Position numbers and translations under genes: made by a program. Below are positions 1 to 64,000 of a stretch of DNA of 64,000 nucleotides, one piece after another. Each line of letters opens with the position of its first letter. Position 1 is the first letter of the stretch. Origin of the DNA: Candidatus Methylomirabilota bacterium (lineage in GTDB: Bacteria; Methylomirabilota; Methylomirabilia; Rokubacteriales; CSP1-6); contig DASTCJ010000012.1 in NCBI GenBank assembly GCA_035605575.1, positions 1,075 to 65,074 on the forward strand, in the 5' to 3' direction. Under the pieces are notes generated by a model, which did no database searches, had not been told where the DNA came from, and was given only the letters and a program-made list of their open reading frames with translations.

Positions 1-7
1 GCAGTGA

Positions 8-1638
<1,631 letters not shown>

Positions 1639-1639
<1 letters not shown>

Positions 1640-2481
1640 TGCGCACACGCGAGGTGGCGGTGGGCTCGATCCGGATCGGCGCGGGCCGTCCGCTCGTGCT
1701 GATCGGCGGCCCGTGTGCCATCGAAGACGAGACCCATGCGCTGATGACCGCCGAGCGCCTGACGAAGATCGCCGCCGACAAACGGGTGCCGTTCATCTAC
1801 AAGTCGTCCTACGACAAGGCGAATCGCTCGTCGGTGAACAGTTATCGGGGCCCCGGCCTGGTGGAGGGGCTGCGGATCTTGAAGAAGGTACGCGACAGCG
1901 TCGGGGTGCCCGTGCTGTCGGACATCCATCAGGTGTCGGAGATCGATCCCGCCGCCGAGGTCCTCGACGTGCTGCAGATTCCCGCGTTTCTCTGCCGCCA
2001 GACTGACCTGCTGCTCGCCGCCGCGGCGACCGGAAAGCCGGTCAACGTCAAGAAAGGTCAGTTCGTGGCGCCGCGGGACATGAAGAACGTCGTGGACAAG
2101 CTCCTGTCCAAAGGCAACGAAGCCATCTTGCTGACCGAGCGCGGCACATCCTTCGGATATCACAACCTCGTCGTCGACATGCGCGGGCTCGCGGACATGC
2201 GCGAGCTCGGCTATCCCGTCGTGTTCGACGCGACGCACTCGGTCCAGCTGCCGGGGGGCGCCGGCGACCGGTCGGGCGGCGAACGCAAATACGTTCCCGC
2301 GCTCGCGCGCGCCGCCGTCGCCGTCGGCATCGACGCGCTCTTCATGGAGATGCACGAGGACCCCGATCGCACGCTGCGCGACGGGCGGCCGCTGTCCGAC
2401 GGACCGAACATGCTGCGCATCGCCGATCTGCCGCCGCTGCTCGACGAGCTGCTGGCCATCCACGGAGCGCTCCGCTCGTGA
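1639..2481 (+). CDS. kdsA: 2-dehydro-3-deoxyphosphooctonate aldolase (KDO-8-phosphate synthase)
   Basis: 280-aa in-frame segment starting [29 protein letters not shown] with typical KdsA motifs ([23 protein letters not shown]); ATGA overlap with the pyrG stop; the upstream part of six-frame ORF 859..2481 is an artefactual extension. Confidence 0.9.
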
Positions 2482-3458
2482 GCGGCCCGGGCCGCGTCGA
2501 CGTGCGAGCGATCGCCGCCCGCGTGCTGCGCGTGGAGGCCGACGCGATTCTGGGCCTCGTGCCCAAGCTCGATGCCCGCTTCGAACGAGCCGTGGAGCTG
2601 CTGCACGCCTGCGCCGGTCGCGTCATCGTCACCGGCATGGGAAAGTCCGGTATCATCGGACGAAAGATCGCGGCGACGCTGGCGTCGACCGGCACCCCGT
2701 CCTACTTCCTGCATCCAGCCGAGGGCGTGCACGGCGACCTCGGCATGGTCGCGCGCGGCGACATCGTCCTCGCGCTGTCGAACTCGGGCGAAACGGACGA
2801 GGTGCTGGCCATCTTGCCGCCGCTCAAACGACTGGGCGTGCCGATCGTGCTCCTCACGGGCAATCCCGGGTCGACGCTCGCGCGTCAATGCGACGTCGTG
2901 CTCGACGTGAGTGTGAGCGAGGAGGCGTGTCCGATGAACCTCGCGCCGACCTCGTCGACGACGGCCGCGCTCGCCGCCGGGGATGCGCTCGCCATGGCGT
3001 TGCTCGAGCTTCGCGGTCTGCGCCCAGAGGACTACGCGGCACTGCACCCGCGCGGCACGCTCGGCTGGCGGGCGCTCTTCCGCGTGGGCGATCTGATGCA
3101 CACCGGCGACGCGGTCCCGCGGGTCCGAGCCGACGCGACGCTCGAGGACACCATCCTCGAGATGACCAAGAAGCGCTTCGGCATGACGACCGTGATCGAC
3201 GGCGCCGGCCGCCTCAGGGGTGTCGTCACCGATGGTGATCTCCGGCGGCTGCACTTGCGTACCCAGTCGATCGCCGGCGTGCGGGCAGCCGACGTCGCCT
3301 CCGACACGCCGAAGACGATCGGCGCCGACGAGCTCGCCGCCAAAGCGCTCGAAGTGATGGAAGCATGGGCGATCACGAGCCTCATCGTCCCGGACGCCGA
3401 TGGACGGCCGATCGGCGTGATTCACATGCACGACATCCTCCGAGCGAAGATCGTCTAG
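2478..3458 (+). CDS. kdsD: arabinose-5-phosphate isomerase (SIS + tandem CBS domains, KpsF/GutQ family)
   Basis: 326 aa; SIS motif [24 protein letters not shown] and C-terminal CBS pair; 4-nt overlap with kdsA. Confidence 0.9.
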
Positions 3459-3525
3459 CGTCGTCGAGCCTTCGTATTTCGTCTCGCTGGAGAGTGTTTG
3501 TGATAGGCTGGTATCGAAATTGCAC

Positions 3526-4077
3526 ATGCCCAACCTCGCACGCGGCATTCTCGTAATCGTTGTCGCGTTCGTCCTGCTCCTGACGGGGACGCTGATCTTC
3601 AGGAGCCGGTCGGCCACGATCGAGCCTATCGGTCCGTCACCGTCCAGCGCGGATCTCCGGATCAAGGAAGTGGACCTCGAAGAGGAGACGAAGGGCGTCC
3701 GGTGGCGCCTCCGGGCCGAGCAGGCGCTCATGTTCGAGCAACAGGGACGGACGTCGCTGCGCCGGCTGGTCGTGCGCGTATTTCAGAAGGACGGTTCGTG
3801 GACCGCCGTGGGGGACGAGGGCGACATCGATCAGAACACCAAGAATGTCGAGATCCGCGGCAACGTGGTGATCACCTCCGACGACGGTCTTCGGCTGGAC
3901 ACGAGCGTAATCCGCTGGGACGCTGAAGGAGGGCGGTTGTGGACGGATGCGCCGGTCACCTTCCAGCGCGACGGCTCGGTCGTCCGCGGCACCGGCATGG
4001 AGATGAAGACGGCAGACGAGGCAACCACCGTGACCGGGCGCGTCCGCGCCGTGTTCGCGCAGCGGTCCGCTCGGTGA
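3526..4077 (+). CDS. lptC: LPS export system protein LptC
   Basis: single N-terminal TM helix followed by a periplasmic beta-jellyroll-like region; conserved position between kdsD and lptA; ATG at 3526 (the ORF track begins at TTG 3520). Confidence 0.7.
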   Translation: MPNLARGILVIVVAFVLLLTGTLIFRSRSATIEPIGPSPSSADLRIKEVDLEEETKGVRWRLRAEQALMFEQQGRTSLRRLVVRVFQKDGSWTAVGDEGDIDQNTKNVEIRGNVVITSDDGLRLDTSVIRWDAEGGRLWTDAPVTFQRDGSVVRGTGMEMKTADEATTVTGRVRAVFAQRSAR

Positions 4078-4088
4078 GCGTCCGCGTC

Positions 4089-4697
4089 ATGGCCGTTTTG
4101 AGCCTGGCCGCGCTCGCCGTCGCCCCGGCGCTCGCCGACGCGGGGTCGTCTGCGACCCCGGCTGGGCCGGTGGCGCCGAGGACTTCCGGTGAGGAGCGCA
4201 CGCAAAAGGACCGTGCCTCGCGGAGCAACGAAAAGGACGACCGCACGCAGCCTGTGACCGTCGACGCCGACAAGATGGAGCGGTTTGGCAAGGAAGGCCT
4301 GGTCGTCTTCACCGGCAACGTCGTCGCACGGCAGAACAACTCCGTGCAATACGCCGAGCGCATGGAAGTCTACCTGGACGAGGCCGGCGACAAGATCGTG
4401 CGAACCGTCTCCACCGGCTCGGTGCGAATCATTACCCGTGACTGCCGGACGGGGACCGCACAGCGCGCGGAATACCACGACCTCGAGCAACGCGTGGTGC
4501 TGATGGGCAACGCACGCGTCTGGCAGGAAGACAACGTCGTCAGCGGCGATACGATCACGATCTTCCTCTCGCAGGATCGCTCGGTGGTGCAGGGCGGCAA
4601 GGACGAGCGCGTCAAGGCCGTCTTCTATCCCAAGGACGAGAAGTCCAACACCGCGGCCCGGCCGAGCCAGTCGGCGCCGGGGACGTGCAGCAACTGA
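4089..4697 (+). CDS. lptA: LPS transport periplasmic protein LptA (OstA-like)
   Basis: signal peptide MAVLSLAALAVAPALADA followed by an OstA-like fold (FTGNVVARQNNSV...GNARVWQEDNVVSGDTITIF); sits immediately upstream of lptB. Confidence 0.8.
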   Translation: MAVLSLAALAVAPALADAGSSATPAGPVAPRTSGEERTQKDRASRSNEKDDRTQPVTVDADKMERFGKEGLVVFTGNVVARQNNSVQYAERMEVYLDEAGDKIVRTVSTGSVRIITRDCRTGTAQRAEYHDLEQRVVLMGNARVWQEDNVVSGDTITIFLSQDRSVVQGGKDERVKAVFYPKDEKSNTAARPSQSAPGTCSN

Positions 4698-4700
4698 GCG

Positions 4701-5423
4701 ATGGAAGGCCTCGTGGCGCAGGGGCTCCAGAAATGGTTCAAGACCCGCAAGGTCGTCGACAACGTGTCGCTCGATATCCAGCGCGGTGAGGTGGTCGGCT
4801 TGCTGGGTCCCAACGGCGCGGGCAAGACCACATCCTTTTATATGATGGTTGGCCTGCTGCCCACCGAAGGCGGCCGGATTTTCCTGGAAGGCCAGGAGAT
4901 CACGGCCCTACCGATGTACCAGCGCTGCCGCATGGGTGTCGGCTACCTGCCTCAGGAGTCCTCGGTGTTCCGGAAGCTCACCGTCGAGGAAAATCTCTTA
5001 GCGATCCTGGAGACGCTCGATCTGCCGAGCGAGGAGCGTCGTCAGCGGGCGCGTGAGCTGCTGGCCGAGCTGGACCTGACAGGCCTGGCGCCGTATCCGG
5101 CCTACACGCTGTCGGGCGGCGAGCGTCGCCGGCTCGAGATCACGCGGGCGCTCGTCACCTCGCCGCAGTACCTGCTGCTGGACGAGCCGTTCACCGGCAT
5201 CGATCCGATCGCCATCGGCGACATCCAGGAGATCGTCGGCCGGCTGAAGGAGCGCGGCATCGGCATTCTGATCACCGACCACAACGTGCGCGAAACGCTC
5301 GCGATCACCGATCGCGCCTACATCCTCTACGATGGCAGGATCCTCGTGTCCGGCACGGCCAGCGAGATCGCCAATAATCCGATAGCCCGAGAGATCTACC
5401 TCGGCGAGAAGTTCGCGCTGTAG
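4701..5423 (+). CDS. lptB: LPS export ABC transporter ATP-binding protein LptB
   Basis: Walker A GPNGAGKTT, ABC signature LSGGERRRLEI and Walker B LLLDEPF; 240 aa. Confidence 0.95.
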   Translation: MEGLVAQGLQKWFKTRKVVDNVSLDIQRGEVVGLLGPNGAGKTTSFYMMVGLLPTEGGRIFLEGQEITALPMYQRCRMGVGYLPQESSVFRKLTVEENLLAILETLDLPSEERRQRARELLAELDLTGLAPYPAYTLSGGERRRLEITRALVTSPQYLLLDEPFTGIDPIAIGDIQEIVGRLKERGIGILITDHNVRETLAITDRAYILYDGRILVSGTASEIANNPIAREIYLGEKFAL

Positions 5424-5446
5424 GTCCGAGGGCCCGAGAACCGCCT

Positions 5447-6907
5447 ATGGCAATGGAAGCCCGACTCTCCCTCCGACAGAGCCAGCGGGTTGTCATGACG
5501 CCGCTGCTGCAGCAGGCCATTCAGCTGTTGCAGCTCAGCACGCTCGAGCTGCAGGAAGTGGTGCAGAAGGAGCTGCTCGAGAACCCGCTGCTCGAAGAAG
5601 TTCAGCCCGAGACGACCGATGCGCCCGACGGGCAAGCCGCGCCGGACGTTCCGACAGCGCCTCCCGCGGAGCCGCTCAGCAGCGAGGCGGCGCCGACACC
5701 GACCACCGAGCGCCAGACCGACGACCTGCCGTTCGATCTCACGGCGGTGATGTTCGACGATCACGAGGAGCGCTCGCTCGTGGCGCAAGAGGACCGCGAG
5801 GACCTGCCATTCGAGAACATGGTCCGCTCGGTCAACTCGCTGACCGATCATCTCGACGAGCAGCTGCGCTATGCCACCGACGATCCGCTCGTGCGGCGCA
5901 TCGGTGAGGAGATCATCGGCAATCTCGACGAGGACGGCTACTTGCGCGCCGAGGTCGACGAGATCGCGCAGCGATGCCAGACGACGGCCGAGGAGGTCCA
6001 GAAGGTCCTCACGATGGTGCAGGCCTTCGACCCCCCCGGCGTGGCCGCACGTAACATCCAGGAGTGCCTGCTGATCCAGCTCAAGACCGATCCCAATCCC
6101 GATCCCGTGTCGGTGGAGATCGTCGAGGAGCACTTCGAGGACCTGACACGTCGCCGCTATCCCGACATCGCCCGCGCGCTCAAGCTGCCCCTCGATCGCA
6201 TCATGGAATCGGTCGAGGAGATCATGGGCCTCGAGCCCAAGCCGGGCCGGCGCTTCGGCGGCAACGACTCGCGCTACATCGTGCCCGACGTTGTCGTGCA
6301 CAAGATGGGCACCGAGTATGTCGTCGTGCTCAACGAGGACGGCATCCCGCGGCTCCGCGTGAACTCCCTGTACCGGTCCCTGCTGCGCTCGTCGTCGGAT
6401 GGTGAGGCGCGGCAGTACGTCGACCAGAAGCTGCGCTCGGCGCTCTGGCTCATCAAATCCGTCGACCAGCGGCAGCGCACGCTCCGCAAGGTGACGCAGT
6501 CGATCGTCAAGTTCCAGCGCGAGTTCCTCGACAAGGGCCTGCCATACCTCAGACCGCTGTCGCTGCGCGACGTCGGCGAGGACATCGGCATGCACGAGTC
6601 GACCATCAGCCGCGTGACGACGAACAAGTACGTCGAGACGCCGCAGGGCCTCTTCGAGCTCAAGTACTTCTTCCACAGCGGCATCGCCTCCGGCGACGGC
6701 GAGATGGTGTCGTCGGTGAGCGTCAAGAAGATGATCCAGGATCTGCTGGCCAACGAAGACCCTTCCAAGCCGCTGTCCGACCAAGAGGTGGCTCTCATCC
6801 TCAAGGGGCGTGGGCTCACCATCGCCCGGCGCACGGTGGCGAAGTATCGCGAGGAGCTCGGCATCCTGCCCTCGCACCAGAGGAGACTCGCGCCACGGCG
6901 CCGATGA
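5447..6907 (+). CDS. rpoN: RNA polymerase sigma-54 factor
   Basis: N-terminal Gln/Leu-rich region I (LLQQAIQLLQLSTLELQ) and a C-terminal RpoN box region (ARRTVAKYRE); 486 aa. Confidence 0.95.
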   Translation: MAMEARLSLRQSQRVVMTPLLQQAIQLLQLSTLELQEVVQKELLENPLLEEVQPETTDAPDGQAAPDVPTAPPAEPLSSEAAPTPTTERQTDDLPFDLTAVMFDDHEERSLVAQEDREDLPFENMVRSVNSLTDHLDEQLRYATDDPLVRRIGEEIIGNLDEDGYLRAEVDEIAQRCQTTAEEVQKVLTMVQAFDPPGVAARNIQECLLIQLKTDPNPDPVSVEIVEEHFEDLTRRRYPDIARALKLPLDRIMESVEEIMGLEPKPGRRFGGNDSRYIVPDVVVHKMGTEYVVVLNEDGIPRLRVNSLYRSLLRSSSDGEARQYVDQKLRSALWLIKSVDQRQRTLRKVTQSIVKFQREFLDKGLPYLRPLSLRDVGEDIGMHESTISRVTTNKYVETPQGLFELKYFFHSGIASGDGEMVSSVSVKKMIQDLLANEDPSKPLSDQEVALILKGRGLTIARRTVAKYREELGILPSHQRRLAPRRR

Positions 6908-7770
6908 CGCCAATCTCCTTCGTGGTCATCACCGGCCTCAGCGGCGCCGGCAAGAGCTACGCGATCAAGTGCTTCGAGGACATGGGGTTCTTCTGCGTTG
7001 ACAACCTGCCCACCACGCTCATCCCGACCTTCGCCGACCTCGTCGCCCGCGCCGACACCAAGCGGAGACGGGTCGCCCTCGGTGTCGACGTGCGCGAAGG
7101 GGAGTACCTCTCGCATTTCCTGGAGGCGCTCGCCGAGCTGCGATCACGGGGCCACAGCGTCGAGGTCCTGTTCCTCGAGGCGGGCGAGGAGGCGCTGGTG
7201 CGCCGCTATCGTGAGACGCGCCGGCGGCATCCGCTCGCACCCGACGGCAACGTCCTCGACGGTATCCGTGCGGAGCGCAAGGCTCTCTCCACGGTGCGCG
7301 AGGTCGCCGATCGCATCGTCGACACCTCGGCGCTCACCGTGCATCAGCTGAAGGACTTCCTGGTCGACGCCTACGTGGCGCCAAAGGCGCGTCCTGGCCT
7401 CGCCGTCTCGCTGGTGTCGTTCGGCTTCAAGCACGGCGCGCCCATCGACGCCGACCTCGTGTTCGACGTCCGCTTCCTGCCGAACCCGCATTTCGTCGAA
7501 GGCCTGCGCCCGCTCGACGGCCGCGACGCGCGTGTGCGGGAGTTCGTGATGGAGCATGCGGAGAGCCGTGAGCTGCTGCGGCGGATCGCGGACTTTCTCG
7601 GCTTCGTGCTCCCGGCGTACCAGCGCGAGGGCAAGGCCTATCTGACCATCGCCATCGGCTGCACCGGCGGTCGCCATCGTTCCGTCGCGCTCGTGGAGGA
7701 GCTGCGCTCGCACATCGACGCGCTCGGTCTGGCGCCGACGCTGGTGCACCGAGATATCGACCGCGAATAA
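6904..7770 (+). CDS. rapZ: RNase adapter protein RapZ (YhbJ, P-loop NTPase)
   Basis: MTPISFVVITGLSGAGKSYA P-loop; 288 aa; 4-nt overlap with rpoN and the usual position downstream of rpoN. Confidence 0.9.
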   Translation: MTPISFVVITGLSGAGKSYAIKCFEDMGFFCVDNLPTTLIPTFADLVARADTKRRRVALGVDVREGEYLSHFLEALAELRSRGHSVEVLFLEAGEEALVRRYRETRRRHPLAPDGNVLDGIRAERKALSTVREVADRIVDTSALTVHQLKDFLVDAYVAPKARPGLAVSLVSFGFKHGAPIDADLVFDVRFLPNPHFVEGLRPLDGRDARVREFVMEHAESRELLRRIADFLGFVLPAYQREGKAYLTIAIGCTGGRHRSVALVEELRSHIDALGLAPTLVHRDIDRE

Positions 7771-7777
7771 GTCGTCC

Positions 7778-9826
7778 GTGATGTCGGACCGCTTGCTCTT
7801 CTGCTTCGGCGTCCACAATCACCAGCCGATCGGCAACTTCGACTCGGTGGTGGCGGAAGCGACCGAGCGCGCGTACCGCCCGTTCTTCGAGCTCCTTCGC
7901 CGGCGCCCGGAGGTGCGGCTGAGCGTCCACTGCACGGGCAACCTCTTCGTGTGGCTCCGCGAGCAAGCGGGCAAGACGTTCGACCTGCTGGGCGAGGCCG
8001 TGGCCGCCGGCCAGGTGGAGCTCCTGACGGGAGGATTCTACGAGCCCATCCTCGCCATCCTGCCCGATGCGGACAAGCACGGGCAGATCCAACGCCTCAC
8101 CGAATACCTGGCACGCGAGTTCGGCGTGCGCGCCCGCGGCATGTGGCTGGCCGAGCGCGTCTGGGAGCCGCACCTGCCCAAGGCGCTGCGCGAGGCCGGC
8201 GTCGAATACGTGCTCGTCGACGACAGCCACTTCGCGCTGGCGGGACGTGACCCCGAGACGCTCGGCGGCTATTACGTCACCGAGGAGCAAGGCCACACGC
8301 TGGCCGTGTTCCCGATCAGCCAGCGGTTGCGCTATGTGATCCCGTTCGCCGAGGTCGACAAGACGCTCGCGTACCTCGACGCGCGGCGCGCCGGCGTCAC
8401 CGCGCTCACCGTGGTCGATGACGGCGAGAAGTTCGGCGCGTGGCCGGGCACGTATGATCACGTGTATCGCGACGGCTGGCTCGACCGCTTCTTCGACCGG
8501 CTGGCCGCCACGCCATGGGTCAGGATGACGACCTTCGCCGACGTCGTTGATAGCGTGCCGGCCTCGGGCCGCGTGTACCTTCCCACGGCGTCGTACCGCG
8601 AAATGGGTGAGTGGGCGCTGCCGTCGGCGGCGGCGGCCGCGCTGGAGCGCGCGCGTCAGGAGCTCGGCGGCAGCGGCGAGCTGGCGTCGCTGCTGCGCGG
8701 CGGATTCTGGCGTGGCTTCCTCGTGAAGTATCCTGAGGTCGCCGACATGTACTGGAAGATGCTGCGACTGTCGGCGGCCCTCACCGAAGCGCAGCGGCAG
8801 CGGCCTGGCGATGCCACGCTCGCCGCGGCCCGCGAGTCGCTCTGGCGCGGACAGGCCAACGACGCCTACTGGCACGGTGTCTTCGGTGGCTGCTACCTGC
8901 CGCATCTGCGACGCGCGGTGAAGAGCGCGTTGCTCGAAGCCGAGCGCGGTCTCGACACCATCCTCGGCGTGACCCCGGACGGGCGCAGCCTCGATGCCGA
9001 CGGCGACGGCGTCGAGGAAGTCCTCGTCCGCACGCGGGAGCTCGCCGTCACCGTCGCGCCCGCGCGCGGCGGCAGCGTGACGGAGCTCGCGTATCTGCCG
9101 CGCGCGCTCGATCTCGCCGACGTCCTCACACGGCGGGAGGAGGCGTATCACGCGCAACTGGCGGCGCGTCTCGAAGACCACGCGGACGGCGCACGGACCA
9201 TCCACGACCGGCCCGTGCACAAGGAAGCCGGGCTCGCGACCCGGCTGGCCTACGACGGCTTTCGTCGCGCCTCGCTGCTCGACGGCCTGTTCGCCCCGGG
9301 GGACGCGCTCGATGCCCTCGCTCCGTGGTCGGGCGCACAGCTGGTGCTCGCGACCGCGCGGATGTCGCACGCCGTCGAACGCACGCCGGACGGCGCCGAG
9401 GTGCGGCTGACGTCGGCCGCGCTTCCGAGCTTGCTGAAGCGCGTGGTGGTCGATGGCGCCACCGTGCGGGCCGACTACCATCTGGCGGCGACGACGGCGG
9501 CGCGCTGGGTTGTCCAGTGGAACCTCACGCTGACCGGCGGCGAGGCGCCTGGCCGATACCTGACGCTGCCGGACCGCCCCTCGCTCGCCAGCACCGGTCG
9601 AGTCGACGGCCTCGACACGGTGAGCCTCGTCGACGAGTGGTTCGGCGTGCGCGCCCGCCTCGCATGGAGCGCGGGCGCCACGCTCGCGTGGGGCCCGGTC
9701 GAGACGGTCTCCGTCTCGGAGGCGGGCTTCGAACGCATCTATCAGGGGCTCGCGCTCTTGCTGACGTGGCCGCTCGAGGCGCGCCCGAGCCAGCTGTGGA
9801 CCTCGGTGACGGTGAGCAGCGCGTGA
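7778..9826 (+). CDS. glycoside hydrolase family 57 protein (alpha-amylase / 4-alpha-glucanotransferase-like)
   Basis: N-terminal FGVHNHQPIGNF and EPHLP...VDDSHF motifs typical of GH57; 682 aa. Confidence 0.8.
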   Translation: MMSDRLLFCFGVHNHQPIGNFDSVVAEATERAYRPFFELLRRRPEVRLSVHCTGNLFVWLREQAGKTFDLLGEAVAAGQVELLTGGFYEPILAILPDADKHGQIQRLTEYLAREFGVRARGMWLAERVWEPHLPKALREAGVEYVLVDDSHFALAGRDPETLGGYYVTEEQGHTLAVFPISQRLRYVIPFAEVDKTLAYLDARRAGVTALTVVDDGEKFGAWPGTYDHVYRDGWLDRFFDRLAATPWVRMTTFADVVDSVPASGRVYLPTASYREMGEWALPSAAAAALERARQELGGSGELASLLRGGFWRGFLVKYPEVADMYWKMLRLSAALTEAQRQRPGDATLAAARESLWRGQANDAYWHGVFGGCYLPHLRRAVKSALLEAERGLDTILGVTPDGRSLDADGDGVEEVLVRTRELAVTVAPARGGSVTELAYLPRALDLADVLTRREEAYHAQLAARLEDHADGARTIHDRPVHKEAGLATRLAYDGFRRASLLDGLFAPGDALDALAPWSGAQLVLATARMSHAVERTPDGAEVRLTSAALPSLLKRVVVDGATVRADYHLAATTAARWVVQWNLTLTGGEAPGRYLTLPDRPSLASTGRVDGLDTVSLVDEWFGVRARLAWSAGATLAWGPVETVSVSEAGFERIYQGLALLLTWPLEARPSQLWTSVTVSSA

Positions 9827-10881
9827 CGCCCATCGACGACGCGAACGTCCTCGCGCGGCTCGATCCGCACGGCGCCCGCACGATCCTCGCCGACTTTCCC
9901 ACGCAGTGTCGCCGTGCCTGCGCGCTCGTCCGCGAGCCCCCGCTTCGGATCTCGCGCCCGCGCCTGGTCGTCGTCGCCGGGATGGGCGGCTCCGCCGCCG
10001 GCGGCGATTTGCTCGCCGCCTGCGCGGCGGAGACCGTCGACGTGCCGATCGTGGTGCATCGGGGCTACGGCCTGCCCGCCATGGCGGGTCGCCAGTCGCT
10101 GGTCGTCGCGTCGTCGTATTCCGGCGACACGGCGGAGGTCCTCTCCGCCTTCGACGCCGCGGTGACGCGCAATCTCCCGGTGGTGGCCGTCACCGCCGGC
10201 GGCGCGCTCGCCGAGCGCGCGGCGGCCGCCCGGCAACCCCGTGTCGCGCTGCCGTCCGGCCTCATGCCGCGCATGGCGCTCGGCTATCTCTTCTTCCCGG
10301 CGCTGTCGCTGCTCGAGGGATGCGGCATCGCCGTTTCGCCGCCGGACGAGATCGCAGAGGCGCTGTCGACGCTCGACAGCCTCGCCGCCGAGCTCGTGCC
10401 CGAGCGCCTCACTGGCGACAACGAAGCCAAGCGCCTTGCGCTCGCGATCGCGGATCGGCTGCCCGCCGTGTACGGCGGACCGGCCACCGGGTCCGTCGCC
10501 TACCGCTGGAAGACCGACATCGAAGAGAACGCGAAGACGTTCGCGCTGGCCGGCGCGCTGCCGGAGATGCATCACAACGAGATCGAGGCCTGGCAGTCCG
10601 CCGGCGCCAAGGACATGCACGTCGTGCTCCTCCGGGATCGCGGCGAGGCGCCGGAGATCGCGCACCGCTTCGGCGTGCTGCAGGATCTCATCCGGCCGTC
10701 GGCCGGCGGCGTCAGCGAAGTGTGGAGCCGCGGGCAGGGACGACTGGCGCGGCTGCTGACGCTCATCTATCTCGGGCAGTGGACGAGCTATTACCTCGCC
10801 ATCCTGCGCGAGCGGGATCCGTGGAGCGTGCCGGTGCTGGACGAGGTGAAGCGACGGCTTCGGCGGCCCGGCTCTCCTTGA
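9823..10881 (+). CDS. bifunctional phosphoglucose/phosphomannose isomerase (SIS domain, archaeal-type PGI/PMI)
   Basis: GMGGSAAGGD SIS motif; GTG start overlaps the GH57 stop (GTGA); the upstream 166 codons of six-frame ORF 9325..10881 overlap the GH57 gene and are not coding. Confidence 0.75.
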   Translation: MTPIDDANVLARLDPHGARTILADFPTQCRRACALVREPPLRISRPRLVVVAGMGGSAAGGDLLAACAAETVDVPIVVHRGYGLPAMAGRQSLVVASSYSGDTAEVLSAFDAAVTRNLPVVAVTAGGALAERAAAARQPRVALPSGLMPRMALGYLFFPALSLLEGCGIAVSPPDEIAEALSTLDSLAAELVPERLTGDNEAKRLALAIADRLPAVYGGPATGSVAYRWKTDIEENAKTFALAGALPEMHHNEIEAWQSAGAKDMHVVLLRDRGEAPEIAHRFGVLQDLIRPSAGGVSEVWSRGQGRLARLLTLIYLGQWTSYYLAILRERDPWSVPVLDEVKRRLRRPGSP

Positions 10882-10970
10882 GAGCCTTGGAGGGACCATG
10901 CTAGAGTGGCCCGTCCTACATTCGGGCGACATCATGGCCCGACATCACGTCGACGAGCGGAGGGTAGCCG

Positions 10971-13518
<2,548 letters not shown>

Positions 13519-13540
13519 GCGCCGACCGCACGCCTCTCGG

Positions 13541-16249
13541 ATGAGCCGGCCGCAGCCGATCGTCTTCGCCGTCATCGCCTTTCTGGCCCTCGGGCTGCTC
13601 GGCCAGCTCATCCCTCTCTACACCGACTGGCTCTGGTTCCAGGAGGTCGGCTACACCCAGGTCTTCACCACGACCCTCTCGCTGCGCGGCACGCTGTTCG
13701 CGCTGGTCGCGCTGGCGGTCGCGCTCTTCCTGTGGGCAAACCTGACGTTCGCCGCGCGCACGGCGGCGCCCGACGTGCTGTGGGAGCTCGAGGATCAGCT
13801 CGGACTTCCGGGGCGGGTGGTGATCGAGCCGCTGATTCGCCGCTTCCTGCCCGTGGTGCTCGCCCTGATGGCCATCGTCTCCGGACTACGGGCGACGGCG
13901 AGCTGGGAGACCGTGCTCGCCTACGCGAATGCCAGCGCGTTCAACACCACGGACCCGGTCTTCGGCTTCGACCTGTCGGTGTTCGTGTTCCTGCTGCCGT
14001 TCTGGCGGCTGCTCCACGGCTGGGCGCTCGCGCTCATGGCGGCCACCATGATTCTGACGCTCGCCGTCTACGTGCTCCAGCGGAGCCTCGTGATGACCAC
14101 GCGCGGCCCGCGGCTGGCCGCCGGCGCGCGTACGCATCTGCTGATCCTCGGCTCGCTGCTGCTCGCGCTGAAGGCGGTCGGCTTCTGGCTCGATCAGTAC
14201 GAGATCGTCTTCTCGCCGCGCGGCAACGTCTTCGGCGCCTCGTACACGGACGTCCACGCCACGCTGCCGATGCTGAAGACCCTCGCCGTGCTCTCCGCGC
14301 TGGCGGCGGCGGCGTGCGTGGTGCAGATCGGCCGCGCCGGCCTACGGTTCGTGGCCGGCGCCCTCGGCGCTCTGATCATCGTCTGGGTGTTCGGACTGGG
14401 CATCTATCCCGCGCTGCTCCAGCGGTTTCGCGTGGCCCCCAACGAGCTCGCCGCCGAGCGACCGTACATCCAGGCGAACATCCGGATGACGCGACAGGCC
14501 TACGGGCTGGACCGCATCGAGGAGCAGGAGTTTCCCGCCGACGAGAACCTGGATGCGCGCGCGCTCGAGCAGAACGCGCTGACCATCGACAACATCCGGC
14601 TGTGGGACTACCGGCCACTGCTACGGACGTACGCGCAGCTGCAGGAGATCCGCACCTACTACAAGTTCGTCGACGTCGACAACGACCGCTACGTGGTCGA
14701 CGGGGAATACCGGCAGCTGATGCTGTCGCCGCGAGAGCTCTCGTACCAGCACCTGCAGGGCGGCCGCAACTGGATCAACGAGCATTTGACGTACACGCAT
14801 GGCTACGGGCTCGTCGTGAGTCCCGTGAATCGCGTGACGCCGGAGGGGCTGCCCGAGTTCTTCGTGAAGGACATCCCGCCGCGGACGGCCGACGCATTTC
14901 CGAAGATCGTGCGGCCCGAGATCTATTACGGCGAGACGTCCAACGAATATGTCGTGGTTCGCACGCGCTCGCAGGAGCTCGACTATCCGGCGGGCGACCA
15001 GAATGTCTACAGCACGTACGGCGGTCAGGGCGGCATTCCCATCGGCTCGCTCGGTCGGCGCCTGCTCTTCGCCGCGCGCTTCGGAGAGCCGAAGATCATC
15101 CTGTCCGACGATTTCACCGCCGATAGCCGGATCATGATCCATCGCACGGTGAACCAGCGCACGCAGCAAGTCACGCCGTTCTTCCGCTTCGACCGTGATC
15201 CCTACATCGTGGTGACGGATGCGGGCCGGCTCGTGTGGATGCTCGACGGCTATACGAGCACCGATCGCTACCCGTACTCGGACCCCGTACGCGGCGTCGG
15301 CAACTACGTCCGCAACTCCGTGAAGGTCACTGTCGATGCCTACGACGGCACGATGACCTACTATATTGCCGACGCGACCGATCCGATCGTGCGCGTGTAC
15401 GCGCGCGCGTTTCCCGGCCTGCTCAAGCCGATCGACGAGATGCCGGCCGATATCCGCCGGCACGTCCGTTATCCCGAGGACCTCTTCGCCATCCAGGCGC
15501 GGAAGTACGCGACGTATCACATGGAAGATCCCCAGGTGTTTTACAACCGGGAGGATCTGTGGGCGATTCCACGGCGGACCATCGAGGGGCGTGACCGGGA
15601 GATGGAGCCGTACTTCACGATCATGCGATTGCCGGGCGCGGAGAAGGAAGAGTTCATCCTGCTCACGCTGTTCAATCCCGCGCGCCGCGACAACATGATC
15701 GCCTGGATGGCGGGACGCTCGGATCCCGGCAACTACGGCCGGCTCATCGTCTACAACTTTCCCAAGCAGAAGCTCGTCTACGGACCACGCCAGATCGATG
15801 CGCGTATCGACCAGGATCCGGTGATCGCCCAGCAGCTGGCGCTGTGGAACCAGCGCGGCTCCACCGTTATCCGCGGCTCGCTGCTCGCCATTCCTATCGA
15901 TCGGTCGCTGATCTACGTGCAGCCGCTCTACCTCGCGGCCGCGGAGCAGGGCGCGCTGCCGGAGCTCCGCCGCGTGATCGTCGCCTACGGCAACCAGATC
16001 GCCATGGAGCCGACGCTCGAGCAGGCGCTCGGACGGATCTTCAGCGGGCGCGTAACGCCCACTGCCGCCACGCCGTCGTCGCCGGCGCCGCCGCGGGCGG
16101 GAGCGCCGCCGGCGCTCGACACCACCGCCGCGCAGCGCGCGTGGGACGCCTGGACGCGCTCGCAAGACGCTCTACGCCGAGGCGACTGGGCTGCCTACGG
16201 CACCGAGCAAAAGCGCCTCGAGGAAGCCCTCCGACAACTCCAGCGCTGA
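13541..16249 (+). CDS. UPF0182 family polytopic membrane protein
   Basis: 902 aa with about 7 N-terminal TM helices followed by a large soluble domain, and an Ala/Pro-rich C-terminal tail. Confidence 0.7.
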   Translation: MSRPQPIVFAVIAFLALGLLGQLIPLYTDWLWFQEVGYTQVFTTTLSLRGTLFALVALAVALFLWANLTFAARTAAPDVLWELEDQLGLPGRVVIEPLIRRFLPVVLALMAIVSGLRATASWETVLAYANASAFNTTDPVFGFDLSVFVFLLPFWRLLHGWALALMAATMILTLAVYVLQRSLVMTTRGPRLAAGARTHLLILGSLLLALKAVGFWLDQYEIVFSPRGNVFGASYTDVHATLPMLKTLAVLSALAAAACVVQIGRAGLRFVAGALGALIIVWVFGLGIYPALLQRFRVAPNELAAERPYIQANIRMTRQAYGLDRIEEQEFPADENLDARALEQNALTIDNIRLWDYRPLLRTYAQLQEIRTYYKFVDVDNDRYVVDGEYRQLMLSPRELSYQHLQGGRNWINEHLTYTHGYGLVVSPVNRVTPEGLPEFFVKDIPPRTADAFPKIVRPEIYYGETSNEYVVVRTRSQELDYPAGDQNVYSTYGGQGGIPIGSLGRRLLFAARFGEPKIILSDDFTADSRIMIHRTVNQRTQQVTPFFRFDRDPYIVVTDAGRLVWMLDGYTSTDRYPYSDPVRGVGNYVRNSVKVTVDAYDGTMTYYIADATDPIVRVYARAFPGLLKPIDEMPADIRRHVRYPEDLFAIQARKYATYHMEDPQVFYNREDLWAIPRRTIEGRDREMEPYFTIMRLPGAEKEEFILLTLFNPARRDNMIAWMAGRSDPGNYGRLIVYNFPKQKLVYGPRQIDARIDQDPVIAQQLALWNQRGSTVIRGSLLAIPIDRSLIYVQPLYLAAAEQGALPELRRVIVAYGNQIAMEPTLEQALGRIFSGRVTPTAATPSSPAPPRAGAPPALDTTAAQRAWDAWTRSQDALRRGDWAAYGTEQKRLEEALRQLQR

Positions 16250-16271
16250 CCGCGATCGAACCGCACCAGCC

Positions 16272-16397
16272 CTGGCTCGGCGTGCCGAGCGTCGGGGGGG
16301 GCCATGTCGGGGCCAGCGCGATCCCGAGGCGCGCCCCAGCTTGGCTGGGGCGTGCCGCGCGTCGGGGGGTTTGGGGGCCATGTCGGGGCCCCCATGT
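16272..16397. repeat. imperfect ~45-bp direct duplication ending in the GC-rich palindrome GGGGGCCATGTCGGGGCCCCC, lying between two convergent genes
   Basis: copy A is 16272-16315 and copy B is 16341-16393; a near-identical 32-bp element is present at 62017-62048. Confidence 0.6.
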
Positions 16398-16400
16398 CAG

Positions 16401-18767
16401 TCAAGTCCTGGCGCGCAAGAACAGCGACGTGCCGATGCCGAAAAAGATGACGTTCGCGGTCCAGGCGGCGACGAGCGGCGGTAAGAGGTCGGCGCGCGCG
16501 AAGGCCAGGGCGACGTAATGGACGACGAGGTAGCCGGCCATGATCGCGATGGCGAGGCCGATTCCGAACAGGCGGCCGCCGCGCGGGGCCTGTAGCGCGA
16601 ATGGAATCGCCACCAGCACCATCACGAGATTCACGAGGGGAAAGGACACCTTCGAGTAGAGCTCCACCAGGTATTTCTTGACCTGGAACCCCGCCGCCTC
16701 GAGCTTGGCCACGTAGTCGCGCAGCTCCCAGTAGCTCATCGAGGTCACCGGCTTCTGGATCCGCGTGAACTCGTCGATGTCCTCCTGCATGGCCAGCGCC
16801 GTCGTCGTGAACGGCAGCGTTTCCACGTTGTTGTTGCCCACGATCTCCCGGACGGCCCCGTCCGTCAGCTCCCAACCGTCGGGCGTCCAGTGCGCACGGC
16901 GCGTGTCGAGCCGGCTCAGGAGCCGAAACTGCTTGTCGAGCTCGAGCACGGTCACGCCGTACATGTCGTTGGTGCCGGGATTCAGCAGCTCCACGCGGAA
17001 GAAGCGGCTGTCCGCGCTGCGCAGCCACAGGCGCTGTCGCGACTGGAGGTAGCGCGGAAGCTGCCCGCGGATCTTCACGCGATCCACCTCCTCGCCCAGC
17101 TCGTTCAGCCGAGGCAGGAACAGCTCCTGGAACAGCCCGGCGCTGACGGCGACGCCGAGACCCATCAAGAGGATCGGCGCACTCACCCGGTAGAGGCTGA
17201 TTCCGGCCGCCTTCATCGCCGTGAACTCGTGATAGCGGCTGAGCGCCAGGAAGAGAAAGATCGTGGCTACGAGCATGACCACCGGGAGGCCGTCGTGCAG
17301 CGCGGCCGGGAGCCGATAGAGGAAGTGCTCGACGATGAAGATGAGCGGCGGCTTCACGCGCAGATAGCGGTCGAGAGTCTGCAGCAGGTCCACCACCACG
17401 AAGAGAGCCGCGGCCACGCCGAGACCGATGCTGACGAACACGAGGAACTCGCGCACCAGGTAGCGATCGAGGATGTGCGTCGACCCGCGCCCCGCCGCCA
17501 CCACGCGCGTCTCCGCGGTCGCCTCGCGCCGCGGCAGCAAGCCCAGCGCCCGGTCGAGCGCCCCCCACGCGAGTGGGAGGGTCGGCATCGTCCACTCGCG
17601 GGCGGTGGCGACGAGCAACGTGAGTCCGATCGCGCCGAAGCCGACGTTCGGCGCCCAGATGGCCACCGCGGGCGGCAGGCGGCCCCGCAGCGCCATGCCT
17701 TCGAGCATCGTCAGCACCAGGTAGTAGGACACGAGGATCACGAGGCTCGCGGCCAGCGCCACGGAGCGGCCACCGCGATGCGAGCGCACGGCCAGGGGAA
17801 AGGCCACCAGCGCGAACACCAGCGCGGCCGCCGGGAACGCGAACCGCTTGTGCAGCTCCACTTTGAACGGAGCGCTGTTCGGCGGATCCTGGGACAGCTC
17901 GGCGATGCGCGTCAGGAGCGCGGACATCGACATGTCCCGCTCGGGCTTGTCACCCTTCTGGGAGCCCTTGAGCGGCGATTCCACGGACAGGCTCATGTCG
18001 TAGATGCTGAAGTTCGTGTAGCGATAACGCGCGGGGCCGGCCGCCCCACCGGTCGACCCCGGCGTCGCGCCCGGCGTGGCAGGCGTCGTGGCCGGCAGCA
18101 CGTCGGCCTCGTTCACGGCGCCGTTGATGAGACGCAGTGTCAGGCGGCGATTCTCCTCGTCCGAGAGCAGCCGACCTTCGCGGGCGGTGATGATCCGCGA
18201 GATCTTGGGATCACGCTCGTCGGACACGAGCAGGCCGCGCAGGGCGACCTGCGAGGCGCTCACGTCCTCGACGTAGATGATGATGTCGCCGAATGTCGCG
18301 TTGAACACGCGCTCCTGCAGCCCGCTCAGCGCGCGGGACTGGAAGATGCGGAAGAGCTGCCGCTGGAACTCCTCGTTGGCGATCGGATTCAGGAACAGCG
18401 TCAGCACGCCGGTCAGCACGCCGACGACGAGGGCGGCCGCCATGATCGGACGGAAGAGGCGCATCACGCTCACGCCGGCCGCCTTGAAGGCGATGATCTC
18501 GAGGTCGCCGGCGAGGCGACCGCCGGCCAGCAGCACGGCGACCAGGCACGCCATGGGCAGCGTGTACGCGAGGAACGACGGCAACATGTAAACGAGCAGC
18601 TGCAGCACCAGGTGGAATGGCACGCCCTTGGTGATGACGAGCTCGGTCAGGTGATACAGCCGGTCGATGACGAGGAAGAACGTGAAGAGCGCGCCGCCGA
18701 AGAGAAACGGAGAGACCAGCTCTTTGACGAGGTAGCGGTCGATGACCGGCACCGCTCGCACGCTCAC
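16401..18767 (-). CDS. lptFG: fused LptF-LptG lipopolysaccharide export permease
   Basis: one uninterrupted reading frame holds an LptF-like half (PVIDRYLVKELV...) and an LptG-like half (ILDRYLVREFLVF...); each half has the YjgP/YjgQ permease topology; a Thr/Pro/Gly-rich insert sits in the first periplasmic domain; the start is assigned to GTG 18767. Confidence 0.75.
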   Translation of the reverse strand: MSVRAVPVIDRYLVKELVSPFLFGGALFTFFLVIDRLYHLTELVITKGVPFHLVLQLLVYMLPSFLAYTLPMACLVAVLLAGGRLAGDLEIIAFKAAGVSVMRLFRPIMAAALVVGVLTGVLTLFLNPIANEEFQRQLFRIFQSRALSGLQERVFNATFGDIIIYVEDVSASQVALRGLLVSDERDPKISRIITAREGRLLSDEENRRLTLRLINGAVNEADVLPATTPATPGATPGSTGGAAGPARYRYTNFSIYDMSLSVESPLKGSQKGDKPERDMSMSALLTRIAELSQDPPNSAPFKVELHKRFAFPAAALVFALVAFPLAVRSHRGGRSVALAASLVILVSYYLVLTMLEGMALRGRLPPAVAIWAPNVGFGAIGLTLLVATAREWTMPTLPLAWGALDRALGLLPRREATAETRVVAAGRGSTHILDRYLVREFLVFVSIGLGVAAALFVVVDLLQTLDRYLRVKPPLIFIVEHFLYRLPAALHDGLPVVMLVATIFLFLALSRYHEFTAMKAAGISLYRVSAPILLMGLGVAVSAGLFQELFLPRLNELGEEVDRVKIRGQLPRYLQSRQRLWLRSADSRFFRVELLNPGTNDMYGVTVLELDKQFRLLSRLDTRRAHWTPDGWELTDGAVREIVGNNNVETLPFTTTALAMQEDIDEFTRIQKPVTSMSYWELRDYVAKLEAAGFQVKKYLVELYSKVSFPLVNLVMVLVAIPFALQAPRGGRLFGIGLAIAIMAGYLVVHYVALAFARADLLPPLVAAWTANVIFFGIGTSLFLRART

Positions 18768-19836
18768 GCGTCTGTTGTACCATAGCCGGGTGAGGCGCCG
18801 GACGTGGGCCGCCAGCCTCGTCGTGCTCTTCCTCGCCGGTACGTGCGCGGTCGCCACCGGACGAGCCGCGCCCGACCGACTCGACCGCTTCCGCGAGCTG
18901 GCCCGCAGCCGGCTCGGCCTCGCCGAGCTCGTCGATCCCGAGAACCCCGCGGAGGCGTATCGCGACATCTACGCGCTGCTCGACGAGGAGATCGTCGAGA
19001 GCCTGACCTCGGGCGGTGTCTTCGCCTCGCTGGAGTTTCTTCAAGACAGGATCGACGCGTTCGGCGAGGCGTGGGGCGGCGCCCACATCCGGCTGGCGCG
19101 CGTCGGCCGTTTGCTCGTCGGCGCGTTCCGGCTGACCGAGGGCTCGACGGGCAACAGCGTGCGCGTGTACGGCCCGCTCCGCGAAGAGTCTGCGCTGCTC
19201 GCGACGTTGTATCGCGACGGGCGACCGACGCTGCACTCGTTGCCGCCCGGCGCCGATGGCCCGCAGTTCATCGCGGCTTGGGAAGGCTCCCTGTCGGGGC
19301 GTGGCACGCGCGAGCTGCGCATCGATCTGCTGCGCGCCCACGCGGACGGCGTCCGCGTGGCGTGGACGACCGCCTCGCTGTTTCCGGACGGACTCTATGC
19401 CCGCGCGTACGTCGTACGCCCGCCGGAGATCCGGATCCGTTACGAGCTGCACTATCCCGGCTGGATTCCGGGCTGCGAAGGCCAGACGGAGCAAGAGGAC
19501 GTCTACCGCGTGGTGCCGGGACCGGCCGCCGTCACCCGCGTCGGCCGCCAGCAGCACAATCCCTGGCACCGCGAGCTGCACGCGGCCGTCAGCAATCTCT
19601 TCGCCGCTCTCGCCGCCGGCGACGAGAGCGCCATCGCGAGCCTCGTGCCCGATCGCGATCTCCGCGCGCGGTTGCCGGCGCTCGCCGCCGACCCGGCCTG
19701 CGACGCGGCCGACGGCACCCGCGAATCCGTGTCGATCGCCGCCACTGGACCGGAGCGCCGGCCGTGGAGCCTGACCTTCCGGCGCGCGGGCGTCCGATGG
19801 CGTCTCACCGGCGCCAGTGTGGTGTCGCCGCCCTGA
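18742..19836 (+). CDS. hypothetical secreted protein
   Basis: 364-aa ORF with signal-like RRRTWAASLVVLFLAGTCAVATG; the real start is probably GTG near 18790; no recognisable domain. Confidence 0.45.
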   Translation: MTGTARTLTRLLYHSRVRRRTWAASLVVLFLAGTCAVATGRAAPDRLDRFRELARSRLGLAELVDPENPAEAYRDIYALLDEEIVESLTSGGVFASLEFLQDRIDAFGEAWGGAHIRLARVGRLLVGAFRLTEGSTGNSVRVYGPLREESALLATLYRDGRPTLHSLPPGADGPQFIAAWEGSLSGRGTRELRIDLLRAHADGVRVAWTTASLFPDGLYARAYVVRPPEIRIRYELHYPGWIPGCEGQTEQEDVYRVVPGPAAVTRVGRQQHNPWHRELHAAVSNLFAALAAGDESAIASLVPDRDLRARLPALAADPACDAADGTRESVSIAATGPERRPWSLTFRRAGVRWRLTGASVVSPP

Positions 19837-19891
19837 TTGCCCCGACGGCGTTGGACCGCGGTCCCCGCGCCCGCTACAATAGCGGCTCCGA

Positions 19892-22531
19892 ATGAGCCCG
19901 CAGCAGACGGACCCGGCCGCGATCTCGGATCGGTACGAGCCCGCGGCCGTCGAAGAGCGGTGGTACCCGATCTGGGAGGAGCGCGGTTACTTCCGGGCCG
20001 ACCCCGCCTCGTCGAAGAAGCCGTACTCGATCGTCATCCCGCCCCCGAACGTCACCGGCTCGCTGCACATCGGTCACGGCCTCAACAACACGCTGCAGGA
20101 CGTGATGATCCGCATGAAGCGGATGGACGGCTTCAACGCGCTGTGGCAGCCGGGCACCGATCACGCGGGCATCGCCACCCAGGTGGTCGTCGAGCGGCAA
20201 CTGGCCGCCGAGGGAAAGCGCAAAGAGGACCTCGGCCGCGCGGAATTCGTCCGGCGCGTGTGGCAGTGGAAGGACGAGTCGGGCGGCACGATCATCCGTC
20301 AGCTGAAGCGGCTCGGCGCCTCGTGTGACTGGTCGCGCCTTCGCTTCACCATGGACGAGGGCCTCTCGCGCGCCGTGCGCGAGGTCTTCGTGCGGCTCTG
20401 GGACGACAAGCTGATCTTTCGTGACGACTACATCGTCAACTGGTGCCCGCGCTGCGAAACCGTCCTGTCCGATCTCGAGGTCGACCGGGAGGAGCGCGAC
20501 GCGGAATTCGTCTACATCAAGTACGGCCCCCTCACGCTGGGCACCGTGCGACCGGAGACGAAGCTCGGTGACACCGGGCTCGCCGTGCATCCGAAGGACA
20601 AGCGCTACAGGCAGTACGTCGGCCAGACGCTCGACATTCCCTCCGTCGACGGCACCGTCACCGTGCGCGTGGTCGCCGACGAGGCGGTCGATCCGAAGTT
20701 TGGCACCGGCGTGATCAAGGTGACGCCGGGCCACGATCCCACGGACTTCGAGATCGGCCGGCGCCACGGGCTGCCGGTGAAGACGGTCATCGGCTTCGAC
20801 GGCAAGATGACGGCGGCCGCCGGCAAGTACGCGGGGATGGACCGCTTCGAGGCGCGCAAGCAGATCGTCGAGGACATGAAGGCCCTCGGCCTGATCGATC
20901 GCATCGAGCCATACCGTCATGCCGTCGGCCTCTGCTACCGATGCAAGACGGTGGTGGAGCCGCTCGTCTCCAAGCAGTGGTACGTCAACGTCAAGCCGCT
21001 CGCGCAGGAGGCGATCAAGGCGGTCCGCGCCGGCAAGATCAAGATCATCCCGCGCGGCTGGACGAAGACGTATTACCACTGGATGGACAACATCCGGCCG
21101 TGGCCCATCTCGCGGCAGCTCTGGTGGGGTCATCAGATTCCGGCCTGGTACTGCGAGCGCGACGGCTCGATCCACGTCTCCCGCACCGACCTCACGAGCT
21201 GTCCCGACTGCGGGAGCCCCGTGCGGCGCGACCCGGACGTCCTCGACACATGGTTCTCGTCGGGCCTCTGGCCATTCTCGACGCTCGGCTGGCCCGACGA
21301 CACGCCGTATCTGCGGACCTTCTATCCGACCTCGCTGCTCGTCACCAGCTTCGACATCATCTTCTTCTGGGTGGCGCGCATGGCGATGTTCGGCCTCTAC
21401 GTCATGAAGCAGGTGCCGTTTCACGACGTCTACATCCACGCCCTCGTGCGCGATGCCGAGGGGCAGAAGATGTCGAAATCGAAGGGCAACGTCGTGGACC
21501 CGCTCGAGCTGATGACGAAGTACGGCACCGACGCCTTCCGCTTCACGCTGGTCGCGCTGGCCGCGCAAGGCCGCGACATTCGCCTGAGCGACGAGCGCGT
21601 GGAAGGCTACCGCAACTTCGCCAACAAACTGTGGAACGCGGCGCGGCTGGTCCTCTCGAACCTCGACGGCTACGACGCCGCGGCCGGCCGACGCGGCAAG
21701 CCGGACCTCGCTGCGCGCTGGATCGACAGCCGGCTGCAAGCGACCATTGGCGCCGTCCGCGCTCATCTCAAGGCCTATCGCTTCAACGACGCTGCCGGCG
21801 CCATCTACCAGTTCGTCTGGGGAGAGTTCTGCGACTGGTATCTGGAGATTGCCAAGCTCGATCTCTACCGCGCCGACGATCCGACGCGAAGGGTCGCCAC
21901 GCAGCACGCGCTGGTGAGCACGCTGGAGACGACGCTGCGGCTCTTGCATCCGTTCATGCCGTTCATCACGGAAGAGATCTGGCAGCGTCTGCCGCACGAG
22001 GGTGAGTCGATCATGATCGCGCCCTATCCGAAGGTGGTGCGACGGCGCGTCGATCCGGAAGCCGAGCGCGAAATGGCGGTGGTGATGGGTATCGTGGCGG
22101 CGATCCGCAACATTCGCGGCGAAATGCGCGTGGCGCCCGGGCTCACGCTCTCGGCCATCGTGAAGCCGGGGCCCGAGGCGCCGTCCGCGCTCGTGAGCGC
22201 CAACGCGTCGTTGATCCAGACGCTGGCGCGGGCGGCGGTGACCGTGGATCCGCAGGCCAGCCGGCCGCGCAGCTCGGCGCTGGGCGTGGTGGGCGGCATC
22301 GAGATCTATGTCGCGCTCGAGGGCGTGGTGGACCTCGGCGCCGAGCGGCAGCGGCTCCAGAAGGAGATCAAGCGCGCCGAGGACGCGATCGCGTTCGGTC
22401 GCGCGAAGCTCGCGCGGCCGGAGTTCGCCGAGCGCGCGCCGGCGGAGGTCGTCGACAAGGAGCGCGAGAAGGTGGCGCAGCAGGAAGCGCTGCGCGACAA
22501 GCTCGTGGCCAGCCTGAGCTGGGTCGGATGA
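19892..22531 (+). CDS. valS: valine--tRNA ligase
   Basis: HIGH motif (PPPNVTGSLHIGH), KMSKS motif and a C-terminal coiled coil; 879 aa. Confidence 0.97.
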   Translation: MSPQQTDPAAISDRYEPAAVEERWYPIWEERGYFRADPASSKKPYSIVIPPPNVTGSLHIGHGLNNTLQDVMIRMKRMDGFNALWQPGTDHAGIATQVVVERQLAAEGKRKEDLGRAEFVRRVWQWKDESGGTIIRQLKRLGASCDWSRLRFTMDEGLSRAVREVFVRLWDDKLIFRDDYIVNWCPRCETVLSDLEVDREERDAEFVYIKYGPLTLGTVRPETKLGDTGLAVHPKDKRYRQYVGQTLDIPSVDGTVTVRVVADEAVDPKFGTGVIKVTPGHDPTDFEIGRRHGLPVKTVIGFDGKMTAAAGKYAGMDRFEARKQIVEDMKALGLIDRIEPYRHAVGLCYRCKTVVEPLVSKQWYVNVKPLAQEAIKAVRAGKIKIIPRGWTKTYYHWMDNIRPWPISRQLWWGHQIPAWYCERDGSIHVSRTDLTSCPDCGSPVRRDPDVLDTWFSSGLWPFSTLGWPDDTPYLRTFYPTSLLVTSFDIIFFWVARMAMFGLYVMKQVPFHDVYIHALVRDAEGQKMSKSKGNVVDPLELMTKYGTDAFRFTLVALAAQGRDIRLSDERVEGYRNFANKLWNAARLVLSNLDGYDAAAGRRGKPDLAARWIDSRLQATIGAVRAHLKAYRFNDAAGAIYQFVWGEFCDWYLEIAKLDLYRADDPTRRVATQHALVSTLETTLRLLHPFMPFITEEIWQRLPHEGESIMIAPYPKVVRRRVDPEAEREMAVVMGIVAAIRNIRGEMRVAPGLTLSAIVKPGPEAPSALVSANASLIQTLARAAVTVDPQASRPRSSALGVVGGIEIYVALEGVVDLGAERQRLQKEIKRAEDAIAFGRAKLARPEFAERAPAEVVDKEREKVAQQEALRDKLVASLSWVG

Positions 22532-23265
22532 GCCGCGTCGTTCATCTCGAGCGCGTCGACTCGACACAGACGACGGCCTTTGCCCTCGGTGCCGAGGGCG
22601 CCGCCGACGGCACGGTCGTGGTGGCTGATTACCAGGCATCCGGACGCGGCCGGCGCGGGCGCACCTGGGAAGCCGCATCCGGGCAGAGCCTGCTGGCGAC
22701 CATCCTCGTGCACCCCCGGCTGCCGACGGCGCAGTGTCCCGCCTACTCGCTGGTCGCCGCGGTCGCCGTGGTGGAGACCCTTGCGCGAACCGCGGCGCTG
22801 GCCGCACGGCTGAAGTGGCCGAACGACGTGCTCATCGCCGGCCGGAAGATCGCCGGCATCCTGCTCGAGAGCCGCTTCGTGTCCGCGACCGCCACGCCGC
22901 TGGTCGCGGTGGGAGTCGGCATCAATCTCGCCCAGCGCGCGTTTCCGGCGGCGCTCGCGGCGCGCGCGACATCAGTGGCCATCGAGGCCGGCCGCACGGT
23001 CGGCCGCGACGCGGTTCTCAGCGCGCTGCTCGAGGCCTTCGACGAATGGCGAGGGCGGGTGGAGACGGAGGGGATGAGCCCCGTGCGGGGTCGCTGGCTG
23101 GCGCTGGCGGACACCATCGGGCGCCGCGTCAGCATCGACGGCGTCACCGGCGTCGCTGTCGACCTCGACCTCGATGGCGCGCTCGTGCTCGAAGGTGCCG
23201 GGCGTCGGCATCGCGTCGTGGCCGGCGAGGTGCTCGAAGAGACGGAGCATGCTGCTCGTCCTTGA
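22528..23265 (+). CDS. birA: biotin--[acetyl-CoA-carboxylase] ligase, group I (no N-terminal HTH domain)
   Basis: GRGRRGRTWEA biotin-binding motif; 245 aa; overlaps the valS stop. Confidence 0.85.
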   Translation: MSRVVHLERVDSTQTTAFALGAEGAADGTVVVADYQASGRGRRGRTWEAASGQSLLATILVHPRLPTAQCPAYSLVAAVAVVETLARTAALAARLKWPNDVLIAGRKIAGILLESRFVSATATPLVAVGVGINLAQRAFPAALAARATSVAIEAGRTVGRDAVLSALLEAFDEWRGRVETEGMSPVRGRWLALADTIGRRVSIDGVTGVAVDLDLDGALVLEGAGRRHRVVAGEVLEETEHAARP

Positions 23266-24016
23266 GGTCGGCAACACCAACACGAAGATCGGCGTGTACG
23301 ACGGCGAGCGCCTGCAGGTGTCCTGGCGACTCACGAGCCGCCGCGAGCAGACCGCCGACGAGTACGGCCTCTTCGTGGAGACGCTCTTTCGCACGCGCGG
23401 CATCGATCCGCGCCGCATCAACGGCATCGCCATCTCCAACGTCATCCCGCCCGTGCAGCAGACGCTGGAGCTCATGTGCGAGAAGTACTTCGGTGTGACG
23501 CCGTACTCCGTCGAGCCCGGCGTGAACACGCCGATGCCGCTCGAGGTCGAGAATCCGCGCGAGGTCGGCGCCGACCGCATCACGAAGTCCGTGGCGGCGG
23601 CGGCGATCTATGGCCCGCCCCTGATCGTCGTCGACCTCGGCACCGCGACCACCTTCGACTGCGTGAACGCGGCCGGCGCCTTCATCGGTGGGGCCATCGC
23701 CCCCGGGATCGCCACCGCCACCGAGGCGCTGGTGGCCCGCGCCGCGCGCCTCTATCGCGTGGAGTTCGTGCGACCGAAGGAAGCGATCGGTCGGAACACG
23801 ATCACCAACATGCAGTCCGGACTCGTCTACGGCTACGCGGGACTGGTGGACGGCCTCGTCGCCCGTATGAAGGCGGAGATGGCCGGGCAGGCAAAGGTCG
23901 TCGGGACCGGAGGGTACGCGACGCTGATCGCCGAAGCGGCGCGCTCGATCGACCACGTCAACGTGGACCTCGGGCTCGAGGGTTTGCGCCTGCTTTACGA
24001 GCGGCGAGCGCCTTGA
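23249..24016 (+). CDS. coaX: type III pantothenate kinase
   Basis: N-terminal LLVLEVGNTNTKIG and ASKHA-fold motifs; overlaps the birA 3' end by 17 nt. Confidence 0.9.
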   Translation: MLLVLEVGNTNTKIGVYDGERLQVSWRLTSRREQTADEYGLFVETLFRTRGIDPRRINGIAISNVIPPVQQTLELMCEKYFGVTPYSVEPGVNTPMPLEVENPREVGADRITKSVAAAAIYGPPLIVVDLGTATTFDCVNAAGAFIGGAIAPGIATATEALVARAARLYRVEFVRPKEAIGRNTITNMQSGLVYGYAGLVDGLVARMKAEMAGQAKVVGTGGYATLIAEAARSIDHVNVDLGLEGLRLLYERRAP

Positions 24017-24120
24017 CGCCCCGCGGTGGCGTCGTTATACTGCACCAAATCTAGTGGCTGGGTGGGTGGGCGATCCCTATATTTAGCATTGACCGGCGGT
24101 CCTGAGGGAGGAGCGAATCG

Positions 24121-25281
24121 ATGGGTATGTGGGTAGGGCGAGGCAGGAAGGCAAGGGCCGCGTACGGCTTCGATGACATCGCGCTCGTGCCTGGCGCCCT
24201 GACCGTCAACCCCAACGAGGTCGACATCTCGTGGGAGCTCTGCGGCCACCGCTACTCGCTGCCGATCATCGCCGCGGCCATGGACGGTGTGGTCGGCCCG
24301 CGGCTGGCGATCGAGATGGGCAAGCACGGTGGCCTGGCCGTCCTGAACCTGGAAGGCATCTTCTCCCGCTACCGCAATCCCGAGGATGTTCTCGAGCGAA
24401 TCGTCTCCGCCAGCCAGGACGAGGCGACGAAGATCATCCAGTCGATCTACAGCGAGCCGATCAAGGAAGAGCTCATCCACCAGCGCATTCGCGAGATCAA
24501 GAAGGGCGGCGGCCCCGCCGTCGTCTCCTCGATCCCGCAACGCGCCGAGCGCTTCGGTCAGATCGCGCAGGAAGCCGGCGCCGACATCTTCGTCGTGCAG
24601 TCGACCGTCACCACGGCTCGCCACATCGCCACCGAGTACACGCCGGTCGATCTCCGCAAGCTCAAGAAGCAGCTCGCCATCCCGCTCGTCATCGGCAACG
24701 TCGTCACGTACGAGGCGTGCCTCGAGCTGATGGAGGTTGGCGCCGACGCGCTCCTGATCGGCGTCGGGCCCGGCGCGGCGTGCACGAGCCGTGAAGTCCT
24801 CGGCCTGGGCGTGCCGCAGGTGACGGCCACCGCCGACGCTGCGGCGGCCCGCGACTTCCACTACAAGAAGACTGGCCGCTACATCCCGATCATCACCGAC
24901 GGCGGCATGACGACTGGCGGTGACGTGTGCAAGGCGCTCGCGTCGGGCGCCGATGCCGTCATGATCGGCTCGGCCTTCGCGCGCGCCAACGAAGCGCCCG
25001 GCAAGGGCTATCACTGGGGCATGGCGACACCGCACGCGAACCTGCCGCGCGGCACGCGGATTCGCGTGGGCATCGCCGGCTCGCTCGAGCAGATTCTCTT
25101 CGGACCCGCGTTCACCGAAGACGGCACGCTGAACCTTGTGGGCGCCATCCGCACCTGCATGGGCTCGGTGGGGGCGCAGTCGATCCGCGAGCTGCAGCAG
25201 ACCGAGCTGATCATCGCGCCGACGATCAAGACGGAGGGCAAGGTCTTCCAGCAGGCCCAGAAGCTGGGGCGGCCGCGGTAA
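24121..25281 (+). CDS. IMP dehydrogenase/GMP reductase family protein lacking the CBS subdomain (GuaB-like)
   Basis: TIM-barrel IMPDH motifs ([22 protein letters not shown]) with no CBS pair; 386 aa; adjacent to guaA. Confidence 0.75.
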
Positions 25282-25294
25282 AGGCCGCGGCGCC

Positions 25295-27079
25295 GTGAGC
25301 CAGATCGTCGTCCTCAACGCCGGTGGGCAGTATTGCCACCTCATCGCACGCCGAATCCGTGAGCTCGGCGTCCACGCCACCGTGGCCGACATCGACACGC
25401 CTGTGGCCAGCCTCGCCGGAGCGCGCGGCATCATCATCTCCGGCGGCCCCGCCAGCGTCGTGGAGCCGACGAGCCCGTCGGTCGATGCGGCGATCTATCG
25501 GCTCGGGGTGCCGATCCTCGGTATCTGCTATGGCCATCAGCTGCTGGCCCGCGATCTCCAGGGTCGGGTCGAGCCGGGGGTCACGAAAGAATACGGTCAC
25601 AGCGCCCTCCATGCCGGCGATTGCCTTTTGTTTCAAGGCATCCCGGCTCGAGAGCTCAGAGTGTGGATGAGCCACGGCGACACGGTGGTCGACATCCCGC
25701 CCGGCTTTTCGATCGTCGGCGAGACCGACGACTGCAAGATCGCCGCGATGGAGGATCGGACGCGACGGCTCTTCGGGCTACAGTTCCATCCCGAGGTCGT
25801 GCACACCGACCATGGCCTCGACATCCTCCGCAACTTCGTGAGCGACGTATGCCGTTGCGCCGCTGACTGGGATCCGCGCGCGCGGCTGGCGCAGGTGATG
25901 GCGGCGATCCGGAGCCGCGCCGGCGAGCGCAGCGTGCTCTTCCTGATCAGCGGCGGCGTCGACTCGACGGTAGCGTTCTATCTCTGCGCGAAGGCGCTCG
26001 GACCGGAGCGCGTGCTCGGTCTCTACGTCGACACCGGGTTCATGCGCGAGAGCGACGACGACGCGATGCATTATCTCGAGGCGACCGTCGGGCGCGACGC
26101 CGTGCGGGTGGCCGACCGGAGCGCTGACTTCTTCGCCGCGCTGCAGGGTGTGACGAACCCGGAGCGCAAGCGCGCCATCATCGGCGATGCATTCGTCGAC
26201 GTGCAGGAGGACGAGTTCGCCCGGCTCGGTCTGCGCGACCGCGACTGGGTGCTCGGGCAGGGGACGATCTATCCCGACACCATCGAGTCAGGCGGCGCCC
26301 GCCATGCGGCGAAGATCAAGACGCACCACAACCGGGCGCCGCGCATCCAGGCGCTGCTCGACGCCGGCCGCGTGATCGAGCCGCTGGTGGAGTTCTACAA
26401 GGACGAGGTCCGCGTGCTGGGCGAGGAGCTCGGCCTCCCGCACGAGGTGGTGTGGCGTCATCCGTTTCCGGGGCCGGGGCTCGCCGTGCGCTGCGTGTGC
26501 GCGGAGGCGAGCGCGCGGGTCGAGCGCGCGGCGGTGAGCCTGCCGCGTGACGTCGCCGGCTTCGTCGTTCCCGTGCGAACGGTCGGCGTGCAAGGCGACG
26601 AGCGCAGCTATTCCAATCTCCTCGCGCTCGAGGGGGCGGGCGGCGTCGACGCCGCGGGCGCGCTGGCCCGCCGGGTGACGAACGAGCAGCGCAGCATCAA
26701 CCGCGTCGTCGACGTGGTGTATCGCCGCGACGACCGGCCGTTCGACGCGCTGGCCATCCAGCCCGCGATGCTGACACGCGAGCGCGTAGCTCTGCTGCGC
26801 GAGGCGGACGCGCGCGTGACCAGGGTCGTGCGTGCGCACGGCGTCTACGACAGCATCTGGCAATTCCCGGTCGGCATGCTGCCGCTCGGCGCCGCGCCCG
26901 GTCGAGAAACGATCGTGCTGCGGCCGGTGAACTCGCGGGATGGCATGACCGCGGAATACGCGCGCCTCCCCGACGCCGTGGTGCGCGATATCGTGCAGTC
27001 TGTGACGACGCTCGCCCGCGTCGACGCCGTGATCTACGACGTGACGAACAAGCCACCGGCGACCATCGAGCTCGAGTAG
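25295..27079 (+). CDS. guaA: GMP synthase (glutamine-hydrolysing), long form
   Basis: GATase-1 catalytic triad region (GICYGHQ), ATP-PPase P-loop SGGVDST and C-terminal dimerisation domain; 594 aa. Confidence 0.9.
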   Translation: MSQIVVLNAGGQYCHLIARRIRELGVHATVADIDTPVASLAGARGIIISGGPASVVEPTSPSVDAAIYRLGVPILGICYGHQLLARDLQGRVEPGVTKEYGHSALHAGDCLLFQGIPARELRVWMSHGDTVVDIPPGFSIVGETDDCKIAAMEDRTRRLFGLQFHPEVVHTDHGLDILRNFVSDVCRCAADWDPRARLAQVMAAIRSRAGERSVLFLISGGVDSTVAFYLCAKALGPERVLGLYVDTGFMRESDDDAMHYLEATVGRDAVRVADRSADFFAALQGVTNPERKRAIIGDAFVDVQEDEFARLGLRDRDWVLGQGTIYPDTIESGGARHAAKIKTHHNRAPRIQALLDAGRVIEPLVEFYKDEVRVLGEELGLPHEVVWRHPFPGPGLAVRCVCAEASARVERAAVSLPRDVAGFVVPVRTVGVQGDERSYSNLLALEGAGGVDAAGALARRVTNEQRSINRVVDVVYRRDDRPFDALAIQPAMLTRERVALLREADARVTRVVRAHGVYDSIWQFPVGMLPLGAAPGRETIVLRPVNSRDGMTAEYARLPDAVVRDIVQSVTTLARVDAVIYDVTNKPPATIELE

Positions 27080-27088
27080 CACGCGTCG

Positions 27089-30000
27089 ATGCAACACGCC
27101 GAGTTCGTCCATCTGCACGTTCACTCCGAGTACAGCCTGCTCGACGGCGCCGCGCAGCTCGAGAAGCTCGTCAAGAAGGCGAAGGATCTGAAGTTCGCGG
27201 CCATCGCCCTCACCGACCATGGCAACCTCTTCGGCGGCATCGAATTCTATCTCGCCGCCCAGAAGGCCGGTATCAAGCCCATCCTCGGCTGCGAACTCTA
27301 CGTGGCGCCCGGCAAGCGGACGGATCGCGCATCACAGGATGGTGGCTACGAGGGCGCGAATCACCTGACGGTGCTGGTGCGCGATGCCACGGGCTACCGC
27401 AATCTGATCAAGCTCGTCTCCAAGGCGTATCTGGAAGGCTTTTACTACAAGCCGCGCGTGGATCGCGAGCTGCTCGCTCAGCATGCCGGTGGACTCCTCG
27501 TGCTGTCCGGCTGTCTGAACTCGGAGGTGTCGCGCGCCCTGACGACGGGCGACTTCGACAAGGCGCGACAGACGGCGGGCTGGTATCAGGAGGTCTTCGG
27601 CCGCGACCACTATTTCATGGAAGTCCAGGCCCACGGCATGGACGAGCAGGTCAAGGTCACCGCGGAGACGGTGAAGATCGCGAGGGCGATCGGGGCGCCC
27701 ATCTGCGGCACGAACGATTCGCACTATCTCGAGGCCGGTCACGCGCGGGCCCACGAGGCCCTGCTGTGCATCCAGACGGGATCGACGCTGGCGGATCCCA
27801 CCCGCTGGAAGTTCTCGACCCAGGAGTTCTACGTGAAATCGGCGGAGGAGATGGCGCAGGTCTTCGCCGATCTGCCGGAGGCGTGCCGCAATACGCTGGC
27901 CGTGGCCGAGCGGTGCAACCTCACGCTCGACTTCGGACGCTTCCACCTGCCGAAGTACGTGGTGCCCGAGACGCACACGCTCGAGACGTACCTCAGCGAG
28001 CTGGCGCGCGACGGGCTGAAGCGACGCTATGGTCCGAGCCCGGGTGACGCCATCGAGAACCGGCTCGCCCACGAGCTCTCGGTCATCGAGAAGATGGGCT
28101 TCGCCGGCTACTTTCTCGTCGTGTGGGACTTCATCCACTACGCGCGGCAGCACGGCATCGCCGTCGGCCCCGGCCGTGGCTCGTCCGCCGGGTCTCTGGT
28201 CGCGTACTGTCTCGGCATCACGAACGTGGATCCGATTCGCTACGGGCTGCTGTTCGAGCGATTCTTGAACCCCGAGCGCATCTCGATGCCGGACATGGAT
28301 ATCGACTTCGCCGACGATCGCCGCGACGAGGTCATCCGCTACGTCGCTGACAAGTACGGCCGGGATCGGGTGGCGCACATCATCACGTTCGGCACCCTCG
28401 GCGCCAAGGCCGCCATCCGTGACGTCGGCCGCGTGCTCGGGATGAGCTATGCCGACGTCGACCGCATCGCCAAGCTCGTCCCGAACTTCCCGCTGAACAT
28501 CACGCTGGACGACGCCTATCAGAAGTCGCCCCCGCTGGCCGAGATGGTGAAGGGCCAGGACGGCGTGGCCGAGCTGTGGGACATCGCGCGCGCGCTCGAA
28601 GGCTGCACGCGCCACGCGTCGGTGCACGCCTCGGCCGTCGTCATCGCCGACGACCCGCTCGACGACTACATCCCCCTCTACAAGGATCCGAAGCGGCCCG
28701 AGCTCATCACCGGCTACGCCATGGGCCCCATCGAGAAGCTCGGCCTGCTGAAGATGGACTTCCTCGGCCTGCGCACGCTGACGGTGCTCGCGAACACGGC
28801 AACGCTCATCAAGGAGTCGCGCGGGATCGACATCGACTTCGACGCGTTGCCCCTCGACGATCCGAAGGCGTACGCGCTGCTCACGGAGGCCAGAACCTTC
28901 GGCGTCTTCCAGCTGGAGTCCTCGGGCATGCGCGAGGCGCTGCGCGGCCTCAAGCCCGAGCGTCTCGAGGACGTCATCGCCATGGTGTCGCTCTACCGGC
29001 CCGGCCCCATGGAGCTCATTCCGGACTTCATCAACAGAAAGCACGGCCGGGCCAAGGTCACCTACGAGCATTCCGCGATGGAGAGGTTCACGCGGGAGAC
29101 GTACGGGATCATGGTCTATCAAGAGCAGATCATGCAGATCGCCTCCGAGATGGCCGGGTTCACCATGGGCGAGGCCGACACGCTCCGCCGCGCCATGGGC
29201 AAGAAGGACCGCGATCTGATGGCCAAGCAGCGCGAGAAGTTCCTCGCCGGGTGCGCCGAGCGTGGCACGGCGAACGCCAAGGCCGAGCGGGTCTGGGAGC
29301 TGATGGAGAAGTTCGCCGGGTACGGTTTCAACAAGTGCCTGGCCGCCGACGCGTGGATCGAGATGGTCGACGGCTCGCGCAAGCCCATCACGGCCATCCG
29401 CGACGGCGATCTCGTGCTGACGAAGGACGGGCCGCACAGGGCGTGCCGCGTGCGGCCGAGCGGCGTACGGCAGGTGGGCCGGCTGACGCTCGAAAACGGC
29501 TGTGCGCTGCGCTGCACGCCCGACCACCCGATCTTCACCGAGCGCGGCTGGATCAATGCCGAGGACCTCAAGCCGGGCGACGCGGTGGCCGTCCTCGACG
29601 TGGCGACGGCCGCCTTCCGGCGCGTGGAAGCACGCCGCCGCGGTGAGCCGGCGGAGGTCAGCCAGACACCGATGGCGTGGATGACGCCCGTCTCGTTCGT
29701 GCTCGAGGGCGAGGAGCCCACCTACGATTTCGAGGTGCCCGGCGCCCACAGCTTTATCGCCAATGGCGTGGCCGTCCACAACTCGCACGCAGCGGCGTAC
29801 GCGCTGGTCGCATACCAGACCGCCTACTTCAAGGCGAACTACCCCGTCGAGTTCATGGCCGCGCTGCTCACGTCCGAAATGGGCGACACCGACAAGATCG
29901 TGAAGTACATCGACGAGTGTCGGGCGATGGGGCTGACCGTGTCGCCCCCCGACGTCAACGTGTCGGCCGTGCAGTTCAGCGTCGCCGGTGACACGATCCG

Positions 30001-31009
30001 TTTCGGGCTGGCTGCCATCAAGAACGTCGGTGAGGCGGCGATGGAGTCCATCCTGAAGACGCGGGCTGAGGAGGAAGCGTTCAAGACGCTCGACGACTTC
30101 TGCGTCCGCGTCGATCTCCGCCTCGTCAACCGGCGCGTCATCGAGAGCTTGATCAAGGCGGGCGCGTTCGACTCGCTCGGTCTCACGCGCGCACACCTTC
30201 TGGCGCAGACCGACGCCGCGCTCGAGGCGGGCCAGCGCGTGCAGCGCGATCGTGCGGAGGGACAGGCGTCCTTCTTCGACGATCTCCTGCCGAAGGCCCC
30301 CGTGCAGACGCGCGCGGAGACGATGACCCCCGTGCTCGAGGAGTGGCCCGAAGATCAGCGGCTGGCGTACGAGAAGGAAGTCCTCGGCTTCTACGTCTCC
30401 GGCCATCCGCTCGCGCAGTATGCCGGCCTCGTGGAGTCGCTCGGCGTGACGACCGCCGCCGATCTCGCCACCAGGGGCCACGGCGCGAAGGTCACGCTCG
30501 TCGGGCACGTGGCCGCGCTAAAGGAAACCGCGACCAAGAGCGGCAACCGGATGGCGTTCCTGACGCTGGAGGACATGACCGGCACGGTCGAGGTCACCGT
30601 GTTTCCCGAGCCGTTCAAGGCGGCGGCGCCGTTCCTGCGCGGGCGCGAGCCGATCATCGTACGCGGCCGCGTGGACGACGGCGACAAGGGCCGCGTCGTC
30701 CTCGCCGAGGACGCGCGACTGCTCGAGGACTCGCTCGGGACCACCACCGCTCGCGCGAAGACGGGCGGCGAGCCGAGCGCGTGTCGGATCCGCGTGCGCG
30801 GCAACGGCGAGACGAGCTCTCAGCTGGCGGCGCTGCGAAAGGTTTGCGAGGAGCATCCAGGCGGCGTGCCGGTGTTCGTGCACGTCCTGCTGCCGGGGCT
30901 CGAGGTGGTCGTGCGCTCGCGCGGTATCTCCGTGGACGGCGGCGCCGCACTCAACGAGAAAGTGAACGCGCTCCTCGGTCCAGCCGCTTTCACCATCGAC
31001 TATGCCTGA
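27089..31009 (+). CDS. dnaE: DNA polymerase III subunit alpha, containing a 149-aa mini-intein
   Basis: PHP domain (HLHVHSEYSLLDG) and polymerase core; 1306 aa, about 150 aa longer than usual because the conserved FAGYGFNK|SHAAAYALVAY motif is split by an insertion. Confidence 0.95.
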   Translation: MQHAEFVHLHVHSEYSLLDGAAQLEKLVKKAKDLKFAAIALTDHGNLFGGIEFYLAAQKAGIKPILGCELYVAPGKRTDRASQDGGYEGANHLTVLVRDATGYRNLIKLVSKAYLEGFYYKPRVDRELLAQHAGGLLVLSGCLNSEVSRALTTGDFDKARQTAGWYQEVFGRDHYFMEVQAHGMDEQVKVTAETVKIARAIGAPICGTNDSHYLEAGHARAHEALLCIQTGSTLADPTRWKFSTQEFYVKSAEEMAQVFADLPEACRNTLAVAERCNLTLDFGRFHLPKYVVPETHTLETYLSELARDGLKRRYGPSPGDAIENRLAHELSVIEKMGFAGYFLVVWDFIHYARQHGIAVGPGRGSSAGSLVAYCLGITNVDPIRYGLLFERFLNPERISMPDMDIDFADDRRDEVIRYVADKYGRDRVAHIITFGTLGAKAAIRDVGRVLGMSYADVDRIAKLVPNFPLNITLDDAYQKSPPLAEMVKGQDGVAELWDIARALEGCTRHASVHASAVVIADDPLDDYIPLYKDPKRPELITGYAMGPIEKLGLLKMDFLGLRTLTVLANTATLIKESRGIDIDFDALPLDDPKAYALLTEARTFGVFQLESSGMREALRGLKPERLEDVIAMVSLYRPGPMELIPDFINRKHGRAKVTYEHSAMERFTRETYGIMVYQEQIMQIASEMAGFTMGEADTLRRAMGKKDRDLMAKQREKFLAGCAERGTANAKAERVWELMEKFAGYGFNKCLAADAWIEMVDGSRKPITAIRDGDLVLTKDGPHRACRVRPSGVRQVGRLTLENGCALRCTPDHPIFTERGWINAEDLKPGDAVAVLDVATAAFRRVEARRRGEPAEVSQTPMAWMTPVSFVLEGEEPTYDFEVPGAHSFIANGVAVHNSHAAAYALVAYQTAYFKANYPVEFMAALLTSEMGDTDKIVKYIDECRAMGLTVSPPDVNVSAVQFSVAGDTIRFGLAAIKNVGEAAMESILKTRAEEEAFKTLDDFCVRVDLRLVNRRVIESLIKAGAFDSLGLTRAHLLAQTDAALEAGQRVQRDRAEGQASFFDDLLPKAPVQTRAETMTPVLEEWPEDQRLAYEKEVLGFYVSGHPLAQYAGLVESLGVTTAADLATRGHGAKVTLVGHVAALKETATKSGNRMAFLTLEDMTGTVEVTVFPEPFKAAAPFLRGREPIIVRGRVDDGDKGRVVLAEDARLLEDSLGTTTARAKTGGEPSACRIRVRGNGETSSQLAALRKVCEEHPGGVPVFVHVLLPGLEVVVRSRGISVDGGAALNEKVNALLGPAAFTIDYA
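29336..29782 (+). other. mini-intein inserted in DnaE (Cys1 ... His-Asn, +1 Ser)
   Basis: in-frame 149-aa insertion beginning CLAADAWIEMVDG (block A), containing TPDHP (block B TxxH) and ending VAVHN directly before SHAAAY; too short for a homing endonuclease domain. Confidence 0.8.
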
Positions 31010-31967
31010 CGCGCTCGAATTCGAGCAGCCGCTGCTGGAGCTCGAGCTGCGAATCGCGGCCCTGGTGGCCCTCGACGATCCCGCACGCGCCGACGAGATC
31101 GCAAAGCTCGAAGATCGTCTCCAGCGTCTGCGCCAGCGGACGTACGCCGGTCTCACCGCGTGGCAGCGCACGCAGCTCGCGCGCCATCCCAAGCGTCCGC
31201 ACACGCGCGACTGGTGCAAACTGCTGCTCGATGACTTCCTGGAGCTCCACGGCGATCGCGTCTATGGCGACGACGCCGCCATCGTGGGCGGGCTCGCGCG
31301 CTTCGAGAGCCAGTCGGTGGTCGTGATCGGCCACCAGAAGGGGCGCGACACGCGCGAGAAGATCGCGCGCAACTTCGGCATGCCGCACCCCGAGGGCTAT
31401 CGCAAGGCGCACCGCCTGATGGACCTCGCCGACAAGTTCGGCAAGCCCGTGATCACGTTCATCGACACGCCGGGCGCCTATCCAGGCCTCGGAGCCGAGG
31501 AGCGCGGGCAGGCGGAAGCGATCGCGCGCAACCTCAAGCGCATGGCCTCGCTGCCGGTCCCGATCATCGTCGTGGTGACCGGAGAGGGGGGCAGCGGCGG
31601 CGCGCTCGCCATCGGCATGGGAAATCGCGTGCTGATGCTCGAGTACGCCGTCTACTCGGTGATCTCGCCCGAGGGCTGCGCGGCCATCCTGTGGGGCGAC
31701 GCCGCGAAGGCGCCGGATGCCGCCGACGCCATGCGCACGACGGCGCCCGAGCTGCTGCAGCTGGGGATCATCGATGGCATCGTGCCGGAGCCGGTGGGCG
31801 GTGCGCACCGCGACTGGGAAGGCGCCGCCGCCGCTCTCCGCACGGCGCTCCGCGATCAGCTCGGGACACTGCGGCCGAAGTCGCGGGAGGAGCTGGTCGG
31901 CGAGCGCTACGAGAAGTTCCGCCGGATGGGTCGCTTCGAGGAAGCGACCGCGCCCGCGGCACGCTGA
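31002..31967 (+). CDS. accA: acetyl-CoA carboxylase carboxyltransferase subunit alpha
   Basis: GFGMPHPEGYRKA and GEGGSGGALA motifs; 321 aa; overlaps the dnaE 3' end (dnaE-accA is a classic gene pair). Confidence 0.95.
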   Translation: MPDALEFEQPLLELELRIAALVALDDPARADEIAKLEDRLQRLRQRTYAGLTAWQRTQLARHPKRPHTRDWCKLLLDDFLELHGDRVYGDDAAIVGGLARFESQSVVVIGHQKGRDTREKIARNFGMPHPEGYRKAHRLMDLADKFGKPVITFIDTPGAYPGLGAEERGQAEAIARNLKRMASLPVPIIVVVTGEGGSGGALAIGMGNRVLMLEYAVYSVISPEGCAAILWGDAAKAPDAADAMRTTAPELLQLGIIDGIVPEPVGGAHRDWEGAAAALRTALRDQLGTLRPKSREELVGERYEKFRRMGRFEEATAPAAR

Positions 31968-31970
31968 CGC

Positions 31971-32960
31971 TCAGCGCCGGAGGAGCCCGAGCGCAGCGTC
32001 CTCGTCGGTGACGAGGACGTTCATGAAGCGACCCGCCAGCGCACCGCGCAGCGCTTCGACCTTGCTCTTGCCGCCCGCGACGGCGATGACCGTCCGATCG
32101 TCGCGCCGCGAGAGCGCCTGCAGCTGGTCGCCCGCGACCGACAGCAGGCGACGCGAGAGCGCGGCGAGCTCGGGTCGCTCGACGATGCGCCCTTCGGCGT
32201 CGAAGGGCTGATAGTTGATCTCGCCCACCACGCCGAGCTGCCGCAGCCGCTTCACGCTGACGCCGTAGGACTCGGCCAGCGAGCAGAAGCCGGGCGTCTG
32301 CTCGGCGATCATCCCGACGCCCACGATGGCGATGTCGACATCCTGCGCCGCCTCGTAGATGGAGCGGATCTCCGGATCCCGCAGAAGCCGTCGGCGCTCG
32401 CGCTCGATCTGGCCGAGCGAGAGCAGGTGCTGGACGGGAAGGGCGTAGGCGCGCACGTGCGGCCGGTATTTCGCGGCCATCATCCCGACCAGCGTGTTCG
32501 AGAAGATGTCGACGAGCTTCAGCGTGCTCTCACCGGAGAGCGGATAGAGCGTGAGGTCGCGCAGCCGCCGCTCGCGAAGCGAGCGAATCGTGTGATAGAG
32601 CGTGAGGCCGCACGACAGCCCGATCTTCATGCCGTTCTCCGCCACCTTCTCGAAGTATGCGGCGGCGGCGGCGCCGAGCTCGGCGCGGAGATCGCCACGG
32701 CCGCCCGAGGCAACGACGACCGCCTCCCGCAATTCGAACGTCTGCACGAGCGCCGTCTCGAGATCCTCGGTGCGCGGGAGATCCAGCTCGACGCGCACGA
32801 GCCCCTCGTCCATCGCGCGCTTGAGCAGGCGTGACACGGTGGCCGCCGACACGCCGAGCGCTGTGGCGATGTCCTTCTGGCTGCGGCCCTGCCGGTAGTA
32901 GAGCTCCAGGCACTGGACCATCTGCCGGACTTCACGCGAGGGTTGCGAAATTAATTTCAT
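31971..32960 (-). CDS. SorC/DeoR-family sugar-phosphate-binding transcriptional regulator (CggR-like)
   Basis: N-terminal HTH (IATALGVSAATVSRLLKRA) plus a C-terminal SorC sugar-binding domain; start taken at MKLISQ (32960), giving 330 aa. Confidence 0.75.
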   Translation of the reverse strand: MKLISQPSREVRQMVQCLELYYRQGRSQKDIATALGVSAATVSRLLKRAMDEGLVRVELDLPRTEDLETALVQTFELREAVVVASGGRGDLRAELGAAAAAYFEKVAENGMKIGLSCGLTLYHTIRSLRERRLRDLTLYPLSGESTLKLVDIFSNTLVGMMAAKYRPHVRAYALPVQHLLSLGQIERERRRLLRDPEIRSIYEAAQDVDIAIVGVGMIAEQTPGFCSLAESYGVSVKRLRQLGVVGEINYQPFDAEGRIVERPELAALSRRLLSVAGDQLQALSRRDDRTVIAVAGGKSKVEALRGALAGRFMNVLVTDEDAALGLLRR

Positions 32961-33049
32961 GGCTCTCAAGTTCTTGCTTGACCGCCCAAGTCTACGCCGA
33001 TATCCTCCGAGCGTCAGGAAATTCCCATCACCGTCAATGGAGGGCAGCA

Positions 33050-34570
33050 ATGGACGCACGCCGCTACGGCCCGTCCGATGGCCGACCCGTCCCCTTCGAG
33101 GCATATCACCAGTCCCGTAACGAGCTGGAGGGCCTGCCGCTGACGGTGGCGGACAAGATTCCCGTCACCAACACGCCGAACATCTTCTCGTACAAGGCGT
33201 ACGTGTTCGCGAAGGACCCCGCCCTCGTGCGCCGCTTCATCAAGGCCACCAAGGCGGACGTGGGGGGCGTCGGCGGTCACGTGGTCGCCGCCGACGAGGT
33301 GAAGTCGGTCATCGCGAAGTTCGTCCTCGACAACAACGCCTATCGCGGCGAGCCGATCTTCACCTCGCTCATGATCACGCACACCGGTGACGACTGCGCG
33401 GTGACCGGCATCATGGCCGAGTCGGTCGACATGTCGGTCGTCGACGAGCTCATGTGGGATGCGCTGCAGGAAGGCGCGGCCAAGGCCGCCGAGCTCGGTC
33501 TCTACGGGCCCGGCCAGGATCTCGTGGCCGATGCGTTCACCGGTAACCTGCGCGGCGCGGGCCCCGCAACCGTGGCGCTGCCATTCCCGGTGCGGAAGGA
33601 CAATCCATCGCAGACGGTCCTCGTGTCCTTCGCCGACAAGACGGAGCCGATGGCGTTCAATCACTTCGCGACCGGCGCCTACATGCTGCCACGCTTCAAC
33701 AGCGGGCTCATCATCGCGTCTTCGCGGATGAAGCGCGGCTACGTGTTCGAGATCGTCGATCTCGACACGAAGGCACAGGCCATCGAGGCCGGCGCCCACC
33801 CCCGCGATGCCCAAGCCCTCGACGGCAAGATGGAGGAGCTCGCCAAGGGGCTTCAGGAGAAGGTGATCACGCTGCGCGCGCCCGAGGATCTCTACGACAT
33901 CGAGGGTCTCACGCGTTCGTCGCGCTTCGTCGTCGCGCGCATCTGGACCCGCAACGACGCGGGCGAAAAGGACCAGCTCGGCTACATCTGCTCGGCCGAG
34001 CGCCTGCACAACATCAAGACGAAGAAAGGCTTCACCTACGGGGGCAAGGACGATCCTGTGCTTCTGGCCTTCGCCCAGGGCGACTGGCCGGCCCCGGGCG
34101 AGATCACCTCGCCGTGGGCGACGGCACCGATGGTGGCCGGCGACTGCCGTGGTAGCCACAACCTGCACATCCTGCCGATGCCCATCAACTCGCAGACCTC
34201 GTACTGGTCCGGCCCGATCATCTCGGCCATCACGCTCTCGTGCAACATCCACACGGGCCGCATCGGCGCGATCTCGGATCAGTTCGCGCTCGGCACGCCG
34301 TGGGACGAGGTGCGCCGTACCGCCTCACAGCTGGCCATCCAGTTCCGTCACGCGCACGGCGTCAAGCAGCCCGCGACGCTGCACGAAGACGAGCTCGAGT
34401 ACCAGGAAGGCTGGAAGGAACGCCGCGCCCGCCTCGAGCGCCAGTTCGAGGTGAAACCTGCGCTGACATTCACCCCAAACGGCACCAGCACCCACGGCAA
34501 CGGCCACCCGACCGCCACCGGCGCAAGCCGCACCGCCCTCACCACCGCTCGTCCGGAGGAGATCGACTAG
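33050..34570 (+). CDS. fbp: bifunctional fructose-1,6-bisphosphate aldolase/phosphatase (class V FBPase, archaeal type) with N- and C-terminal extensions
   Basis: internal blocks match the archaeal FBPA/P: KADVGG..GH, LGLYGPGQDLVADAFTGNLRGAGP, ADKTEP, GGKDDPV, GDCRGSHNLHILPMP; GGAGGG RBS 6 nt upstream of the ATG; 507 aa. Confidence 0.75.
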   Translation: MDARRYGPSDGRPVPFEAYHQSRNELEGLPLTVADKIPVTNTPNIFSYKAYVFAKDPALVRRFIKATKADVGGVGGHVVAADEVKSVIAKFVLDNNAYRGEPIFTSLMITHTGDDCAVTGIMAESVDMSVVDELMWDALQEGAAKAAELGLYGPGQDLVADAFTGNLRGAGPATVALPFPVRKDNPSQTVLVSFADKTEPMAFNHFATGAYMLPRFNSGLIIASSRMKRGYVFEIVDLDTKAQAIEAGAHPRDAQALDGKMEELAKGLQEKVITLRAPEDLYDIEGLTRSSRFVVARIWTRNDAGEKDQLGYICSAERLHNIKTKKGFTYGGKDDPVLLAFAQGDWPAPGEITSPWATAPMVAGDCRGSHNLHILPMPINSQTSYWSGPIISAITLSCNIHTGRIGAISDQFALGTPWDEVRRTASQLAIQFRHAHGVKQPATLHEDELEYQEGWKERRARLERQFEVKPALTFTPNGTSTHGNGHPTATGASRTALTTARPEEID

Positions 34571-34778
34571 CGCCGACGAAAAATCCCACGCGCGCCGTGA
34601 ACGCGCTGTTCGAGCGCCGGCTTTGCCGGCGCAATCGACCTCGAAGATCGAGTCCTCGCGCATGACCGGTGGGGGGCCGACGGGGGGAGCGGCGCTCGCT
34701 CCCCCCGTCCTTTAATTGACTTCGCCCGGGTCGGGTGCTACGGTCAACACAGCTAAATCCCTGATTTCTTGGATCAGC

Positions 34779-36119
34779 ATGGCGAAGCTACACGTCATTA
34801 CCTACGGCTGTCAGATGAATGAATATGACTCGGAGCGTGTCGCGGGTCTGCTCCGCGAGCATCGCTATGAGTTGACCGAGACAGCCGACGACGCTGACCT
34901 CATCCTCGTGAATACGTGCGCCATCCGCGAGAAAGCCGAAGACAAGGTGTTCTCGAAGCTCGGCGAGCTCCGGGCGCTGAAGACGCAGCGCCCCGAGCTG
35001 GTGCTGGGTGTGATGGGCTGCATGGCGCAGCTGCAGCAGGGGGTGGTGCAGAAGCGCGCGCCGTACGTCGATCTCGTGTTCGGCTCACCGGCGGTCGCAC
35101 GGGTGGCCGAGCTCGTCGAGCGCGCGCGGCGAGAGCGGCGGCCGATCATGGATACCGCGGAGGCGCCGCTGGTGAAGATCACCGCGCGGCCGCCGTCGGC
35201 GAGCCGCCTGAAGGCATACGTCACGGTGATGGAGGGCTGCGAGAAGCACTGCACCTTCTGTGTCGTGCCGCGCACGCGCGGTCGCGAACGCAGCCATCCG
35301 CCGGAGAGCATCGTGGCCGAGGTCGAAGGTCTCGTCGCCGAGGGTTGCCGTGAGGTCACGCTGCTCGGGCAGACGGTCAACGCGTACGGCCGCGATCTGA
35401 CGCCACCCACCGATCTCGCCGAGCTCTTCCAGCGCGTGAACGACGTCGATGGGCTCCAGCGCATCCGCTTCACGACCTCGAATCCCTACAACCTCACGCC
35501 GAAGCTCATCGCCGCCATGCGCGATGTCCCGAAAGTGTGCGAGTGGTTCCATCTGCCACTGCAGTCGGGCTCCGATCGCATACTGGAACGCATGAACCGC
35601 GGCTACACGCGCGCTCAGTACCTCGATCTCATCGCCGCCCTCCGCGATGCCGTGCCCGACCTCGCGCTGTCCACCGACATCATCGTCGGCTTTCCCGGCG
35701 AGACGGAGTCGGACTTCGAAGCGACGCTCGAGATGATCGAGCGTGTGCAGTACGACAACGTCTTCGCATTCCGCTACTCACGGCGGCCCGGCACGCCGGC
35801 GGCCACGATGGACGAGCAGGTGGCGGACGAGGTGAAGGCCAGTCGCAACGCGCGGCTGCTCGCCCTCGCTACGCGCGTGGCCGCGACGCGGAGCGCGCGG
35901 CTGTCCGGGCACGAGGTCGAGGTGCTCGTCGACGGCGCCTCGAAGCGGAATCCGAGAGAGCTGTCCGGCCGGACGCGGTGCAACCGGGTGGTGAACTTCG
36001 ACGGCAAGGGGACGGCGATCGGCGACGTGGTCACTGTTCGAGTGACCGACGTGATGCCGCACAGTCTGCGCGCCACGCTGACGACAGTGCCCGAGGAGGC
36101 CGTATGCTCGTCGAGATGA
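34779..36119 (+). CDS. miaB: tRNA-2-methylthio-N6-dimethylallyladenosine synthase
   Basis: UPF0004 N-terminal Cys triad (GCQMN...NTCAIRE), radical-SAM CEKHCTFCVVP motif and TRAM domain. Confidence 0.93.
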   Translation: MAKLHVITYGCQMNEYDSERVAGLLREHRYELTETADDADLILVNTCAIREKAEDKVFSKLGELRALKTQRPELVLGVMGCMAQLQQGVVQKRAPYVDLVFGSPAVARVAELVERARRERRPIMDTAEAPLVKITARPPSASRLKAYVTVMEGCEKHCTFCVVPRTRGRERSHPPESIVAEVEGLVAEGCREVTLLGQTVNAYGRDLTPPTDLAELFQRVNDVDGLQRIRFTTSNPYNLTPKLIAAMRDVPKVCEWFHLPLQSGSDRILERMNRGYTRAQYLDLIAALRDAVPDLALSTDIIVGFPGETESDFEATLEMIERVQYDNVFAFRYSRRPGTPAATMDEQVADEVKASRNARLLALATRVAATRSARLSGHEVEVLVDGASKRNPRELSGRTRCNRVVNFDGKGTAIGDVVTVRVTDVMPHSLRATLTTVPEEAVCSSR

Positions 36120-36607
36120 AGGTGCGTGGGCTGGCCCTGGATCCGGTCTCGAACATGCCGATCATCATCCTGCGCGACGAAGAGGACAAGCGCTCGCTGC
36201 CCATCTGGGTCGGCATCTTCGAGGCCAATGCCATCGCGCTCGAGCTGGAGAAGATCGCCACCCCGCGCCCGATGACCCACGACCTGATCAAGAGCATCCT
36301 CGAGACGCTCGAGGCGCAGGTCGTGAAGATCGTCGTCACCGACCTGAAGGAGAATACCTTCTTCGCCGTCCTCCATCTGAAGCTCGGCGATGCCGAATAC
36401 ACGGTGGATTCGCGTCCGTCCGACGCCATCGCGCTCGCGCTGCGCGTGGCGGCGCCGATCTACGTGGAAGAAGAGGTGTTCCCCAAGGCCGGCAAGATGG
36501 AGGTGGCCAAGGAAGCCGAGCCGGTCAAGCCGGACGATCCGGAGCAGCTGCGCGAGTGGCTGCAGAACATCAAGCCGGAGGATTTCGAGAAGTACAACAA
36601 GGCCTGA
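36104..36607 (+). CDS. bifunctional nuclease (BFN/DUF151) family protein
   Basis: 168 aa; conserved PIIILRDEEDKRSLPIWVGIFEANAIA core; overlaps the miaB 3' end by 16 nt. Confidence 0.7.
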   Translation: MLVEMKVRGLALDPVSNMPIIILRDEEDKRSLPIWVGIFEANAIALELEKIATPRPMTHDLIKSILETLEAQVVKIVVTDLKENTFFAVLHLKLGDAEYTVDSRPSDAIALALRVAAPIYVEEEVFPKAGKMEVAKEAEPVKPDDPEQLREWLQNIKPEDFEKYNKA

Positions 36608-36613
36608 CGGCCC

Positions 36614-37768
36614 GTGCGCATCGCGCTCTTTACCAACAACTATCTCCCGTTCTGCGGCGGCGTGACCATCTCGGTCGAGACGCTGCGCCGTGGCCTCGAA
36701 GCCCGCGGCCACGAGGTCTGGGTCATGGCCCCGCGGTTCCGCGGCGTCGCCGGCAGCGCGCCGGGGGTCATCCGCTACCCGTCGATCCCGGCCACGACCT
36801 ATCCGGAGTTCCCGCTCGCGATTCCGTACGCGCCGGCGGTGACCGCGCGCGTGCGCGCCCTCGCCGTGGACGTCTTCCACGCGCACCATCCGTTCCTGCT
36901 CGGCCCGGCCGCCGAACGACTCGCGCGGCGCGCCGGCCGTCCGCTCGTGTTCACATACCACACACGCTACGAGAAGTACGCGCACTACGTGCCCCTCACG
37001 CGTCCGCTCGTCGAGGCCGCCGCGGTGCGGCTCAGCACGCGGTTCGCCGCCCGCGTGGACGCGGTGATCGCGCCATCCGTGGTCGTTCGCGACGAGCTGG
37101 AGCGGCGCGGCGTGCAGTCACCGGTGGCGGTGGTGCCGACCGGCGTCGATCTCGGGCGCTTCCGGCCTGGCGATCGGCGGACCGCACGCCGCGCGCTCGG
37201 GCTGCCCGAGCACGCCCCCGTGCTTCTCTACGTCGGCCGTCTCGACCGCGAGAAATCGGTCGACCGTGTCCTGCTGGCCTTCGAGCGCATCGCGTCCACG
37301 GTTCCGCGGGCGCGGTTGCTGCTGGTTGGCCACGGCAAGGAGGCCGAGCGGCTGCGCCGGCGGGCGGCCACGCTGAGCGCGGCCGCTGGCGTGCAGTTCC
37401 TCGGCGTGCGCGCGCACGACACGCTGCCCGTGTGCTACCAGGCCGCCGATCTCTTCCTCTTCGCCTCGGAGACGGAGACACAAGGCCTGGTGCTCGCGGA
37501 GGCGGCCGCGTGCGGCCTGCCGGCGGTGGCCGTGGACGCGTCAGGATGTGACGAGGTCGTGCGCGACGGCGATACGGGGCTCCTGACGAAGAACGATCCG
37601 ACCGCGCTCGCCGAGGCGGCCATCGGCCTGCTCCTCGACGGCGAGCGCCGCTCGGCCATGGCGCGGCGCGCCCGTGATGTGGCCGTGAGCGCGTTCGATG
37701 TGCGCCTGCAGATCGATCGCACGCTGGACGTCTACGCCGAGGCGATGTCGCGGACGGGGCGACGGTGA
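36614..37768 (+). CDS. glycosyltransferase family 4 protein
   Basis: GT-B fold; the C-terminal half has the EX7E-like motif (ETETQGLVLAEAAACGLP); 384 aa. Confidence 0.85.
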   Translation: MRIALFTNNYLPFCGGVTISVETLRRGLEARGHEVWVMAPRFRGVAGSAPGVIRYPSIPATTYPEFPLAIPYAPAVTARVRALAVDVFHAHHPFLLGPAAERLARRAGRPLVFTYHTRYEKYAHYVPLTRPLVEAAAVRLSTRFAARVDAVIAPSVVVRDELERRGVQSPVAVVPTGVDLGRFRPGDRRTARRALGLPEHAPVLLYVGRLDREKSVDRVLLAFERIASTVPRARLLLVGHGKEAERLRRRAATLSAAAGVQFLGVRAHDTLPVCYQAADLFLFASETETQGLVLAEAAACGLPAVAVDASGCDEVVRDGDTGLLTKNDPTALAEAAIGLLLDGERRSAMARRARDVAVSAFDVRLQIDRTLDVYAEAMSRTGRR

Positions 37769-38016
37769 GCGACGGACGCGCCATTCGCGTGCAGTGCCGT
37801 CGTGAATTCGCGCTCCCCGAGGGCCAGGGCCTGCTGGCGGCGGATGCCCGCGCGCGTACGCTGCGGAAGGTCATCGTGAGCTACCCGGAAGTGCGCCACA
37901 TCCGCCCCGATCGGATCAGCCTCGATGCGACCGCGGACGCGCGCACGATCGAGACGGTCGTGCGTTTCCTCGAGCGCCAGCATTGGCTGGTCGCGGCGGT
38001 GGCGGTGGAGGAATGA
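37765..38016 (+). CDS. hypothetical 83-aa protein with a carrier-protein-like DRISLDATAD...FLE segment
   Basis: ATGA overlap with the glycosyltransferase stop; sequence resembles the ACP/PCP phosphopantetheine-attachment region (..DSLD..E.V..LE), but the Ser is unusually C-terminal. Confidence 0.4.
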   Translation: MSDGRAIRVQCRREFALPEGQGLLAADARARTLRKVIVSYPEVRHIRPDRISLDATADARTIETVVRFLERQHWLVAAVAVEE

Positions 38017-38318
38017 GCCAGCGCACGGCCGAAGCGCACGCGCGCATCAAGGAGGAGATCGCGCGCGAGAAGGCGGCCGCCCTCGGCCGTGCCGGCGAGC
38101 GCCTGGAAGCCGCCCTCGTCACCGTCGCCGGCATCGCGACGGCCTGGCGCGCCGCCACCGAGCCCGCGGAGTGCGAGCGCCTCGCCCGCGAGTATGACGC
38201 CGCCTGGCGTACCGCTGACGCCGCGCGCCTGGCGCTGCTGATCCAGCGCGAGGCCGTCGGGTTGCGCGATCAGCGCGTGGTGGATCAGCAGTTTCCGCGC
38301 CCGCCGCGGCGCCCGTGA
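38013..38318 (+). CDS. hypothetical 101-aa helical protein
   Basis: ATGA overlap with the preceding ORF and 4-nt overlap with the following ligase gene; Ala/Arg/Glu-rich and predicted helical. Confidence 0.4.
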   Translation: MSQRTAEAHARIKEEIAREKAAALGRAGERLEAALVTVAGIATAWRAATEPAECERLAREYDAAWRTADAARLALLIQREAVGLRDQRVVDQQFPRPPRRP

Positions 38319-39610
38319 TGTTCGACGCGCACGCGGAGACCCTCGAGCGCGGTGCGCGCGAGGCGCTCCAGCTCGAGCGGCTGCGCGCCACGGTGGCGTG
38401 GGCGGTGGAGCGGGTCGAGTTCCATCGTGCGCGACTCGGCAGCTCGCACGTGCAGTCGCTCGACGACCTCGCCCGTCTGCCGTTCATGCGGAAGAGCGAT
38501 CTGCGCGAGCACTATCCTTTCGGCCTCTTCGCGGTGCCGCGCGGCGAGCTCGCGCGCCTCCACGCCTCGTCCGGGACGAAAGGCAAGCCCACGGTGGTGG
38601 GCTACACCGCGAGCGATCTCGGGACGTGGCGCGATGTGATGGCGCGCGCGATGACGGCGGCGGGGTGCCGGCGCGGCGACACGCTCCACGTGGCCTTCGG
38701 CTACGGCCTGTTCACCGGCGGCCTCGGTTTTCACGACGGCGCCGAGCGTCTCGGCATGACGGTGCTGCCGGTGTCGTCCGGCAACACTGCACGGCAGCTC
38801 CTGCTGCTGCAGGATCTCAGGCCGGCCGGCCTGTGCGCGACCCCGTCGTTCGCGCTGCACATCGCCGAGACGCTCGAGGCGCAGGGCGGCGATCCGCGCA
38901 CCCTGGGCCTCCGCTACGCGATGTACGGCGCCGAGCCGTGGACGGACGGCATGCGCGCAGCGCTCGAGCGCGCGTTCGCGTGTCCCGCCTACGACATCTA
39001 TGGGCTGTCCGAGATCATCGGACCCGGCGTGGCCGGGGAGTGCGAGGCGCGTGACGGCCTGCACGTCGCCGACGATCATTTCTTCCCGGAGATCATCGAT
39101 CCGACCACCGGCGCCGTGCTCGGTCCGGGCCGCGAGGGCGAGCTCGTGCTGACGGCGCTCACCAAGCGCGCCGTCCCGATGATTCGCTATCGCACCGGCG
39201 ACATCACCACGCTCGACGAGCGCCCGTGCGCCTGCGGCCGCACCACGGCGCGCATCGCCCGCGTGAAGGGGCGCGCGGACGACATGCTGATCGTCAAGGG
39301 CGTGAATCTGTATCCGTCGGAAGTCGAGGCCACGCTGCTCGGCGTGGAGGAGCTCGTGCCGCACTACCAGCTCATCGTCGATCGATCGAGCACGCTGGCG
39401 CGGCTCGAGGTGCAGGTGGAACCATCGGCGGCGGTCGTCGCGCGCTGTGACGGCTTCGATCCCGCCCATCCGATCCTGGTCGAGCTCCAGCGCCGGGTGG
39501 CCGCGCGGCTGGCGAGCGCGATCGGGCTCACCGTGGCGTTGACGCTGGTGGCCCCACGCACCGTTCCGCGCTCGGAGGGCAAGGCCGTGCGTGTGGTCGA
39601 GAAAGGCTGA
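38315..39610 (+). CDS. phenylacetate-CoA ligase (PaaK)/coenzyme F390 synthetase-like adenylate-forming enzyme
   Basis: 431 aa; PaaK-family N-terminal region (FHRARLGSSHVQSLDDLARLPFMRKSDLREHYPF), AMP-binding SSGTKGKPT motif and a C-terminal lid domain. Confidence 0.85.
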   Translation: MMFDAHAETLERGAREALQLERLRATVAWAVERVEFHRARLGSSHVQSLDDLARLPFMRKSDLREHYPFGLFAVPRGELARLHASSGTKGKPTVVGYTASDLGTWRDVMARAMTAAGCRRGDTLHVAFGYGLFTGGLGFHDGAERLGMTVLPVSSGNTARQLLLLQDLRPAGLCATPSFALHIAETLEAQGGDPRTLGLRYAMYGAEPWTDGMRAALERAFACPAYDIYGLSEIIGPGVAGECEARDGLHVADDHFFPEIIDPTTGAVLGPGREGELVLTALTKRAVPMIRYRTGDITTLDERPCACGRTTARIARVKGRADDMLIVKGVNLYPSEVEATLLGVEELVPHYQLIVDRSSTLARLEVQVEPSAAVVARCDGFDPAHPILVELQRRVAARLASAIGLTVALTLVAPRTVPRSEGKAVRVVEKG

Positions 39611-39647
39611 GCGGTCAGGGTATGCTGGAACCGAGGAGGCGCCTGCC

Positions 39648-40466
39648 ATGAGCGAGCAGCGGGAGATGATGAGCAAGATCGAGCGCGGCGTCCGGCTCGA
39701 GTCCGCGGATGAGATGACGCCGGAGTACCGGGACAGCCTCGTCCATCTCATGACGATGCAGGCCGACTCCGAGCTCGCCGGCGGCTACGGGTACGTGCCG
39801 TGGATCGCCAAGGCGCCGACGGTCGAGGAAAAACACGTCGTCGCGCAGATCGTGAAGGACGAGCTGCGGCACGCGGCGGTGATGTACGGGCTCCTTGCCG
39901 ATCTGGGCTTCGACGTGGACAGTCACGTGCGCCGGCACGATGAGACGTTCACGATGCGGATCGACGCCAGCGCCGACATCGGCACCCAGCGGATCACCGC
40001 CGACAAGCGCGTCAATATTTTCTACTACCCGATCGACACCTGGCAGGACTTCATCTTCTTCAACTTCTGCATGGACCGCGGCGCCGGCCATCAGCTCGAG
40101 GACGTCCGGCACTGCTCCTATGGCCCCTGGGTTCGCGCCATCGAAGGGATCTTCAAGGAGGAGAAGTTCCACATCCGCCACGGCGAGTACTGGGTGAAGA
40201 AGCTCGCCGAGGATCCTGCCACCAAGGCGGAAGCGCAAGCGACGTTCAACAAGTGGTACATCCGGACGATGAACATCTTCGGCCGCCCGGGGTCGCCGAA
40301 AAATCAGCTGTATCGGCGGCTGAAGCTCAAGCTGCGTGACAACGACGAAGTACGCGCCGCCTTCGCCACCGAAGTGGCCGGCCTGTGCGAGAAGTTCGGC
40401 CTCCAGGTGCCGGCCTGGAAGCCCGTCTGGGAGAACCTGCCGGAAGAGGCCCAGATCCCGGGCTGA
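39648..40466 (+). CDS. PaaA/PaaC-like ferritin-fold di-iron oxygenase, stand-alone
   Basis: blocks align to PaaA (YRDSLVHLMTMQADSELAGG; KDELRHAA ExxH; EDVRHCSYGPWVRAI ExxH; IFKEEKFHIRHG); 273 aa; no paaB, paaC, paaD or paaE nearby. Confidence 0.75.
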   Translation: MSEQREMMSKIERGVRLESADEMTPEYRDSLVHLMTMQADSELAGGYGYVPWIAKAPTVEEKHVVAQIVKDELRHAAVMYGLLADLGFDVDSHVRRHDETFTMRIDASADIGTQRITADKRVNIFYYPIDTWQDFIFFNFCMDRGAGHQLEDVRHCSYGPWVRAIEGIFKEEKFHIRHGEYWVKKLAEDPATKAEAQATFNKWYIRTMNIFGRPGSPKNQLYRRLKLKLRDNDEVRAAFATEVAGLCEKFGLQVPAWKPVWENLPEEAQIPG

Positions 40467-40611
40467 CGGGGACGCCCGGCCCCCGGGCCGGGTGGAGGTT
40501 CGGGTACGTCAGCGACGAATCCGAGGACAAGCGCCGCAATTGTCTCAGCCTGAAGTTGACATAATACGGCTTATCGGCACCAGGACGCCGAGCGAGTCAG
40601 CAGCGTGGCAG

Positions 40612-41136
40612 CTACGAGTGATGCGGTGTCGGGATCGCGCGGGCGTCCACGCGCGGCGCGAGCGGAACTGGCTCGGGCTCCGGCGTGACGGGCACGGGAC
40701 GGCGTCGACGATCGGGATGGAACGGCAGCACCACGCCGCGGCGCGGCCGGCCCCTGCCGACCTCGACGGCCAGGCTGATGGCCTGTAGCAGCTGGTCGAA
40801 CTGGAACGGCTTGCGGATATAGTCCATAGCACCTGCCTTCAGCAGCGCCCGCGCCTGATCCTCGTCGTCACTACCGCTCAGCATGATCACCGGGATCGAG
40901 TCGTCGACCTCGTGCAGGCGCGCGAGCACCTCGGCGCCCGTCGTGTCCGGCAGCTTGCTGTCGAGGATGATCGCGTCGGGCCGGCTGAGCGAGGCCAGCA
41001 TCACCGCGTCGCCGCCGTTCGAGGCGCCGTCGACGGCGTAGCCCTGCGCGACGAAGATGTCTCGCAGCATCTCGGCCACGGCCGGCTCATCGTCCACGAT
41101 CAGAATCGCGCCGCGCGAAGGGTTCGTGTCGAGCAC
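40612..41136 (-). CDS. single-domain response regulator (CheY-like receiver) with a Pro/Arg-rich C-terminal tail
   Basis: ILIVDDE, IILDSKLPDTTG phospho-Asp region, SGSDD and YIRKP Lys motif. Confidence 0.85.
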   Translation of the reverse strand: MLDTNPSRGAILIVDDEPAVAEMLRDIFVAQGYAVDGASNGGDAVMLASLSRPDAIILDSKLPDTTGAEVLARLHEVDDSIPVIMLSGSDDEDQARALLKAGAMDYIRKPFQFDQLLQAISLAVEVGRGRPRRGVVLPFHPDRRRRPVPVTPEPEPVPLAPRVDARAIPTPHHS

Positions 41137-41290
41137 GGCCGGTTGACGAGCAAGCGGTATGCCGTGGCTCGACCGTGGCTAAGTCGTTGATTTCGGGACG
41201 CTGGCCTGACGCTGCCTGGCGCGTTTCAGACCAGCGCTGGCGGCGGCTGGCGGTCAGAGTTCGACCGCGTTCCTCAGCTGCTTGCGGACG

Positions 41291-41956
41291 TCATTTCCCG
41301 GGGCCCGACGTGGCGACCGGGGCGGCCGGTGCCGGCGCGCCGAGGGCGACCAGACGGGCGCGCACGTCATCCGCGCGCCGCGCCGCCGGAAGATCCTTCA
41401 GCAAACGTTGGTACGTGGTGATCGCGTCGGCGGGCCGCCCGGCAAGCTCCTGCGCACGGGCCAGATCGAGCAGCGTCTGCTCGTAGAGGAAGTCCTTCGC
41501 GCCCAGATCGCGGGCCACGGTCTGATAGGCGTCCACCGCCTTCGGAAAATTCCGCTCGGCCTCCCACGTGTAGCCGACCGACACGCGCGCGAGGGTGCGC
41601 ACGGTCGGGCTCGCACCCCGTGCGATCGCCAGCTCGTACGCGGAGCGCGCCGCCGCGTACTGCTGGGCGGCGTAGCGCAGGTTGCCGAGCTCGTACGCGG
41701 CTTCCGCCGCCGACGGGCCTGACGGATGTCGCGCGATCAGCTCCTCGAGGTCGTGCGCCACCTGTGCGCGCGTGTCGGTCGTCGCCTGCGGCGTCTGCGC
41801 GGCGTAGGCGCGCGTCATGACCTCGGCGTAAGCGGCGCCGATCCGGCGCTGCTGCATGTCGTACCAGTACCAGCCACCGAATGAGGCGGCGGCGAGCAGC
41901 ACCACGGCGATGCCGACCGCGACCAGCGTGCGCGGCGCCGGCCACGTCACGTTCAC
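41291..41956 (-). CDS. membrane-anchored tetratricopeptide-repeat protein (YfgM-like)
   Basis: N-terminal TM helix followed by TPR-like repeats (AAYELGNLRYAAQQYAAARSAYELA); 221 aa. Confidence 0.65.
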   Translation of the reverse strand: MNVTWPAPRTLVAVGIAVVLLAAASFGGWYWYDMQQRRIGAAYAEVMTRAYAAQTPQATTDTRAQVAHDLEELIARHPSGPSAAEAAYELGNLRYAAQQYAAARSAYELAIARGASPTVRTLARVSVGYTWEAERNFPKAVDAYQTVARDLGAKDFLYEQTLLDLARAQELAGRPADAITTYQRLLKDLPAARRADDVRARLVALGAPAPAAPVATSGPGK

Positions 41957-42369
41957 GGCGCGGACTCCGGCTTGACGCCGTGCTCCACCCAGATCTCGCT
42001 CTTGACGGTGGCGCCGGTGCTGGCACTGAGCGCCGCGCTCTTCACGCTGCCCGTCAGCGCGCCAGTGGCGCCGATTTCCACCTTCGTGTCGGCCGAGAGG
42101 TTGCCGCGCACCATCCCATCGATGACGATCGTGCTCGCGCTGATGTTGGCGTCCACGTACCCGCCCTCACCGACGGTGATCGTTCCCTCGACGGCGATGT
42201 CACCCTCGAAGCGGCCCAGGACCACCACCGCGCCGGCGCCGCGCAGCTCGCCTTTCAGCGTGATGCCTTCACCGATGACGGTTGTCGCCTGGTCGTCACC
42301 GCCGATGCCAAATCCCCGAAGCGAGAAGCGATGCTCTGTCAGGCCGAGCAGACGTCGCAAACCCGTCAT
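41953..42369 (-). CDS. bactofilin (DUF583/CcmA-like polymer-forming protein)
   Basis: 139 aa with a Gly/Val/Thr-rich beta-helical repeat core (VIGEGITLKGELRGAGAVVVLGRFEGDIAVEGTITVGEGGYVDANI); 4-nt overlap with the TPR gene. Confidence 0.8.
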   Translation of the reverse strand: MTGLRRLLGLTEHRFSLRGFGIGGDDQATTVIGEGITLKGELRGAGAVVVLGRFEGDIAVEGTITVGEGGYVDANISASTIVIDGMVRGNLSADTKVEIGATGALTGSVKSAALSASTGATVKSEIWVEHGVKPESAP

Positions 42370-42563
42370 CGCAGACGCAGTCCTTTTCGGTATTGGCGGC
42401 CGCACTGGCGGCAGCGCTTCCATCCGACGTAGACTCGGGGCGCCAGACGGCCGCAGTGAGGACAACGTTGATAGACGCGCCAGCCCCACGCCAGCGCGAC
42501 GCCAATGACCACCGCAGCTCCGATGACCAGCGGCGGGCTCGGCCAGCCGTCCACGGCTGCCAC
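42366..42563 (-). CDS. small membrane zinc-ribbon protein (TM helix plus CPHCG...CRQCG)
   Basis: 66 aa from GTG 42563; 4-nt overlap with the bactofilin start; the N-terminal part of six-frame ORF 42366..42731 crosses the tandem repeat and is unlikely to be coding. Confidence 0.35.
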   Translation of the reverse strand: MAAVDGWPSPPLVIGAAVVIGVALAWGWRVYQRCPHCGRLAPRVYVGWKRCRQCGRQYRKGLRLR

Positions 42564-42591
42564 TCTAGCCCTGAACAGCGTTCCTGGGAAG

Positions 42592-42619
42592 ATTCTGGAA
42601 TCGGAATTCTGGAATCGGA
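42592..42619. repeat. tandem direct repeat, 2 copies of ATTCTGGAATCGGA (plus a degenerate third copy upstream)
   Basis: seen directly in the sequence, in an AT-richer divergent intergenic region between the bactofilin operon and a small + strand gene. Confidence 0.8.
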
Positions 42620-42746
42620 ATACACAGCGGCCGCGGCCGCCGCGGACACTCGCGTGCAGTGACGCGCACTTCGTTGCGCCGCTGTCACGCGCGCTAGAGG
42701 CACATGCCTTGCAGTCCCCGCCCCGGACCAATCACCAGGAGGGGTC

Positions 42747-42941
42747 ATGAACGCGATGCAGAGGTTGTCGCTCGAAGTCGAGCTGATGTCGGAGCCGTGC
42801 CTTTGGCGGTGGGAGATCCGCGATCCGGAGCGCGGTGAAGTGGTCGAGAGCAGCTGGGCGCGCGAGTGGATGGCCTACGAGTCCCCTGAAGAAGCGGAGC
42901 GCGCTGGTCGCCAGCGCCTGCGATCGCTCGCTCGCCGCTGA
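42747..42941 (+). CDS. hypothetical 64-aa protein
   Basis: AGGAGG RBS 7 nt upstream of the ATG; no recognisable domain. Confidence 0.45.
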   Translation: MNAMQRLSLEVELMSEPCLWRWEIRDPERGEVVESSWAREWMAYESPEEAERAGRQRLRSLARR

Positions 42942-42990
42942 CCGGGTCGAGAGCCCCGCCCATCGGCGGGGCTCCGAACACCGCACCTCG

Positions 42991-43233
42991 CTACATTCCG
43001 AGCTTCGCCAGTCCTTCCTTGGCCGCTTTCTCGGACTCGGCGTGCTTGCCATCCTTGTGGAGACGCTCGGCCTCCGCCGCCTTCACGCGCGCCTCGTATG
43101 CGGCGGCGTCGAGCCGGTTGCTCGCCACGGCGTTGATCTGGGCCACGAGCTTGGGGCACTGGAAAGCGTCGGCAGCTCCACCGACGAGCAACACGCTGAA
43201 TCCGGCCATGGCCACGACGACGAGACGCCCCAT
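42991..43233 (-). CDS. hypothetical small secreted protein (80 aa)
   Basis: signal peptide MGRLVVVAMAGFSVLLVGGAADA; AGGAGG RBS upstream; Lys/Ala/Glu-rich mature part. Confidence 0.5.
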   Translation of the reverse strand: MGRLVVVAMAGFSVLLVGGAADAFQCPKLVAQINAVASNRLDAAAYEARVKAAEAERLHKDGKHAESEKAAKEGLAKLGM

Positions 43234-43284
43234 CGACCACCTCCTGGTGAGTGTGGAACCGGACGGCAGTATAGCCCGAACGGC

Positions 43285-43602
43285 TCAGCCGCCGATGTCC
43301 ACGAAGAGGTTGCCATCCTCCTCGGCGATCGGATAGCAGGCGACCTTGACCGCGGGGTTGTTGACGTTGGCACCGGTCGTCACGTCCCAGCGCCACGCAT
43401 GCCACGGACAGAGGACGATCGCGCCCTCGAGATCGCCTTCGCCGAGCGGGCCGCCGCGGTGGCTACACTCGTTGTCGATCGCGTAGAATGCCCCATCCAC
43501 ATTGAAAACCGCCAGCGTTCGCCCGGCCGCCTCGAAGACGCGTCCGCTACCGAGCGGAACGTCGGCCGCTCGCGCCACCCGCACGCGCTGTCCCGCACTC
43601 AT
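43285..43602 (-). CDS. Rieske (2Fe-2S) domain protein (NirD-like small subunit / Rieske ferredoxin)
   Basis: CSHRGGPL...CPWHAWRWD Rieske ligand boxes; 106 aa. Confidence 0.85.
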   Translation of the reverse strand: MSAGQRVRVARAADVPLGSGRVFEAAGRTLAVFNVDGAFYAIDNECSHRGGPLGEGDLEGAIVLCPWHAWRWDVTTGANVNNPAVKVACYPIAEEDGNLFVDIGG

Positions 43603-43714
43603 CGTCACCCCCGCCCCTGTCCTAGCGGCCGCGCCGGCGGCTGTCAAGACGGCCGGCGGCCCGGTTCTTGATGCAAAGTACCCACGGACGACGCCACACG
43701 ACAAGGAGCTTGCG

Positions 43715-44092
43715 ATGCCACAAGGGTCCACGACGTTTCACGAGTCGGAAGAGCGGCTGTCACCGCGCACGCGCGACATGCACCGGGCGATCGTCAGCCT
43801 GATGGAGGAGCTCGAGGCCATCGACTGGTATCAGCAGCGCATGGACGCCACCGAGGATGGGGAGCTCCGTGAGATCCTGCGTCACAACCGGGACGAGGAG
43901 AAGGAGCATGCGGCGATGGTGCTCGAATGGATCCGCCGTCGCGACGACGGGTTCTCCGGCGTCCTGAAGACGTACCTCTTCAGCGAAGGCTCGATCACCG
44001 AGCTCGAGGACGTGGTCGAGAAGGGCAACGGCAACGGCGCACGCCTGGGCACGCGCGCGTCGGTCGGCTCCCTGCGTGGAGGCGGGCGATGA
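43715..44092 (+). CDS. encapsulated ferritin-like protein (EncFtn) with a C-terminal encapsulin targeting peptide
   Basis: EncFtn core (RDMHRAIVSLMEELEAIDWYQQR...HNRDEEKEHAAMVLEW); C-terminal Gly-rich linker then SVGSLRGGGR, matching the Family-1 cargo-loading peptide; AAGGAG RBS. Confidence 0.8.
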   Translation: MPQGSTTFHESEERLSPRTRDMHRAIVSLMEELEAIDWYQQRMDATEDGELREILRHNRDEEKEHAAMVLEWIRRRDDGFSGVLKTYLFSEGSITELEDVVEKGNGNGARLGTRASVGSLRGGGR

Positions 44093-44901
44093 GCGACTAT
44101 CTGCGGCGTCACACCGCTCCGGTTTCCGACCGCGTCTGGAAGGCCCTCGACGAGGCGGTGGCCCAGGCCGCCCGTCACGTGCTCGCCGCGCGGCGCATCG
44201 CCACGTTCGACGGACCCCACGGCTGGGATCACGTCGCCGCACGCACCGGCTCGATGACCCCGTGCGGAGCGCCCGAAGGCCGCGCGGTCGTCTGCGTGCC
44301 CGAGGTGGTCCTGCTCTGCGAGATCCGCGTCGACTTCGCGCTGCCATGGTCCTCGATCGAAGTCTTCGAGCGCGGCGCGCCGGTGCTCGACACCGGCCCC
44401 GCCGAGGCCGCCGCGCGGGAAGCGGCGCTCGCCGAAGATCGGCTGGCCTTTTACGGTGACCCGGTCGGCGGCGGATTCTTGACCGGCAAGGAGAGTCCCC
44501 GCGTCAAGGCGCAGACCTGGTCGCGCGGCGCCGAGATGCTCGGCGACCTCCTGCGCGCCGTGGAGACGCTCGACGAGCGCGGAGTTCCCGGTCCCTACGA
44601 AGCCGTGCTGCCCACGGCCCGGTATTACGCCTATCTGCAAGCCGTCGATGACAGCGGTTACCCGACGGCGCGGCAGCTCCGCGACGTGTTCGCCAACGTT
44701 CATCGCTCGCCCGTGATCTCCGGGGCCGGGGCCGTGTTCTCGACCCGCGGGGGCGATTTCGTGCTCACCGTCGGCGGGGATCTGGCGGTCGGCTATCGGC
44801 TCCACGACCGGGATCTGGTCCACCTTTTTTGCGCCGAGACTATCGCCGCCCAGACAGTGGCCCCGGAGGCGGTGTGCGTGCTGGAGGCTATCGTCACGTA
44901 A
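44089..44901 (+). CDS. Family 1 encapsulin nanocompartment shell protein (HK97 fold, linocin M18-like)
   Basis: 270 aa; N-terminal region aligns to the T. maritima encapsulin (LRRHTAPVSDRVWKALDEAV...FDGPHGWDH); ATGA overlap with the EncFtn stop. Confidence 0.85.
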   Translation: MSDYLRRHTAPVSDRVWKALDEAVAQAARHVLAARRIATFDGPHGWDHVAARTGSMTPCGAPEGRAVVCVPEVVLLCEIRVDFALPWSSIEVFERGAPVLDTGPAEAAAREAALAEDRLAFYGDPVGGGFLTGKESPRVKAQTWSRGAEMLGDLLRAVETLDERGVPGPYEAVLPTARYYAYLQAVDDSGYPTARQLRDVFANVHRSPVISGAGAVFSTRGGDFVLTVGGDLAVGYRLHDRDLVHLFCAETIAAQTVAPEAVCVLEAIVT

Positions 44902-44972
44902 GCTCGTATATGTAGAAATTACAGGCCGGTAGGTGCACTGAGTTCTCGCACTACGCGAAGTCGCGTGGTACG

Positions 44973-46037
44973 GTGGCTCCGTTGCGCCCGCGTCGTGTGC
45001 CGCTCGTCGTGCTCTCGTTGGTCCTCGTTGCTATTACTCTGCTCGCTCTGCCCGTCAGCGTGCTCCATGCCGATCCGCCGACGTCGGCGGTGCCCGCGCA
45101 TCATCTCCTGCGGGGATACCGCAACGTCGACGGGACGTACCGCTATACGGTGCTCGATCGAGCCGAGCGGCTGCTCAAGCAGACCCTCGCGGGCTGGCCC
45201 GAGCGCGGCGAGAGGCCCCGGGTGCTGCCCAACGACGGTGCGGCACTTCGCGCCAACGGCACGCAGCCGACGATCACCTGGATCGGGCATTCGACGCTGC
45301 TCGTGCAGATCGCCGGCGTGAACGTCCTCACCGACCCCATCTGGAGCGATCGCGCCAGTCCGGTGGCCTTCGCGGGCCCGCGACGTCTCGTAGCGCCGGG
45401 TGTGCGCTTCGAGGATCTGCCGCGCATTCACGCCGTGGTGATCTCGCACGACCACTACGACCACCTCGACGCCGACACGATCGCCCGGTTGGTGCGCGTC
45501 CATCATCCCCGGTTCTTCGTGCCGTTGGGGATCAAGGAGTGGCTGCGCGACCACGGCGCGCGTGACGTCGTCGAGCTCGATTGGTGGGAGGCCGCCGACT
45601 TCCGCGGGCTCACCTTCACCTGCACACCCGCGCAGCACTCCTCGGGTCGCGGCCTGCGCGATCAGAATCTACGACTGTGGTCCTCCTGGGTCGTCGCCGG
45701 CGGCGGCAAGAAGCTGTGGTTCGCGGGCGATACCGGGTACACGCCGTCGCTCCGCGAGATCGGCAAGCGGCTCGGTCCCTTCGACCTCGCCGCGGTGCCG
45801 ATCGGCGGTTACAGCGCGTACGAGGCCAAGCATCCGAACCACGTGAATCCCGAGGAGGCGCTCCAGCTCTTCGAAGAGGAGCACGCTCGGCTGATGGTGC
45901 CGATCCACTTCGGGACCTTCGAGCTGAACCGCGAGCCGTTCGCCGAGCCGCCGGCGCGCCTGCTGAGAGCGGCGCTGGCGCAGGGCCTCGAAGAGCGCAT
46001 CGCGATCCTGTCCGCCGGCCAGACGATTCACTGGTAG
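44973..46037 (+). CDS. MBL-fold metallo-hydrolase (NAPE-PLD-like)
   Basis: HDHYDHLD metal-binding motif; N-terminal signal/TM segment; 354 aa. Confidence 0.8.
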   Translation: MAPLRPRRVPLVVLSLVLVAITLLALPVSVLHADPPTSAVPAHHLLRGYRNVDGTYRYTVLDRAERLLKQTLAGWPERGERPRVLPNDGAALRANGTQPTITWIGHSTLLVQIAGVNVLTDPIWSDRASPVAFAGPRRLVAPGVRFEDLPRIHAVVISHDHYDHLDADTIARLVRVHHPRFFVPLGIKEWLRDHGARDVVELDWWEAADFRGLTFTCTPAQHSSGRGLRDQNLRLWSSWVVAGGGKKLWFAGDTGYTPSLREIGKRLGPFDLAAVPIGGYSAYEAKHPNHVNPEEALQLFEEEHARLMVPIHFGTFELNREPFAEPPARLLRAALAQGLEERIAILSAGQTIHW

Positions 46038-48058
46038 TCGGGCGCCGCACACCGCAGCCACGCCCGTAGCACTTCCGCCACGCTCCATGCCTGCGCGACG
46101 CAGCCACGCGGAGTGAACGGCGCCTCGGCGTCGAAGATCTCGCTGATGCTTCCGACGCACGCCTCGTTCAAGTGATTCTTGAAGCCGCCGAGCCAGCGCC
46201 GGGCGCCGTCGCGGTCGGCGGGGTGGACACGCAGCCAGGCATCGACGAACGGACCGATGAGCCACGCCCACACGGTGCCCTGGTGATAGGCGGCGTCGCG
46301 CGCGCGGAGATCGCCGAAGTAGCGCGGCTTGTAGTCGGGATGATCGCGCGCCAGCGAGCGCAGACCGACCGGTGTCAGCAGTCGCTCGCGGACGACGTCC
46401 ACCACGCGCTCCCAGCGCGCGGCGTCGAGGACGGGATGCGGCAGCGACACCGCGAAGATCTGATTCGGTCGACACGCCGGGTCGTCACCCTGCTCGCCGT
46501 CGATGACGTCGTAGAGGTAGTCGCCGTCCTTGTACCAGAAGCGCGCGTTGAAGGCACGCCCCGCCTGCGCCGCCAGATCGCCGTAAGGCTGCGCGGCCGC
46601 GTCGCCGTCGGTGTCGCGCGTCCATCGCTCGAGCAGCCGGAGCGCGTTGTACCAGAGCGCGTTGATCTCCACCGGCTTTCCCCGGCGCGGCGTCACGATC
46701 CAGTCGCCCACCTTGGCGTCCATCCATGTCAGCGGGAGCGCCTCGAAGCCCTGGCGAAGGAGACCGTCGGCGGGATCGACGCCGATGCCGAACCGCGTCC
46801 CCCGCACGTGGTGGCCGATGATCTCGCGCAGCACGGGCAGCACGAGGCCGAGCGTGGTCAGGTCACCGGTCGCGTCGAGATAACGGTCGAGGGCGTGGAA
46901 GAGCCAGAGTGTTGCGTCGGCCGTGTGATACACGCCCTGGTTCTGCCCCTCGGGGAACAGATTCGGGATGAGGCCATCGTGGACGGACTGGGTGAACGTC
47001 CTCAAGATGTAGCCGGCCTCCGGCTGGCGGCCGGTGGCGAGGGTGAGGCCCTCCAGGCTGATCATCGTGTCGCGGCCCCAGTCGGTGAACCAGTGGTAGC
47101 CGGCGATCACGGTGCGCACGTCGTCGCCGGCGGCGCGCGCGCGCGCGGCGTCCTCGACGCGGCCGTTCGGCGTGATGACGAACTGATCGGCGGCGAGGAC
47201 CAGATCGGCCGCGAAGCCCGAGCGCGCGGCAGACGGCGCGGCGGCGAGCAGGCGGCGACGCCGCTCGCGCTCCGCGGTGCGCGCCGCGTCCGGCGTGAGG
47301 GCGAGCATGACCGACCAGTCCTCGGTGGACCCGATGAGCGTCGCGTCGCCGCCGATGGAGAGCTCGCCGTGAAACTCGCCGGGACTCCAGAGCGCGCCCC
47401 TGTCGTCGTACCCGCGACTGCTCTCCACCGTGTAGAGCACTTCGTCGATGCGCCGGCCGTCGACCGTGAACGCCGCGCGATCACCGACGAGAAAGAGTCG
47501 GAGCGCCGGGAGCGCGGCCGGGCCACGAATCTCGTAGCGATCGCCCGTGACGCTGAGCGTGTAGGTCGCGGGAGTGTTCTCGCTGACGGGCGCATCGTGC
47601 AGCCGGAAGTGCAGCGCCGGACGCAGCTCGAGTCCGAGCGGCCCGCCGCCGGAGACGAGACGGTAGCGGAGATGGACGGTGTTCTGTCGGTGCGGCATCA
47701 AGAGCTGCTTCTCCACCACCGCGTCGCCCACCCGGTATCGCCACACCGGCAGACCGGTCTCGAGACGGTAGTCGCTCAGCCGCGCCGCGTGAGAACCGGC
47801 GCCACCGACGACGGACACGGCACCGTCGGGGCCATGAAACGACTCTGCGACCTGATTCAGCATGACGACTCGGCCGAGCGGAGCGGGCAGCGCGGCGATG
47901 AGCAGGCCGTGATAGCGCCGCGTGGCGACGCCGGCGACGGTACCTGAGGCGTAGCCGCCGAGCCCGTTGGTGACGAGCCACTCGCGCGTGAGCAGCGGCT
48001 CCCCGTCCTGCCCGCCGCTTTCGGTCAGCTCGATGTGCCGAACGCGGTCGGCGGTCAT
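46028..48058 (-). CDS. glycogen debranching enzyme (amylo-alpha-1,6-glucosidase, GDE_N+GDE_C archaeal type)
   Basis: 677-aa in-frame segment starting MTADRVRHIELTES; (alpha/alpha)6 GDE_C motifs (GYHWFTDWGRDTMISL); upstream codons of ORF 46028..49243 overlap treZ in another frame and are artefactual. Confidence 0.8.
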   Translation of the reverse strand: MTADRVRHIELTESGGQDGEPLLTREWLVTNGLGGYASGTVAGVATRRYHGLLIAALPAPLGRVVMLNQVAESFHGPDGAVSVVGGAGSHAARLSDYRLETGLPVWRYRVGDAVVEKQLLMPHRQNTVHLRYRLVSGGGPLGLELRPALHFRLHDAPVSENTPATYTLSVTGDRYEIRGPAALPALRLFLVGDRAAFTVDGRRIDEVLYTVESSRGYDDRGALWSPGEFHGELSIGGDATLIGSTEDWSVMLALTPDAARTAERERRRRLLAAAPSAARSGFAADLVLAADQFVITPNGRVEDAARARAAGDDVRTVIAGYHWFTDWGRDTMISLEGLTLATGRQPEAGYILRTFTQSVHDGLIPNLFPEGQNQGVYHTADATLWLFHALDRYLDATGDLTTLGLVLPVLREIIGHHVRGTRFGIGVDPADGLLRQGFEALPLTWMDAKVGDWIVTPRRGKPVEINALWYNALRLLERWTRDTDGDAAAQPYGDLAAQAGRAFNARFWYKDGDYLYDVIDGEQGDDPACRPNQIFAVSLPHPVLDAARWERVVDVVRERLLTPVGLRSLARDHPDYKPRYFGDLRARDAAYHQGTVWAWLIGPFVDAWLRVHPADRDGARRWLGGFKNHLNEACVGSISEIFDAEAPFTPRGCVAQAWSVAEVLRAWLRCAAPDYQ

Positions 48059-49911
48059 CGCGTGCGGGGGCCGGGTCGGAACACGAGCGCAGTCTGCGCT
48101 GGCAGCCGCCACGGGCCGTCGGGATCGAACGGAGCAGCGCCAGATCCGCCGTACCGGGGGTCTTCCGTCGACCACGTGAGGTGCCAGCGGGCGTCCTCGG
48201 GCGGAGCGAGCAGCGGCTCGGGAACGACCGCGAGCGGCAGGTCGGCACCGAGGTTGACGACGAGCAGCCGGTCGCCCGCCTCTTCCCCGAAGAAGCGAAT
48301 CGCGAAGGCCTCGGGACCCAGCACGGCGCCGTCGACGCCGTGCGCTCCCTGGGTGCTGAACACCGCGTCCTGACGGCGCAGTGCGAGCAGGTCGCGGTGC
48401 AGCGCGTAACTCGGCCCATGACGCACGCGCTCGCCGAGATCGAGCTTGCACGCCTCGAAGGTCGAGGCCGCGCCGGGATCGGGCACGCAGGCGCTGACGT
48501 CCGCGGCGGCGATGCTCGGGAATTGCGCCAGGAATTCCGTCCGGCCCTTGCGGACCAGCTCGGTCAGCTCGGCCCGATGGTCGGCGAAATACAAGAACGG
48601 CGTCGAGGCGGCGAACTCCTGGCCCTGGAAGAGCATCGGCGTCGCCGGGGCAAGCAGCAGCAGCGCGGTCATCGCCCGCCAGCGTCCGGGACCGGTCAGC
48701 ACATGCAGGCGCTCGCCGCGCGCCGAGTTCGCGACCTGGTCGTGATTCTGGATGTAGGCGACGAAGGCGGCCGGCGGCACGTCGCGGGCCGGCACGCCGC
48801 GTCGCTTGCCCTGCCACGCGTAGTATTGCCCCTGATACAGGTAGCCATGCTTGACGGCGGACACGAGCTCTTGCGGGCGCCCGCCATAGTCGGAGTAGTA
48901 GGCCTCGGCGCGGCCGGTGAGGGCGACGCGGGCGGTGTGATGAAAGTCGTCGTTCCAGACCGCATCGAGTCCATACCCGCCGCGCTCGGGCGGGCGCACC
49001 AGGCGCGCGTGCTGTGGCTCGTTCTCGGCGACGAAAAACACGCGGCGCTGCGGCGCCGCCGCCCGCGCGCGCTCGACAATGTCGACGAGCACGTGACGCG
49101 GCGAGGCGTCGAACATCTGCTGGGTGGCGTCGAGGCGAAGCCCATCCATGTGGAACTCGTCGATCCAGTACGCCGCGTTCGCGCCGAAGAACTCGCGCAC
49201 GGGACCCGCGTCGGGCCCGTCGAAGTTGATCGCCTGACCCCACTCGTTGCGATAGCGATCGGTGAAGTACTGCGAGGCGAACGCTCCGAGGTAGTTGCCG
49301 TCGGGTCCGAGATGATTGTAAACGACGTCGAGAATCACGCCGATGCCCGCCGCGTGCGCTCGGTCCACGAAGTGGCGGAGATCGTCAGGCGCGCCGTAGA
49401 GTCGCGTCGGTGCGAAGAGCGACACACCGTCGTAGCCCCAGCCAAATCCTCCCGGGAAATCCGCGACCGGCATCATCTCGATCACCGTCACCCCGAAGCG
49501 CGCCAGCTCCGGCAGCTCGGCGGCGGCCGCCCGCCATGTCCCTTCGCGCGTGAAGGTGCCCACGTGCATCTCGTAGATCACCTGCCCGCCCCGCGGAACG
49601 CCGGGCCAGCCCGCGTCGCTCCAGCGGAAGCTGTCGGGATCGACCACCGCCGACGCACCGTGCGGGCCATCGGGCTGCCACCGCGATACGGGATCGGGAT
49701 ACGACTCGCCGGCGTCGAGGCGGTAGCGATAGCGGCCGCCCACGCCGATGGCGGCGACGCCGGAAAAGTACCCGCCGGGCTCCGGCTTCAGCGGAGTGAT
49801 CGCACCGGTCTCGTCTTCAACGTCGACCGAGGTTGCACGCGGCGCCCACACACGGAAGTGGGTCCCGTGCCCGCGCGGCTCCGCCCCGACCGGAAGGCGT
49901 CGTGTCGGCAT
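48055..49911 (-). CDS. treZ: malto-oligosyltrehalose trehalohydrolase (GH13)
   Basis: N-terminal E-set domain (FRVWAP), PDPVSRWQPDGPHGASAVVD, VIYEMHVGTFT and GH13 catalytic regions (GFRLDA-like DGLRLDAT, NHD); 4-nt overlap with the GDE gene. Confidence 0.85.
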   Translation of the reverse strand: MPTRRLPVGAEPRGHGTHFRVWAPRATSVDVEDETGAITPLKPEPGGYFSGVAAIGVGGRYRYRLDAGESYPDPVSRWQPDGPHGASAVVDPDSFRWSDAGWPGVPRGGQVIYEMHVGTFTREGTWRAAAAELPELARFGVTVIEMMPVADFPGGFGWGYDGVSLFAPTRLYGAPDDLRHFVDRAHAAGIGVILDVVYNHLGPDGNYLGAFASQYFTDRYRNEWGQAINFDGPDAGPVREFFGANAAYWIDEFHMDGLRLDATQQMFDASPRHVLVDIVERARAAAPQRRVFFVAENEPQHARLVRPPERGGYGLDAVWNDDFHHTARVALTGRAEAYYSDYGGRPQELVSAVKHGYLYQGQYYAWQGKRRGVPARDVPPAAFVAYIQNHDQVANSARGERLHVLTGPGRWRAMTALLLLAPATPMLFQGQEFAASTPFLYFADHRAELTELVRKGRTEFLAQFPSIAAADVSACVPDPGAASTFEACKLDLGERVRHGPSYALHRDLLALRRQDAVFSTQGAHGVDGAVLGPEAFAIRFFGEEAGDRLLVVNLGADLPLAVVPEPLLAPPEDARWHLTWSTEDPRYGGSGAAPFDPDGPWRLPAQTALVFRPGPRTR

Positions 49912-49916
49912 AGGCC

Positions 49917-51050
49917 TTGCGTAGGGCCGATTCAAGGACCATGCCGAGAGCCCGCCGCCGCGTCCGTGCACCGCGGATCGTCACCGAGCCCGTCGAGGCG
50001 GCAAAACTCGCTGGATTGACGTATGTCTCGGACCGCCGGCCCGGCATCACGCGCAAGCGCGCGGGCAAATCTTTCACGTACGTGCACCCCGAGGGAAGAT
50101 CCGTGCGCGATGCGGAATCATTCCTCCGCATCCGCTCGCTCGCGATTCCACCCGCGTGGACCGACGTCTGGATCTGTACGAGTCCCAACGGCCACCTGCA
50201 GGCGGTCGGCCGCGACGCGCGCGGTCGCAAGCAGTACCGCTATCATCCGCGCTGGCGCGCGATCCGCGACGAGACCAAATACGCGCGCATGCTCGCCTTC
50301 GCGCGCGCGCTGCCGAAGATCCGCGCACGCGTCACCGAAGATCTCGCACGTCCGGGTCTGCCGCGCGCCAAGCTGCTGGCCACCGTCGTGCGGTTGCTCG
50401 AGACGACGCTGATTCGCATCGGCAACGAGGAGTACGCGCGCGAGAACGGCTCGTTCGGCTTGACGACCATGCGCCGCCGTCACGTCGCCGTCTCCGGCTC
50501 GCTGCTGCGATTCCATTTTCGCGGCAAGAGCGGCAAGGAGCACGCGGTCGACATTCGCGACCCCCGGCTGGCACGAGTCGTCCGGCGCTGTCAGGAGCTC
50601 CCCGGCCAGGAGCTCTTCCAGTTCGTCGACGACGACGGCGCCCGGCAGAGCATCGACTCCGCCGACGTGAACGACTATCTGCGCGGCATCGCCGGCGACG
50701 AGTTCACCGCGAAGGATTTCCGCACGTGGGCCGGGACCGTGCTGGCCGCGCTGGCGCTTGCCGAGCTGGCGGCCTTTTCGTCGAAGCGTCAAGCGCGCCG
50801 CAACATCGTGCGCGCCGTAGAGTCGGTGGCGCGCCGGCTCGGCAACACGCCGGCCATCTGTCGCAAGGGTTATGTGCACCCGGCCATCATCGAGGCATAT
50901 CTCGACGGCGTCATGCTCGACGCCTTTCGCCGCCGCACCGCGCGCGCGATCACGGAGGACATCAGCGGTCTCACGACCGACGAAGCCGTCGTGCTCGGCA
51001 TGCTACAACAGCGACTGGCTCACGCGGGCGTGACCGCGCGCGCCGCGTGA
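49917..51050 (+). CDS. DNA topoisomerase IB (poxvirus-type, bacterial TopIB)
   Basis: about 370 aa; N-terminal DNA-binding region (IPPAWTDVWI) and catalytic C-terminal region with the active-site Tyr context (CRKGYVHPAIIE). Confidence 0.75.
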   Translation: MRRADSRTMPRARRRVRAPRIVTEPVEAAKLAGLTYVSDRRPGITRKRAGKSFTYVHPEGRSVRDAESFLRIRSLAIPPAWTDVWICTSPNGHLQAVGRDARGRKQYRYHPRWRAIRDETKYARMLAFARALPKIRARVTEDLARPGLPRAKLLATVVRLLETTLIRIGNEEYARENGSFGLTTMRRRHVAVSGSLLRFHFRGKSGKEHAVDIRDPRLARVVRRCQELPGQELFQFVDDDGARQSIDSADVNDYLRGIAGDEFTAKDFRTWAGTVLAALALAELAAFSSKRQARRNIVRAVESVARRLGNTPAICRKGYVHPAIIEAYLDGVMLDAFRRRTARAITEDISGLTTDEAVVLGMLQQRLAHAGVTARAA

Positions 51051-51063
51051 GCCGGCCGGCGGC

Positions 51064-51249
51064 TCACGCGTCGCTGGAGAGCTTGCCGTTGTATCCCCAG
51101 TTCGACTTCTCGACGTCCTGAAAGACGATGTGGACCTGATCGGCCGTCGTCTTGCCGATCTTCACCATCGCCTCGGTGATGGCCTTGGTGAGCTCGCGCT
51201 TCTGCTGATCGGTCCGCCCCGCGAACCACTGCACGGTGATGTTCGGCAT
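51064..51249 (-). CDS. 4-oxalocrotonate tautomerase family protein
   Basis: 62 aa, begins MPNITVQWFAGRT (Pro1 catalytic residue). Confidence 0.8.
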   Translation of the reverse strand: MPNITVQWFAGRTDQQKRELTKAITEAMVKIGKTTADQVHIVFQDVEKSNWGYNGKLSSDA

Positions 51250-51287
51250 GCTGAGGCCTCCTTCGGATCGTGATTGCGGACAGCCTA

Positions 51288-51860
51288 TCATGGCGACGGC
51301 AGCCGCTCGATCTGGCGCCGGCGAAAGCAGCCGACGAGATGATCGTTCACCATTCCGGTGGCCTGCATGAACGCATAGCAGATGGTCGGGCCCACGAACG
51401 CAAAGCCGCGGGCCCGCAGATCGCGGCTCAGCGCGCGCGCGGTGTCCGTCTCGGCCGGGACCTCGCGCGGCGCGCGCCAGCGATTCTGCACGGGGCGGCC
51501 ACCGACGAACGGCCAGAGGTACGCGTCGAGCGAGCCGTGCTCACGCTGCACGAGCAGCACGGCGCGTGCGTTGGCGACGGTGGCGGCGATCTTGGCGCGG
51601 TTGCGTACGATCCCCGGATCGCGGAGCAGCGCGGCGATCCGGGCGGCCGTGAAGCGCGCGACGGCGCGCGGATCGAACCGCGCGAACGCCCGGCGATACG
51701 CCGCGCGCTTGGCGAGGATCGTCGACCAGCTGAGCCCCGCCTGCGCGCCTTCGAGCACGAGGAACTCGAAGAGCCGCCGATCGTCGTGAACCGGCACCCC
51801 CCACTCGACATCGTGATACCGCGTCATCGCGGCTCCGGTCGCCCACGCGCAGCGCTTCAT
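51288..51860 (-). CDS. tag: DNA-3-methyladenine glycosylase I
   Basis: MKRCAWATGAAMTRYHDVEWGVP aligns to the E. coli Tag N-terminus; 190 aa. Confidence 0.85.
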   Translation of the reverse strand: MKRCAWATGAAMTRYHDVEWGVPVHDDRRLFEFLVLEGAQAGLSWSTILAKRAAYRRAFARFDPRAVARFTAARIAALLRDPGIVRNRAKIAATVANARAVLLVQREHGSLDAYLWPFVGGRPVQNRWRAPREVPAETDTARALSRDLRARGFAFVGPTICYAFMQATGMVNDHLVGCFRRRQIERLPSP

Positions 51861-52228
51861 GGTCGCGTGGACACCGCCCACGCCAGCACGAGCCAGCCGG
51901 CAATGAACGCCGCGCCACCGAGCGGGGTCACGGCGCCGAGCCAGCGCTGCCCCGTCACCGCCAGCACATAGAGGCTCCCGGAGAACACCACCGTGCCCGC
52001 CACGAAGAGCCAGCCGGCGACGGCCAGCGCCGGCGACGGCGAGCGCGGCAGCAGGATGCCGACGGCGAGCAGCGCGAGCGCGTGGTACATCTGGTAGCGC
52101 ACGCCAATCTCGAACGTCGACAGCATGTCGGGCACCAGCCGCGCGCGCAGCCCGTGAGCGCCGAAGGCGCCGAGCACGACCGCCACCACCGCCGACACGC
52201 ATCCGATGGCCAGGAAGAGTCGATCCAC
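51857..52228 (-). CDS. DUF423 (YgdD-like) membrane protein
   Basis: 123 aa, four TM helices; 4-nt overlap with tag. Confidence 0.7.
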   Translation of the reverse strand: MDRLFLAIGCVSAVVAVVLGAFGAHGLRARLVPDMLSTFEIGVRYQMYHALALLAVGILLPRSPSPALAVAGWLFVAGTVVFSGSLYVLAVTGQRWLGAVTPLGGAAFIAGWLVLAWAVSTRP

Positions 52229-52262
52229 TGCCGCCCGACGCTATGGCGTCGGCACCAGGGTG

Positions 52263-53435
52263 TCAAGTACGAGTGAGCAGCATCGCGGCCACGCCGACGG
52301 CGGCGCCGCCGGCGACGAGCCACGCGGAATTTACCCGGAACACCAGCAGCGCCACCGCGGCGCCGGCCGCGAGCAGCGCGGTCGGCACGTCGACGATCGC
52401 CGTGCGCGCCAGCTCCCACGTCACGGTGATCATGAGCCCGAGCGCGGCGACGTTCACTCCGTCGAGGAACGCGCCGGTGGCCGGCGAGCTACGGATCTTC
52501 GGAACGAACGGATGGCTCAATGCTACGAAGACGAAGGACGGGAGAAAGATCGCGAGCGTGGCCAGCAGGCCACCGGTCCATCCGGCGAGCACGTAGCCGA
52601 TGAACGTGGCTGTCGTGAACACCGGCCCCGGCGTGAACTGCCCAATGGCCACCGCGTCGAGCAGCTGACGATCGCTCAGCCATCCCAGGCGATCGACGAA
52701 GTCGCGTCGCAAGAACGCGAGCAGCACGTAGCCGCTGCCGTACAGCACGGCGCCGATCTTGAGAAAGGTCAGGGCGAGCGTCGTCAGCGACACCGCCGCG
52801 GCCACGCCGCCCGCGGCCGGGGTCGCCAGCGACGTCGCCAGCAGCGCCAGTGGCGACGCGTGACGCCGGCCGAGCCGACGCGCCATCGCCACGGCCACCC
52901 CGGCGCCGAGCAACACCAGGAGCTCGTGTACGCCGAGCGCCGACAGCGCGACGGCCAGGATGCCGACGAGTGCGAGCAGCGCTCCCTTCACGGCCGTGCG
53001 CGTGAGGGCCCAGGCTGCCTGGATCACCACCGCGATGATGACCGGCTTGATGCCGTAGAGAAGCGCCGCTGCCTCCGGCCGGGCGCCGTAGGCGACGTAG
53101 GCCCATGCGAGGGCGAGTACGAGGAGCATCGCCGGCACGATGAAGCACGCGCCGCCAAGCACGAGGCCGGGCCAGCCCGCTCGTAGATAGCCGAGATGGA
53201 TCGCCATCTCGGTGGAGTTCGGGCCGGGGATGAGATTCGTCATGCCGAGGAGGTCGAGGAATCGTGCGTCGGCGACCCAGCGCCGCCGTCGCACGACCTC
53301 GTCGCGCATCATCGCGATGTGCGCGGCGGGTCCGCCGAAGCCGATGACACCGAGCTTCAGGAAGACGCTGACCACCTCGCCGAGGGCGCCGCGACTCGGC
53401 GGCGTCGATGGCATGGGCACACGGTAGCGGCCCAC
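52263..53435 (-). CDS. chrA: chromate transporter
   Basis: two CHR-domain repeats (FGGPAAHIAMM... and ...GQFTPGPVFTTATF); 390 aa. Confidence 0.85.
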   Translation of the reverse strand: MGRYRVPMPSTPPSRGALGEVVSVFLKLGVIGFGGPAAHIAMMRDEVVRRRRWVADARFLDLLGMTNLIPGPNSTEMAIHLGYLRAGWPGLVLGGACFIVPAMLLVLALAWAYVAYGARPEAAALLYGIKPVIIAVVIQAAWALTRTAVKGALLALVGILAVALSALGVHELLVLLGAGVAVAMARRLGRRHASPLALLATSLATPAAGGVAAAVSLTTLALTFLKIGAVLYGSGYVLLAFLRRDFVDRLGWLSDRQLLDAVAIGQFTPGPVFTTATFIGYVLAGWTGGLLATLAIFLPSFVFVALSHPFVPKIRSSPATGAFLDGVNVAALGLMITVTWELARTAIVDVPTALLAAGAAVALLVFRVNSAWLVAGGAAVGVAAMLLTRT

Positions 53436-53461
53436 CGGCCAATTCCGTAGCTTTTTGTGCG

Positions 53462-53890
53462 TCAGGCGGCCGCTTCGCCGCCGCTGTCGTCATCGAGGTC
53501 CGCGCGCTCGTCGGGACCGGCTTGCATCGCTTCACGGATGGCGGCGCGCGCCATCTCGGCGTCGTACGGCCGCACGAGGATGCACGCGGCCCAGTGCAGT
53601 GGCAGACGCTGTAGATCGCGCACGTCGGCGACGCTCAGCACGCACGGAACGCCGAAGCGCTGACAAACTCGCTGCAGCTCATCCAGCTGACGGCCGCCGC
53701 GCACGGCGGATGGCACGATGTCGTAGATCACGACGTCCGGCCGGGACTCCCGCACGAACGCCTGCAGGTCCAGCGTCCCGGATTGTACTTCCATCACGTA
53801 CGCGCCGCTGGCCGCGAGGCCGGCCTCACGCAGCGCCAGCCGTACGAGCACACCGTCTTCGTCGGCCGCGAACAGCGCCACGCTTACCAT
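53462..53890 (-). CDS. receiver-like domain protein (Lys-to-Arg variant)
   Basis: LFAADED acidic pocket, VVIYDIV Asp, SVAD, but RPYD instead of KP; start and length uncertain. Confidence 0.4.
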   Translation of the reverse strand: MVSVALFAADEDGVLVRLALREAGLAASGAYVMEVQSGTLDLQAFVRESRPDVVIYDIVPSAVRGGRQLDELQRVCQRFGVPCVLSVADVRDLQRLPLHWAACILVRPYDAEMARAAIREAMQAGPDERADLDDDSGGEAAA

Positions 53891-53958
53891 GGGACCCGTC
53901 AATGCAGCCCTCATGCCGGTACCGGACGACAGTCGCAAGGGCCGTGGAATAATGAGCC

Positions 53959-54426
53959 ATGCGCCGCTTCACCTCTCTTCTGATCGCGGTGTGTCTCGGC
54001 GGCTGTCTGGCCGCGGGCCCGCCGCTGCCGCCGCCGCCGCGCGGTCCGGTTCCCGATCTGGTCGGAACCTGGCGCGGGACGTGGGCCGGAGAGCCGCTCG
54101 CGTTGCTGGTCGTGACGCAGCTCGGCGACGCCGGATACTCCGGGTTCTCGATCGGCGACTATCAGCTGGGCGGGCCTCGACGTCCCGGGTTTTCCGGTGT
54201 GCTGACCTCCACCGTCCGCGGCGAGGCCGTCTCCTCCCGCGCCCAGGGGTGGCTGGGCAACGATGCGACCGGACGCCTGCTCGTCCTGATCGAGAGCGAT
54301 TCACCGGCCGGTTATCAGTACTTGACCCTCGCGAGGGTCGATCGCGATCGCCTCGCCGGTAGCGGCCAGTCCAGCTTCGCCTGGGGCCCACGTGGTCCCG
54401 CAGAGCTCACGCGTCAGGTCAGGTAG
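53959..54426 (+). CDS. hypothetical lipoprotein
   Basis: signal peptide with lipobox LGGC, followed by a Pro-rich segment. Confidence 0.55.
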   Translation: MRRFTSLLIAVCLGGCLAAGPPLPPPPRGPVPDLVGTWRGTWAGEPLALLVVTQLGDAGYSGFSIGDYQLGGPRRPGFSGVLTSTVRGEAVSSRAQGWLGNDATGRLLVLIESDSPAGYQYLTLARVDRDRLAGSGQSSFAWGPRGPAELTRQVR

Positions 54427-54448
54427 CGGCTTCGGGTATCATCCCCGG

Positions 54449-55396
54449 GTGCGCATCGTCTTCCCCGACGGCGCCGGCTGCGTCCAATCGCCGGCCGACC
54501 TCGAGCCCCTGCGCCGTCTCGGCATCGTGGATTTCCACGACGGGCCGCCGCGCGACCGTGCCGAGCTCATCGCACGTGTGCGCGACGCGGACGCGGTCAT
54601 TCTCGATTACTCGCAGATGGACGCCGAGGTCCTGGGAGCGTGTCCGCGACTGCGCTTCATCAGCTTTCTCGGCATCGGTTACGCGAGCTGCATCGACGTC
54701 GAGGCAGCCACGCGCCAGGGCATCACCGTGGCCAACACACCGGACTACGGGTCGACGTCGGTCGCCGAGCACGCGCTGGCCATGATGCTCGCGCTCACGC
54801 GGCACATCGCGGCTGCCGATCGCAGCCTCCGCGAAGGACGCTGGGAGCCCGGCCGCTTCCACGGCATCGAGCTGCGCGGCAAGACGCTCGGGGTGGTCGG
54901 CCTCGGCCCGATCGGCGTCGAGATGGCGCGTCTCGGCGCCGGCATCGGCATGCGCGTGATCGCGTGGACCCGCCGTGCCGAGCCCGGGCGTGCGCCCGCC
55001 GGCGTCGAGATGGTCGCGCTGGAGACGCTCTTCGAGCGCGCCGACGTGGTGTCGCTCCACCTCGCGTACTCGCGACAGACGGAGGGCGTCATCTCACGCG
55101 CACTGCTCGAGCGCCTGAGATCCAGCGCGTGGTTCGTGAACACCGCGCGCGCGCGTCTCGTGGACACGGCGGCGCTCGTCGACTTGCTGGCCGCCGGGCG
55201 GATCCGCGGCGCCGCGCTGGACGTGCACGAGACGGAGCCGACGCCCGTCCCGCATCCGCTGGCGTCGCTGCCGAACGTCCTGCTCACGCCGCACATCGGC
55301 TACAACACCACGGAGGCGTCGGCGAACATGCTTCGCATCTCGATCGCCACGCTCGAAGCATTCGTCCGCGGCGAGCGCCTCCACGTCGTGAACTAG
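54449..55396 (+). CDS. D-isomer-specific 2-hydroxyacid dehydrogenase (glycerate/phosphoglycerate dehydrogenase-like)
   Basis: NAD-binding GVVGLGPIGVEMAR and catalytic region with the His-containing motif (LTPHIG); GTG start assumed. Confidence 0.8.
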   Translation: MRIVFPDGAGCVQSPADLEPLRRLGIVDFHDGPPRDRAELIARVRDADAVILDYSQMDAEVLGACPRLRFISFLGIGYASCIDVEAATRQGITVANTPDYGSTSVAEHALAMMLALTRHIAAADRSLREGRWEPGRFHGIELRGKTLGVVGLGPIGVEMARLGAGIGMRVIAWTRRAEPGRAPAGVEMVALETLFERADVVSLHLAYSRQTEGVISRALLERLRSSAWFVNTARARLVDTAALVDLLAAGRIRGAALDVHETEPTPVPHPLASLPNVLLTPHIGYNTTEASANMLRISIATLEAFVRGERLHVVN

Positions 55397-55404
55397 GATC
55401 CTTG

Positions 55405-56019
55405 TTACGCGAGGCCCCAGACCTTTGCGAACGGGTCGTGGGCCGGGTCGGATTGCCATTCGTATTCCATGCGCGTGGCGATCTCGTCGCGGGCGGTGGG
55501 ACCGGCGATGCGACCGATGAGATGGAGCGCCATGTCGATGCCGGCGGAGACGCCGGACGACGTGACGACGTTGCCGTCGTCGACCCAGCGCGCCTGCCGC
55601 ACCCAGTCGACCTTCCGCCCCTGCTCGCTGACCCAGCCGAAGGCGCGCTTGTTCGACGTCGCGCGGCGGCCGTCGAGGACGCCGGCCTTGGCGAGAAGGG
55701 CGGCGCCGGTGCAGACGGACGTCGTGATCTCCGCCGTCCGCGCCCGCCGTGCGATCCAGTCCACGAGGCCGCGGTTGCTGACCTCACGGCGCGTCCCCAT
55801 GCCGCCCGGGACGAGCAGGATATCGAGCGGCGGACAGTCGGCGAGTCCATGATCCGCCATCGCGCGCGGTCCCTGAGCGCTGGCCACCGGCCCCGCGTGC
55901 TCGGCGACGGTGACGATGCGACACCAGTCCTTCGCGTGCCCGAAGGCCTCCAGCGGCCCGAAGACGTCCAGCAGCTCGAACTCGGGAAACAGCAGCACGC
56001 CGACCGTCTTCGGCGGCAT
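55405..56019 (-). CDS. DJ-1/PfpI family protein
   Basis: class I glutamine amidotransferase-like fold with the nucleophile-elbow motif SVCTGA. Confidence 0.8.
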   Translation of the reverse strand: MPPKTVGVLLFPEFELLDVFGPLEAFGHAKDWCRIVTVAEHAGPVASAQGPRAMADHGLADCPPLDILLVPGGMGTRREVSNRGLVDWIARRARTAEITTSVCTGAALLAKAGVLDGRRATSNKRAFGWVSEQGRKVDWVRQARWVDDGNVVTSSGVSAGIDMALHLIGRIAGPTARDEIATRMEYEWQSDPAHDPFAKVWGLA

Positions 56020-57431
56020 CACGAGCCCTCCAGCGGATGCGTCATGTCTTTCGGCTTGACCCAACGGTCATAGTCCTCGGCGCTCAGGAAGCCGAGCTTC
56101 AGGGCGGCATCGCGCAGGCTGAGCTCGTCGCGATGCGCGGCGAGCGCGATCTGCGCGGCCTTCTCGTAGCCGATGTGCGGGGTGAGCGCGGTCACCAGCA
56201 TCAGCGAGTCGTCCACGTGGCGCTGGATGCGGCGCAGGTCGGGCTCGAGACCGCGCACGCAGTGCTCGTCGAAGGAGCGGACGGCATCGGCCAGGAGCGT
56301 GATGGACTCCAGCACGTTGTGGAGGATCACCGGTTTGTAAACGTTCAGCTGAAAGTTGCCCTGCGAGCCGGCGAGCGCGACCGCGGCATCGTTGCCGAAC
56401 ACCTGGACGGCGACCATCGTCAGCGCCTCCGCCTGCGTCGGATTGATCTTGCCCGGCATGATCGACGAGCCCGGCTCGTTCTCGGGAATGCGCAGCTCGC
56501 CGAGGCCCGCCCGCGGGCCGGATGCGTGCCAGCGGACGTCGTTGGCGATCTTCATGAGCGCGCCGGCGAGCGTGCGCAGCACCGCGCTCGCGTTCACCAT
56601 GGCGTCGTGCGCGGAGAGGGCGGCAAACTTGTTCGGCGCCGACTCGAAGGGCTTGCCGGTGGCCTCCGTGATCTTGCGCGCCACGACCTCGCCAAAGCGC
56701 GGATGCGCGTTCAGGCCGGTGCCGACGGCGGTGCCGCCGAGGGCGAGGCCGGCGAGGCGGCGCGACGCCCAGTGCACCGCCTCGAGCGCGTCGTCGAGCT
56801 GGGCGACCCAGCCGGAAATCGCCTGACCGAGCGTGAGCGGTGTCGCGTCTTGCAGGTGCGTGCGCCCGATCATCACCACCTCGCGATACGCCCGGGCCTT
56901 GGCGTCGAGCGTGTCGCGCAGCGCTTTCACCGCCGGCACCAGCACGTCCTCGAGCTGCTCCACGGTGGCGATGTGCATGACGGCGGGGAAGACGTCGTTC
57001 GAGGACTGACTCTGGTTCACGTCGTCGTTGGGATGAATGCGTCCCTTGTCGCCCGGTGTGCCGCCCGACAGCTGGATGGCGCGGTTGGCCACGACCTCGT
57101 TCGCGTTCATGTTGGACTGGGTGCCCGAGCCAGTCTGGAACACGACCAGTGGGAACTCGTCGTCCCACGTGCCGGCGATGACTTCATCGGCCGCGCGCGC
57201 GATGAGGTCGGCCTTCGCCGGCGCGAGCTGCCCCAGCTCCTTGTTGGCCAGCGCGGACGCCTTCTTCACGAGGCCAAACGCGCGGATGACCGGGCGCCCC
57301 CACCGGAAGCGATCGGCTCCGATCACGAAGTTGCGGCGAGATCGTTCCGTCTGCGCGCCCCACAGCCGCTCGGCGTCGACCTCGACCGGACCGAGCGCAT
57401 CCTTCTCCATTCGCGTCTTCCGCGCGCTCAT
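56019..57431 (-). CDS. fumC: class II fumarate hydratase
   Basis: [13 protein letters not shown] signature motif; 470 aa. Confidence 0.95.
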
Positions 57432-57509
57432 GCCATCAACCCTCCCCGTGGGCTCCTCGGGATCACGCGATCGAGCATACGCCCGCGGTCTCGCGCGCGC
57501 GCAGCAGCG

Positions 57510-58169
57510 TCAGGCGCCGGCGGCCGCCTCGGTGGCGAGGGCGTCGGCGCGCGCGTTGAACTCCGCGAAATCGTCGCGTCCGGCCCACGACGACTGATGA
57601 CCGCGCTGGTGACGGAACGTGAGGGCGAGCCGGCGCGCTTCCGCCACCGTCTGGCACGCGGCGACGATCTCGCCGACGAGCGGATCCTTGGTTCGCCAGC
57701 GTCCGGTCATCCAGGCGCCGACGCCTTCGTAGTCGTGCACCACCGTCAACGGCTCGGCCTCCGGCGCCAGACGCAAGGCGAGATAGAGGGCGCCGAGCTC
57801 GGCGAGAATGTTCCGCAGCCGTGCGAGCGCCGCCGCGATCGCCGCCGGCTCCGTGAGCGAGGCGACGGTGCCACCCGCGAAGACTTCGCGCACCGTCAGG
57901 CCGATCGCCTCCTCGACGCTCGGCTCGGCTTTCGTGGCGTCGACGAGCACGACGCCGACGCCGCCCAGATGATTGCCGTCCACGAACGCGTACCGCCCCG
58001 GCGCCAGGCTCGTGCCTTCGCCGCGCAGCATCGACTCCGCTTGCTCGCGGCTCGCCACCGCCTGATAGCGTGCGCCCCGCACTCCCTTCACCGCCGCCTC
58101 GCACGCCGGCCACGACTCGTAGACGCCGCGGATGCGCTCCGGCGCCGTCACGACGTAGACCTTGCCCAC
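57510..58169 (-). CDS. ribonuclease H family protein with an N-terminal hybrid-binding (Cauli_VI-like) domain
   Basis: N-terminus GKVYVVTAPERIRGVYESWPACEAAVKGVRGARYQAV is Cauli_VI-like; followed by an RNase H-like segment (AFVDGN...TEPAA...VHDYEG); GTG start. Confidence 0.55.
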   Translation of the reverse strand: MGKVYVVTAPERIRGVYESWPACEAAVKGVRGARYQAVASREQAESMLRGEGTSLAPGRYAFVDGNHLGGVGVVLVDATKAEPSVEEAIGLTVREVFAGGTVASLTEPAAIAAALARLRNILAELGALYLALRLAPEAEPLTVVHDYEGVGAWMTGRWRTKDPLVGEIVAACQTVAEARRLALTFRHQRGHQSSWAGRDDFAEFNARADALATEAAAGA

Positions 58170-58234
58170 AGCGTCTACACCGCAACGACCTTGATCTTCA
58201 CCTCGGTCGCGCCCGCGACCGTGCGGTAGAGCGG

Positions 58235-58585
58235 TCAACGCTGGCGGTACACCTCGACGAGCGACTCGGCCTGCGGCTGGGTCACCCCGGCCAGCTCGAA
58301 CGTCATCACCACCGACGCGAAGCGATTCGGCTCCGCGGCCGTCCGTACGCCCTCGATGGTGACGTCCATTCGGCGGAGCGGAACGCCCTTCTCCTGTGCG
58401 TACCCTTCGATCAGCGTCACGCCGCACGACGACACGCCGGCGAGAAACGCCTCGCTGTTGGTGAGCGCGTCCGCCTGCGGCCGCGCCGACGAATCGAGCC
58501 GGAGAGTCTGACCGCGGACGGTGCTCTGCGCGCGTCCGATGGTTCCGCTGCTCGACGAGCGAATGGTGTCGATCTTGTCACTCAT
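58235..58585 (-). CDS. OsmC/Ohr family peroxiredoxin-like protein
   Basis: 117 aa with the conserved Cys pair context (GVSSCGVTL ...). Confidence 0.7.
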   Translation of the reverse strand: MSDKIDTIRSSSSGTIGRAQSTVRGQTLRLDSSARPQADALTNSEAFLAGVSSCGVTLIEGYAQEKGVPLRRMDVTIEGVRTAAEPNRFASVVMTFELAGVTQPQAESLVEVYRQR

Positions 58586-58835
58586 GATGGCCTCCGTGAC
58601 GCGCATCGACGGGCTCGGCGCGCCGGGCCGGCACGCTGCCGTCCCGCCGCGCCTCCTCCTCGGTGGCGTAGCAGCGCTCGGGGCTCGCTTCTTCGTAGAA
58701 GCGGGTGCCCGGCAGAAAGTAGACCCGCAACCCCGACTCGCGCGAGACGTACCCCTTGATGGGGTGGCTCTCGGGACACGCCCAGGGCATCGCAGGAGCC
58801 ACGCCGGGACGAGCGGATTGCGCGACCAACAGCAC
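58578..58835 (-). CDS. hypothetical small protein, possibly secreted
   Basis: 85-aa ORF; the upstream in-frame hydrophobic stretch LLAVAVAVLLVAQSA suggests a signal peptide, but no canonical start codon precedes it. Confidence 0.3.
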   Translation of the reverse strand: MLLVAQSARPGVAPAMPWACPESHPIKGYVSRESGLRVYFLPGTRFYEEASPERCYATEEEARRDGSVPARRAEPVDARHGGHHE

Positions 58836-58863
58836 GGCGACGGCGACCGCTAGCAGTCGCGTC

Positions 58864-59346
58864 TCACGCGTACTGCACGCTGATGATCTCGGCGACGAGT
58901 GCCGGCCGCTCCTGGCCTTCGATCTCCACCGTCATTTCGGACGTGACACGGAATCCGTTGTCGGCCACGCGCTCGACGTTGGCCAGCCGCTGGCGCAGGC
59001 GAATCCGAGCGCCGGCCGCGACCGTGTTGGTGAAGCGCACCTTGTTCGAGCCGTAGTTCAGGCCGTGACGCCGCTTGCCGATCTTCACCAGCGTGGCCGC
59101 CATCCGGGGCACGAGGGAAAGCGTGAGATAGCCGTGGGCGATCGTCTTGCCACCTGGCATCTCGCGCTTGGCGCGCTCGACGTCCACGTGGATCCATTGA
59201 TGGTCGCCGGTCGCGTCCGCGAACTTGTCGATCATCGCCTGCTCGACGGTCATCCACTCCGACGGGCCCAGCTCCCGCCCGACATGCTGCAGCAGCTCTT
59301 CCGGTCCCTCGACGGTCAGCGTGGTCATGTCGGGATGGTAACTCAA
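58864..59346 (-). CDS. MaoC-like (R)-hydratase/dehydratase, hotdog fold
   Basis: 160 aa; MaoC motif region DHQWIHVD...GKTIAHGYLTLSL. Confidence 0.8.
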   Translation of the reverse strand: MSYHPDMTTLTVEGPEELLQHVGRELGPSEWMTVEQAMIDKFADATGDHQWIHVDVERAKREMPGGKTIAHGYLTLSLVPRMAATLVKIGKRRHGLNYGSNKVRFTNTVAAGARIRLRQRLANVERVADNGFRVTSEMTVEIEGQERPALVAEIISVQYA

Positions 59347-59351
59347 GCGCG

Positions 59352-60647
59352 GTGGCTGGCACGATCACTGCTAAGAAAGTGATGATCAAGCGTCGCTTTG
59401 CCCTCGCCGGCGTCGTCGTCGCCGCGGTGGTGGCCCTCGCGCTCGCCGCCGCGTCCTGCGATCGTTTGCCTCCCGCAGAGACGCTCCCCAGCGTGGCGGC
59501 CGGCGATCCCGCCTTCGCGGCGACGATGGAGGCGCACACCAACAGCCCGGTCGTCGGCGGCAATCGCATCGACGTCTTGCTCAACGGCGACCAGATCTTT
59601 CCCGCCAAGCTGGCCGTCATCCGCTCGGCGCAGACGTCCATCACGTACGCGGAGTACTTCTACGCCGACGGCGGGCCGGCGCGCGACATCGCCGAGGCGC
59701 TGGCCGAGCGGTGTCGCGCGGGTGTGGCCGCACATATCCTGCTCGACGGCTTCGGCACGCTGTCCATGCCGCGTGAGTACGTGAAGCTGCTGGAGACGGC
59801 CGGCTGCCACGTCGCGACGTTCCGGCCGCTCGGCCGCTGGGTCACCGTCGGTCGCCACAACAAGCGCAACCACCGCCGCGTCCTCGTCGCCGACGGCCGC
59901 GTGGCGGTCACGGGGGGCTCCGGCGTCAGCGAGAAGTGGACGGGCGACGGGCGGATCGAGGGCCACTGGCGCGACACCGATGTGCGGATCGAAGGCCCGG
60001 CCGTGCGGAACATTCAGAGCGCGTTCTTCGAGAACTGGCGCGAGGCGACCGGCGAGCTGCTGGGCGGCGAGCGCTATCTGTCGAACGGGCGTGCGAGCGG
60101 CGAGGCGCGCGTGCAGGTCATCAAGTCGTCGCCGGCGGGAGGCTACGACATGTACACGATGTACCTGCTCGCCATTGGCGGCGCCCGCCGCAGCGTCTAT
60201 CTGACGAACCCGTACTTCCTGCCGGACGATCGAATGGAGGAGGCGCTGCTCGCGGCCGCCGCGCGCGGCGTCCGCGTGGTCGCTCTAACGCCCGGCAAGA
60301 TCGATCACAACGTGGTCCGCGCGGCGAGTCGGCACGGCTTCGGGCGCCTGCTGCTCGGCGGCATCGAGATCTACGAGTACCAGGCGGCGCTGCTCCACGC
60401 CAAGACGATGATCGTGGACGGCGTGTGGGCGACCGTCGGCTCCACGAACTTCGACAATCGCTCGTTTGCCCTGAACGACGAGCTCAACGTGGTGCTCTAC
60501 GACCGCGCCGCGGTGGCCCGTCTCGTCTCGGCCTTCCAGTCGGATGTCGCCAGCGCACGGCGCGTGACCTACGACGCCTGGCAGCACCGCGGACTCAAGA
60601 CCAAGCTCCTGGAGCGCCTGGTCCTGCCGATCCAGTCGCAGCTCTGA
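59352..60647 (+). CDS. cls: cardiolipin synthase / phospholipase D family protein
   Basis: two HKD motifs (HNKRNHRRVLVADG and LHAKTMIVDG...GSTNFD); N-terminal TM segment; the start is probably the Met at 59382. Confidence 0.85.
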   Translation: MAGTITAKKVMIKRRFALAGVVVAAVVALALAAASCDRLPPAETLPSVAAGDPAFAATMEAHTNSPVVGGNRIDVLLNGDQIFPAKLAVIRSAQTSITYAEYFYADGGPARDIAEALAERCRAGVAAHILLDGFGTLSMPREYVKLLETAGCHVATFRPLGRWVTVGRHNKRNHRRVLVADGRVAVTGGSGVSEKWTGDGRIEGHWRDTDVRIEGPAVRNIQSAFFENWREATGELLGGERYLSNGRASGEARVQVIKSSPAGGYDMYTMYLLAIGGARRSVYLTNPYFLPDDRMEEALLAAAARGVRVVALTPGKIDHNVVRAASRHGFGRLLLGGIEIYEYQAALLHAKTMIVDGVWATVGSTNFDNRSFALNDELNVVLYDRAAVARLVSAFQSDVASARRVTYDAWQHRGLKTKLLERLVLPIQSQL

Positions 60648-60653
60648 GGCGGC

Positions 60654-61073
60654 TCAGCGGGGCTTGCGCGGGGTCCGTAGCAGCGCGGCCAGGCCGACGA
60701 CGAGATCGTCGGTGGTCACCGGCTTCACGAAATATCCGTCGAAGCCCGCGGCCCGCGCTGCCTCACACGGATACTCGAGGCCCCAGCGTGTGAGGGCGAT
60801 CACCGCCGTGAGGCGCTGGGCCTCGCGGTCGTAGCCGCGGATCCAGCGGACGAGGTCGGCGCCCGTCCCGTCGGGCAGCGCCATCTCGGTGACGACGGCA
60901 TCCGGCCGCAGCTGGGCGATGGCGCCGCGAGCCTCGGCGGTGTAGCTGACCTCGAGGACACTGGCGCCGGCGAGGTCGAGCATCGATGCCGCCACGCCAC
61001 GGTCGACGACGAAATCGTCCACGATCAGGATGCTGGCTCCGCGGAGGTCGGGCAGCGCGTACGCCCCGTGCAT
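60654..61073 (-). CDS. single-domain receiver protein with Glu at the phospho-acceptor position
   Basis: ILIVDD acidic pair, conserved T (ALTRWG) and K (YFVKP), but VVTEMALPDG where canonical receivers have ..D..MP.mdG. Confidence 0.7.
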   Translation of the reverse strand: MHGAYALPDLRGASILIVDDFVVDRGVAASMLDLAGASVLEVSYTAEARGAIAQLRPDAVVTEMALPDGTGADLVRWIRGYDREAQRLTAVIALTRWGLEYPCEAARAAGFDGYFVKPVTTDDLVVGLAALLRTPRKPR

Positions 61074-61207
61074 GCCTCACCGGACTGCAGTCGCAATGCC
61101 GTCGGGAATCGTCGTGCGCGGCGTACAAACGATAAATGCAGGCGCGCCGGGCGCGTGTGGAACGGCGATGCGCCCGCGTGCGAGCCGCGTCGTGGTAGCA
61201 TCCCGGC

Positions 61208-61969
61208 ATGGCTACCACGAGCAAGGTCGCGATCGTGACCGGAGCGGGCAGTGGCGTGGGCAAGAGCGTCGCGCTGGCGTTGCTGCGCGAGAACTATGCC
61301 GTCGTTCTCGCAGGACGGCGCAAGGAAGCGCTCGAGGCGACGGCGACCGAGGGCACGGAGGCCGGCTCGCGGCTGGCGATGGTGGTGCCGACCGACGTCG
61401 GCGATCCGGAGTCGGTGAAGGCGCTGTTCGCGAAGACGAAGGCGACCTACGGCCGTCTCGACCTGCTGTTCAACAATGCGGGCACCGGCGCACCCGCCAT
61501 TCCGCTCGAGGATCTCACTTACGAGCAGTGGAAGACGGTCGTCGACGCGAATCTGAACGGCACCTTCCTGTGCACGCAGGAAGCGATCAAGATCATGAAG
61601 AACCAGCAGCCGCGCGGTGGCCGCATCATCAACAACGGATCGATCTCGGCGCATGCGCCGCGGCCGAACTCCGCGCCCTACACCGCGACCAAGCACGCCA
61701 TCACAGGGCTGACGAAGTCGACGGCGCTCGATGGCCGCAAATACGACATCGCGTGCGGCCAGATCGACATCGGCAATGCCGCCACGCCGATGACCGAGCG
61801 CATGAAGAAGGGCGTGCCGCAGCCGAACGGCTCCATCGAAGTGGAGCCGACCATGAACGTCGACAACGTCGCGAAGGCGGTCCTCTATATGGCCAGCCTA
61901 CCGCCCGAGGCCAACGTGCTCTTCCTGACCGTCATGGCCACAAAGATGCCCTTCGTCGGCCGCGGCTAG
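61208..61969 (+). CDS. SDR-family oxidoreductase
   Basis: TGAGSGVG Rossmann motif, NNAG, and the catalytic Y..K region ([11 protein letters not shown]). Confidence 0.9.
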
Positions 61970-61976
61970 CCAGATA

Positions 61977-62885
61977 CTAGAGGAGCGCCACGGCTCCGCC
62001 GGGGCGCTCCGAACGTGTGGGGGGTATGGGGGCCATTTCGGGGCCCCCAGCCTGAAAGGTATCGCAGCGCCGAGGGTCGCCGGTGTCGAGACCGCGCTTG
62101 AACCATCGTGTGCGCTGCTCCGAGGTGCCGTGGGTGAACGACTCCGGCGCCGCGCGACCCTGCGTCTGACGCTGCAGCCGATCGTCGCCGATGGCCGCCG
62201 CGGCGCGCAATCCCTCCTCCACGTCTCCTTCCTCGAGCAGGTGCCGACTCGCGTTCGCATGATGACCCCACACGCCGGCGAAGCAGTCGGCCTGGAGCTC
62301 GACCCGCACCGACAGCGCGTTGGCGTCGCTGCGCCCGAGCGACCGGCGCGCCCCCGCCACCCGATCGGTGACGCCGAGCAGCTGCTGCACGTGATGACCG
62401 ACCTCGTGCGCGATGACGTAGGCCTGGGCGAAATCGCCCGGCGCCCGGAAGCGCTCGCTCAGCGCGCGGAAGAAGTCGAGGTCGAGGTACACCTTGCGAT
62501 CGGGCGGGCAGTAGAACGGACCGACGGCGGCGCCGGCCATGCCGCACGCCGACTGCACGGCGCCGTCGAAGAGCACGAGCTTCGGCGCTCGGTACTCGCG
62601 ATTCATCTGCCGAAAGATCTCCGTCCAGGTGTCCTCCGTGTCCGCGAGCACGACCGACACGAAGTCCTTCTGCGTGTCGGTCGACGCCGACGGCGCCGGC
62701 GCCGGCGTCACCGATCCGGATGGCGGTGGCGCGTCGGTATTGAGGATCGTGCCGGGGTCGAAGCCGAAGAACAACGCGAGCAGCAGCAGCACCACCGTTC
62801 CGATGCCGCCGCCTGCCACGAGCGGCACACCCATGCCACGACGGTCTTCGACGTTGTCGCTGCGGCGGCCTCCGGCCCATCGCAT
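61977..62885 (-). CDS. ypfJ: YpfJ-family putative zinc metallopeptidase
   Basis: N-terminal TM helix, HEVGHH zinc-binding motif and CDTF near the C-terminus; the last ~23 codons run into the GC palindromic repeat. Confidence 0.8.
   Translation of the reverse strand: MRWAGGRRSDNVEDRRGMGVPLVAGGGIGTVVLLLLALFFGFDPGTILNTDAPPPSGSVTPAPAPSASTDTQKDFVSVVLADTEDTWTEIFRQMNREYRAPKLVLFDGAVQSACGMAGAAVGPFYCPPDRKVYLDLDFFRALSERFRAPGDFAQAYVIAHEVGHHVQQLLGVTDRVAGARRSLGRSDANALSVRVELQADCFAGVWGHHANASRHLLEEGDVEEGLRAAAAIGDDRLQRQTQGRAAPESFTHGTSEQRTRWFKRGLDTGDPRRCDTFQAGGPEMAPIPPTRSERPGGAVALL
62017..62048. repeat. second copy of the GC-rich palindromic element (GTGGGGGGTATGGGGGCCATTTCGGGGCCCCC)
   Basis: 28/32 identity with 16361-16393; preceded by a separate 8-bp-stem hairpin (GGAGCGCC...GGCGCTCC) at 61982-62010. 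Confidence 0.6.
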
Positions 62886-62932
62886 CGCAGTCCCTCCTGA
62901 CGGCGCTGGATGCGAGGGCCGCGCCCGTAGCT

Positions 62933-64000
62933 TCAGCCGAGCACACCCGAATGGACGGCACGGATTTCGACCTCCACATCGCGTCCGGCAACGCTCAGCA
63001 TGCGGAGCGCCATCGGTGACACGGCAGCCGCCGCGTCACCGCCGACGTCCACTACCCACGCGCGCAGCGGCGCGCCACGTGGATTCACGATCTCGACGAT
63101 GCCACCGGCGGTGACGCCGAGCCTCGTCGCCGTCTCGGCATCGAGACGGATCGCGCGGCCGGCGCCTCGCTCGAGACGCTCGGCGGCCGTGAGCGGGACA
63201 CGAACCCGCCGTGCGCGCGCTGCGTCCCGCGCCCGGCGCGTGGCCCCGGTGTCGACGCCGTCCTGCGCGATCACCACGCCGTAGTCGCTCGCCGCGCCGG
63301 CAATGCTGACGTAGCCCTCCGCCACGTCGGCCACCACGCGCTCCACCTCGCGCGTGAGCGGATCGCCAAAGCCGCCGCCGCCCGACGTTTCGATCACGAC
63401 GACGTCGCCGACCTCGAGGGGGAAGCTGCCCACCTTCCCGGGTAGCGGCGAGGGTTCCAGCGTCACGCCGCCGCGGCGCACGCGAAAGCGATTCGCCGCG
63501 CCGGCACCGCCACCACAGACGCCGAAGGGGGGCAGCACCGCCTTCTCGGCGAGCACGGAGAGCCGCGCGCCTTCCGAGAGGATCCGGACCTCGCGCGCGA
63601 GCCCGAGTCCCCCGCGTCGTCGCCCCGGGCCGCCGGAGTCCTCCCGCAGGGCCAGCCGCTCGATGCGCACCGGGTACAGCTGCTCCACCGCTTCGATCGG
63701 CTGCACGGTCGTCATGTCGCTCTCGGTCCACGTACGCACGGCGTTGCTGCCGTCGTCGGCGTCGAAGCCACCCGTGCCGCCCGCCGGGTACTCGTAGAAG
63801 ATGAACGTCTCGCCCGTGCGCGGATGCGGACCGCCGACGTAGCAGTGGTTGCCGCCGCCCTTCAGGTCTCCCGCCACCCTGCCGTCGAGCGCCTGCGCGA
63901 GCGCGCCCATCACGGCCGACTCCACGCAGTACTTCACCTCGACCATGCCGCCACACGGCGCGGGCGCCTCGGCATTGACGATAGTGCCGCGTGGCGTGAT
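62933..64000 (-). CDS. hydantoinase B/oxoprolinase family protein, C-terminal part (gene continues beyond the window end)
   Basis: 356 codons up to the window edge with no start inside the window; HyuB-like motifs (GGGGFGDPL); the ORF track shows 337 aa from an internal Met. Confidence 0.75.
   Translation of the reverse strand: MTPRGTIVNAEAPAPCGGMVEVKYCVESAVMGALAQALDGRVAGDLKGGGNHCYVGGPHPRTGETFIFYEYPAGGTGGFDADDGSNAVRTWTESDMTTVQPIEAVEQLYPVRIERLALREDSGGPGRRRGGLGLAREVRILSEGARLSVLAEKAVLPPFGVCGGGAGAANRFRVRRGGVTLEPSPLPGKVGSFPLEVGDVVVIETSGGGGFGDPLTREVERVVADVAEGYVSIAGAASDYGVVIAQDGVDTGATRRARDAARARRVRVPLTAAERLERGAGRAIRLDAETATRLGVTAGGIVEIVNPRGAPLRAWVVDVGGDAAAAVSPMALRMLSVAGRDVEVEIRAVHSGVLG

Follow-up and report, generated by a model that had tools for sequence, protein, structure and literature searches.

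The dnaE gene and its in-frame insertion

In the 64-kb stretch of DNA analysed here (the window), a conserved motif of the replicative DNA polymerase gene dnaE is interrupted by additional coding sequence. The locus raises the questions of what this insertion is, where it came from and how the polymerase can function with it. The ORF at 27089-31009 (+) encodes a precursor of 1306 aa, the insertion included. Its Pfam domains (PHP, DNA_pol3_alpha, finger, HHH_6 and OB) identify the product as a DnaE-type Pol III alpha subunit, and the NCBIfam DnaE equivalog NF004226 matched it with 1452 bits in two stretches, with a break at residue 753. Translation of 29276-29842 gave EKFAGYGFNK|CLAADAWIEMVDG...RCTPDHP...TYDFEVPGAHSFIANGVAVHN|SHAAAYALVAYQTAY (vertical bars mark the junctions), with zero stop codons. 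The insertion occupies exactly 29336-29782, that is, 447 nt or 149 codons, in frame between FAGYGFNK and SHAAAY, and its removal leaves a DnaE of 1157 aa. An earlier note on this DNA had proposed these coordinates and a restored length of about 1157 aa, and both were reproduced by the translation. The note also expected a flush NK|SH junction against intein-free orthologues. Such a junction, reading ...TTCAACAAG|TCGCAC..., was seen in the DNA of eight orthologous loci.

Exactly the same protein was found on a 28.9-kb contig of a farmland-soil metagenome, with the gene order guaB-guaA-dnaE-accA. Just downstream of accA lies a gene for a SorC/Sugar-bind-type regulator, with a long divergent ORF adjoining it (31971-33104, −; 32831-34570, +). 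No tRNA genes, Rfam matches or notable tandem repeats were found in the 64-kb window. The features of dnaE, all on the forward strand, are as follows.

27089..31009, +: dnaE, DNA polymerase III alpha subunit precursor, 1306 aa (ORF, Pfam domains, NF004226)
27089..29335, +: N-extein, residues 1-749, ending in FAGYGFNK; Lys749 corresponds to E. coli Lys758 (alignment to the E. coli and Taq Pol III alpha structures)
29336..29782, +: class-1 mini-intein, 149 aa, CLAADAW...GVAVHN (Pfam and NCBIfam, PDB sequence matches, AF2 model, Foldseek)
29336..29338, +: Cys1 codon, block A nucleophile (invariant column in the alignment of 21 mini-inteins)
29516..29527, +: block B, Thr61-Pro-Asp-His64 (TxxH; conservation, and alignment to TPDH of the Mtu RecA intein)
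29600..29695, +: linker, residues 89-120, at the canonical endonuclease insertion point (alignment with 421-aa relatives, model, relaxed selection)
29717..29767, +: block F region PTYDFEVPGAHSFIANG with Asp131 (aligned to RTYDLEVEELHTLVAEG of the Mtu RecA intein; low dN/dS of the C-terminal part)
29768..29782, +: block G, VAVHN, with penultimate His148 and terminal Asn149 (both invariant; TIGR01443 match)
29783..29785, +: Ser+1, first C-extein residue and second nucleophile, equivalent to E. coli Ser759 and followed by the equivalent of the steric-gate His760 (translation, structure alignment, PMC8485763)
29783..31009, +: C-extein, 408 aa, plus the stop codon (ORF, Pfam domains)

Identification of the insertion as a mini-intein

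Searched alone, the 149 aa matched four profiles above their cut-offs: Pfam Intein_splicing (PF14890; 48.6 bits, cut-off 35.8, E = 1e-12), Hint_2 (PF13403; 35.5 bits, cut-off 28.4), Vint (PF14623; 30.0 bits, cut-off 27) and NCBIfam intein_Cterm (TIGR01443; 31.2 bits, cut-off 15.6). A sequence search of the PDB returned the Mtu RecA mini-intein (2.4e-12), the Npu DnaB intein (1.2e-9) and the Ssp DnaB intein (1.3e-8). In the alignment to the Mtu RecA intein, TPDH fell on block B, and TYDFEV...VHN fell on blocks F and G. Judged from these matches, the resemblance of the insertion to inteins lies far beyond chance.

Conservation was examined in an alignment of the window sequence and 20 other full-coverage mini-inteins, gathered by searching 1.84 billion representatives exhaustively. 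The columns of Cys1, His64, His148 and Asn149 were invariant in these 21 mini-inteins, and Thr61 was present in at least 90% of them. The intein hallmarks read from the letters in the earlier note (an initial Cys, a TPDHP block B, a GVAVHN end and a Ser at +1) are in place. Position 138 in block F is His in the window and in one relative (L021), but sister inteins have Ala, Arg or Lys there; the family thus does not conserve every textbook residue. The Rokubacteria DnaE inteins can probably do without a His at this position. Cys60 (29513-29515), directly before Thr61 in RCTPDH, is nearly invariant in Rokubacteria DnaE inteins and is replaced by Ala or Val in most others.

An AlphaFold (AF2) model built on the alignment of the 21 full-coverage mini-inteins (A2) reached a pLDDT of 96.1 and a pTM of 0.89. 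A model from a shallow alignment of metagenomic fragments (A1; pLDDT 56, C-terminal third unmodelled) was discarded in favour of it. The retained model has a helix at residues 89-101, where the pLDDT is lower. In a Foldseek search of the PDB with this model, the best 21 matches were all inteins (TMq 0.73-0.81, best E = 3.4e-11), and comparison with the Npu DnaB, Mtu RecA and Ssp DnaB inteins gave TM values of 0.77-0.86 with an rmsd of 1.4-3.2 Å. The mini-intein is thus predicted to adopt the HINT fold.

A Pfam scan found no LAGLIDADG, HNH or Hom_end domain in the 149 aa. The element is therefore a mini-intein, lacking a homing-endonuclease domain and falling within about 130-200 aa, in agreement with the earlier view that it is too short to hold a LAGLIDADG or HNH endonuclease. 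We assigned it to class 1 (canonical four-step splicing) because it has Cys1, Ser+1 and, in block F, an Asp. Three other assignments were considered and rejected. A class 3 intein does not require a Cys1/Ser1 nucleophile and has a WCT triplet and a block F Cys; here Cys1 is present, and Asp131 aligned with the block F Asp of the Mtu RecA intein. Bacterial intein-like (BIL) domains reside in variable proteins and mostly lack a +1 nucleophile or a flush, conserved junction, which does not fit the conserved replicase motif of the host protein, Ser+1 and the flush junction; BIL structures also ranked well below inteins in the Foldseek search. A split intein does not fit a single contiguous ORF. 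When the family HMM was run over the six-frame translation of the window, it matched the dnaE site only, with the next best hit at E = 0.17, and no further inteins were found in the window.

Insertion site in Pol III alpha

When the spliced sequence was aligned to Pol III alpha structures, the junction fell between E. coli Lys758 and Ser759, which is Lys815|Ser816 in Taq. E. coli Ser759 and His760 lie in the active-site helix of the fingers domain, with His760 proposed as the steric gate (PMC8485763). The junction is located in this helix one residue before the steric-gate His, so without splicing the precursor should have no activity.

In the Npu split DnaE intein, the native exteins read AEY|CFNK (PMC3759424). 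Therefore, the window intein is located elsewhere, four residues downstream at FNK|SH; whether it occupies the cyanobacterial split site had been left open in the earlier note. An InBase-derived supplementary table lists inteins of other organisms at FNK|SH, namely the DnaE-2 intein of Thermus thermophilus HB8 and HB27 (Tth; 423 aa, S1662, FNKSHAA) and the DnaE intein of Gemmata obscuriglobus (Gob; 446 aa, S1208, FNKSHTA), and gives GVL|CYQE and LRR|[CS]MGK as other DnaE intein sites (PMC3359363). With the Lys of GFNK before it and the Ser of SHxAY after it, the insertion is at this already catalogued Tth DnaE-2/Gob DnaE site. A full-text literature search for inteins in Rokubacteria and for names of DnaE sites returned nothing useful.

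Two contiguous, intein-less dnaE genes, one in an unclassified MAG (L059, about 3001-6468) and the other in a groundwater MAG labelled 'Cyanobacteria bacterium' (L077, about 2418-4946), encode FSEYCFNRAH, with Cys at +1 of the cyanobacterial split site. This Cys may have been left behind by a lost intein, or the site may be pre-adapted.

Relatives at the same site and the homing cycle

A scan of one genome per species yielded relatives of the locus; the host belongs among Candidatus Rokubacteria/Methylomirabilota MAGs. The states found at FNK|SH in Rokubacteria are listed below (coordinates are those of the locus concerned).

Intein-free: L010, L011, L014, L016, L019, L020, L022, L062, L068, L079 (junction shown in DNA for eight of the ten, all except L020 and L079)
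421-aa intein with two LAGLIDADG motifs: L004-L008, L017 (LAGLIDADG_3, PF14528, 58 bits, scanned on L004)
284-aa intermediate: L013, 5248-6099 (first LAGLIDADG motif retained, second lost; without a LAGLIDADG Pfam match)
203-aa intermediate: L015, 5248-5856 (without a LAGLIDADG Pfam match)
149-154-aa mini-intein: the window, L001, L002, L003, L021

In the intein-free orthologues, GFNK|SHAAAY stands at these same codons; such orthologues occur at 80-82% extein identity. The 421-aa inteins (those listed and protein P0019) share site and lineage with the window intein and are 55-61% identical to it over the splicing domain, with the blocks RCTPDHP and YDFEVP...FIANGIAVHN as in the window. They carry LAGLIDADG_3 and are presumably mobile, whereas the window intein is without about 272 of their residues. 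Blocks B and F flank the gap, which coincides with the canonical point of endonuclease insertion.

The mini-inteins form a monophyletic clade in neighbour-joining trees of both the extein and the intein. Members of this clade are 84.5-86% identical to the window in the extein and 66-76% in the intein. In other parts of the host tree, intein-free alleles are intermixed with endonuclease-bearing ones (e.g. L011 with L005 and L016 with L008), which is the pattern expected of a homing cycle.

Inteins at FNK|SH were also found in other phyla, namely in Gemmata algarum (194 aa, L023), a Gemmatales MAG (145 aa), a Bacteroidia MAG (182 aa) and an Omnitrophota MAG (458 aa). The inteins of the Gemmata group, Bacteroidia and Omnitrophota are 27-30% identical to that of the window, no closer than inteins of other host proteins.

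A further Rokubacteria MAG carries a same-site intein on a 573-kb contig (L009, 5248 onward), but its reading frame breaks within what remains of the endonuclease, leaving the rest of dnaE out of frame; this may reflect an assembly indel or a pseudogene. Four DnaE-like proteins of 1860-3151 aa from the search of representatives (P0039, P0044, P0093 and P0097) are interrupted by an intein at FN[KR]|C, the same position, and have 3-5 matched stretches; presumably, each carries several inteins.

Selection, composition and age

Within the mini-intein clade, the whole intein showed dN/dS of 0.22-0.47, with 0.19-0.39 in the N-terminal splicing part and 0.11-0.32 in the C-terminal splicing part. Linker residues 97-120 gave 0.3-1.2, i.e. 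relaxed selection, and the extein gave 0.09-0.21. All these values are approximate because the sequences are short and dS is 0.5-0.9. The ratios indicate that the splicing parts of the intein are under purifying selection. The dS to the window was 0.52-0.87 for the intein, close to that of the extein (0.65-0.68), which fits co-divergence with the host gene.

The earlier note had regarded such elements as markers of horizontal transfer and proposed a check for a deviation in codon usage or GC3. No deviation appeared: GC3 was 0.919 in the intein and 0.909 ± 0.031 in extein windows, and GC was likewise in the range of the host gene. Because GC3 lies within the extein distribution, composition gives no hint of a recent transfer. 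The match of GC3 and dS to the host gene indicates that the element is old, ameliorated, immobile and vertically inherited.

Proposed mechanism, origin and alternative explanations

Taken as a whole, the data make it very probable that the insertion is a class-1 HINT mini-intein that removes itself from its precursor, that it descended from a 421-aa LAGLIDADG intein, and that it is now immobile, vertically transmitted and kept splicing-competent. Splicing and its chemistry are proposed by analogy with established intein chemistry. The 447 nt would be translated as part of the 1306-aa DnaE precursor, and the intein would excise itself after translation. Cys1 would undergo an N-to-S acyl shift at Lys749-Cys1, aided by Thr61 and His64 of block B, and Ser+1 would then attack the thioester (trans-esterification) to give a branched ester. 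Cyclisation of Asn149, assisted by His148, would release the intein, and an O-to-N shift would join ...GFNK to SHAAAY..., giving the active 1157-aa polymerase. The ancestor was very probably a LAGLIDADG-bearing intein of 421 aa homing into the Rokubacteria dnaE site. Its endonuclease of about 272 aa would have been lost once in the mini lineage, leaving linker 89-120 as the remnant. Loss of the endonuclease would render the intein immobile and vertically inherited. It would be kept splicing-competent because it interrupts the fingers domain of an essential enzyme one residue ahead of the steric-gate His; we assume that the dnaE copy of the window is essential.

Loss of the endonuclease and the variability of position 138 among sister inteins would also be compatible with a decayed HINT insertion that no longer splices and is either tolerated by the polymerase or located in a non-functional dnaE copy. 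However, the core catalytic residues are all intact, the splicing parts (dN/dS 0.11-0.39) are under purifying selection and the extein is strongly constrained. Furthermore, a polymerase that retained 149 aa between the residues corresponding to E. coli K758 and S759/H760 should not be functional, and dnaE stands in the housekeeping context guaB-guaA-dnaE-accA. A dead insertion is therefore very improbable. According to the earlier note, close orthologues carrying the same 149 aa as a conserved non-splicing insertion would speak against an intein. Four close relatives do carry a homologous mini-intein, but its catalytic residues are intact, and equally close relatives are empty or hold the 421-aa form. 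The source being a metagenome assembly, a chimeric insertion produced by assembly or binning and absent from the real organism was also considered. Its probability is practically negligible, since the insertion is in frame and flush at the codon level, its composition matches the host gene, and homologous mini-inteins occupy the identical site in four independent MAGs of other studies (L001, L002, L003 and L021).

An active intein could also have been retained as a conditional switch, for example through redox- or stress-sensitive splicing, that controls the supply of replicase, and not merely be a trapped selfish element. Its vertical persistence across the whole clade after endonuclease loss, its placement in the active site and the near invariance of Cys60 beside block B in the Rokubacteria family, not shared by other inteins, are points in favour of this explanation. 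However, lethality of non-splicing fully explains both the persistence and the purifying selection, equally close relatives live without the intein, and none of the observations points specifically to conditional splicing, so we consider such a role very improbable. A post-translational switch on the replicative polymerase, possibly operating via Cys60 and Cys1 and acting through the position before the steric-gate histidine, is likewise a long shot.

Comparison with known inteins and significance

The closest catalogued counterparts of this mini-intein by site are the Tth HB8/HB27 DnaE-2 and Gob DnaE inteins, which resemble it in host protein, insertion point, Ser+1 and class-1 termini. Compared by site and listed length, they have room for an endonuclease (423 and 446 aa), in contrast to the 149 aa of the window intein. 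The cyanobacterial split DnaE inteins (Ssp and Npu; also Ter DnaE-3) share with it the host protein, the conserved motif and the HINT fold, and the Ssp and Npu DnaE structures matched the model with TMq of 0.73-0.80. They are, however, split over two genes and use Cys+1 at AEY|CFNK, whereas the window intein is contiguous and uses Ser+1. By sequence and fold, the closest are the engineered or natural mini-inteins Mtu RecA delta-I, Ssp DnaB and Npu DnaB, which have the same residues in blocks A, B, F and G but reside in other host proteins at other sites and are 21-30% identical to the window intein.

The element is an ordinary additional intein of a well-known family, at a catalogued insertion site and with a domain found by routine Pfam annotation. 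It leaves general knowledge of inteins unchanged, and its value is modest. For annotation, the mature DnaE should be given as 1157 aa. As a natural, compact class-1 mini-intein (149 aa, Cys1, Ser+1) of a mesophilic lineage living in soil, it is a candidate for protein-engineering screens. For the family, the dnaE genes of Rokubacteria offer a natural series at one site (empty, 421, 284, 203 and 149-154 aa) for the homing cycle and the decay of the endonuclease.

Follow-up and report, generated by a model that had tools for sequence, protein, structure and literature searches.

What does a lone PaaA-like oxygenase do next to a PaaK-like ligase, in an operon headed by the tRNA modification gene miaB? 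We analyzed this arrangement in a 64-kb stretch of DNA (the window) from Rokubacteria (Methylomirabilota), a soil phylum without cultured members. The original prediction had described the genes as a candidate module for acyl activation and oxygenation, and had suggested that it decorates a glycan or serves a small-molecule glycoside pathway. We give an even chance to a different role, in which the PaaK-like enzyme would make an arylacetyl-CoA and the lone oxygenase would oxidize it.

Organization of the locus

Open reading frame analysis together with Pfam and NCBIfam profile searches revealed an uninterrupted run of seven genes on the + strand, and the gene identities assigned in the original prediction were borne out by the profiles. 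The features are as follows:

34679..34709, + strand: GC-rich, terminator-like hairpin with a stem of 14 bp and a T-rich tail behind it, in the interval between FBPase and miaB
34779..36119, + strand: miaB, tRNA ms2i6A37 methylthiotransferase (TIGR01574)
36104..36607, + strand: BFN/DUF151, stand-alone, 167 aa (PF02577)
36614..37768, + strand: GT4 retaining-type glycosyltransferase, 384 aa (PF00534 and PF13439)
37765..38016, + strand: orf83, matching no family
38013..38318, + strand: orf101, with a sub-threshold match to DUF6665 only
38315..39610, + strand: PaaK-like ligase, 431 aa (TIGR02155, 516.6 bits)
39648..40466, + strand: PaaA-like ferritin-fold di-iron protein, 272 aa (PF05138, 132.5 bits)

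Reading of the sequence confirmed the proposed translational coupling, with overlaps at 36104, 37765, 38013 and 38315. The genes miaB and BFN overlap by 16 nt, with GAGGAGG located 5' of the ATG at 36104, and a spacer of 6 nt separates BFN from GT4. The GT4/orf83 and orf83/orf101 junctions are GTGA and ATGA overlaps, respectively, and the orf101/PaaK-like junction reads GTGATG. The spacer ahead of the PaaA-like gene, previously given as 38 nt, measures 37 nt and contains a GAGGAGG ribosome-binding site. The hairpin upstream of miaB probably delimits the transcription unit on its 5' side; a scan of the + strand inside the block detected no further strong terminator-like hairpin. The arrangement is not due to chance, because it recurs in dozens of species. 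The whole block from miaB to the PaaA-like gene is most likely one transcription unit.

The reported absence of paaB, C, D, E, G, Z and J also held. When the 14 E. coli Paa proteins were all used as tblastn queries against the window, they matched the PaaA-like and the PaaK-like gene only, with the sole exception that PaaZ weakly matched a MaoC domain around 59 kb.

The genes upstream of the ligase

The miaB product scored 520.6 bits against TIGR01574 (cut-off 355) and contains UPF0004, Radical_SAM and TRAM domains. BFN/DUF151 matched PF02577 with 142.7 bits (E 5e-42), and its nearest solved structure is TM0160 (1VJL, E 4e-32). The nuclease label given to it earlier is doubtful for stand-alone bacterial DUF151 proteins, as Cor of M. 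tuberculosis, a stand-alone homologue, showed neither DNase nor RNase activity (PMC3870250).

GT4 consists of an N-terminal Glyco_transf_4 and a C-terminal Glycos_transf_1 domain (125 and 137 bits). None of the NCBIfam equivalogs reached its own cut-off with this protein, and the best model, alpha-monoglucosyl-DAG synthase, scored 166 bits, well under the cut-off of 400 bits. The nearest structures are BshA, PimA and MshA (75-87 bits), all with lipid or small-molecule acceptors. These acceptors and the translational coupling from GT4 through the PaaA-like gene would fit a joint role of GT4, orf83, orf101, PaaK and the oxygenase in building an acylated or arylated glycan, glycolipid or small-molecule glycoside. 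We consider such a role improbable; the block contains no sugar-nucleotide, flippase, carrier-protein or acyltransferase genes, and further points against it come from the conservation of the locus and from the relatives of the oxygenase described below.

Both small open reading frames are genuine genes, with about twice as many differences at third codon positions as at positions 1 and 2 (35-37 species). Structure prediction with AlphaFold2, proposed earlier as a check, gave a model for each. For orf83, which has 173 homologues, none of them named and all restricted to Rokubacteria, a ferredoxin-like beta-alpha-beta-beta-alpha-beta fold is predicted (pLDDT 89); a Foldseek search of the PDB with this model returned nothing at E <= 0.001. 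The small, basic orf101 is predicted to form a long helical hairpin (pLDDT 92). It has 1,148 homologues, some of which carry PF20370 (DUF6665). Its own match to this family reaches 13.6 bits (E 0.084; cut-off 27), and homologues with 66-67% identity to it score 25-27.5 bits; orf101 may be related to DUF6665.

Sequence features of the ligase and the oxygenase

The PaaK-like protein scores under the TIGR02155 equivalog cut-off of 646.3 bits. It shares 45% identity with E. coli PaaK, its best solved structure is PaaK1 from B. cenocepacia (2Y27, E 4e-124), and Pfam assigns it the architecture AMP-binding plus AMP-binding_C_2. Phenylacetate-CoA ligases have as conserved motifs an SSGT.GK P-loop, T-x-GLG, YRTGD and R.DDM (PMC13186573); the translation carries SSGTKGKPT, TGGLG, YRTGD and RADDM. 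The protein is probably an arylacetate-CoA ligase with phenylacetate as the likely substrate.

The PaaA-like protein clearly exceeds the PF05138 cut-off of 28.5 bits and reaches 115.7 bits with TIGR02156, under the equivalog cut-off of 280. The di-iron ligands of E. coli PaaA are E42, E72, H75, D126, E155 and H158 (PMC4498308). All six are kept in the alignment, as E42, E72, H75, D143, E172 and H175, and both ExxH motifs recognized in the original prediction are present (E72-x-x-H75 and E172-x-x-H175). F125 aligns with Phe108 of E. coli PaaA, the residue that orients the phenylacetyl group (PMC4498308). The lysine bridge (Lys68-Glu49/Glu72/Asp126) is gone; canonical PaaA representatives have Glu49 and Lys68, the PaaA-like protein Tyr49 and Ile68.

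Conservation within Methylomirabilota

For synteny counts we used 64 species loci with enough flanking sequence, and partner genes were searched within 10 kb on either side in 80 loci. The PaaK gene lies directly 5' of the PaaA-like gene in 55/64 loci, consistently about 1.3 kb upstream, and GT4 is located upstream in 62/64. The most persistent neighbour is BFN, found 5' of the oxygenase gene in 63/64 loci; orf83 and orf101 were found in 39/64 and 38/64, respectively, and miaB is syntenic in most Rokubacteria loci. In 11 Rokubacteria loci the second gene downstream encodes a PaaI-like hotdog thioesterase. Within 10 kb, none of the 80 loci contains a gene for PaaB, PaaC, PaaD or PaaE, nor for a reductase, a ferredoxin, a PaaG-like or a PaaZ-like protein. 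A second PF05138 gene was found neither in these regions nor in the window.

In eight of the 64 species miaB, BFN, GT4 and an unchanged PaaA-like gene are retained and PaaK is gone from the operon; no residues of the PaaA-like protein that track this loss were found. PaaK is also missing in L061, L055 and L095. The deeper lineage L095, with 71% identity, has the order BFN-GT4-orf101-PaaA-like, and in the deeper lineage L061 BFN and the PaaA-like gene overlap by 4 nt. Because these deeper lineages lack PaaK, the ligase gene was most simply gained beside the oxygenase, or else repeatedly lost. BFN, GT4, orf101 and the oxygenase form an older, lineage-specific gene string. Retention of GT4 even in L095 would favor a glycan-related role, but the oxygenase persists without GT4 in L061, L067 and L055, and PaaK is dispensable.

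The triad of PaaK, PaaA-like protein and GT4, for which a gene-neighbourhood search had been suggested, is a conserved feature inside the phylum. As a portable module it failed: it was detected in Methylomirabilota only, where the unrelated upstream genes accA, sorC and FBPase are just as syntenic, and eight species do without PaaK.

Across 80 species the PaaA-like protein is 78-96% identical. Its conservation equals that of FBPase (median identity 83%, 131/272 columns invariant) and exceeds that of PaaK (median 83% versus 70%), in a comparison biased by the selection of loci by similarity to the PaaA-like protein itself. Such conservation, in a housekeeping operon without a regulator, is odd for a catabolic enzyme. 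The oxygenase could instead perform an independent housekeeping function and act on a substrate not made by PaaK, which would be a later passenger of the operon; the substrate could be another acyl-CoA, or the role could be tied to DUF151, GT4 or orf101. The persistence of BFN and GT4, the arrangements without PaaK in L095 and L061, the eight species that lost PaaK beside an unchanged oxygenase, and the stronger conservation of the oxygenase are consistent with this explanation. We nevertheless regard it as rather unlikely. PaaK and PaaA catalyze consecutive steps in a known pathway, and it is therefore improbable that they stand side by side in 86% of species by accident. The loss of PaaK was scored at the locus, and the genomes concerned may carry paralogues elsewhere. 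As the upstream housekeeping genes are equally syntenic, the BFN/GT4 string may have stayed together for no other reason than slow rearrangement.

Relatives outside the phylum

Outside Methylomirabilota the triad did not hold: neither PaaK nor GT4 nor BFN lies beside the relatives of the PaaA-like gene in any of 13 contexts. The missing PaaK would again suit an independent housekeeping role. In 5/13 contexts a crotonase gene is located directly upstream, and for three of these five crotonases PaaG ranks first to third among the NCBIfam models. A marine clade of 32 loci (L096-L127), 47-49% identical to the PaaA-like protein, shares the Y49/I68 signature and the same ligands. Its gene order is HPPD-(EthD)-PaaF-like-PaaG-like-[PaaA-like]-PaaH-like-thiolase(+ALDH), and none of the genes for PaaB, PaaC, PaaD or PaaE was found within 9 kb.

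The location of relatives in such beta-oxidation-like clusters of the Paa type (PaaF/PaaG/PaaH/thiolase) points to oxidation of an aryl-CoA ring. These contexts support a CoA-thioester as the probable substrate and argue against both an independent housekeeping role and the decoration of a glycan or glycoside. The latter, weakly supported, faces catabolic clusters around the closest informative relatives and a triad confined to one phylum.

Among more distant PF05138 relatives, P0126 is followed by GT9 and GT2 genes and P0147 is preceded by GFO, DegT and acetyltransferase genes, glycosyl-related neighbours that would be in line with a glycan-related role. The relative P0121 (61% identity) has a MiaB-family gene at a distance of 1 kb, which is convergent and part of an rsmE-ybeY string.

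MiaE is a ferritin-like di-iron hydroxylase. The PaaA-like protein could thus be a functional analogue that hydroxylates the ms2i6A37 made by the MiaB of the operon; we attach a very low probability to this idea. The position of miaB at the head of the operon, the proximity of a MiaB-family gene to P0121 and a weak match to PF13794 ("MiaE_2") speak for it. This match, however, covers only residues 26-95 with 17.5 bits (cut-off 25.2), and it is not specific, because PaaC-like proteins match PF13794 too. A Pfam search gave no match to the MiaE family PF06175, and the protein is acidic (pI 5.9). Moreover, miaB is not adjacent in L095 and a mere remnant in L061, the MiaB-family gene near P0121 has the convergent orientation and string of its own, and the relatives pair with CoA-ester enzymes.

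Comparison with known systems

With the PaaABC(D)E phenylacetyl-CoA 1,2-epoxidase and the PaaK ligase of the hybrid phenylacetate pathway in E. coli and Pseudomonas the locus shares a PaaK-family ligase next to a PF05138 ferritin-fold protein, the six di-iron ligands and the Phe108 equivalent. The presumed logic would be the same, in that activation with CoA precedes an attack on the thioester that depends on O2. However, the PaaA-like protein is only 27% identical to E. coli PaaA and is shorter (272 versus 309 aa), with about 40 C-terminal residues absent, and the Lys68/Glu49 bridge is replaced by Ile/Tyr. The block in Rokubacteria also lacks a PaaX/PaaR regulator and lower-pathway genes, and it places its oxygenase in a housekeeping operon. 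In a 2026 survey that covered 6,536 complete genomes, the PaaA+PaaC pair served as marker of the phenylacetate pathway (PMC13186573). The arrangement seen here matches no described configuration, in line with the earlier view that this is not the phenylacetate catabolic layout.

The benzoyl-CoA 2,3-epoxidase BoxB, a di-iron aryl-CoA epoxidase without need of a structural partner subunit and with a separately encoded reductase (PMC4498308), may serve by analogy as a working model for the lone enzyme. BoxB is larger (about 470 versus 272 aa) and only remotely similar (TIGR03225, 32 bits; PDB 3PER, E 2e-4), and the locus contains neither BoxA-like nor BoxC-like genes. The marine lone proteins belong to the same length class of about 270 aa; their genes have PaaF/G/H/J-like flanks and no PaaK, whereas the Rokubacteria gene has PaaK and none of those flanks. 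The PaaA-like protein also matches PDB 4MUD, a structural-genomics "ring oxidation complex related protein" (E 1.5e-17). In the literature we found no characterized protein among the marine set or for 4MUD.

Proposed role of the gene pair

Judged by homology, the PaaK-like enzyme would adenylate an arylacetate, most likely phenylacetate, and convert it to the CoA thioester. The lone di-iron protein would then use O2 and two donor electrons to form an oxidized thioester, most likely by epoxidation or hydroxylation of the ring, in analogy to PaaA and BoxB. This branch of oxygenases would work without PaaB, PaaC, PaaD or PaaE encoded nearby, and it does not have the Lys68-Glu49 bridge seen in canonical PaaA. 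Genes for later steps (PaaG-type isomerase, ring cleavage, beta-oxidation) do not occur within 10 kb; they must be located at another place in the genome or be missing from it. The genes for MiaB, DUF151, GT4 and the two small proteins would be co-transcribed operon neighbours of the functional pair.

Taken together, PaaK and the lone oxygenase most likely represent stripped-down first two steps of a phenylacetate-type breakdown, in a layout that differs from the described phenylacetate configurations. The sequence comparisons place the PaaA-like protein in a large, non-canonical and uncharacterized branch of the PaaA/PaaC family PF05138.

Organization of the operon

The block at 34779-40466 consists of seven uninterrupted plus-strand genes in a window with a G+C content of about 68%. 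The genes, with the junctions between them, are:

34779-36119, plus strand, miaB; overlaps the next gene by 16 nt
36104-36607, plus strand, stand-alone BFN/DUF151 protein; followed by a 6-nt spacer
36614-37768, plus strand, GT4 glycosyltransferase; GTGA junction at 37765
37765-38016, plus strand, small ORF of 83 aa (orf83); ATGA junction at 38013
38013-38318, plus strand, small ORF of 101 aa (orf101); GTGATG junction at 38315
38315-39610, plus strand, PaaK-like ligase; followed by a 37-nt spacer containing GAGGAGG
39648-40466, plus strand, PaaA-like di-iron protein (the oxygenase)

The junctions read from the sequence agree with the tight coupling noted in the original prediction. Upstream, the block is set off from the FBP aldolase/phosphatase gene by a terminator-like hairpin of 14 bp (34679-34709). 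Within the block no such site was found on the plus strand, and a convergent response-regulator gene lies on its 3' side. A 9-bp GC hairpin after the PaaA-like stop codon (40473-40494) was rejected as a terminator, with a z value of -0.83 against shuffled sequence and no T-run. A search of the full 64 kb with Rfam matched no RNA element.

Several other loci were noted in the window:

27089-31009, plus strand, DnaE (DNA polymerase III alpha subunit) with an intein; the Intein_splicing/Hint domain (about residues 750-911) separates the finger domain from the HhH domain
31971-34570, SorC/CggR-type sugar-binding regulator (minus strand), divergent from the class V fructose-1,6-bisphosphate aldolase/phosphatase (PF01950); the pair is syntenic with the operon phylum-wide
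43715-44901, plus strand, EncFtn encapsulated ferritin (PF22277, E 6e-40) and, immediately behind it, the shell gene of a family-1 encapsulin (Linocin_M18, E 2e-59); this is an iron-storage nanocompartment locus
49917-51050, plus strand, bacterial type IB topoisomerase (Topoisom_I and Top1B_N_bact), uncommon among bacteria

The ligase and the oxygenase

The PaaK-like protein matches the solved PaaK1 of B. cenocepacia with an E value of 4e-124 and is 45% identical to PaaK of E. coli. It retains the P-loop, T-x-GLG, YRTGD and R.DDM motifs, which are conserved in phenylacetate-CoA ligases according to a survey of the pathway (PMC13186573). Its TIGR02155 score of 516.6 bits lies under the equivalog cut-off of 646.3.

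The PaaA-like protein scores 132 bits with PF05138 but only 115.7 bits with TIGR02156, for which the cut-off is 280. Identity to E. coli PaaA amounts to 27%, and with 272 aa versus 309 aa the protein is about 40 residues shorter. Mapping of the residues named for the E. coli protein (PMC4498308) demonstrated that the predicted di-iron site is intact, with all six iron ligands kept (E42, E72, H75, D143, E172, H175), and that the equivalent of Phe108 is retained as F125. In contrast, Ile68 and Tyr49 occupy the positions of Lys68 and Glu49, which form the lysine bridge in E. coli PaaA. In a set of 102 full-length sequences representing the wider family the E-E-K signature characterizes the canonical PaaA sequences, whereas most non-canonical sequences differ at the signature sites, e.g. 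with Y/F at position 49 and I/L/M at position 68. This places the protein of the window in a large non-canonical branch. A sub-threshold PF13794 match was the one basis for considering a MiaE-like tRNA hydroxylase; since this match is common to PaaC-like proteins it was rejected as the main explanation, and with almost no sequence support such a function is very unlikely.

The absence of the other paa genes was confirmed by tblastn with the full set of Paa proteins of E. coli, which yielded, beyond the PaaK- and PaaA-like genes, only a weak MaoC match in the 64 kb. Neither a second PF05138 (PaaC-like) gene nor a crotonase gene was found near the operon, in the window or at 80 related loci. Without PaaC, PaaB and PaaE, canonical PaaA is neither soluble nor active (PMC4498308), and the pair of PaaA and PaaC serves as marker of the phenylacetate pathway in genome surveys (PMC13186573).

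The most economical reading, which we consider to have about an even chance of being correct, is a stripped-down upper phenylacetate pathway. The PaaK-like ligase would activate an arylacetate with CoA, and the lone PaaA-like protein would carry out the O2-dependent oxidation of the thioester. The oxygenase would operate without PaaB, C, D and E, modelled on BoxB, which likewise works without partners of this type; other parts of the genome would encode the electron donor and the enzymes of the later steps. A small soluble Rieske [2Fe-2S] ferredoxin-like gene (43285-43731, minus strand) is located 3 kb downstream of the oxygenase and also occurs near the operon at one related locus (L023); its product is a conceivable candidate for the electron donor. 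Both key proteins belong to known families, and their chemistry is most likely known as well. The configuration of a lone PaaA-like protein with PaaK is not described in a phenylacetate pathway survey of 6,536 complete genomes (PMC13186573), and a literature search on PaaA-like proteins and on phenylacetate in Rokubacteria returned nothing relevant.

Conservation within the Rokubacteria

Close homologues of the oxygenase (80-96% identity) were all from Candidatus Rokubacteria/Methylomirabilota. Scanning a single genome per species identified 281 relatives, and the best 80 loci among them were compared with the proteins of the window. Neighbours were counted at the 64 loci with at least 3.6 kb of upstream sequence. 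PaaK lies directly upstream of the oxygenase at 55 of the 64 loci, and GT4 and BFN were found upstream at 62/64 and 63/64, respectively. The small-ORF content varies, with orf83 alone, orf101 alone or both.

PaaK is absent in eight species that keep miaB-BFN-GT4. At locus L053 a receiver-domain gene replaces the small ORFs and PaaK, and at L055 the oxygenase stands by itself in an unrelated context. In the Methylomirabilia MAG of L061 (9342-10819) the BFN/DUF151 and PaaA-like genes share 4 nt, just upstream are 23 aa left over from the N-terminus of miaB, and PaaK is missing; it appears that this operon has lost miaB, GT4 and PaaK by deletion. L095, from a lineage with 71% identity, shows the order FBPase-BFN-GT4-orf101-like-PaaA-like without miaB and PaaK. 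The last two, deeper arrangements indicate that BFN-GT4-(orf101)-PaaA-like is the older string and that PaaK, together with orf83, is variable. The main rival to a shared pathway, which we regard as possible but doubtful, is a separate conserved function of the oxygenase that is tied to the BFN-GT4-orf101 string, with PaaK having joined later. A search for oxygenase residues marking the PaaK-less loci found none.

In 81 sequences from loci chosen by similarity to the oxygenase, the oxygenase has a median identity of 83% with 131 of 272 columns invariant; for comparison, the medians at these loci are 84% for FBPase, 75% for miaB and 70% for PaaK. Synteny extends to accA, sorC and FBPase, unrelated genes on the upstream side, and therefore gene order within the phylum alone is weak evidence for a shared pathway.

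At 11 Rokubacteria loci a PaaI-like hotdog thioesterase is encoded two genes downstream of the oxygenase, which fits a Paa-type theme of CoA thioesters. At L075 (10822-12873), from a clade with orf83 and without orf101, three genes that are missing from the window come after the oxygenase: those for a secretin-domain protein, a PaaI-like 4HBT thioesterase and a BtrH_N-like protein. Six loci with the same operon (L037, L047, L066, L068, L072 and L080; 78-83% identity) carry the labels Binatia, Acidoferrum, Deferrimicrobiaceae, Dormiibacterota, Verrucomicrobiia or Limnocylindria and are most likely Rokubacteria contigs mis-binned into other MAGs.

The accompanying proteins

The glycosyltransferase is nearest to BshA, PimA and MshA, at family level only (75-87 bits). 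The DUF151 protein matches TM0160 of T. maritima; Cor of M. tuberculosis, the sole characterized stand-alone bacterial member found, confers CO resistance and showed no nuclease activity (PMC3870250). Comparison of 35-37 species revealed differences of 0.50 and 0.48 at the third codon position of orf83 and orf101, versus 0.22-0.28 at positions 1 and 2. Because the differences concentrate at third positions both are real genes; the flanking enzymes show the same pattern. Homologues of orf83 are restricted to Rokubacteria. Its fold, predicted with high confidence, is a beta-alpha-beta-beta-alpha-beta domain, for which a fold search gave no significant neighbour, only generic ferredoxin-like matches (VapD, RAM modules, DABB; best E 0.06, TM about 0.5). 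The orf101 product is a basic, predicted helical hairpin with a borderline DUF6665 match. Both were rejected as hidden PaaB or EthD-like subunits, since hhalign comparisons with PaaB of E. coli and with an EthD protein reached probabilities of no more than 0.2%.

Relatives outside the phylum

Among 1.8 billion representatives 854 relatives of the oxygenase were found, just about 40 of them below E 1e-30. Contexts were read for 13, including the related lineage L095. The proposed grouping of PaaK, oxygenase and GT4 was found only within the phylum: PaaK is adjacent to none of the 13, GT4 only in L095, and the other twelve contexts contain no PaaK, GT4 or BFN gene beside the oxygenase. A crotonase-family gene lies directly upstream of five relatives (P0129, P0131, P0141, P0143 and P0189). 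Two of the twelve contexts contain tandem PF05138 pairs, in one sugar-nucleotide-modifying genes precede the oxygenase relative, and the remainder are isolated genes or contigs too short to judge. Of the NCBIfam models, PaaG is in the top three for three of the upstream crotonases, and PaaF is in the top two for another crotonase located farther upstream.

A metagenome scan with P0131 as query revealed 32 low-GC marine or aquatic loci (L096-L127) with the near-invariant order 4HPPD-(EthD)-PaaF-like-PaaG-like-[PaaA-like]-PaaH-like-3-oxoadipyl-CoA-thiolase(+aldehyde dehydrogenase), e.g. L098 at about 7030-17750. PaaB, C, D, E, K and Z were not found within 9 kb of these clusters. The full-length marine oxygenases (about 270 aa) are 47-49% identical to the protein of the window, versus 28% to E. 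coli PaaA, and share its Y49/I68 signature. The marine clusters have the look of a Paa-type aromatic pathway, so far undescribed, whose oxygenase consists of a single subunit. No other finding argues as strongly that the lone PaaA-like proteins of the non-canonical branch use aryl- or acyl-CoA thioesters as substrates in a route of the Paa type.

Two further arrangements were observed. At the high-GC loci L083 (3-3049) and L092 (3528-7738) a second recurring cluster comprises a (PaaF-like)-PaaG-like crotonase, a lone PaaA-like protein, a conserved family-less protein of 202-210 aa and a DAGK_cat lipid kinase. The tandem PF05138 pairs (A/C-like) of L084-L086 and the P0126 contig are 38-43% identical to the window protein, and either GNAT acetyltransferase genes flank them or GT9 and GT2 glycosyltransferase genes come after them.

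These contexts also bear on two other readings. The decoration of a glycan or glycoside, as proposed originally, would agree with the old adjacency of GT4 and oxygenase and with two distant relatives beside glycosyl genes, but carrier, acyltransferase and sugar-nucleotide genes are absent and the informative relatives are catabolic, so that we judge it unlikely. In a tRNA hypermodification unit MiaB would form ms2i6A37, the di-iron protein would hydroxylate it as a MiaE analogue, GT4 and/or the PaaK-like enzyme would decorate the base, and DUF151 would be the RNA-binding partner. The position of miaB at the operon head, nucleic-acid-modifying members in both enzyme superfamilies and the housekeeping-like conservation of the oxygenase speak for such a unit; given the Paa-type contexts of the relatives, it is extremely improbable.

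Significance

The operon is not a new kind of system. What is new is the lone PaaA-like protein without the lysine bridge, its conservation throughout an uncultured phylum and the housekeeping operon that it shares with PaaK. A whole branch of the PaaA family stands alone, with about 270 aa, Tyr49/Ile68 in place of the bridge and intact iron ligands; its partners are PaaK in Rokubacteria and PaaF/G/H/J-like genes in marine bacteria. The unusually strong conservation of the oxygenase and its housekeeping context are puzzling features that merit direct study. If the members of this branch are self-sufficient aryl-CoA oxygenases, phenylacetate-type catabolism would be more widespread than marker-based surveys suggest, the minimal architecture assumed for this class of monooxygenases would have to be revised, and a testable function in aromatic-acid metabolism would be assigned to an abundant, uncultured phylum of soil bacteria.

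Follow-up and report, generated by a model that had tools for sequence, protein, structure and literature searches.

The closest described relatives of the locus analysed here are the iron-related Family 1 encapsulin systems of R. rubrum, H. ochraceum and M. xanthus. For R. rubrum EncFtn (Rru_A0973; structures 5da5 and 33bf), He et al. assigned the di-iron ferroxidase centre to Glu32, Glu62 and His65, with Tyr39, contributed by two chains, and the entry site to Glu31 and Glu34 (PMC5012862). The R. rubrum cargo gene lies 5' of the shell gene (shell structure 9ry4), and the cargo ends in a linker and a targeting peptide. In the H. ochraceum encapsulin:EncFtn system (7odw, 7oe2 and 5n5f), a T=1 shell holds four EncFtn decamers, the EncFtn linker gives an offset of roughly 3 nm, and the published targeting peptide is GSLGIGSLR, with the core GxLGIxxL. 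The T=3 shell EncA of M. xanthus takes several cargos (EncB, EncC and EncD), among them ferritin-like proteins and the ferric reductase EncD, in an iron-storage role, and its published targeting peptide, PEKRLTVGSLRR, is of the LTVGSLRR type. The published consensus peptide of T=1 systems is DGSLGIGSLKG, the peptide of T. maritima is NTGGDLGIRK, and by the general rule published for Family 1 a peptide has one or two GSL motifs and, after them, one or two positive residues. In the IMEF systems of Firmicutes, a small 2Fe-2S protein is also encoded beside the iron-storing encapsulin; this ferredoxin is Bfd-like, is encoded in the operon, carries an N-terminal TVGSL targeting motif and is a secondary cargo (PMC8346489).

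The window, that is, the whole 64-kb stretch of DNA that was analysed, very probably encodes a two-gene Family 1 encapsulin nanocompartment for iron oxidation and storage, belonging to an uncultured soil bacterium of the Rokubacteria/Methylomirabilota. An operon of a Family 1 shell with an EncFtn cargo had been proposed in the initial annotation at 43715-44901. The coordinates and the ATGA overlap of the two genes given there were exact, and the proposal agreed with the profile, sequence and fold evidence, with assembly and storage as its predicted part. The features of the locus are listed in Table 1.

Table 1. Features of the encapsulin locus and its neighbours, in window coordinates
Feature	Position	Strand	Basis or remark
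Small ORF, 64 aa	42747-42941	+	AGGAGG just upstream
Small ORF, 80 aa, signal-peptide-like	42991-43233	-	AGGAGG just upstream
Rieske [2Fe-2S] protein gene, 105 aa	43285-43602	-	PF00355, 67 bits
Divergent intergenic region, 112 bp	43603..43714	.	Presumed operon promoter
Conserved motif CTGTCAAG	43641-43648	.	Alignment of 27 orthologous intergenic regions
Conserved motif GGCCCGGTTCTTGA	43658-43671	.	Alignment of 27 orthologous intergenic regions
Shine-Dalgarno AAGGAG, 6 nt 5' of the EncFtn start codon	43703..43708	+	Direct sequence reading
EncFtn cargo gene, 125 aa	43715..44092	+	Profile matches and solved-structure alignment; two-helix ferroxidase core at residues ~8-97
Flexible linker, residues ~98-115, LEDVVEKGNGNGARLGTRA	44006..44059	+	Variable among 45 orthologues, flanks conserved
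Putative C-terminal targeting (cargo-loading) peptide SVGSLRGGGR	44060..44089	+	Conserved EncFtn terminus and likeness to published peptides
Family 1 encapsulin shell gene, 270 aa	44089..44901	+	PF04454, NF041155, solved-shell matches, AF2/Foldseek

The 125-aa ORF, which runs from an ATG at 43715 to a TGA stop at 44090-44092, is an EncFtn (encapsulated ferritin) with a half-ferritin two-helix core of ~100 aa, as judged from profile matches above the curated thresholds. It scored 135 bits with PF22277 (E 6e-40, cutoff 27), 139 bits with TIGR04535, "encapsulin-associated ferritin-like protein" (cutoff 125), and 90.2 with NF058679 EncB_fam, against a cutoff of 90. R. rubrum provided the best sequence match for both window proteins. 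The alignment of the cargo with R. rubrum EncFtn (33bf/5da5) had an E value of 8e-36 and no gaps across residues 1-97; the match to H. ochraceum EncFtn was at E 3e-31, whereas M. xanthus EncB/C matched weakly (E 1e-8 to 5e-4). Identity of the core to characterised systems was about 60%. Residues 30-42 read MEELEAIDWYQQR and residues 61-65 read EEKEH, so that both motifs cited in the initial annotation for the Glu/His ligands of a ferritin-like protein were found. The window protein has E31, E32, E34, W38, Y39, E62 and H65, all of them invariant in 44 of the 44 distinct Rokubacterial orthologues, and its ferroxidase-centre and entry-site residues stand at positions identical to those of R. rubrum EncFtn. 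A purine-rich stretch containing GGAG precedes the EncFtn start codon in most orthologous loci.

Beyond the core, the protein continues into a Gly/Asn-rich linker, the length and sequence of which differ greatly among the 45 orthologues; this linker corresponds to the one that sets the offset in H. ochraceum. Despite the hypervariable linker, the motif [STVIL][VIL]GSLR[GRA][GA]R was found at the extreme EncFtn C-terminus in essentially all of the ~45 orthologues. The Gly-rich linker followed by SVGSLRGGGR, noted previously at this end of the protein, was thus read in the sequence. SVGSLRGGGR is a putative cargo-loading peptide that is predicted to bind the shell. It is of the single-GSL type and, like the published Family 1 peptides, has a basic residue after GSL. 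The earlier statement that it matches the consensus held for the second half of DGSLGIGSLKG, and no match was found for the first half. In the same way, H. ochraceum GSLGIGSLR has the full GxLGIxxL core of the T=1 systems and also ends in ...IGSLR, whereas window TRASVGSLR lacks the first half (GxLG) and retains just [IV]GSLR, the distal half. R. rubrum, too, has a linker and targeting peptide unlike those of the window. The closest published match was M. xanthus TVGSLRR, compared with SVGSLRG in the window, so the window peptide appears nearest to the type of a T=3 system, and its binding mode on the window shell is not certain. Among the other ORFs of at least 50 aa in the 64 kb, no terminus resembling a targeting peptide was found; EncFtn alone has one. 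A secondary cargo encoded in the window was therefore rejected, and one cargo was recognisable, in contrast to the several of M. xanthus.

Profile, sequence and fold evidence identified the 270-aa ORF as a Family 1 encapsulin shell protein with the HK97 fold. It matched PF04454 (Linocin_M18) over its full length with 202 bits (E 9e-60, cutoff 24.3) and the equivalog model NF041155 encap_f1, also over its full length, with 206 bits (cutoff 100). Full-length matches to solved shells were obtained for R. rubrum 9ry4 (E 1e-37), H. ochraceum 7odw (E 1.5e-37) and T. maritima 3dkt (E 2e-31), and the shells of K. pneumoniae and M. tuberculosis also aligned over the full length. Matches were far weaker for the shells of M. 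xanthus (T=3) and Q. thermotolerans (T=4), at E 1e-17 to 1e-12; EncA (E 1e-16 to 1e-17) is moreover longer, at 287 aa. Identity to the shells of characterised systems was 30-35%, about 33% for R. rubrum. An AF2 model built from 19 sequences at 73-93% identity was unusable (pLDDT 37), and an alignment of 47 sequences down to 30% identity gave a model with a pLDDT of 76 and a pTM of 0.70, in which the E-loop (residues 38-75) was of low confidence. When this model was compared with the PDB by Foldseek, the top 50 matches were all encapsulin shells, with TM scores of 0.67-0.77, most of them 0.72-0.77 and those of H. ochraceum 0.76-0.77. An HK97-fold shell homologous to the T. maritima-type encapsulins had been expected from the initial annotation, in which profile searches for both proteins were put forward as the check; both the EncFtn and the Linocin_M18 searches bore it out.

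The shell ATG at 44089 overlaps the EncFtn TGA as ATGA, which suggests translational coupling of the two genes. The conservation of this arrangement was studied by scanning one genome per species, which gave 45 related loci, labelled as Rokubacteria/Methylomirabilota in 42 cases, as "uncultured bacterium" in two and as "Acidoferrum" in one. In every related locus with upstream DNA, the EncFtn gene lay directly 5' of the shell gene, and the ATGA was mostly kept. The pair was constant across three or more genomic contexts and therefore behaves as a unit. Metagenomes of farmland and forest soil in China contained 18 contigs with an identical shell protein and unchanged neighbours. Within a library clustered at 50%, the nearest full-length shell representatives were 64, 54 and 50% identical to the window shell and the remainder 38% or less; because identity falls in this way beyond the nearest representatives, the shells form a distinct sub-clade of a known family. 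When diverse shells were sought with a profile, most hits were Rokubacterial proteins already in the set, and the only distant one came from K. pneumoniae. The operon logic is the same as that of H. ochraceum.

Two further readings of the locus were tried and rejected. An apparent EncFtn-shell fusion in one related genome (locus L042, a 398-aa ORF) proved to be a 1-nt frameshift in the GC-rich linker, TVGSLRGAR-stop being readable in another frame. A horizontally acquired island was not indicated by base composition, since the GC content of the operon, 0.65-0.73, was no different from that of its flanks. Neither Rfam nor tRNA scanning gave a hit anywhere in the window.

Upstream of the operon, the initial annotation had placed a divergent Rieske protein and two small ORFs with ribosome-binding sites, and all three were recovered. 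The Rieske protein was identified by its Pfam match (Table 1) and by both ligand motifs, C46-S-H48 (CxH) and C65-P-W-H68 (CxxH). Gene calling on independent metagenome contigs also predicted the 64-aa and 80-aa ORFs, and related genomes conserve both; no family match was found for either in Pfam or NCBIfam. The Rieske gene is co-directional with the 80-aa ORF at a distance of 51 nt, and this pair persists without encapsulin. In the alignment of 27 orthologous intergenic regions, TGTCAAG and GGC[AC]CG-N4-[TG]TG[CA] were kept amid otherwise diverged sequence. Read on the Rieske strand, TGTCAAG gives TTGACA. The second motif, the conservation of which was seen by eye, is a partial look-alike of a -24/-12 element; the window copy, GGCCCG-N4-TTGA, is without the canonical GC at -12, and therefore no claim of a sigma-54 promoter is made. 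No sigma-70 consensus site was found by a scan of 42600-45200.

Several alternative or additional explanations were considered. The HK97 fold is common to encapsulins and phage capsids, and the one can be mistaken for the other in sequence searches (PMC8346489), so the 270-aa gene might be taken for the major capsid gene of a remnant prophage with an unrelated ferritin-like gene beside it. Gene calls and Pfam searches over +/-10 kb on a metagenome contig identical to this region, with selected window ORFs re-checked, revealed no terminase, portal, protease, scaffold or other phage genes, and the genes nearby were only cellular ones. Together with the score of the Family 1 equivalog model, the encapsulin identity of all top structural matches, and a cargo gene that overlaps the shell gene, bears a targeting peptide and is kept with it in 45 genomes, this effectively refutes a prophage origin, which is regarded as almost certainly wrong. 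A different question is raised by four shell cysteines, two of them in the E-loop (C59 and C69) and two in the C-terminal strands of the P-domain (C248 and C263). They were invariant in 44/44, 44/44, 44/44 and 43/44 Rokubacterial shells, respectively, down to 60% identity. Among 114 other family 1 shells, all full-length representatives of 50% clusters, not one had the complete set, and the R. rubrum shell is without these cysteines. Such a set might make the shell redox-active or metal-binding: disulfides could form, or subunits could share a metal or Fe-S site, which might gate pores or carry electrons across the shell. However, about 44% of the columns of the clade alignment are at least 90% conserved, and thus the invariance of the cysteines is weak evidence. 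The equivalent positions elsewhere are mostly hydrophobic (L/I/V/F, or G/A/R at position 69), so these may be simple core substitutions; the nearest outgroup shells have one cysteine pair only, or three of the four, and the E-loop is poorly modelled. A redox or metal-binding role of the cysteines is therefore considered very improbable.

The Rieske ferredoxin might also serve the compartment as a soluble electron donor for the reduction and mobilisation of stored Fe3+, in the manner of Bfd with bacterioferritin or of the IMEF ferredoxin; a redox partner of this kind, encoded by the Rieske gene and the small ORFs, had been suggested in the initial annotation. Its gene is adjacent and divergent, and the two transcription units have the intergenic region with its conserved motifs in common. 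When the window neighbours were searched for by tblastn in the 45 loci, the Rieske gene adjoined the encapsulin pair in 28, including one (L038) in which the pair is inverted relative to it; in two further loci there was too little upstream DNA to judge. Ferredoxins have been described in encapsulin operons (PMC8346489), and EncD is a known example of an encapsulin-associated protein that releases iron reductively (PMC11126975). The only precedent for a ferredoxin partner, however, is the Bfd-like ferredoxin of the IMEF systems, and it differs from the window protein in fold, position and targeting: the latter is Rieske-type, divergently encoded, devoid of a targeting motif and not consistently linked to encapsulin. 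The adjacency is limited to one sub-clade in which other neighbours are also common, since all 28 of the Rieske-adjacent loci have further window neighbours as well (the 64-aa ORF, TPR, bactofilin or MBL genes). The Rieske gene was absent from 15 of 15 sister-clade loci (shell about 60-69% identical), each with at least 2 kb of DNA 5' of EncFtn and with clearly dissimilar neighbours. In five of these the neighbours were alpha-amylase-like, M48 peptidase, RelA/SpoT, zincin and AbiEi-like genes, as identified by Pfam on selected ORFs, GC3 being non-discriminating for gene calls at about 70% GC. Six Rieske relatives (67-74% identity) were inspected: three adjoined encapsulin, one of them with a different gene 3' of the shell, and three did not. 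Two of the latter are orthologues (72-73% identity) that retain the 80-aa-ORF/bactofilin/TPR or the TPR backbone without encapsulin; the third, possibly a paralogue at 70%, belongs to a radical-SAM/MoaA-like operon. Neither terminus of the Rieske protein showed a [VILT]G[ST]L or GSL motif. A full-text literature search gave no functional link between Rieske proteins and encapsulins, and the papers that mention both carry neither term in the title or abstract. The marks of encapsulin-associated ferredoxins, namely a place in the operon together with a targeting motif, and co-occurrence across lineages, were both lacking. The adjacency is sufficiently explained by shared ancestry of gene order, and the suggestion of a redox partner was not upheld by the sister-clade loci or by the orthologues outside encapsulin loci; a role of the Rieske protein as electron donor is considered improbable. 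More improbable still is the specific case in which, in the one sub-clade, it would be a dedicated external and possibly co-regulated partner for iron release, perhaps acting through the four shell cysteines. If true, iron mobilisation would follow a route parallel to those of Bfd/ferredoxin and EncD, but with a Rieske-type protein that is not encapsulated. The neighbour would bear on how iron leaves EncFtn compartments only if such a link existed, and comparative genomics argues against one.

For the two-gene encapsulin operon itself, a course of assembly and iron storage can be proposed by analogy with the characterised homologues. Translation of cargo and shell would be coupled by the gene overlap. 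Shell protomers of the HK97 fold would self-assemble into an icosahedral cage; similarity to the closest solved relatives, such as the T=1 shell of H. ochraceum, makes a T=1 60-mer of ~24 nm the most likely form. EncFtn would form ring-shaped decamers in which pairs of chains create a symmetric di-iron centre from E32, E62 and H65, with Y39, the predicted ferroxidase centre being situated behind an entry site of E31 and E34. The SVGSLR peptide, on its flexible linker, would dock in a hydrophobic luminal pocket of the shell protomer, in the P-domain, and by this docking the decamers would be packaged during shell assembly. Fe2+ is expected to pass through the shell pores and to be oxidised by EncFtn at the inter-subunit di-iron centre, and the Fe3+ mineral would stay in the lumen of the shell, since its storage is beyond EncFtn on its own. 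As in M. xanthus, the predicted role is thus iron storage with a ferritin-like cargo; physiologically, the compartment may be an iron reserve or may protect against Fe2+ and oxidative stress.

The kind of system is already known, and close relatives are automatically annotated at NCBI as [quoted passage not shown]. The value of the finding is mainly one of annotation: the EncFtn-type Family 1 encapsulins of soil Rokubacteria/Methylomirabilota form a sub-clade of their own, with a single-GSL peptide, and the Rokubacterial shell and peptide could serve encapsulin engineering as an extra pair.

The shell protein of the encapsulin pair contains four cysteines, C59, C69, C248 and C263, each of which was found to be invariant in 43-44 of the 44 Rokubacterial shells, at identities down to 60%. 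The positions of their codons and of the other features considered here are listed in the table. For other family 1 shells, 114 full-length representatives were compared; none carried all four cysteines together, and the equivalent positions were mostly hydrophobic. Judged from these alignments, the four residues could be structural, redox-related or merely lineage-specific core substitutions.

Features of the encapsulin region and its surroundings
Feature	Position	Strand	Description
64-aa ORF	42747-42941	+	strong AGGAGG RBS
80-aa ORF	42991-43233	-	hydrophobic, signal-peptide-like N-terminal segment
Rieske ferredoxin gene	43285-43602	-
Conserved intergenic motif 1	43641-43648		CTGTCAAG, minus strand reads TTGACA
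Conserved intergenic motif 2	43658-43671		GGCCCG-N4-TTGA
Shell C59 codon	44263-44265	+
Shell C69 codon	44293-44295	+
Shell C248 codon	44830-44832	+
Shell C263 codon	44875-44877	+
Secreted MBL-fold hydrolase gene	44973-46037		downstream of shell gene
Glycogen debranching enzyme (GDE), 676 aa	within 46028-49911	-	GDE_N/GDE_C
Alpha-amylase-family/DUF3459 protein, 618 aa	within 46028-49911	-
Bacterial type IB topoisomerase, 369 aa	49941-51050	+	Top1B_N_bact plus eukaryotic-type Topoisom_I catalytic core

In L042, a related locus, EncFtn seemed to be in frame with the shell (5620-6004), giving a 398-aa ORF. However, the usual ...TVTVGSLRGAR-stop end was readable in another frame, and the long ORF is explained by a frameshift of 1 nt within the GC-rich linker. 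The apparent fusion is probably due to an indel from long-read assembly rather than being a bacterial Flp-fusion encapsulin.

The two motifs between the Rieske and EncFtn genes were conserved across 27 orthologous intergenic regions, and both were absent from the regions preceding EncFtn in sister-clade loci, which lack the adjacent Rieske gene. The TTGACA of motif 1 is a possible -35 element of the Rieske gene. Motif 2, which reads GGCACG-N4-GTGC in other loci, loosely resembles a sigma-54 -24/-12 element.

At the other end of the pair, a locally AT-rich stretch at 44902-44972, gctcgtatatgtagaaattacagg, follows the shell stop codon in a region that otherwise has approximately 69% GC. No clear intrinsic terminator was found between the shell and hydrolase genes; the sole terminator-like hairpin with a T-run nearby (44806-44820 plus CACCTTTTTT, together 44806-44830) was located within the shell coding sequence. 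The GDE and alpha-amylase-family genes lie downstream of the encapsulin on the opposite strand, and the topoisomerase gene is located approximately 5 kb downstream. A 1071-aa ORF in the mechanical ORF list (46028-49243) is an over-extended version of the GDE gene.

The 80-aa ORF, for which no family match was found, is co-directional with the Rieske gene and lies 51 nt downstream of it. Because this pair is kept in Rokubacteria genomes without an adjacent encapsulin (related loci L052 and L053), the two genes may form a separate unit of their own. The 64-aa ORF had no match in Pfam or NCBIfam. Most loci in the Rieske-adjacent clade carry a conserved copy of it, with 55-93% identity.

A Rieske ferredoxin with 70% identity was also detected in the related loci L056 (5001-5309) and L057 (2287-2595) between two radical-SAM genes, one of which is MoaA-like (Mob_synth_C), and its coordinates overlap each of these neighbours by 4 nt. 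These loci represent a different, possibly interesting setting for the same small Rieske family.
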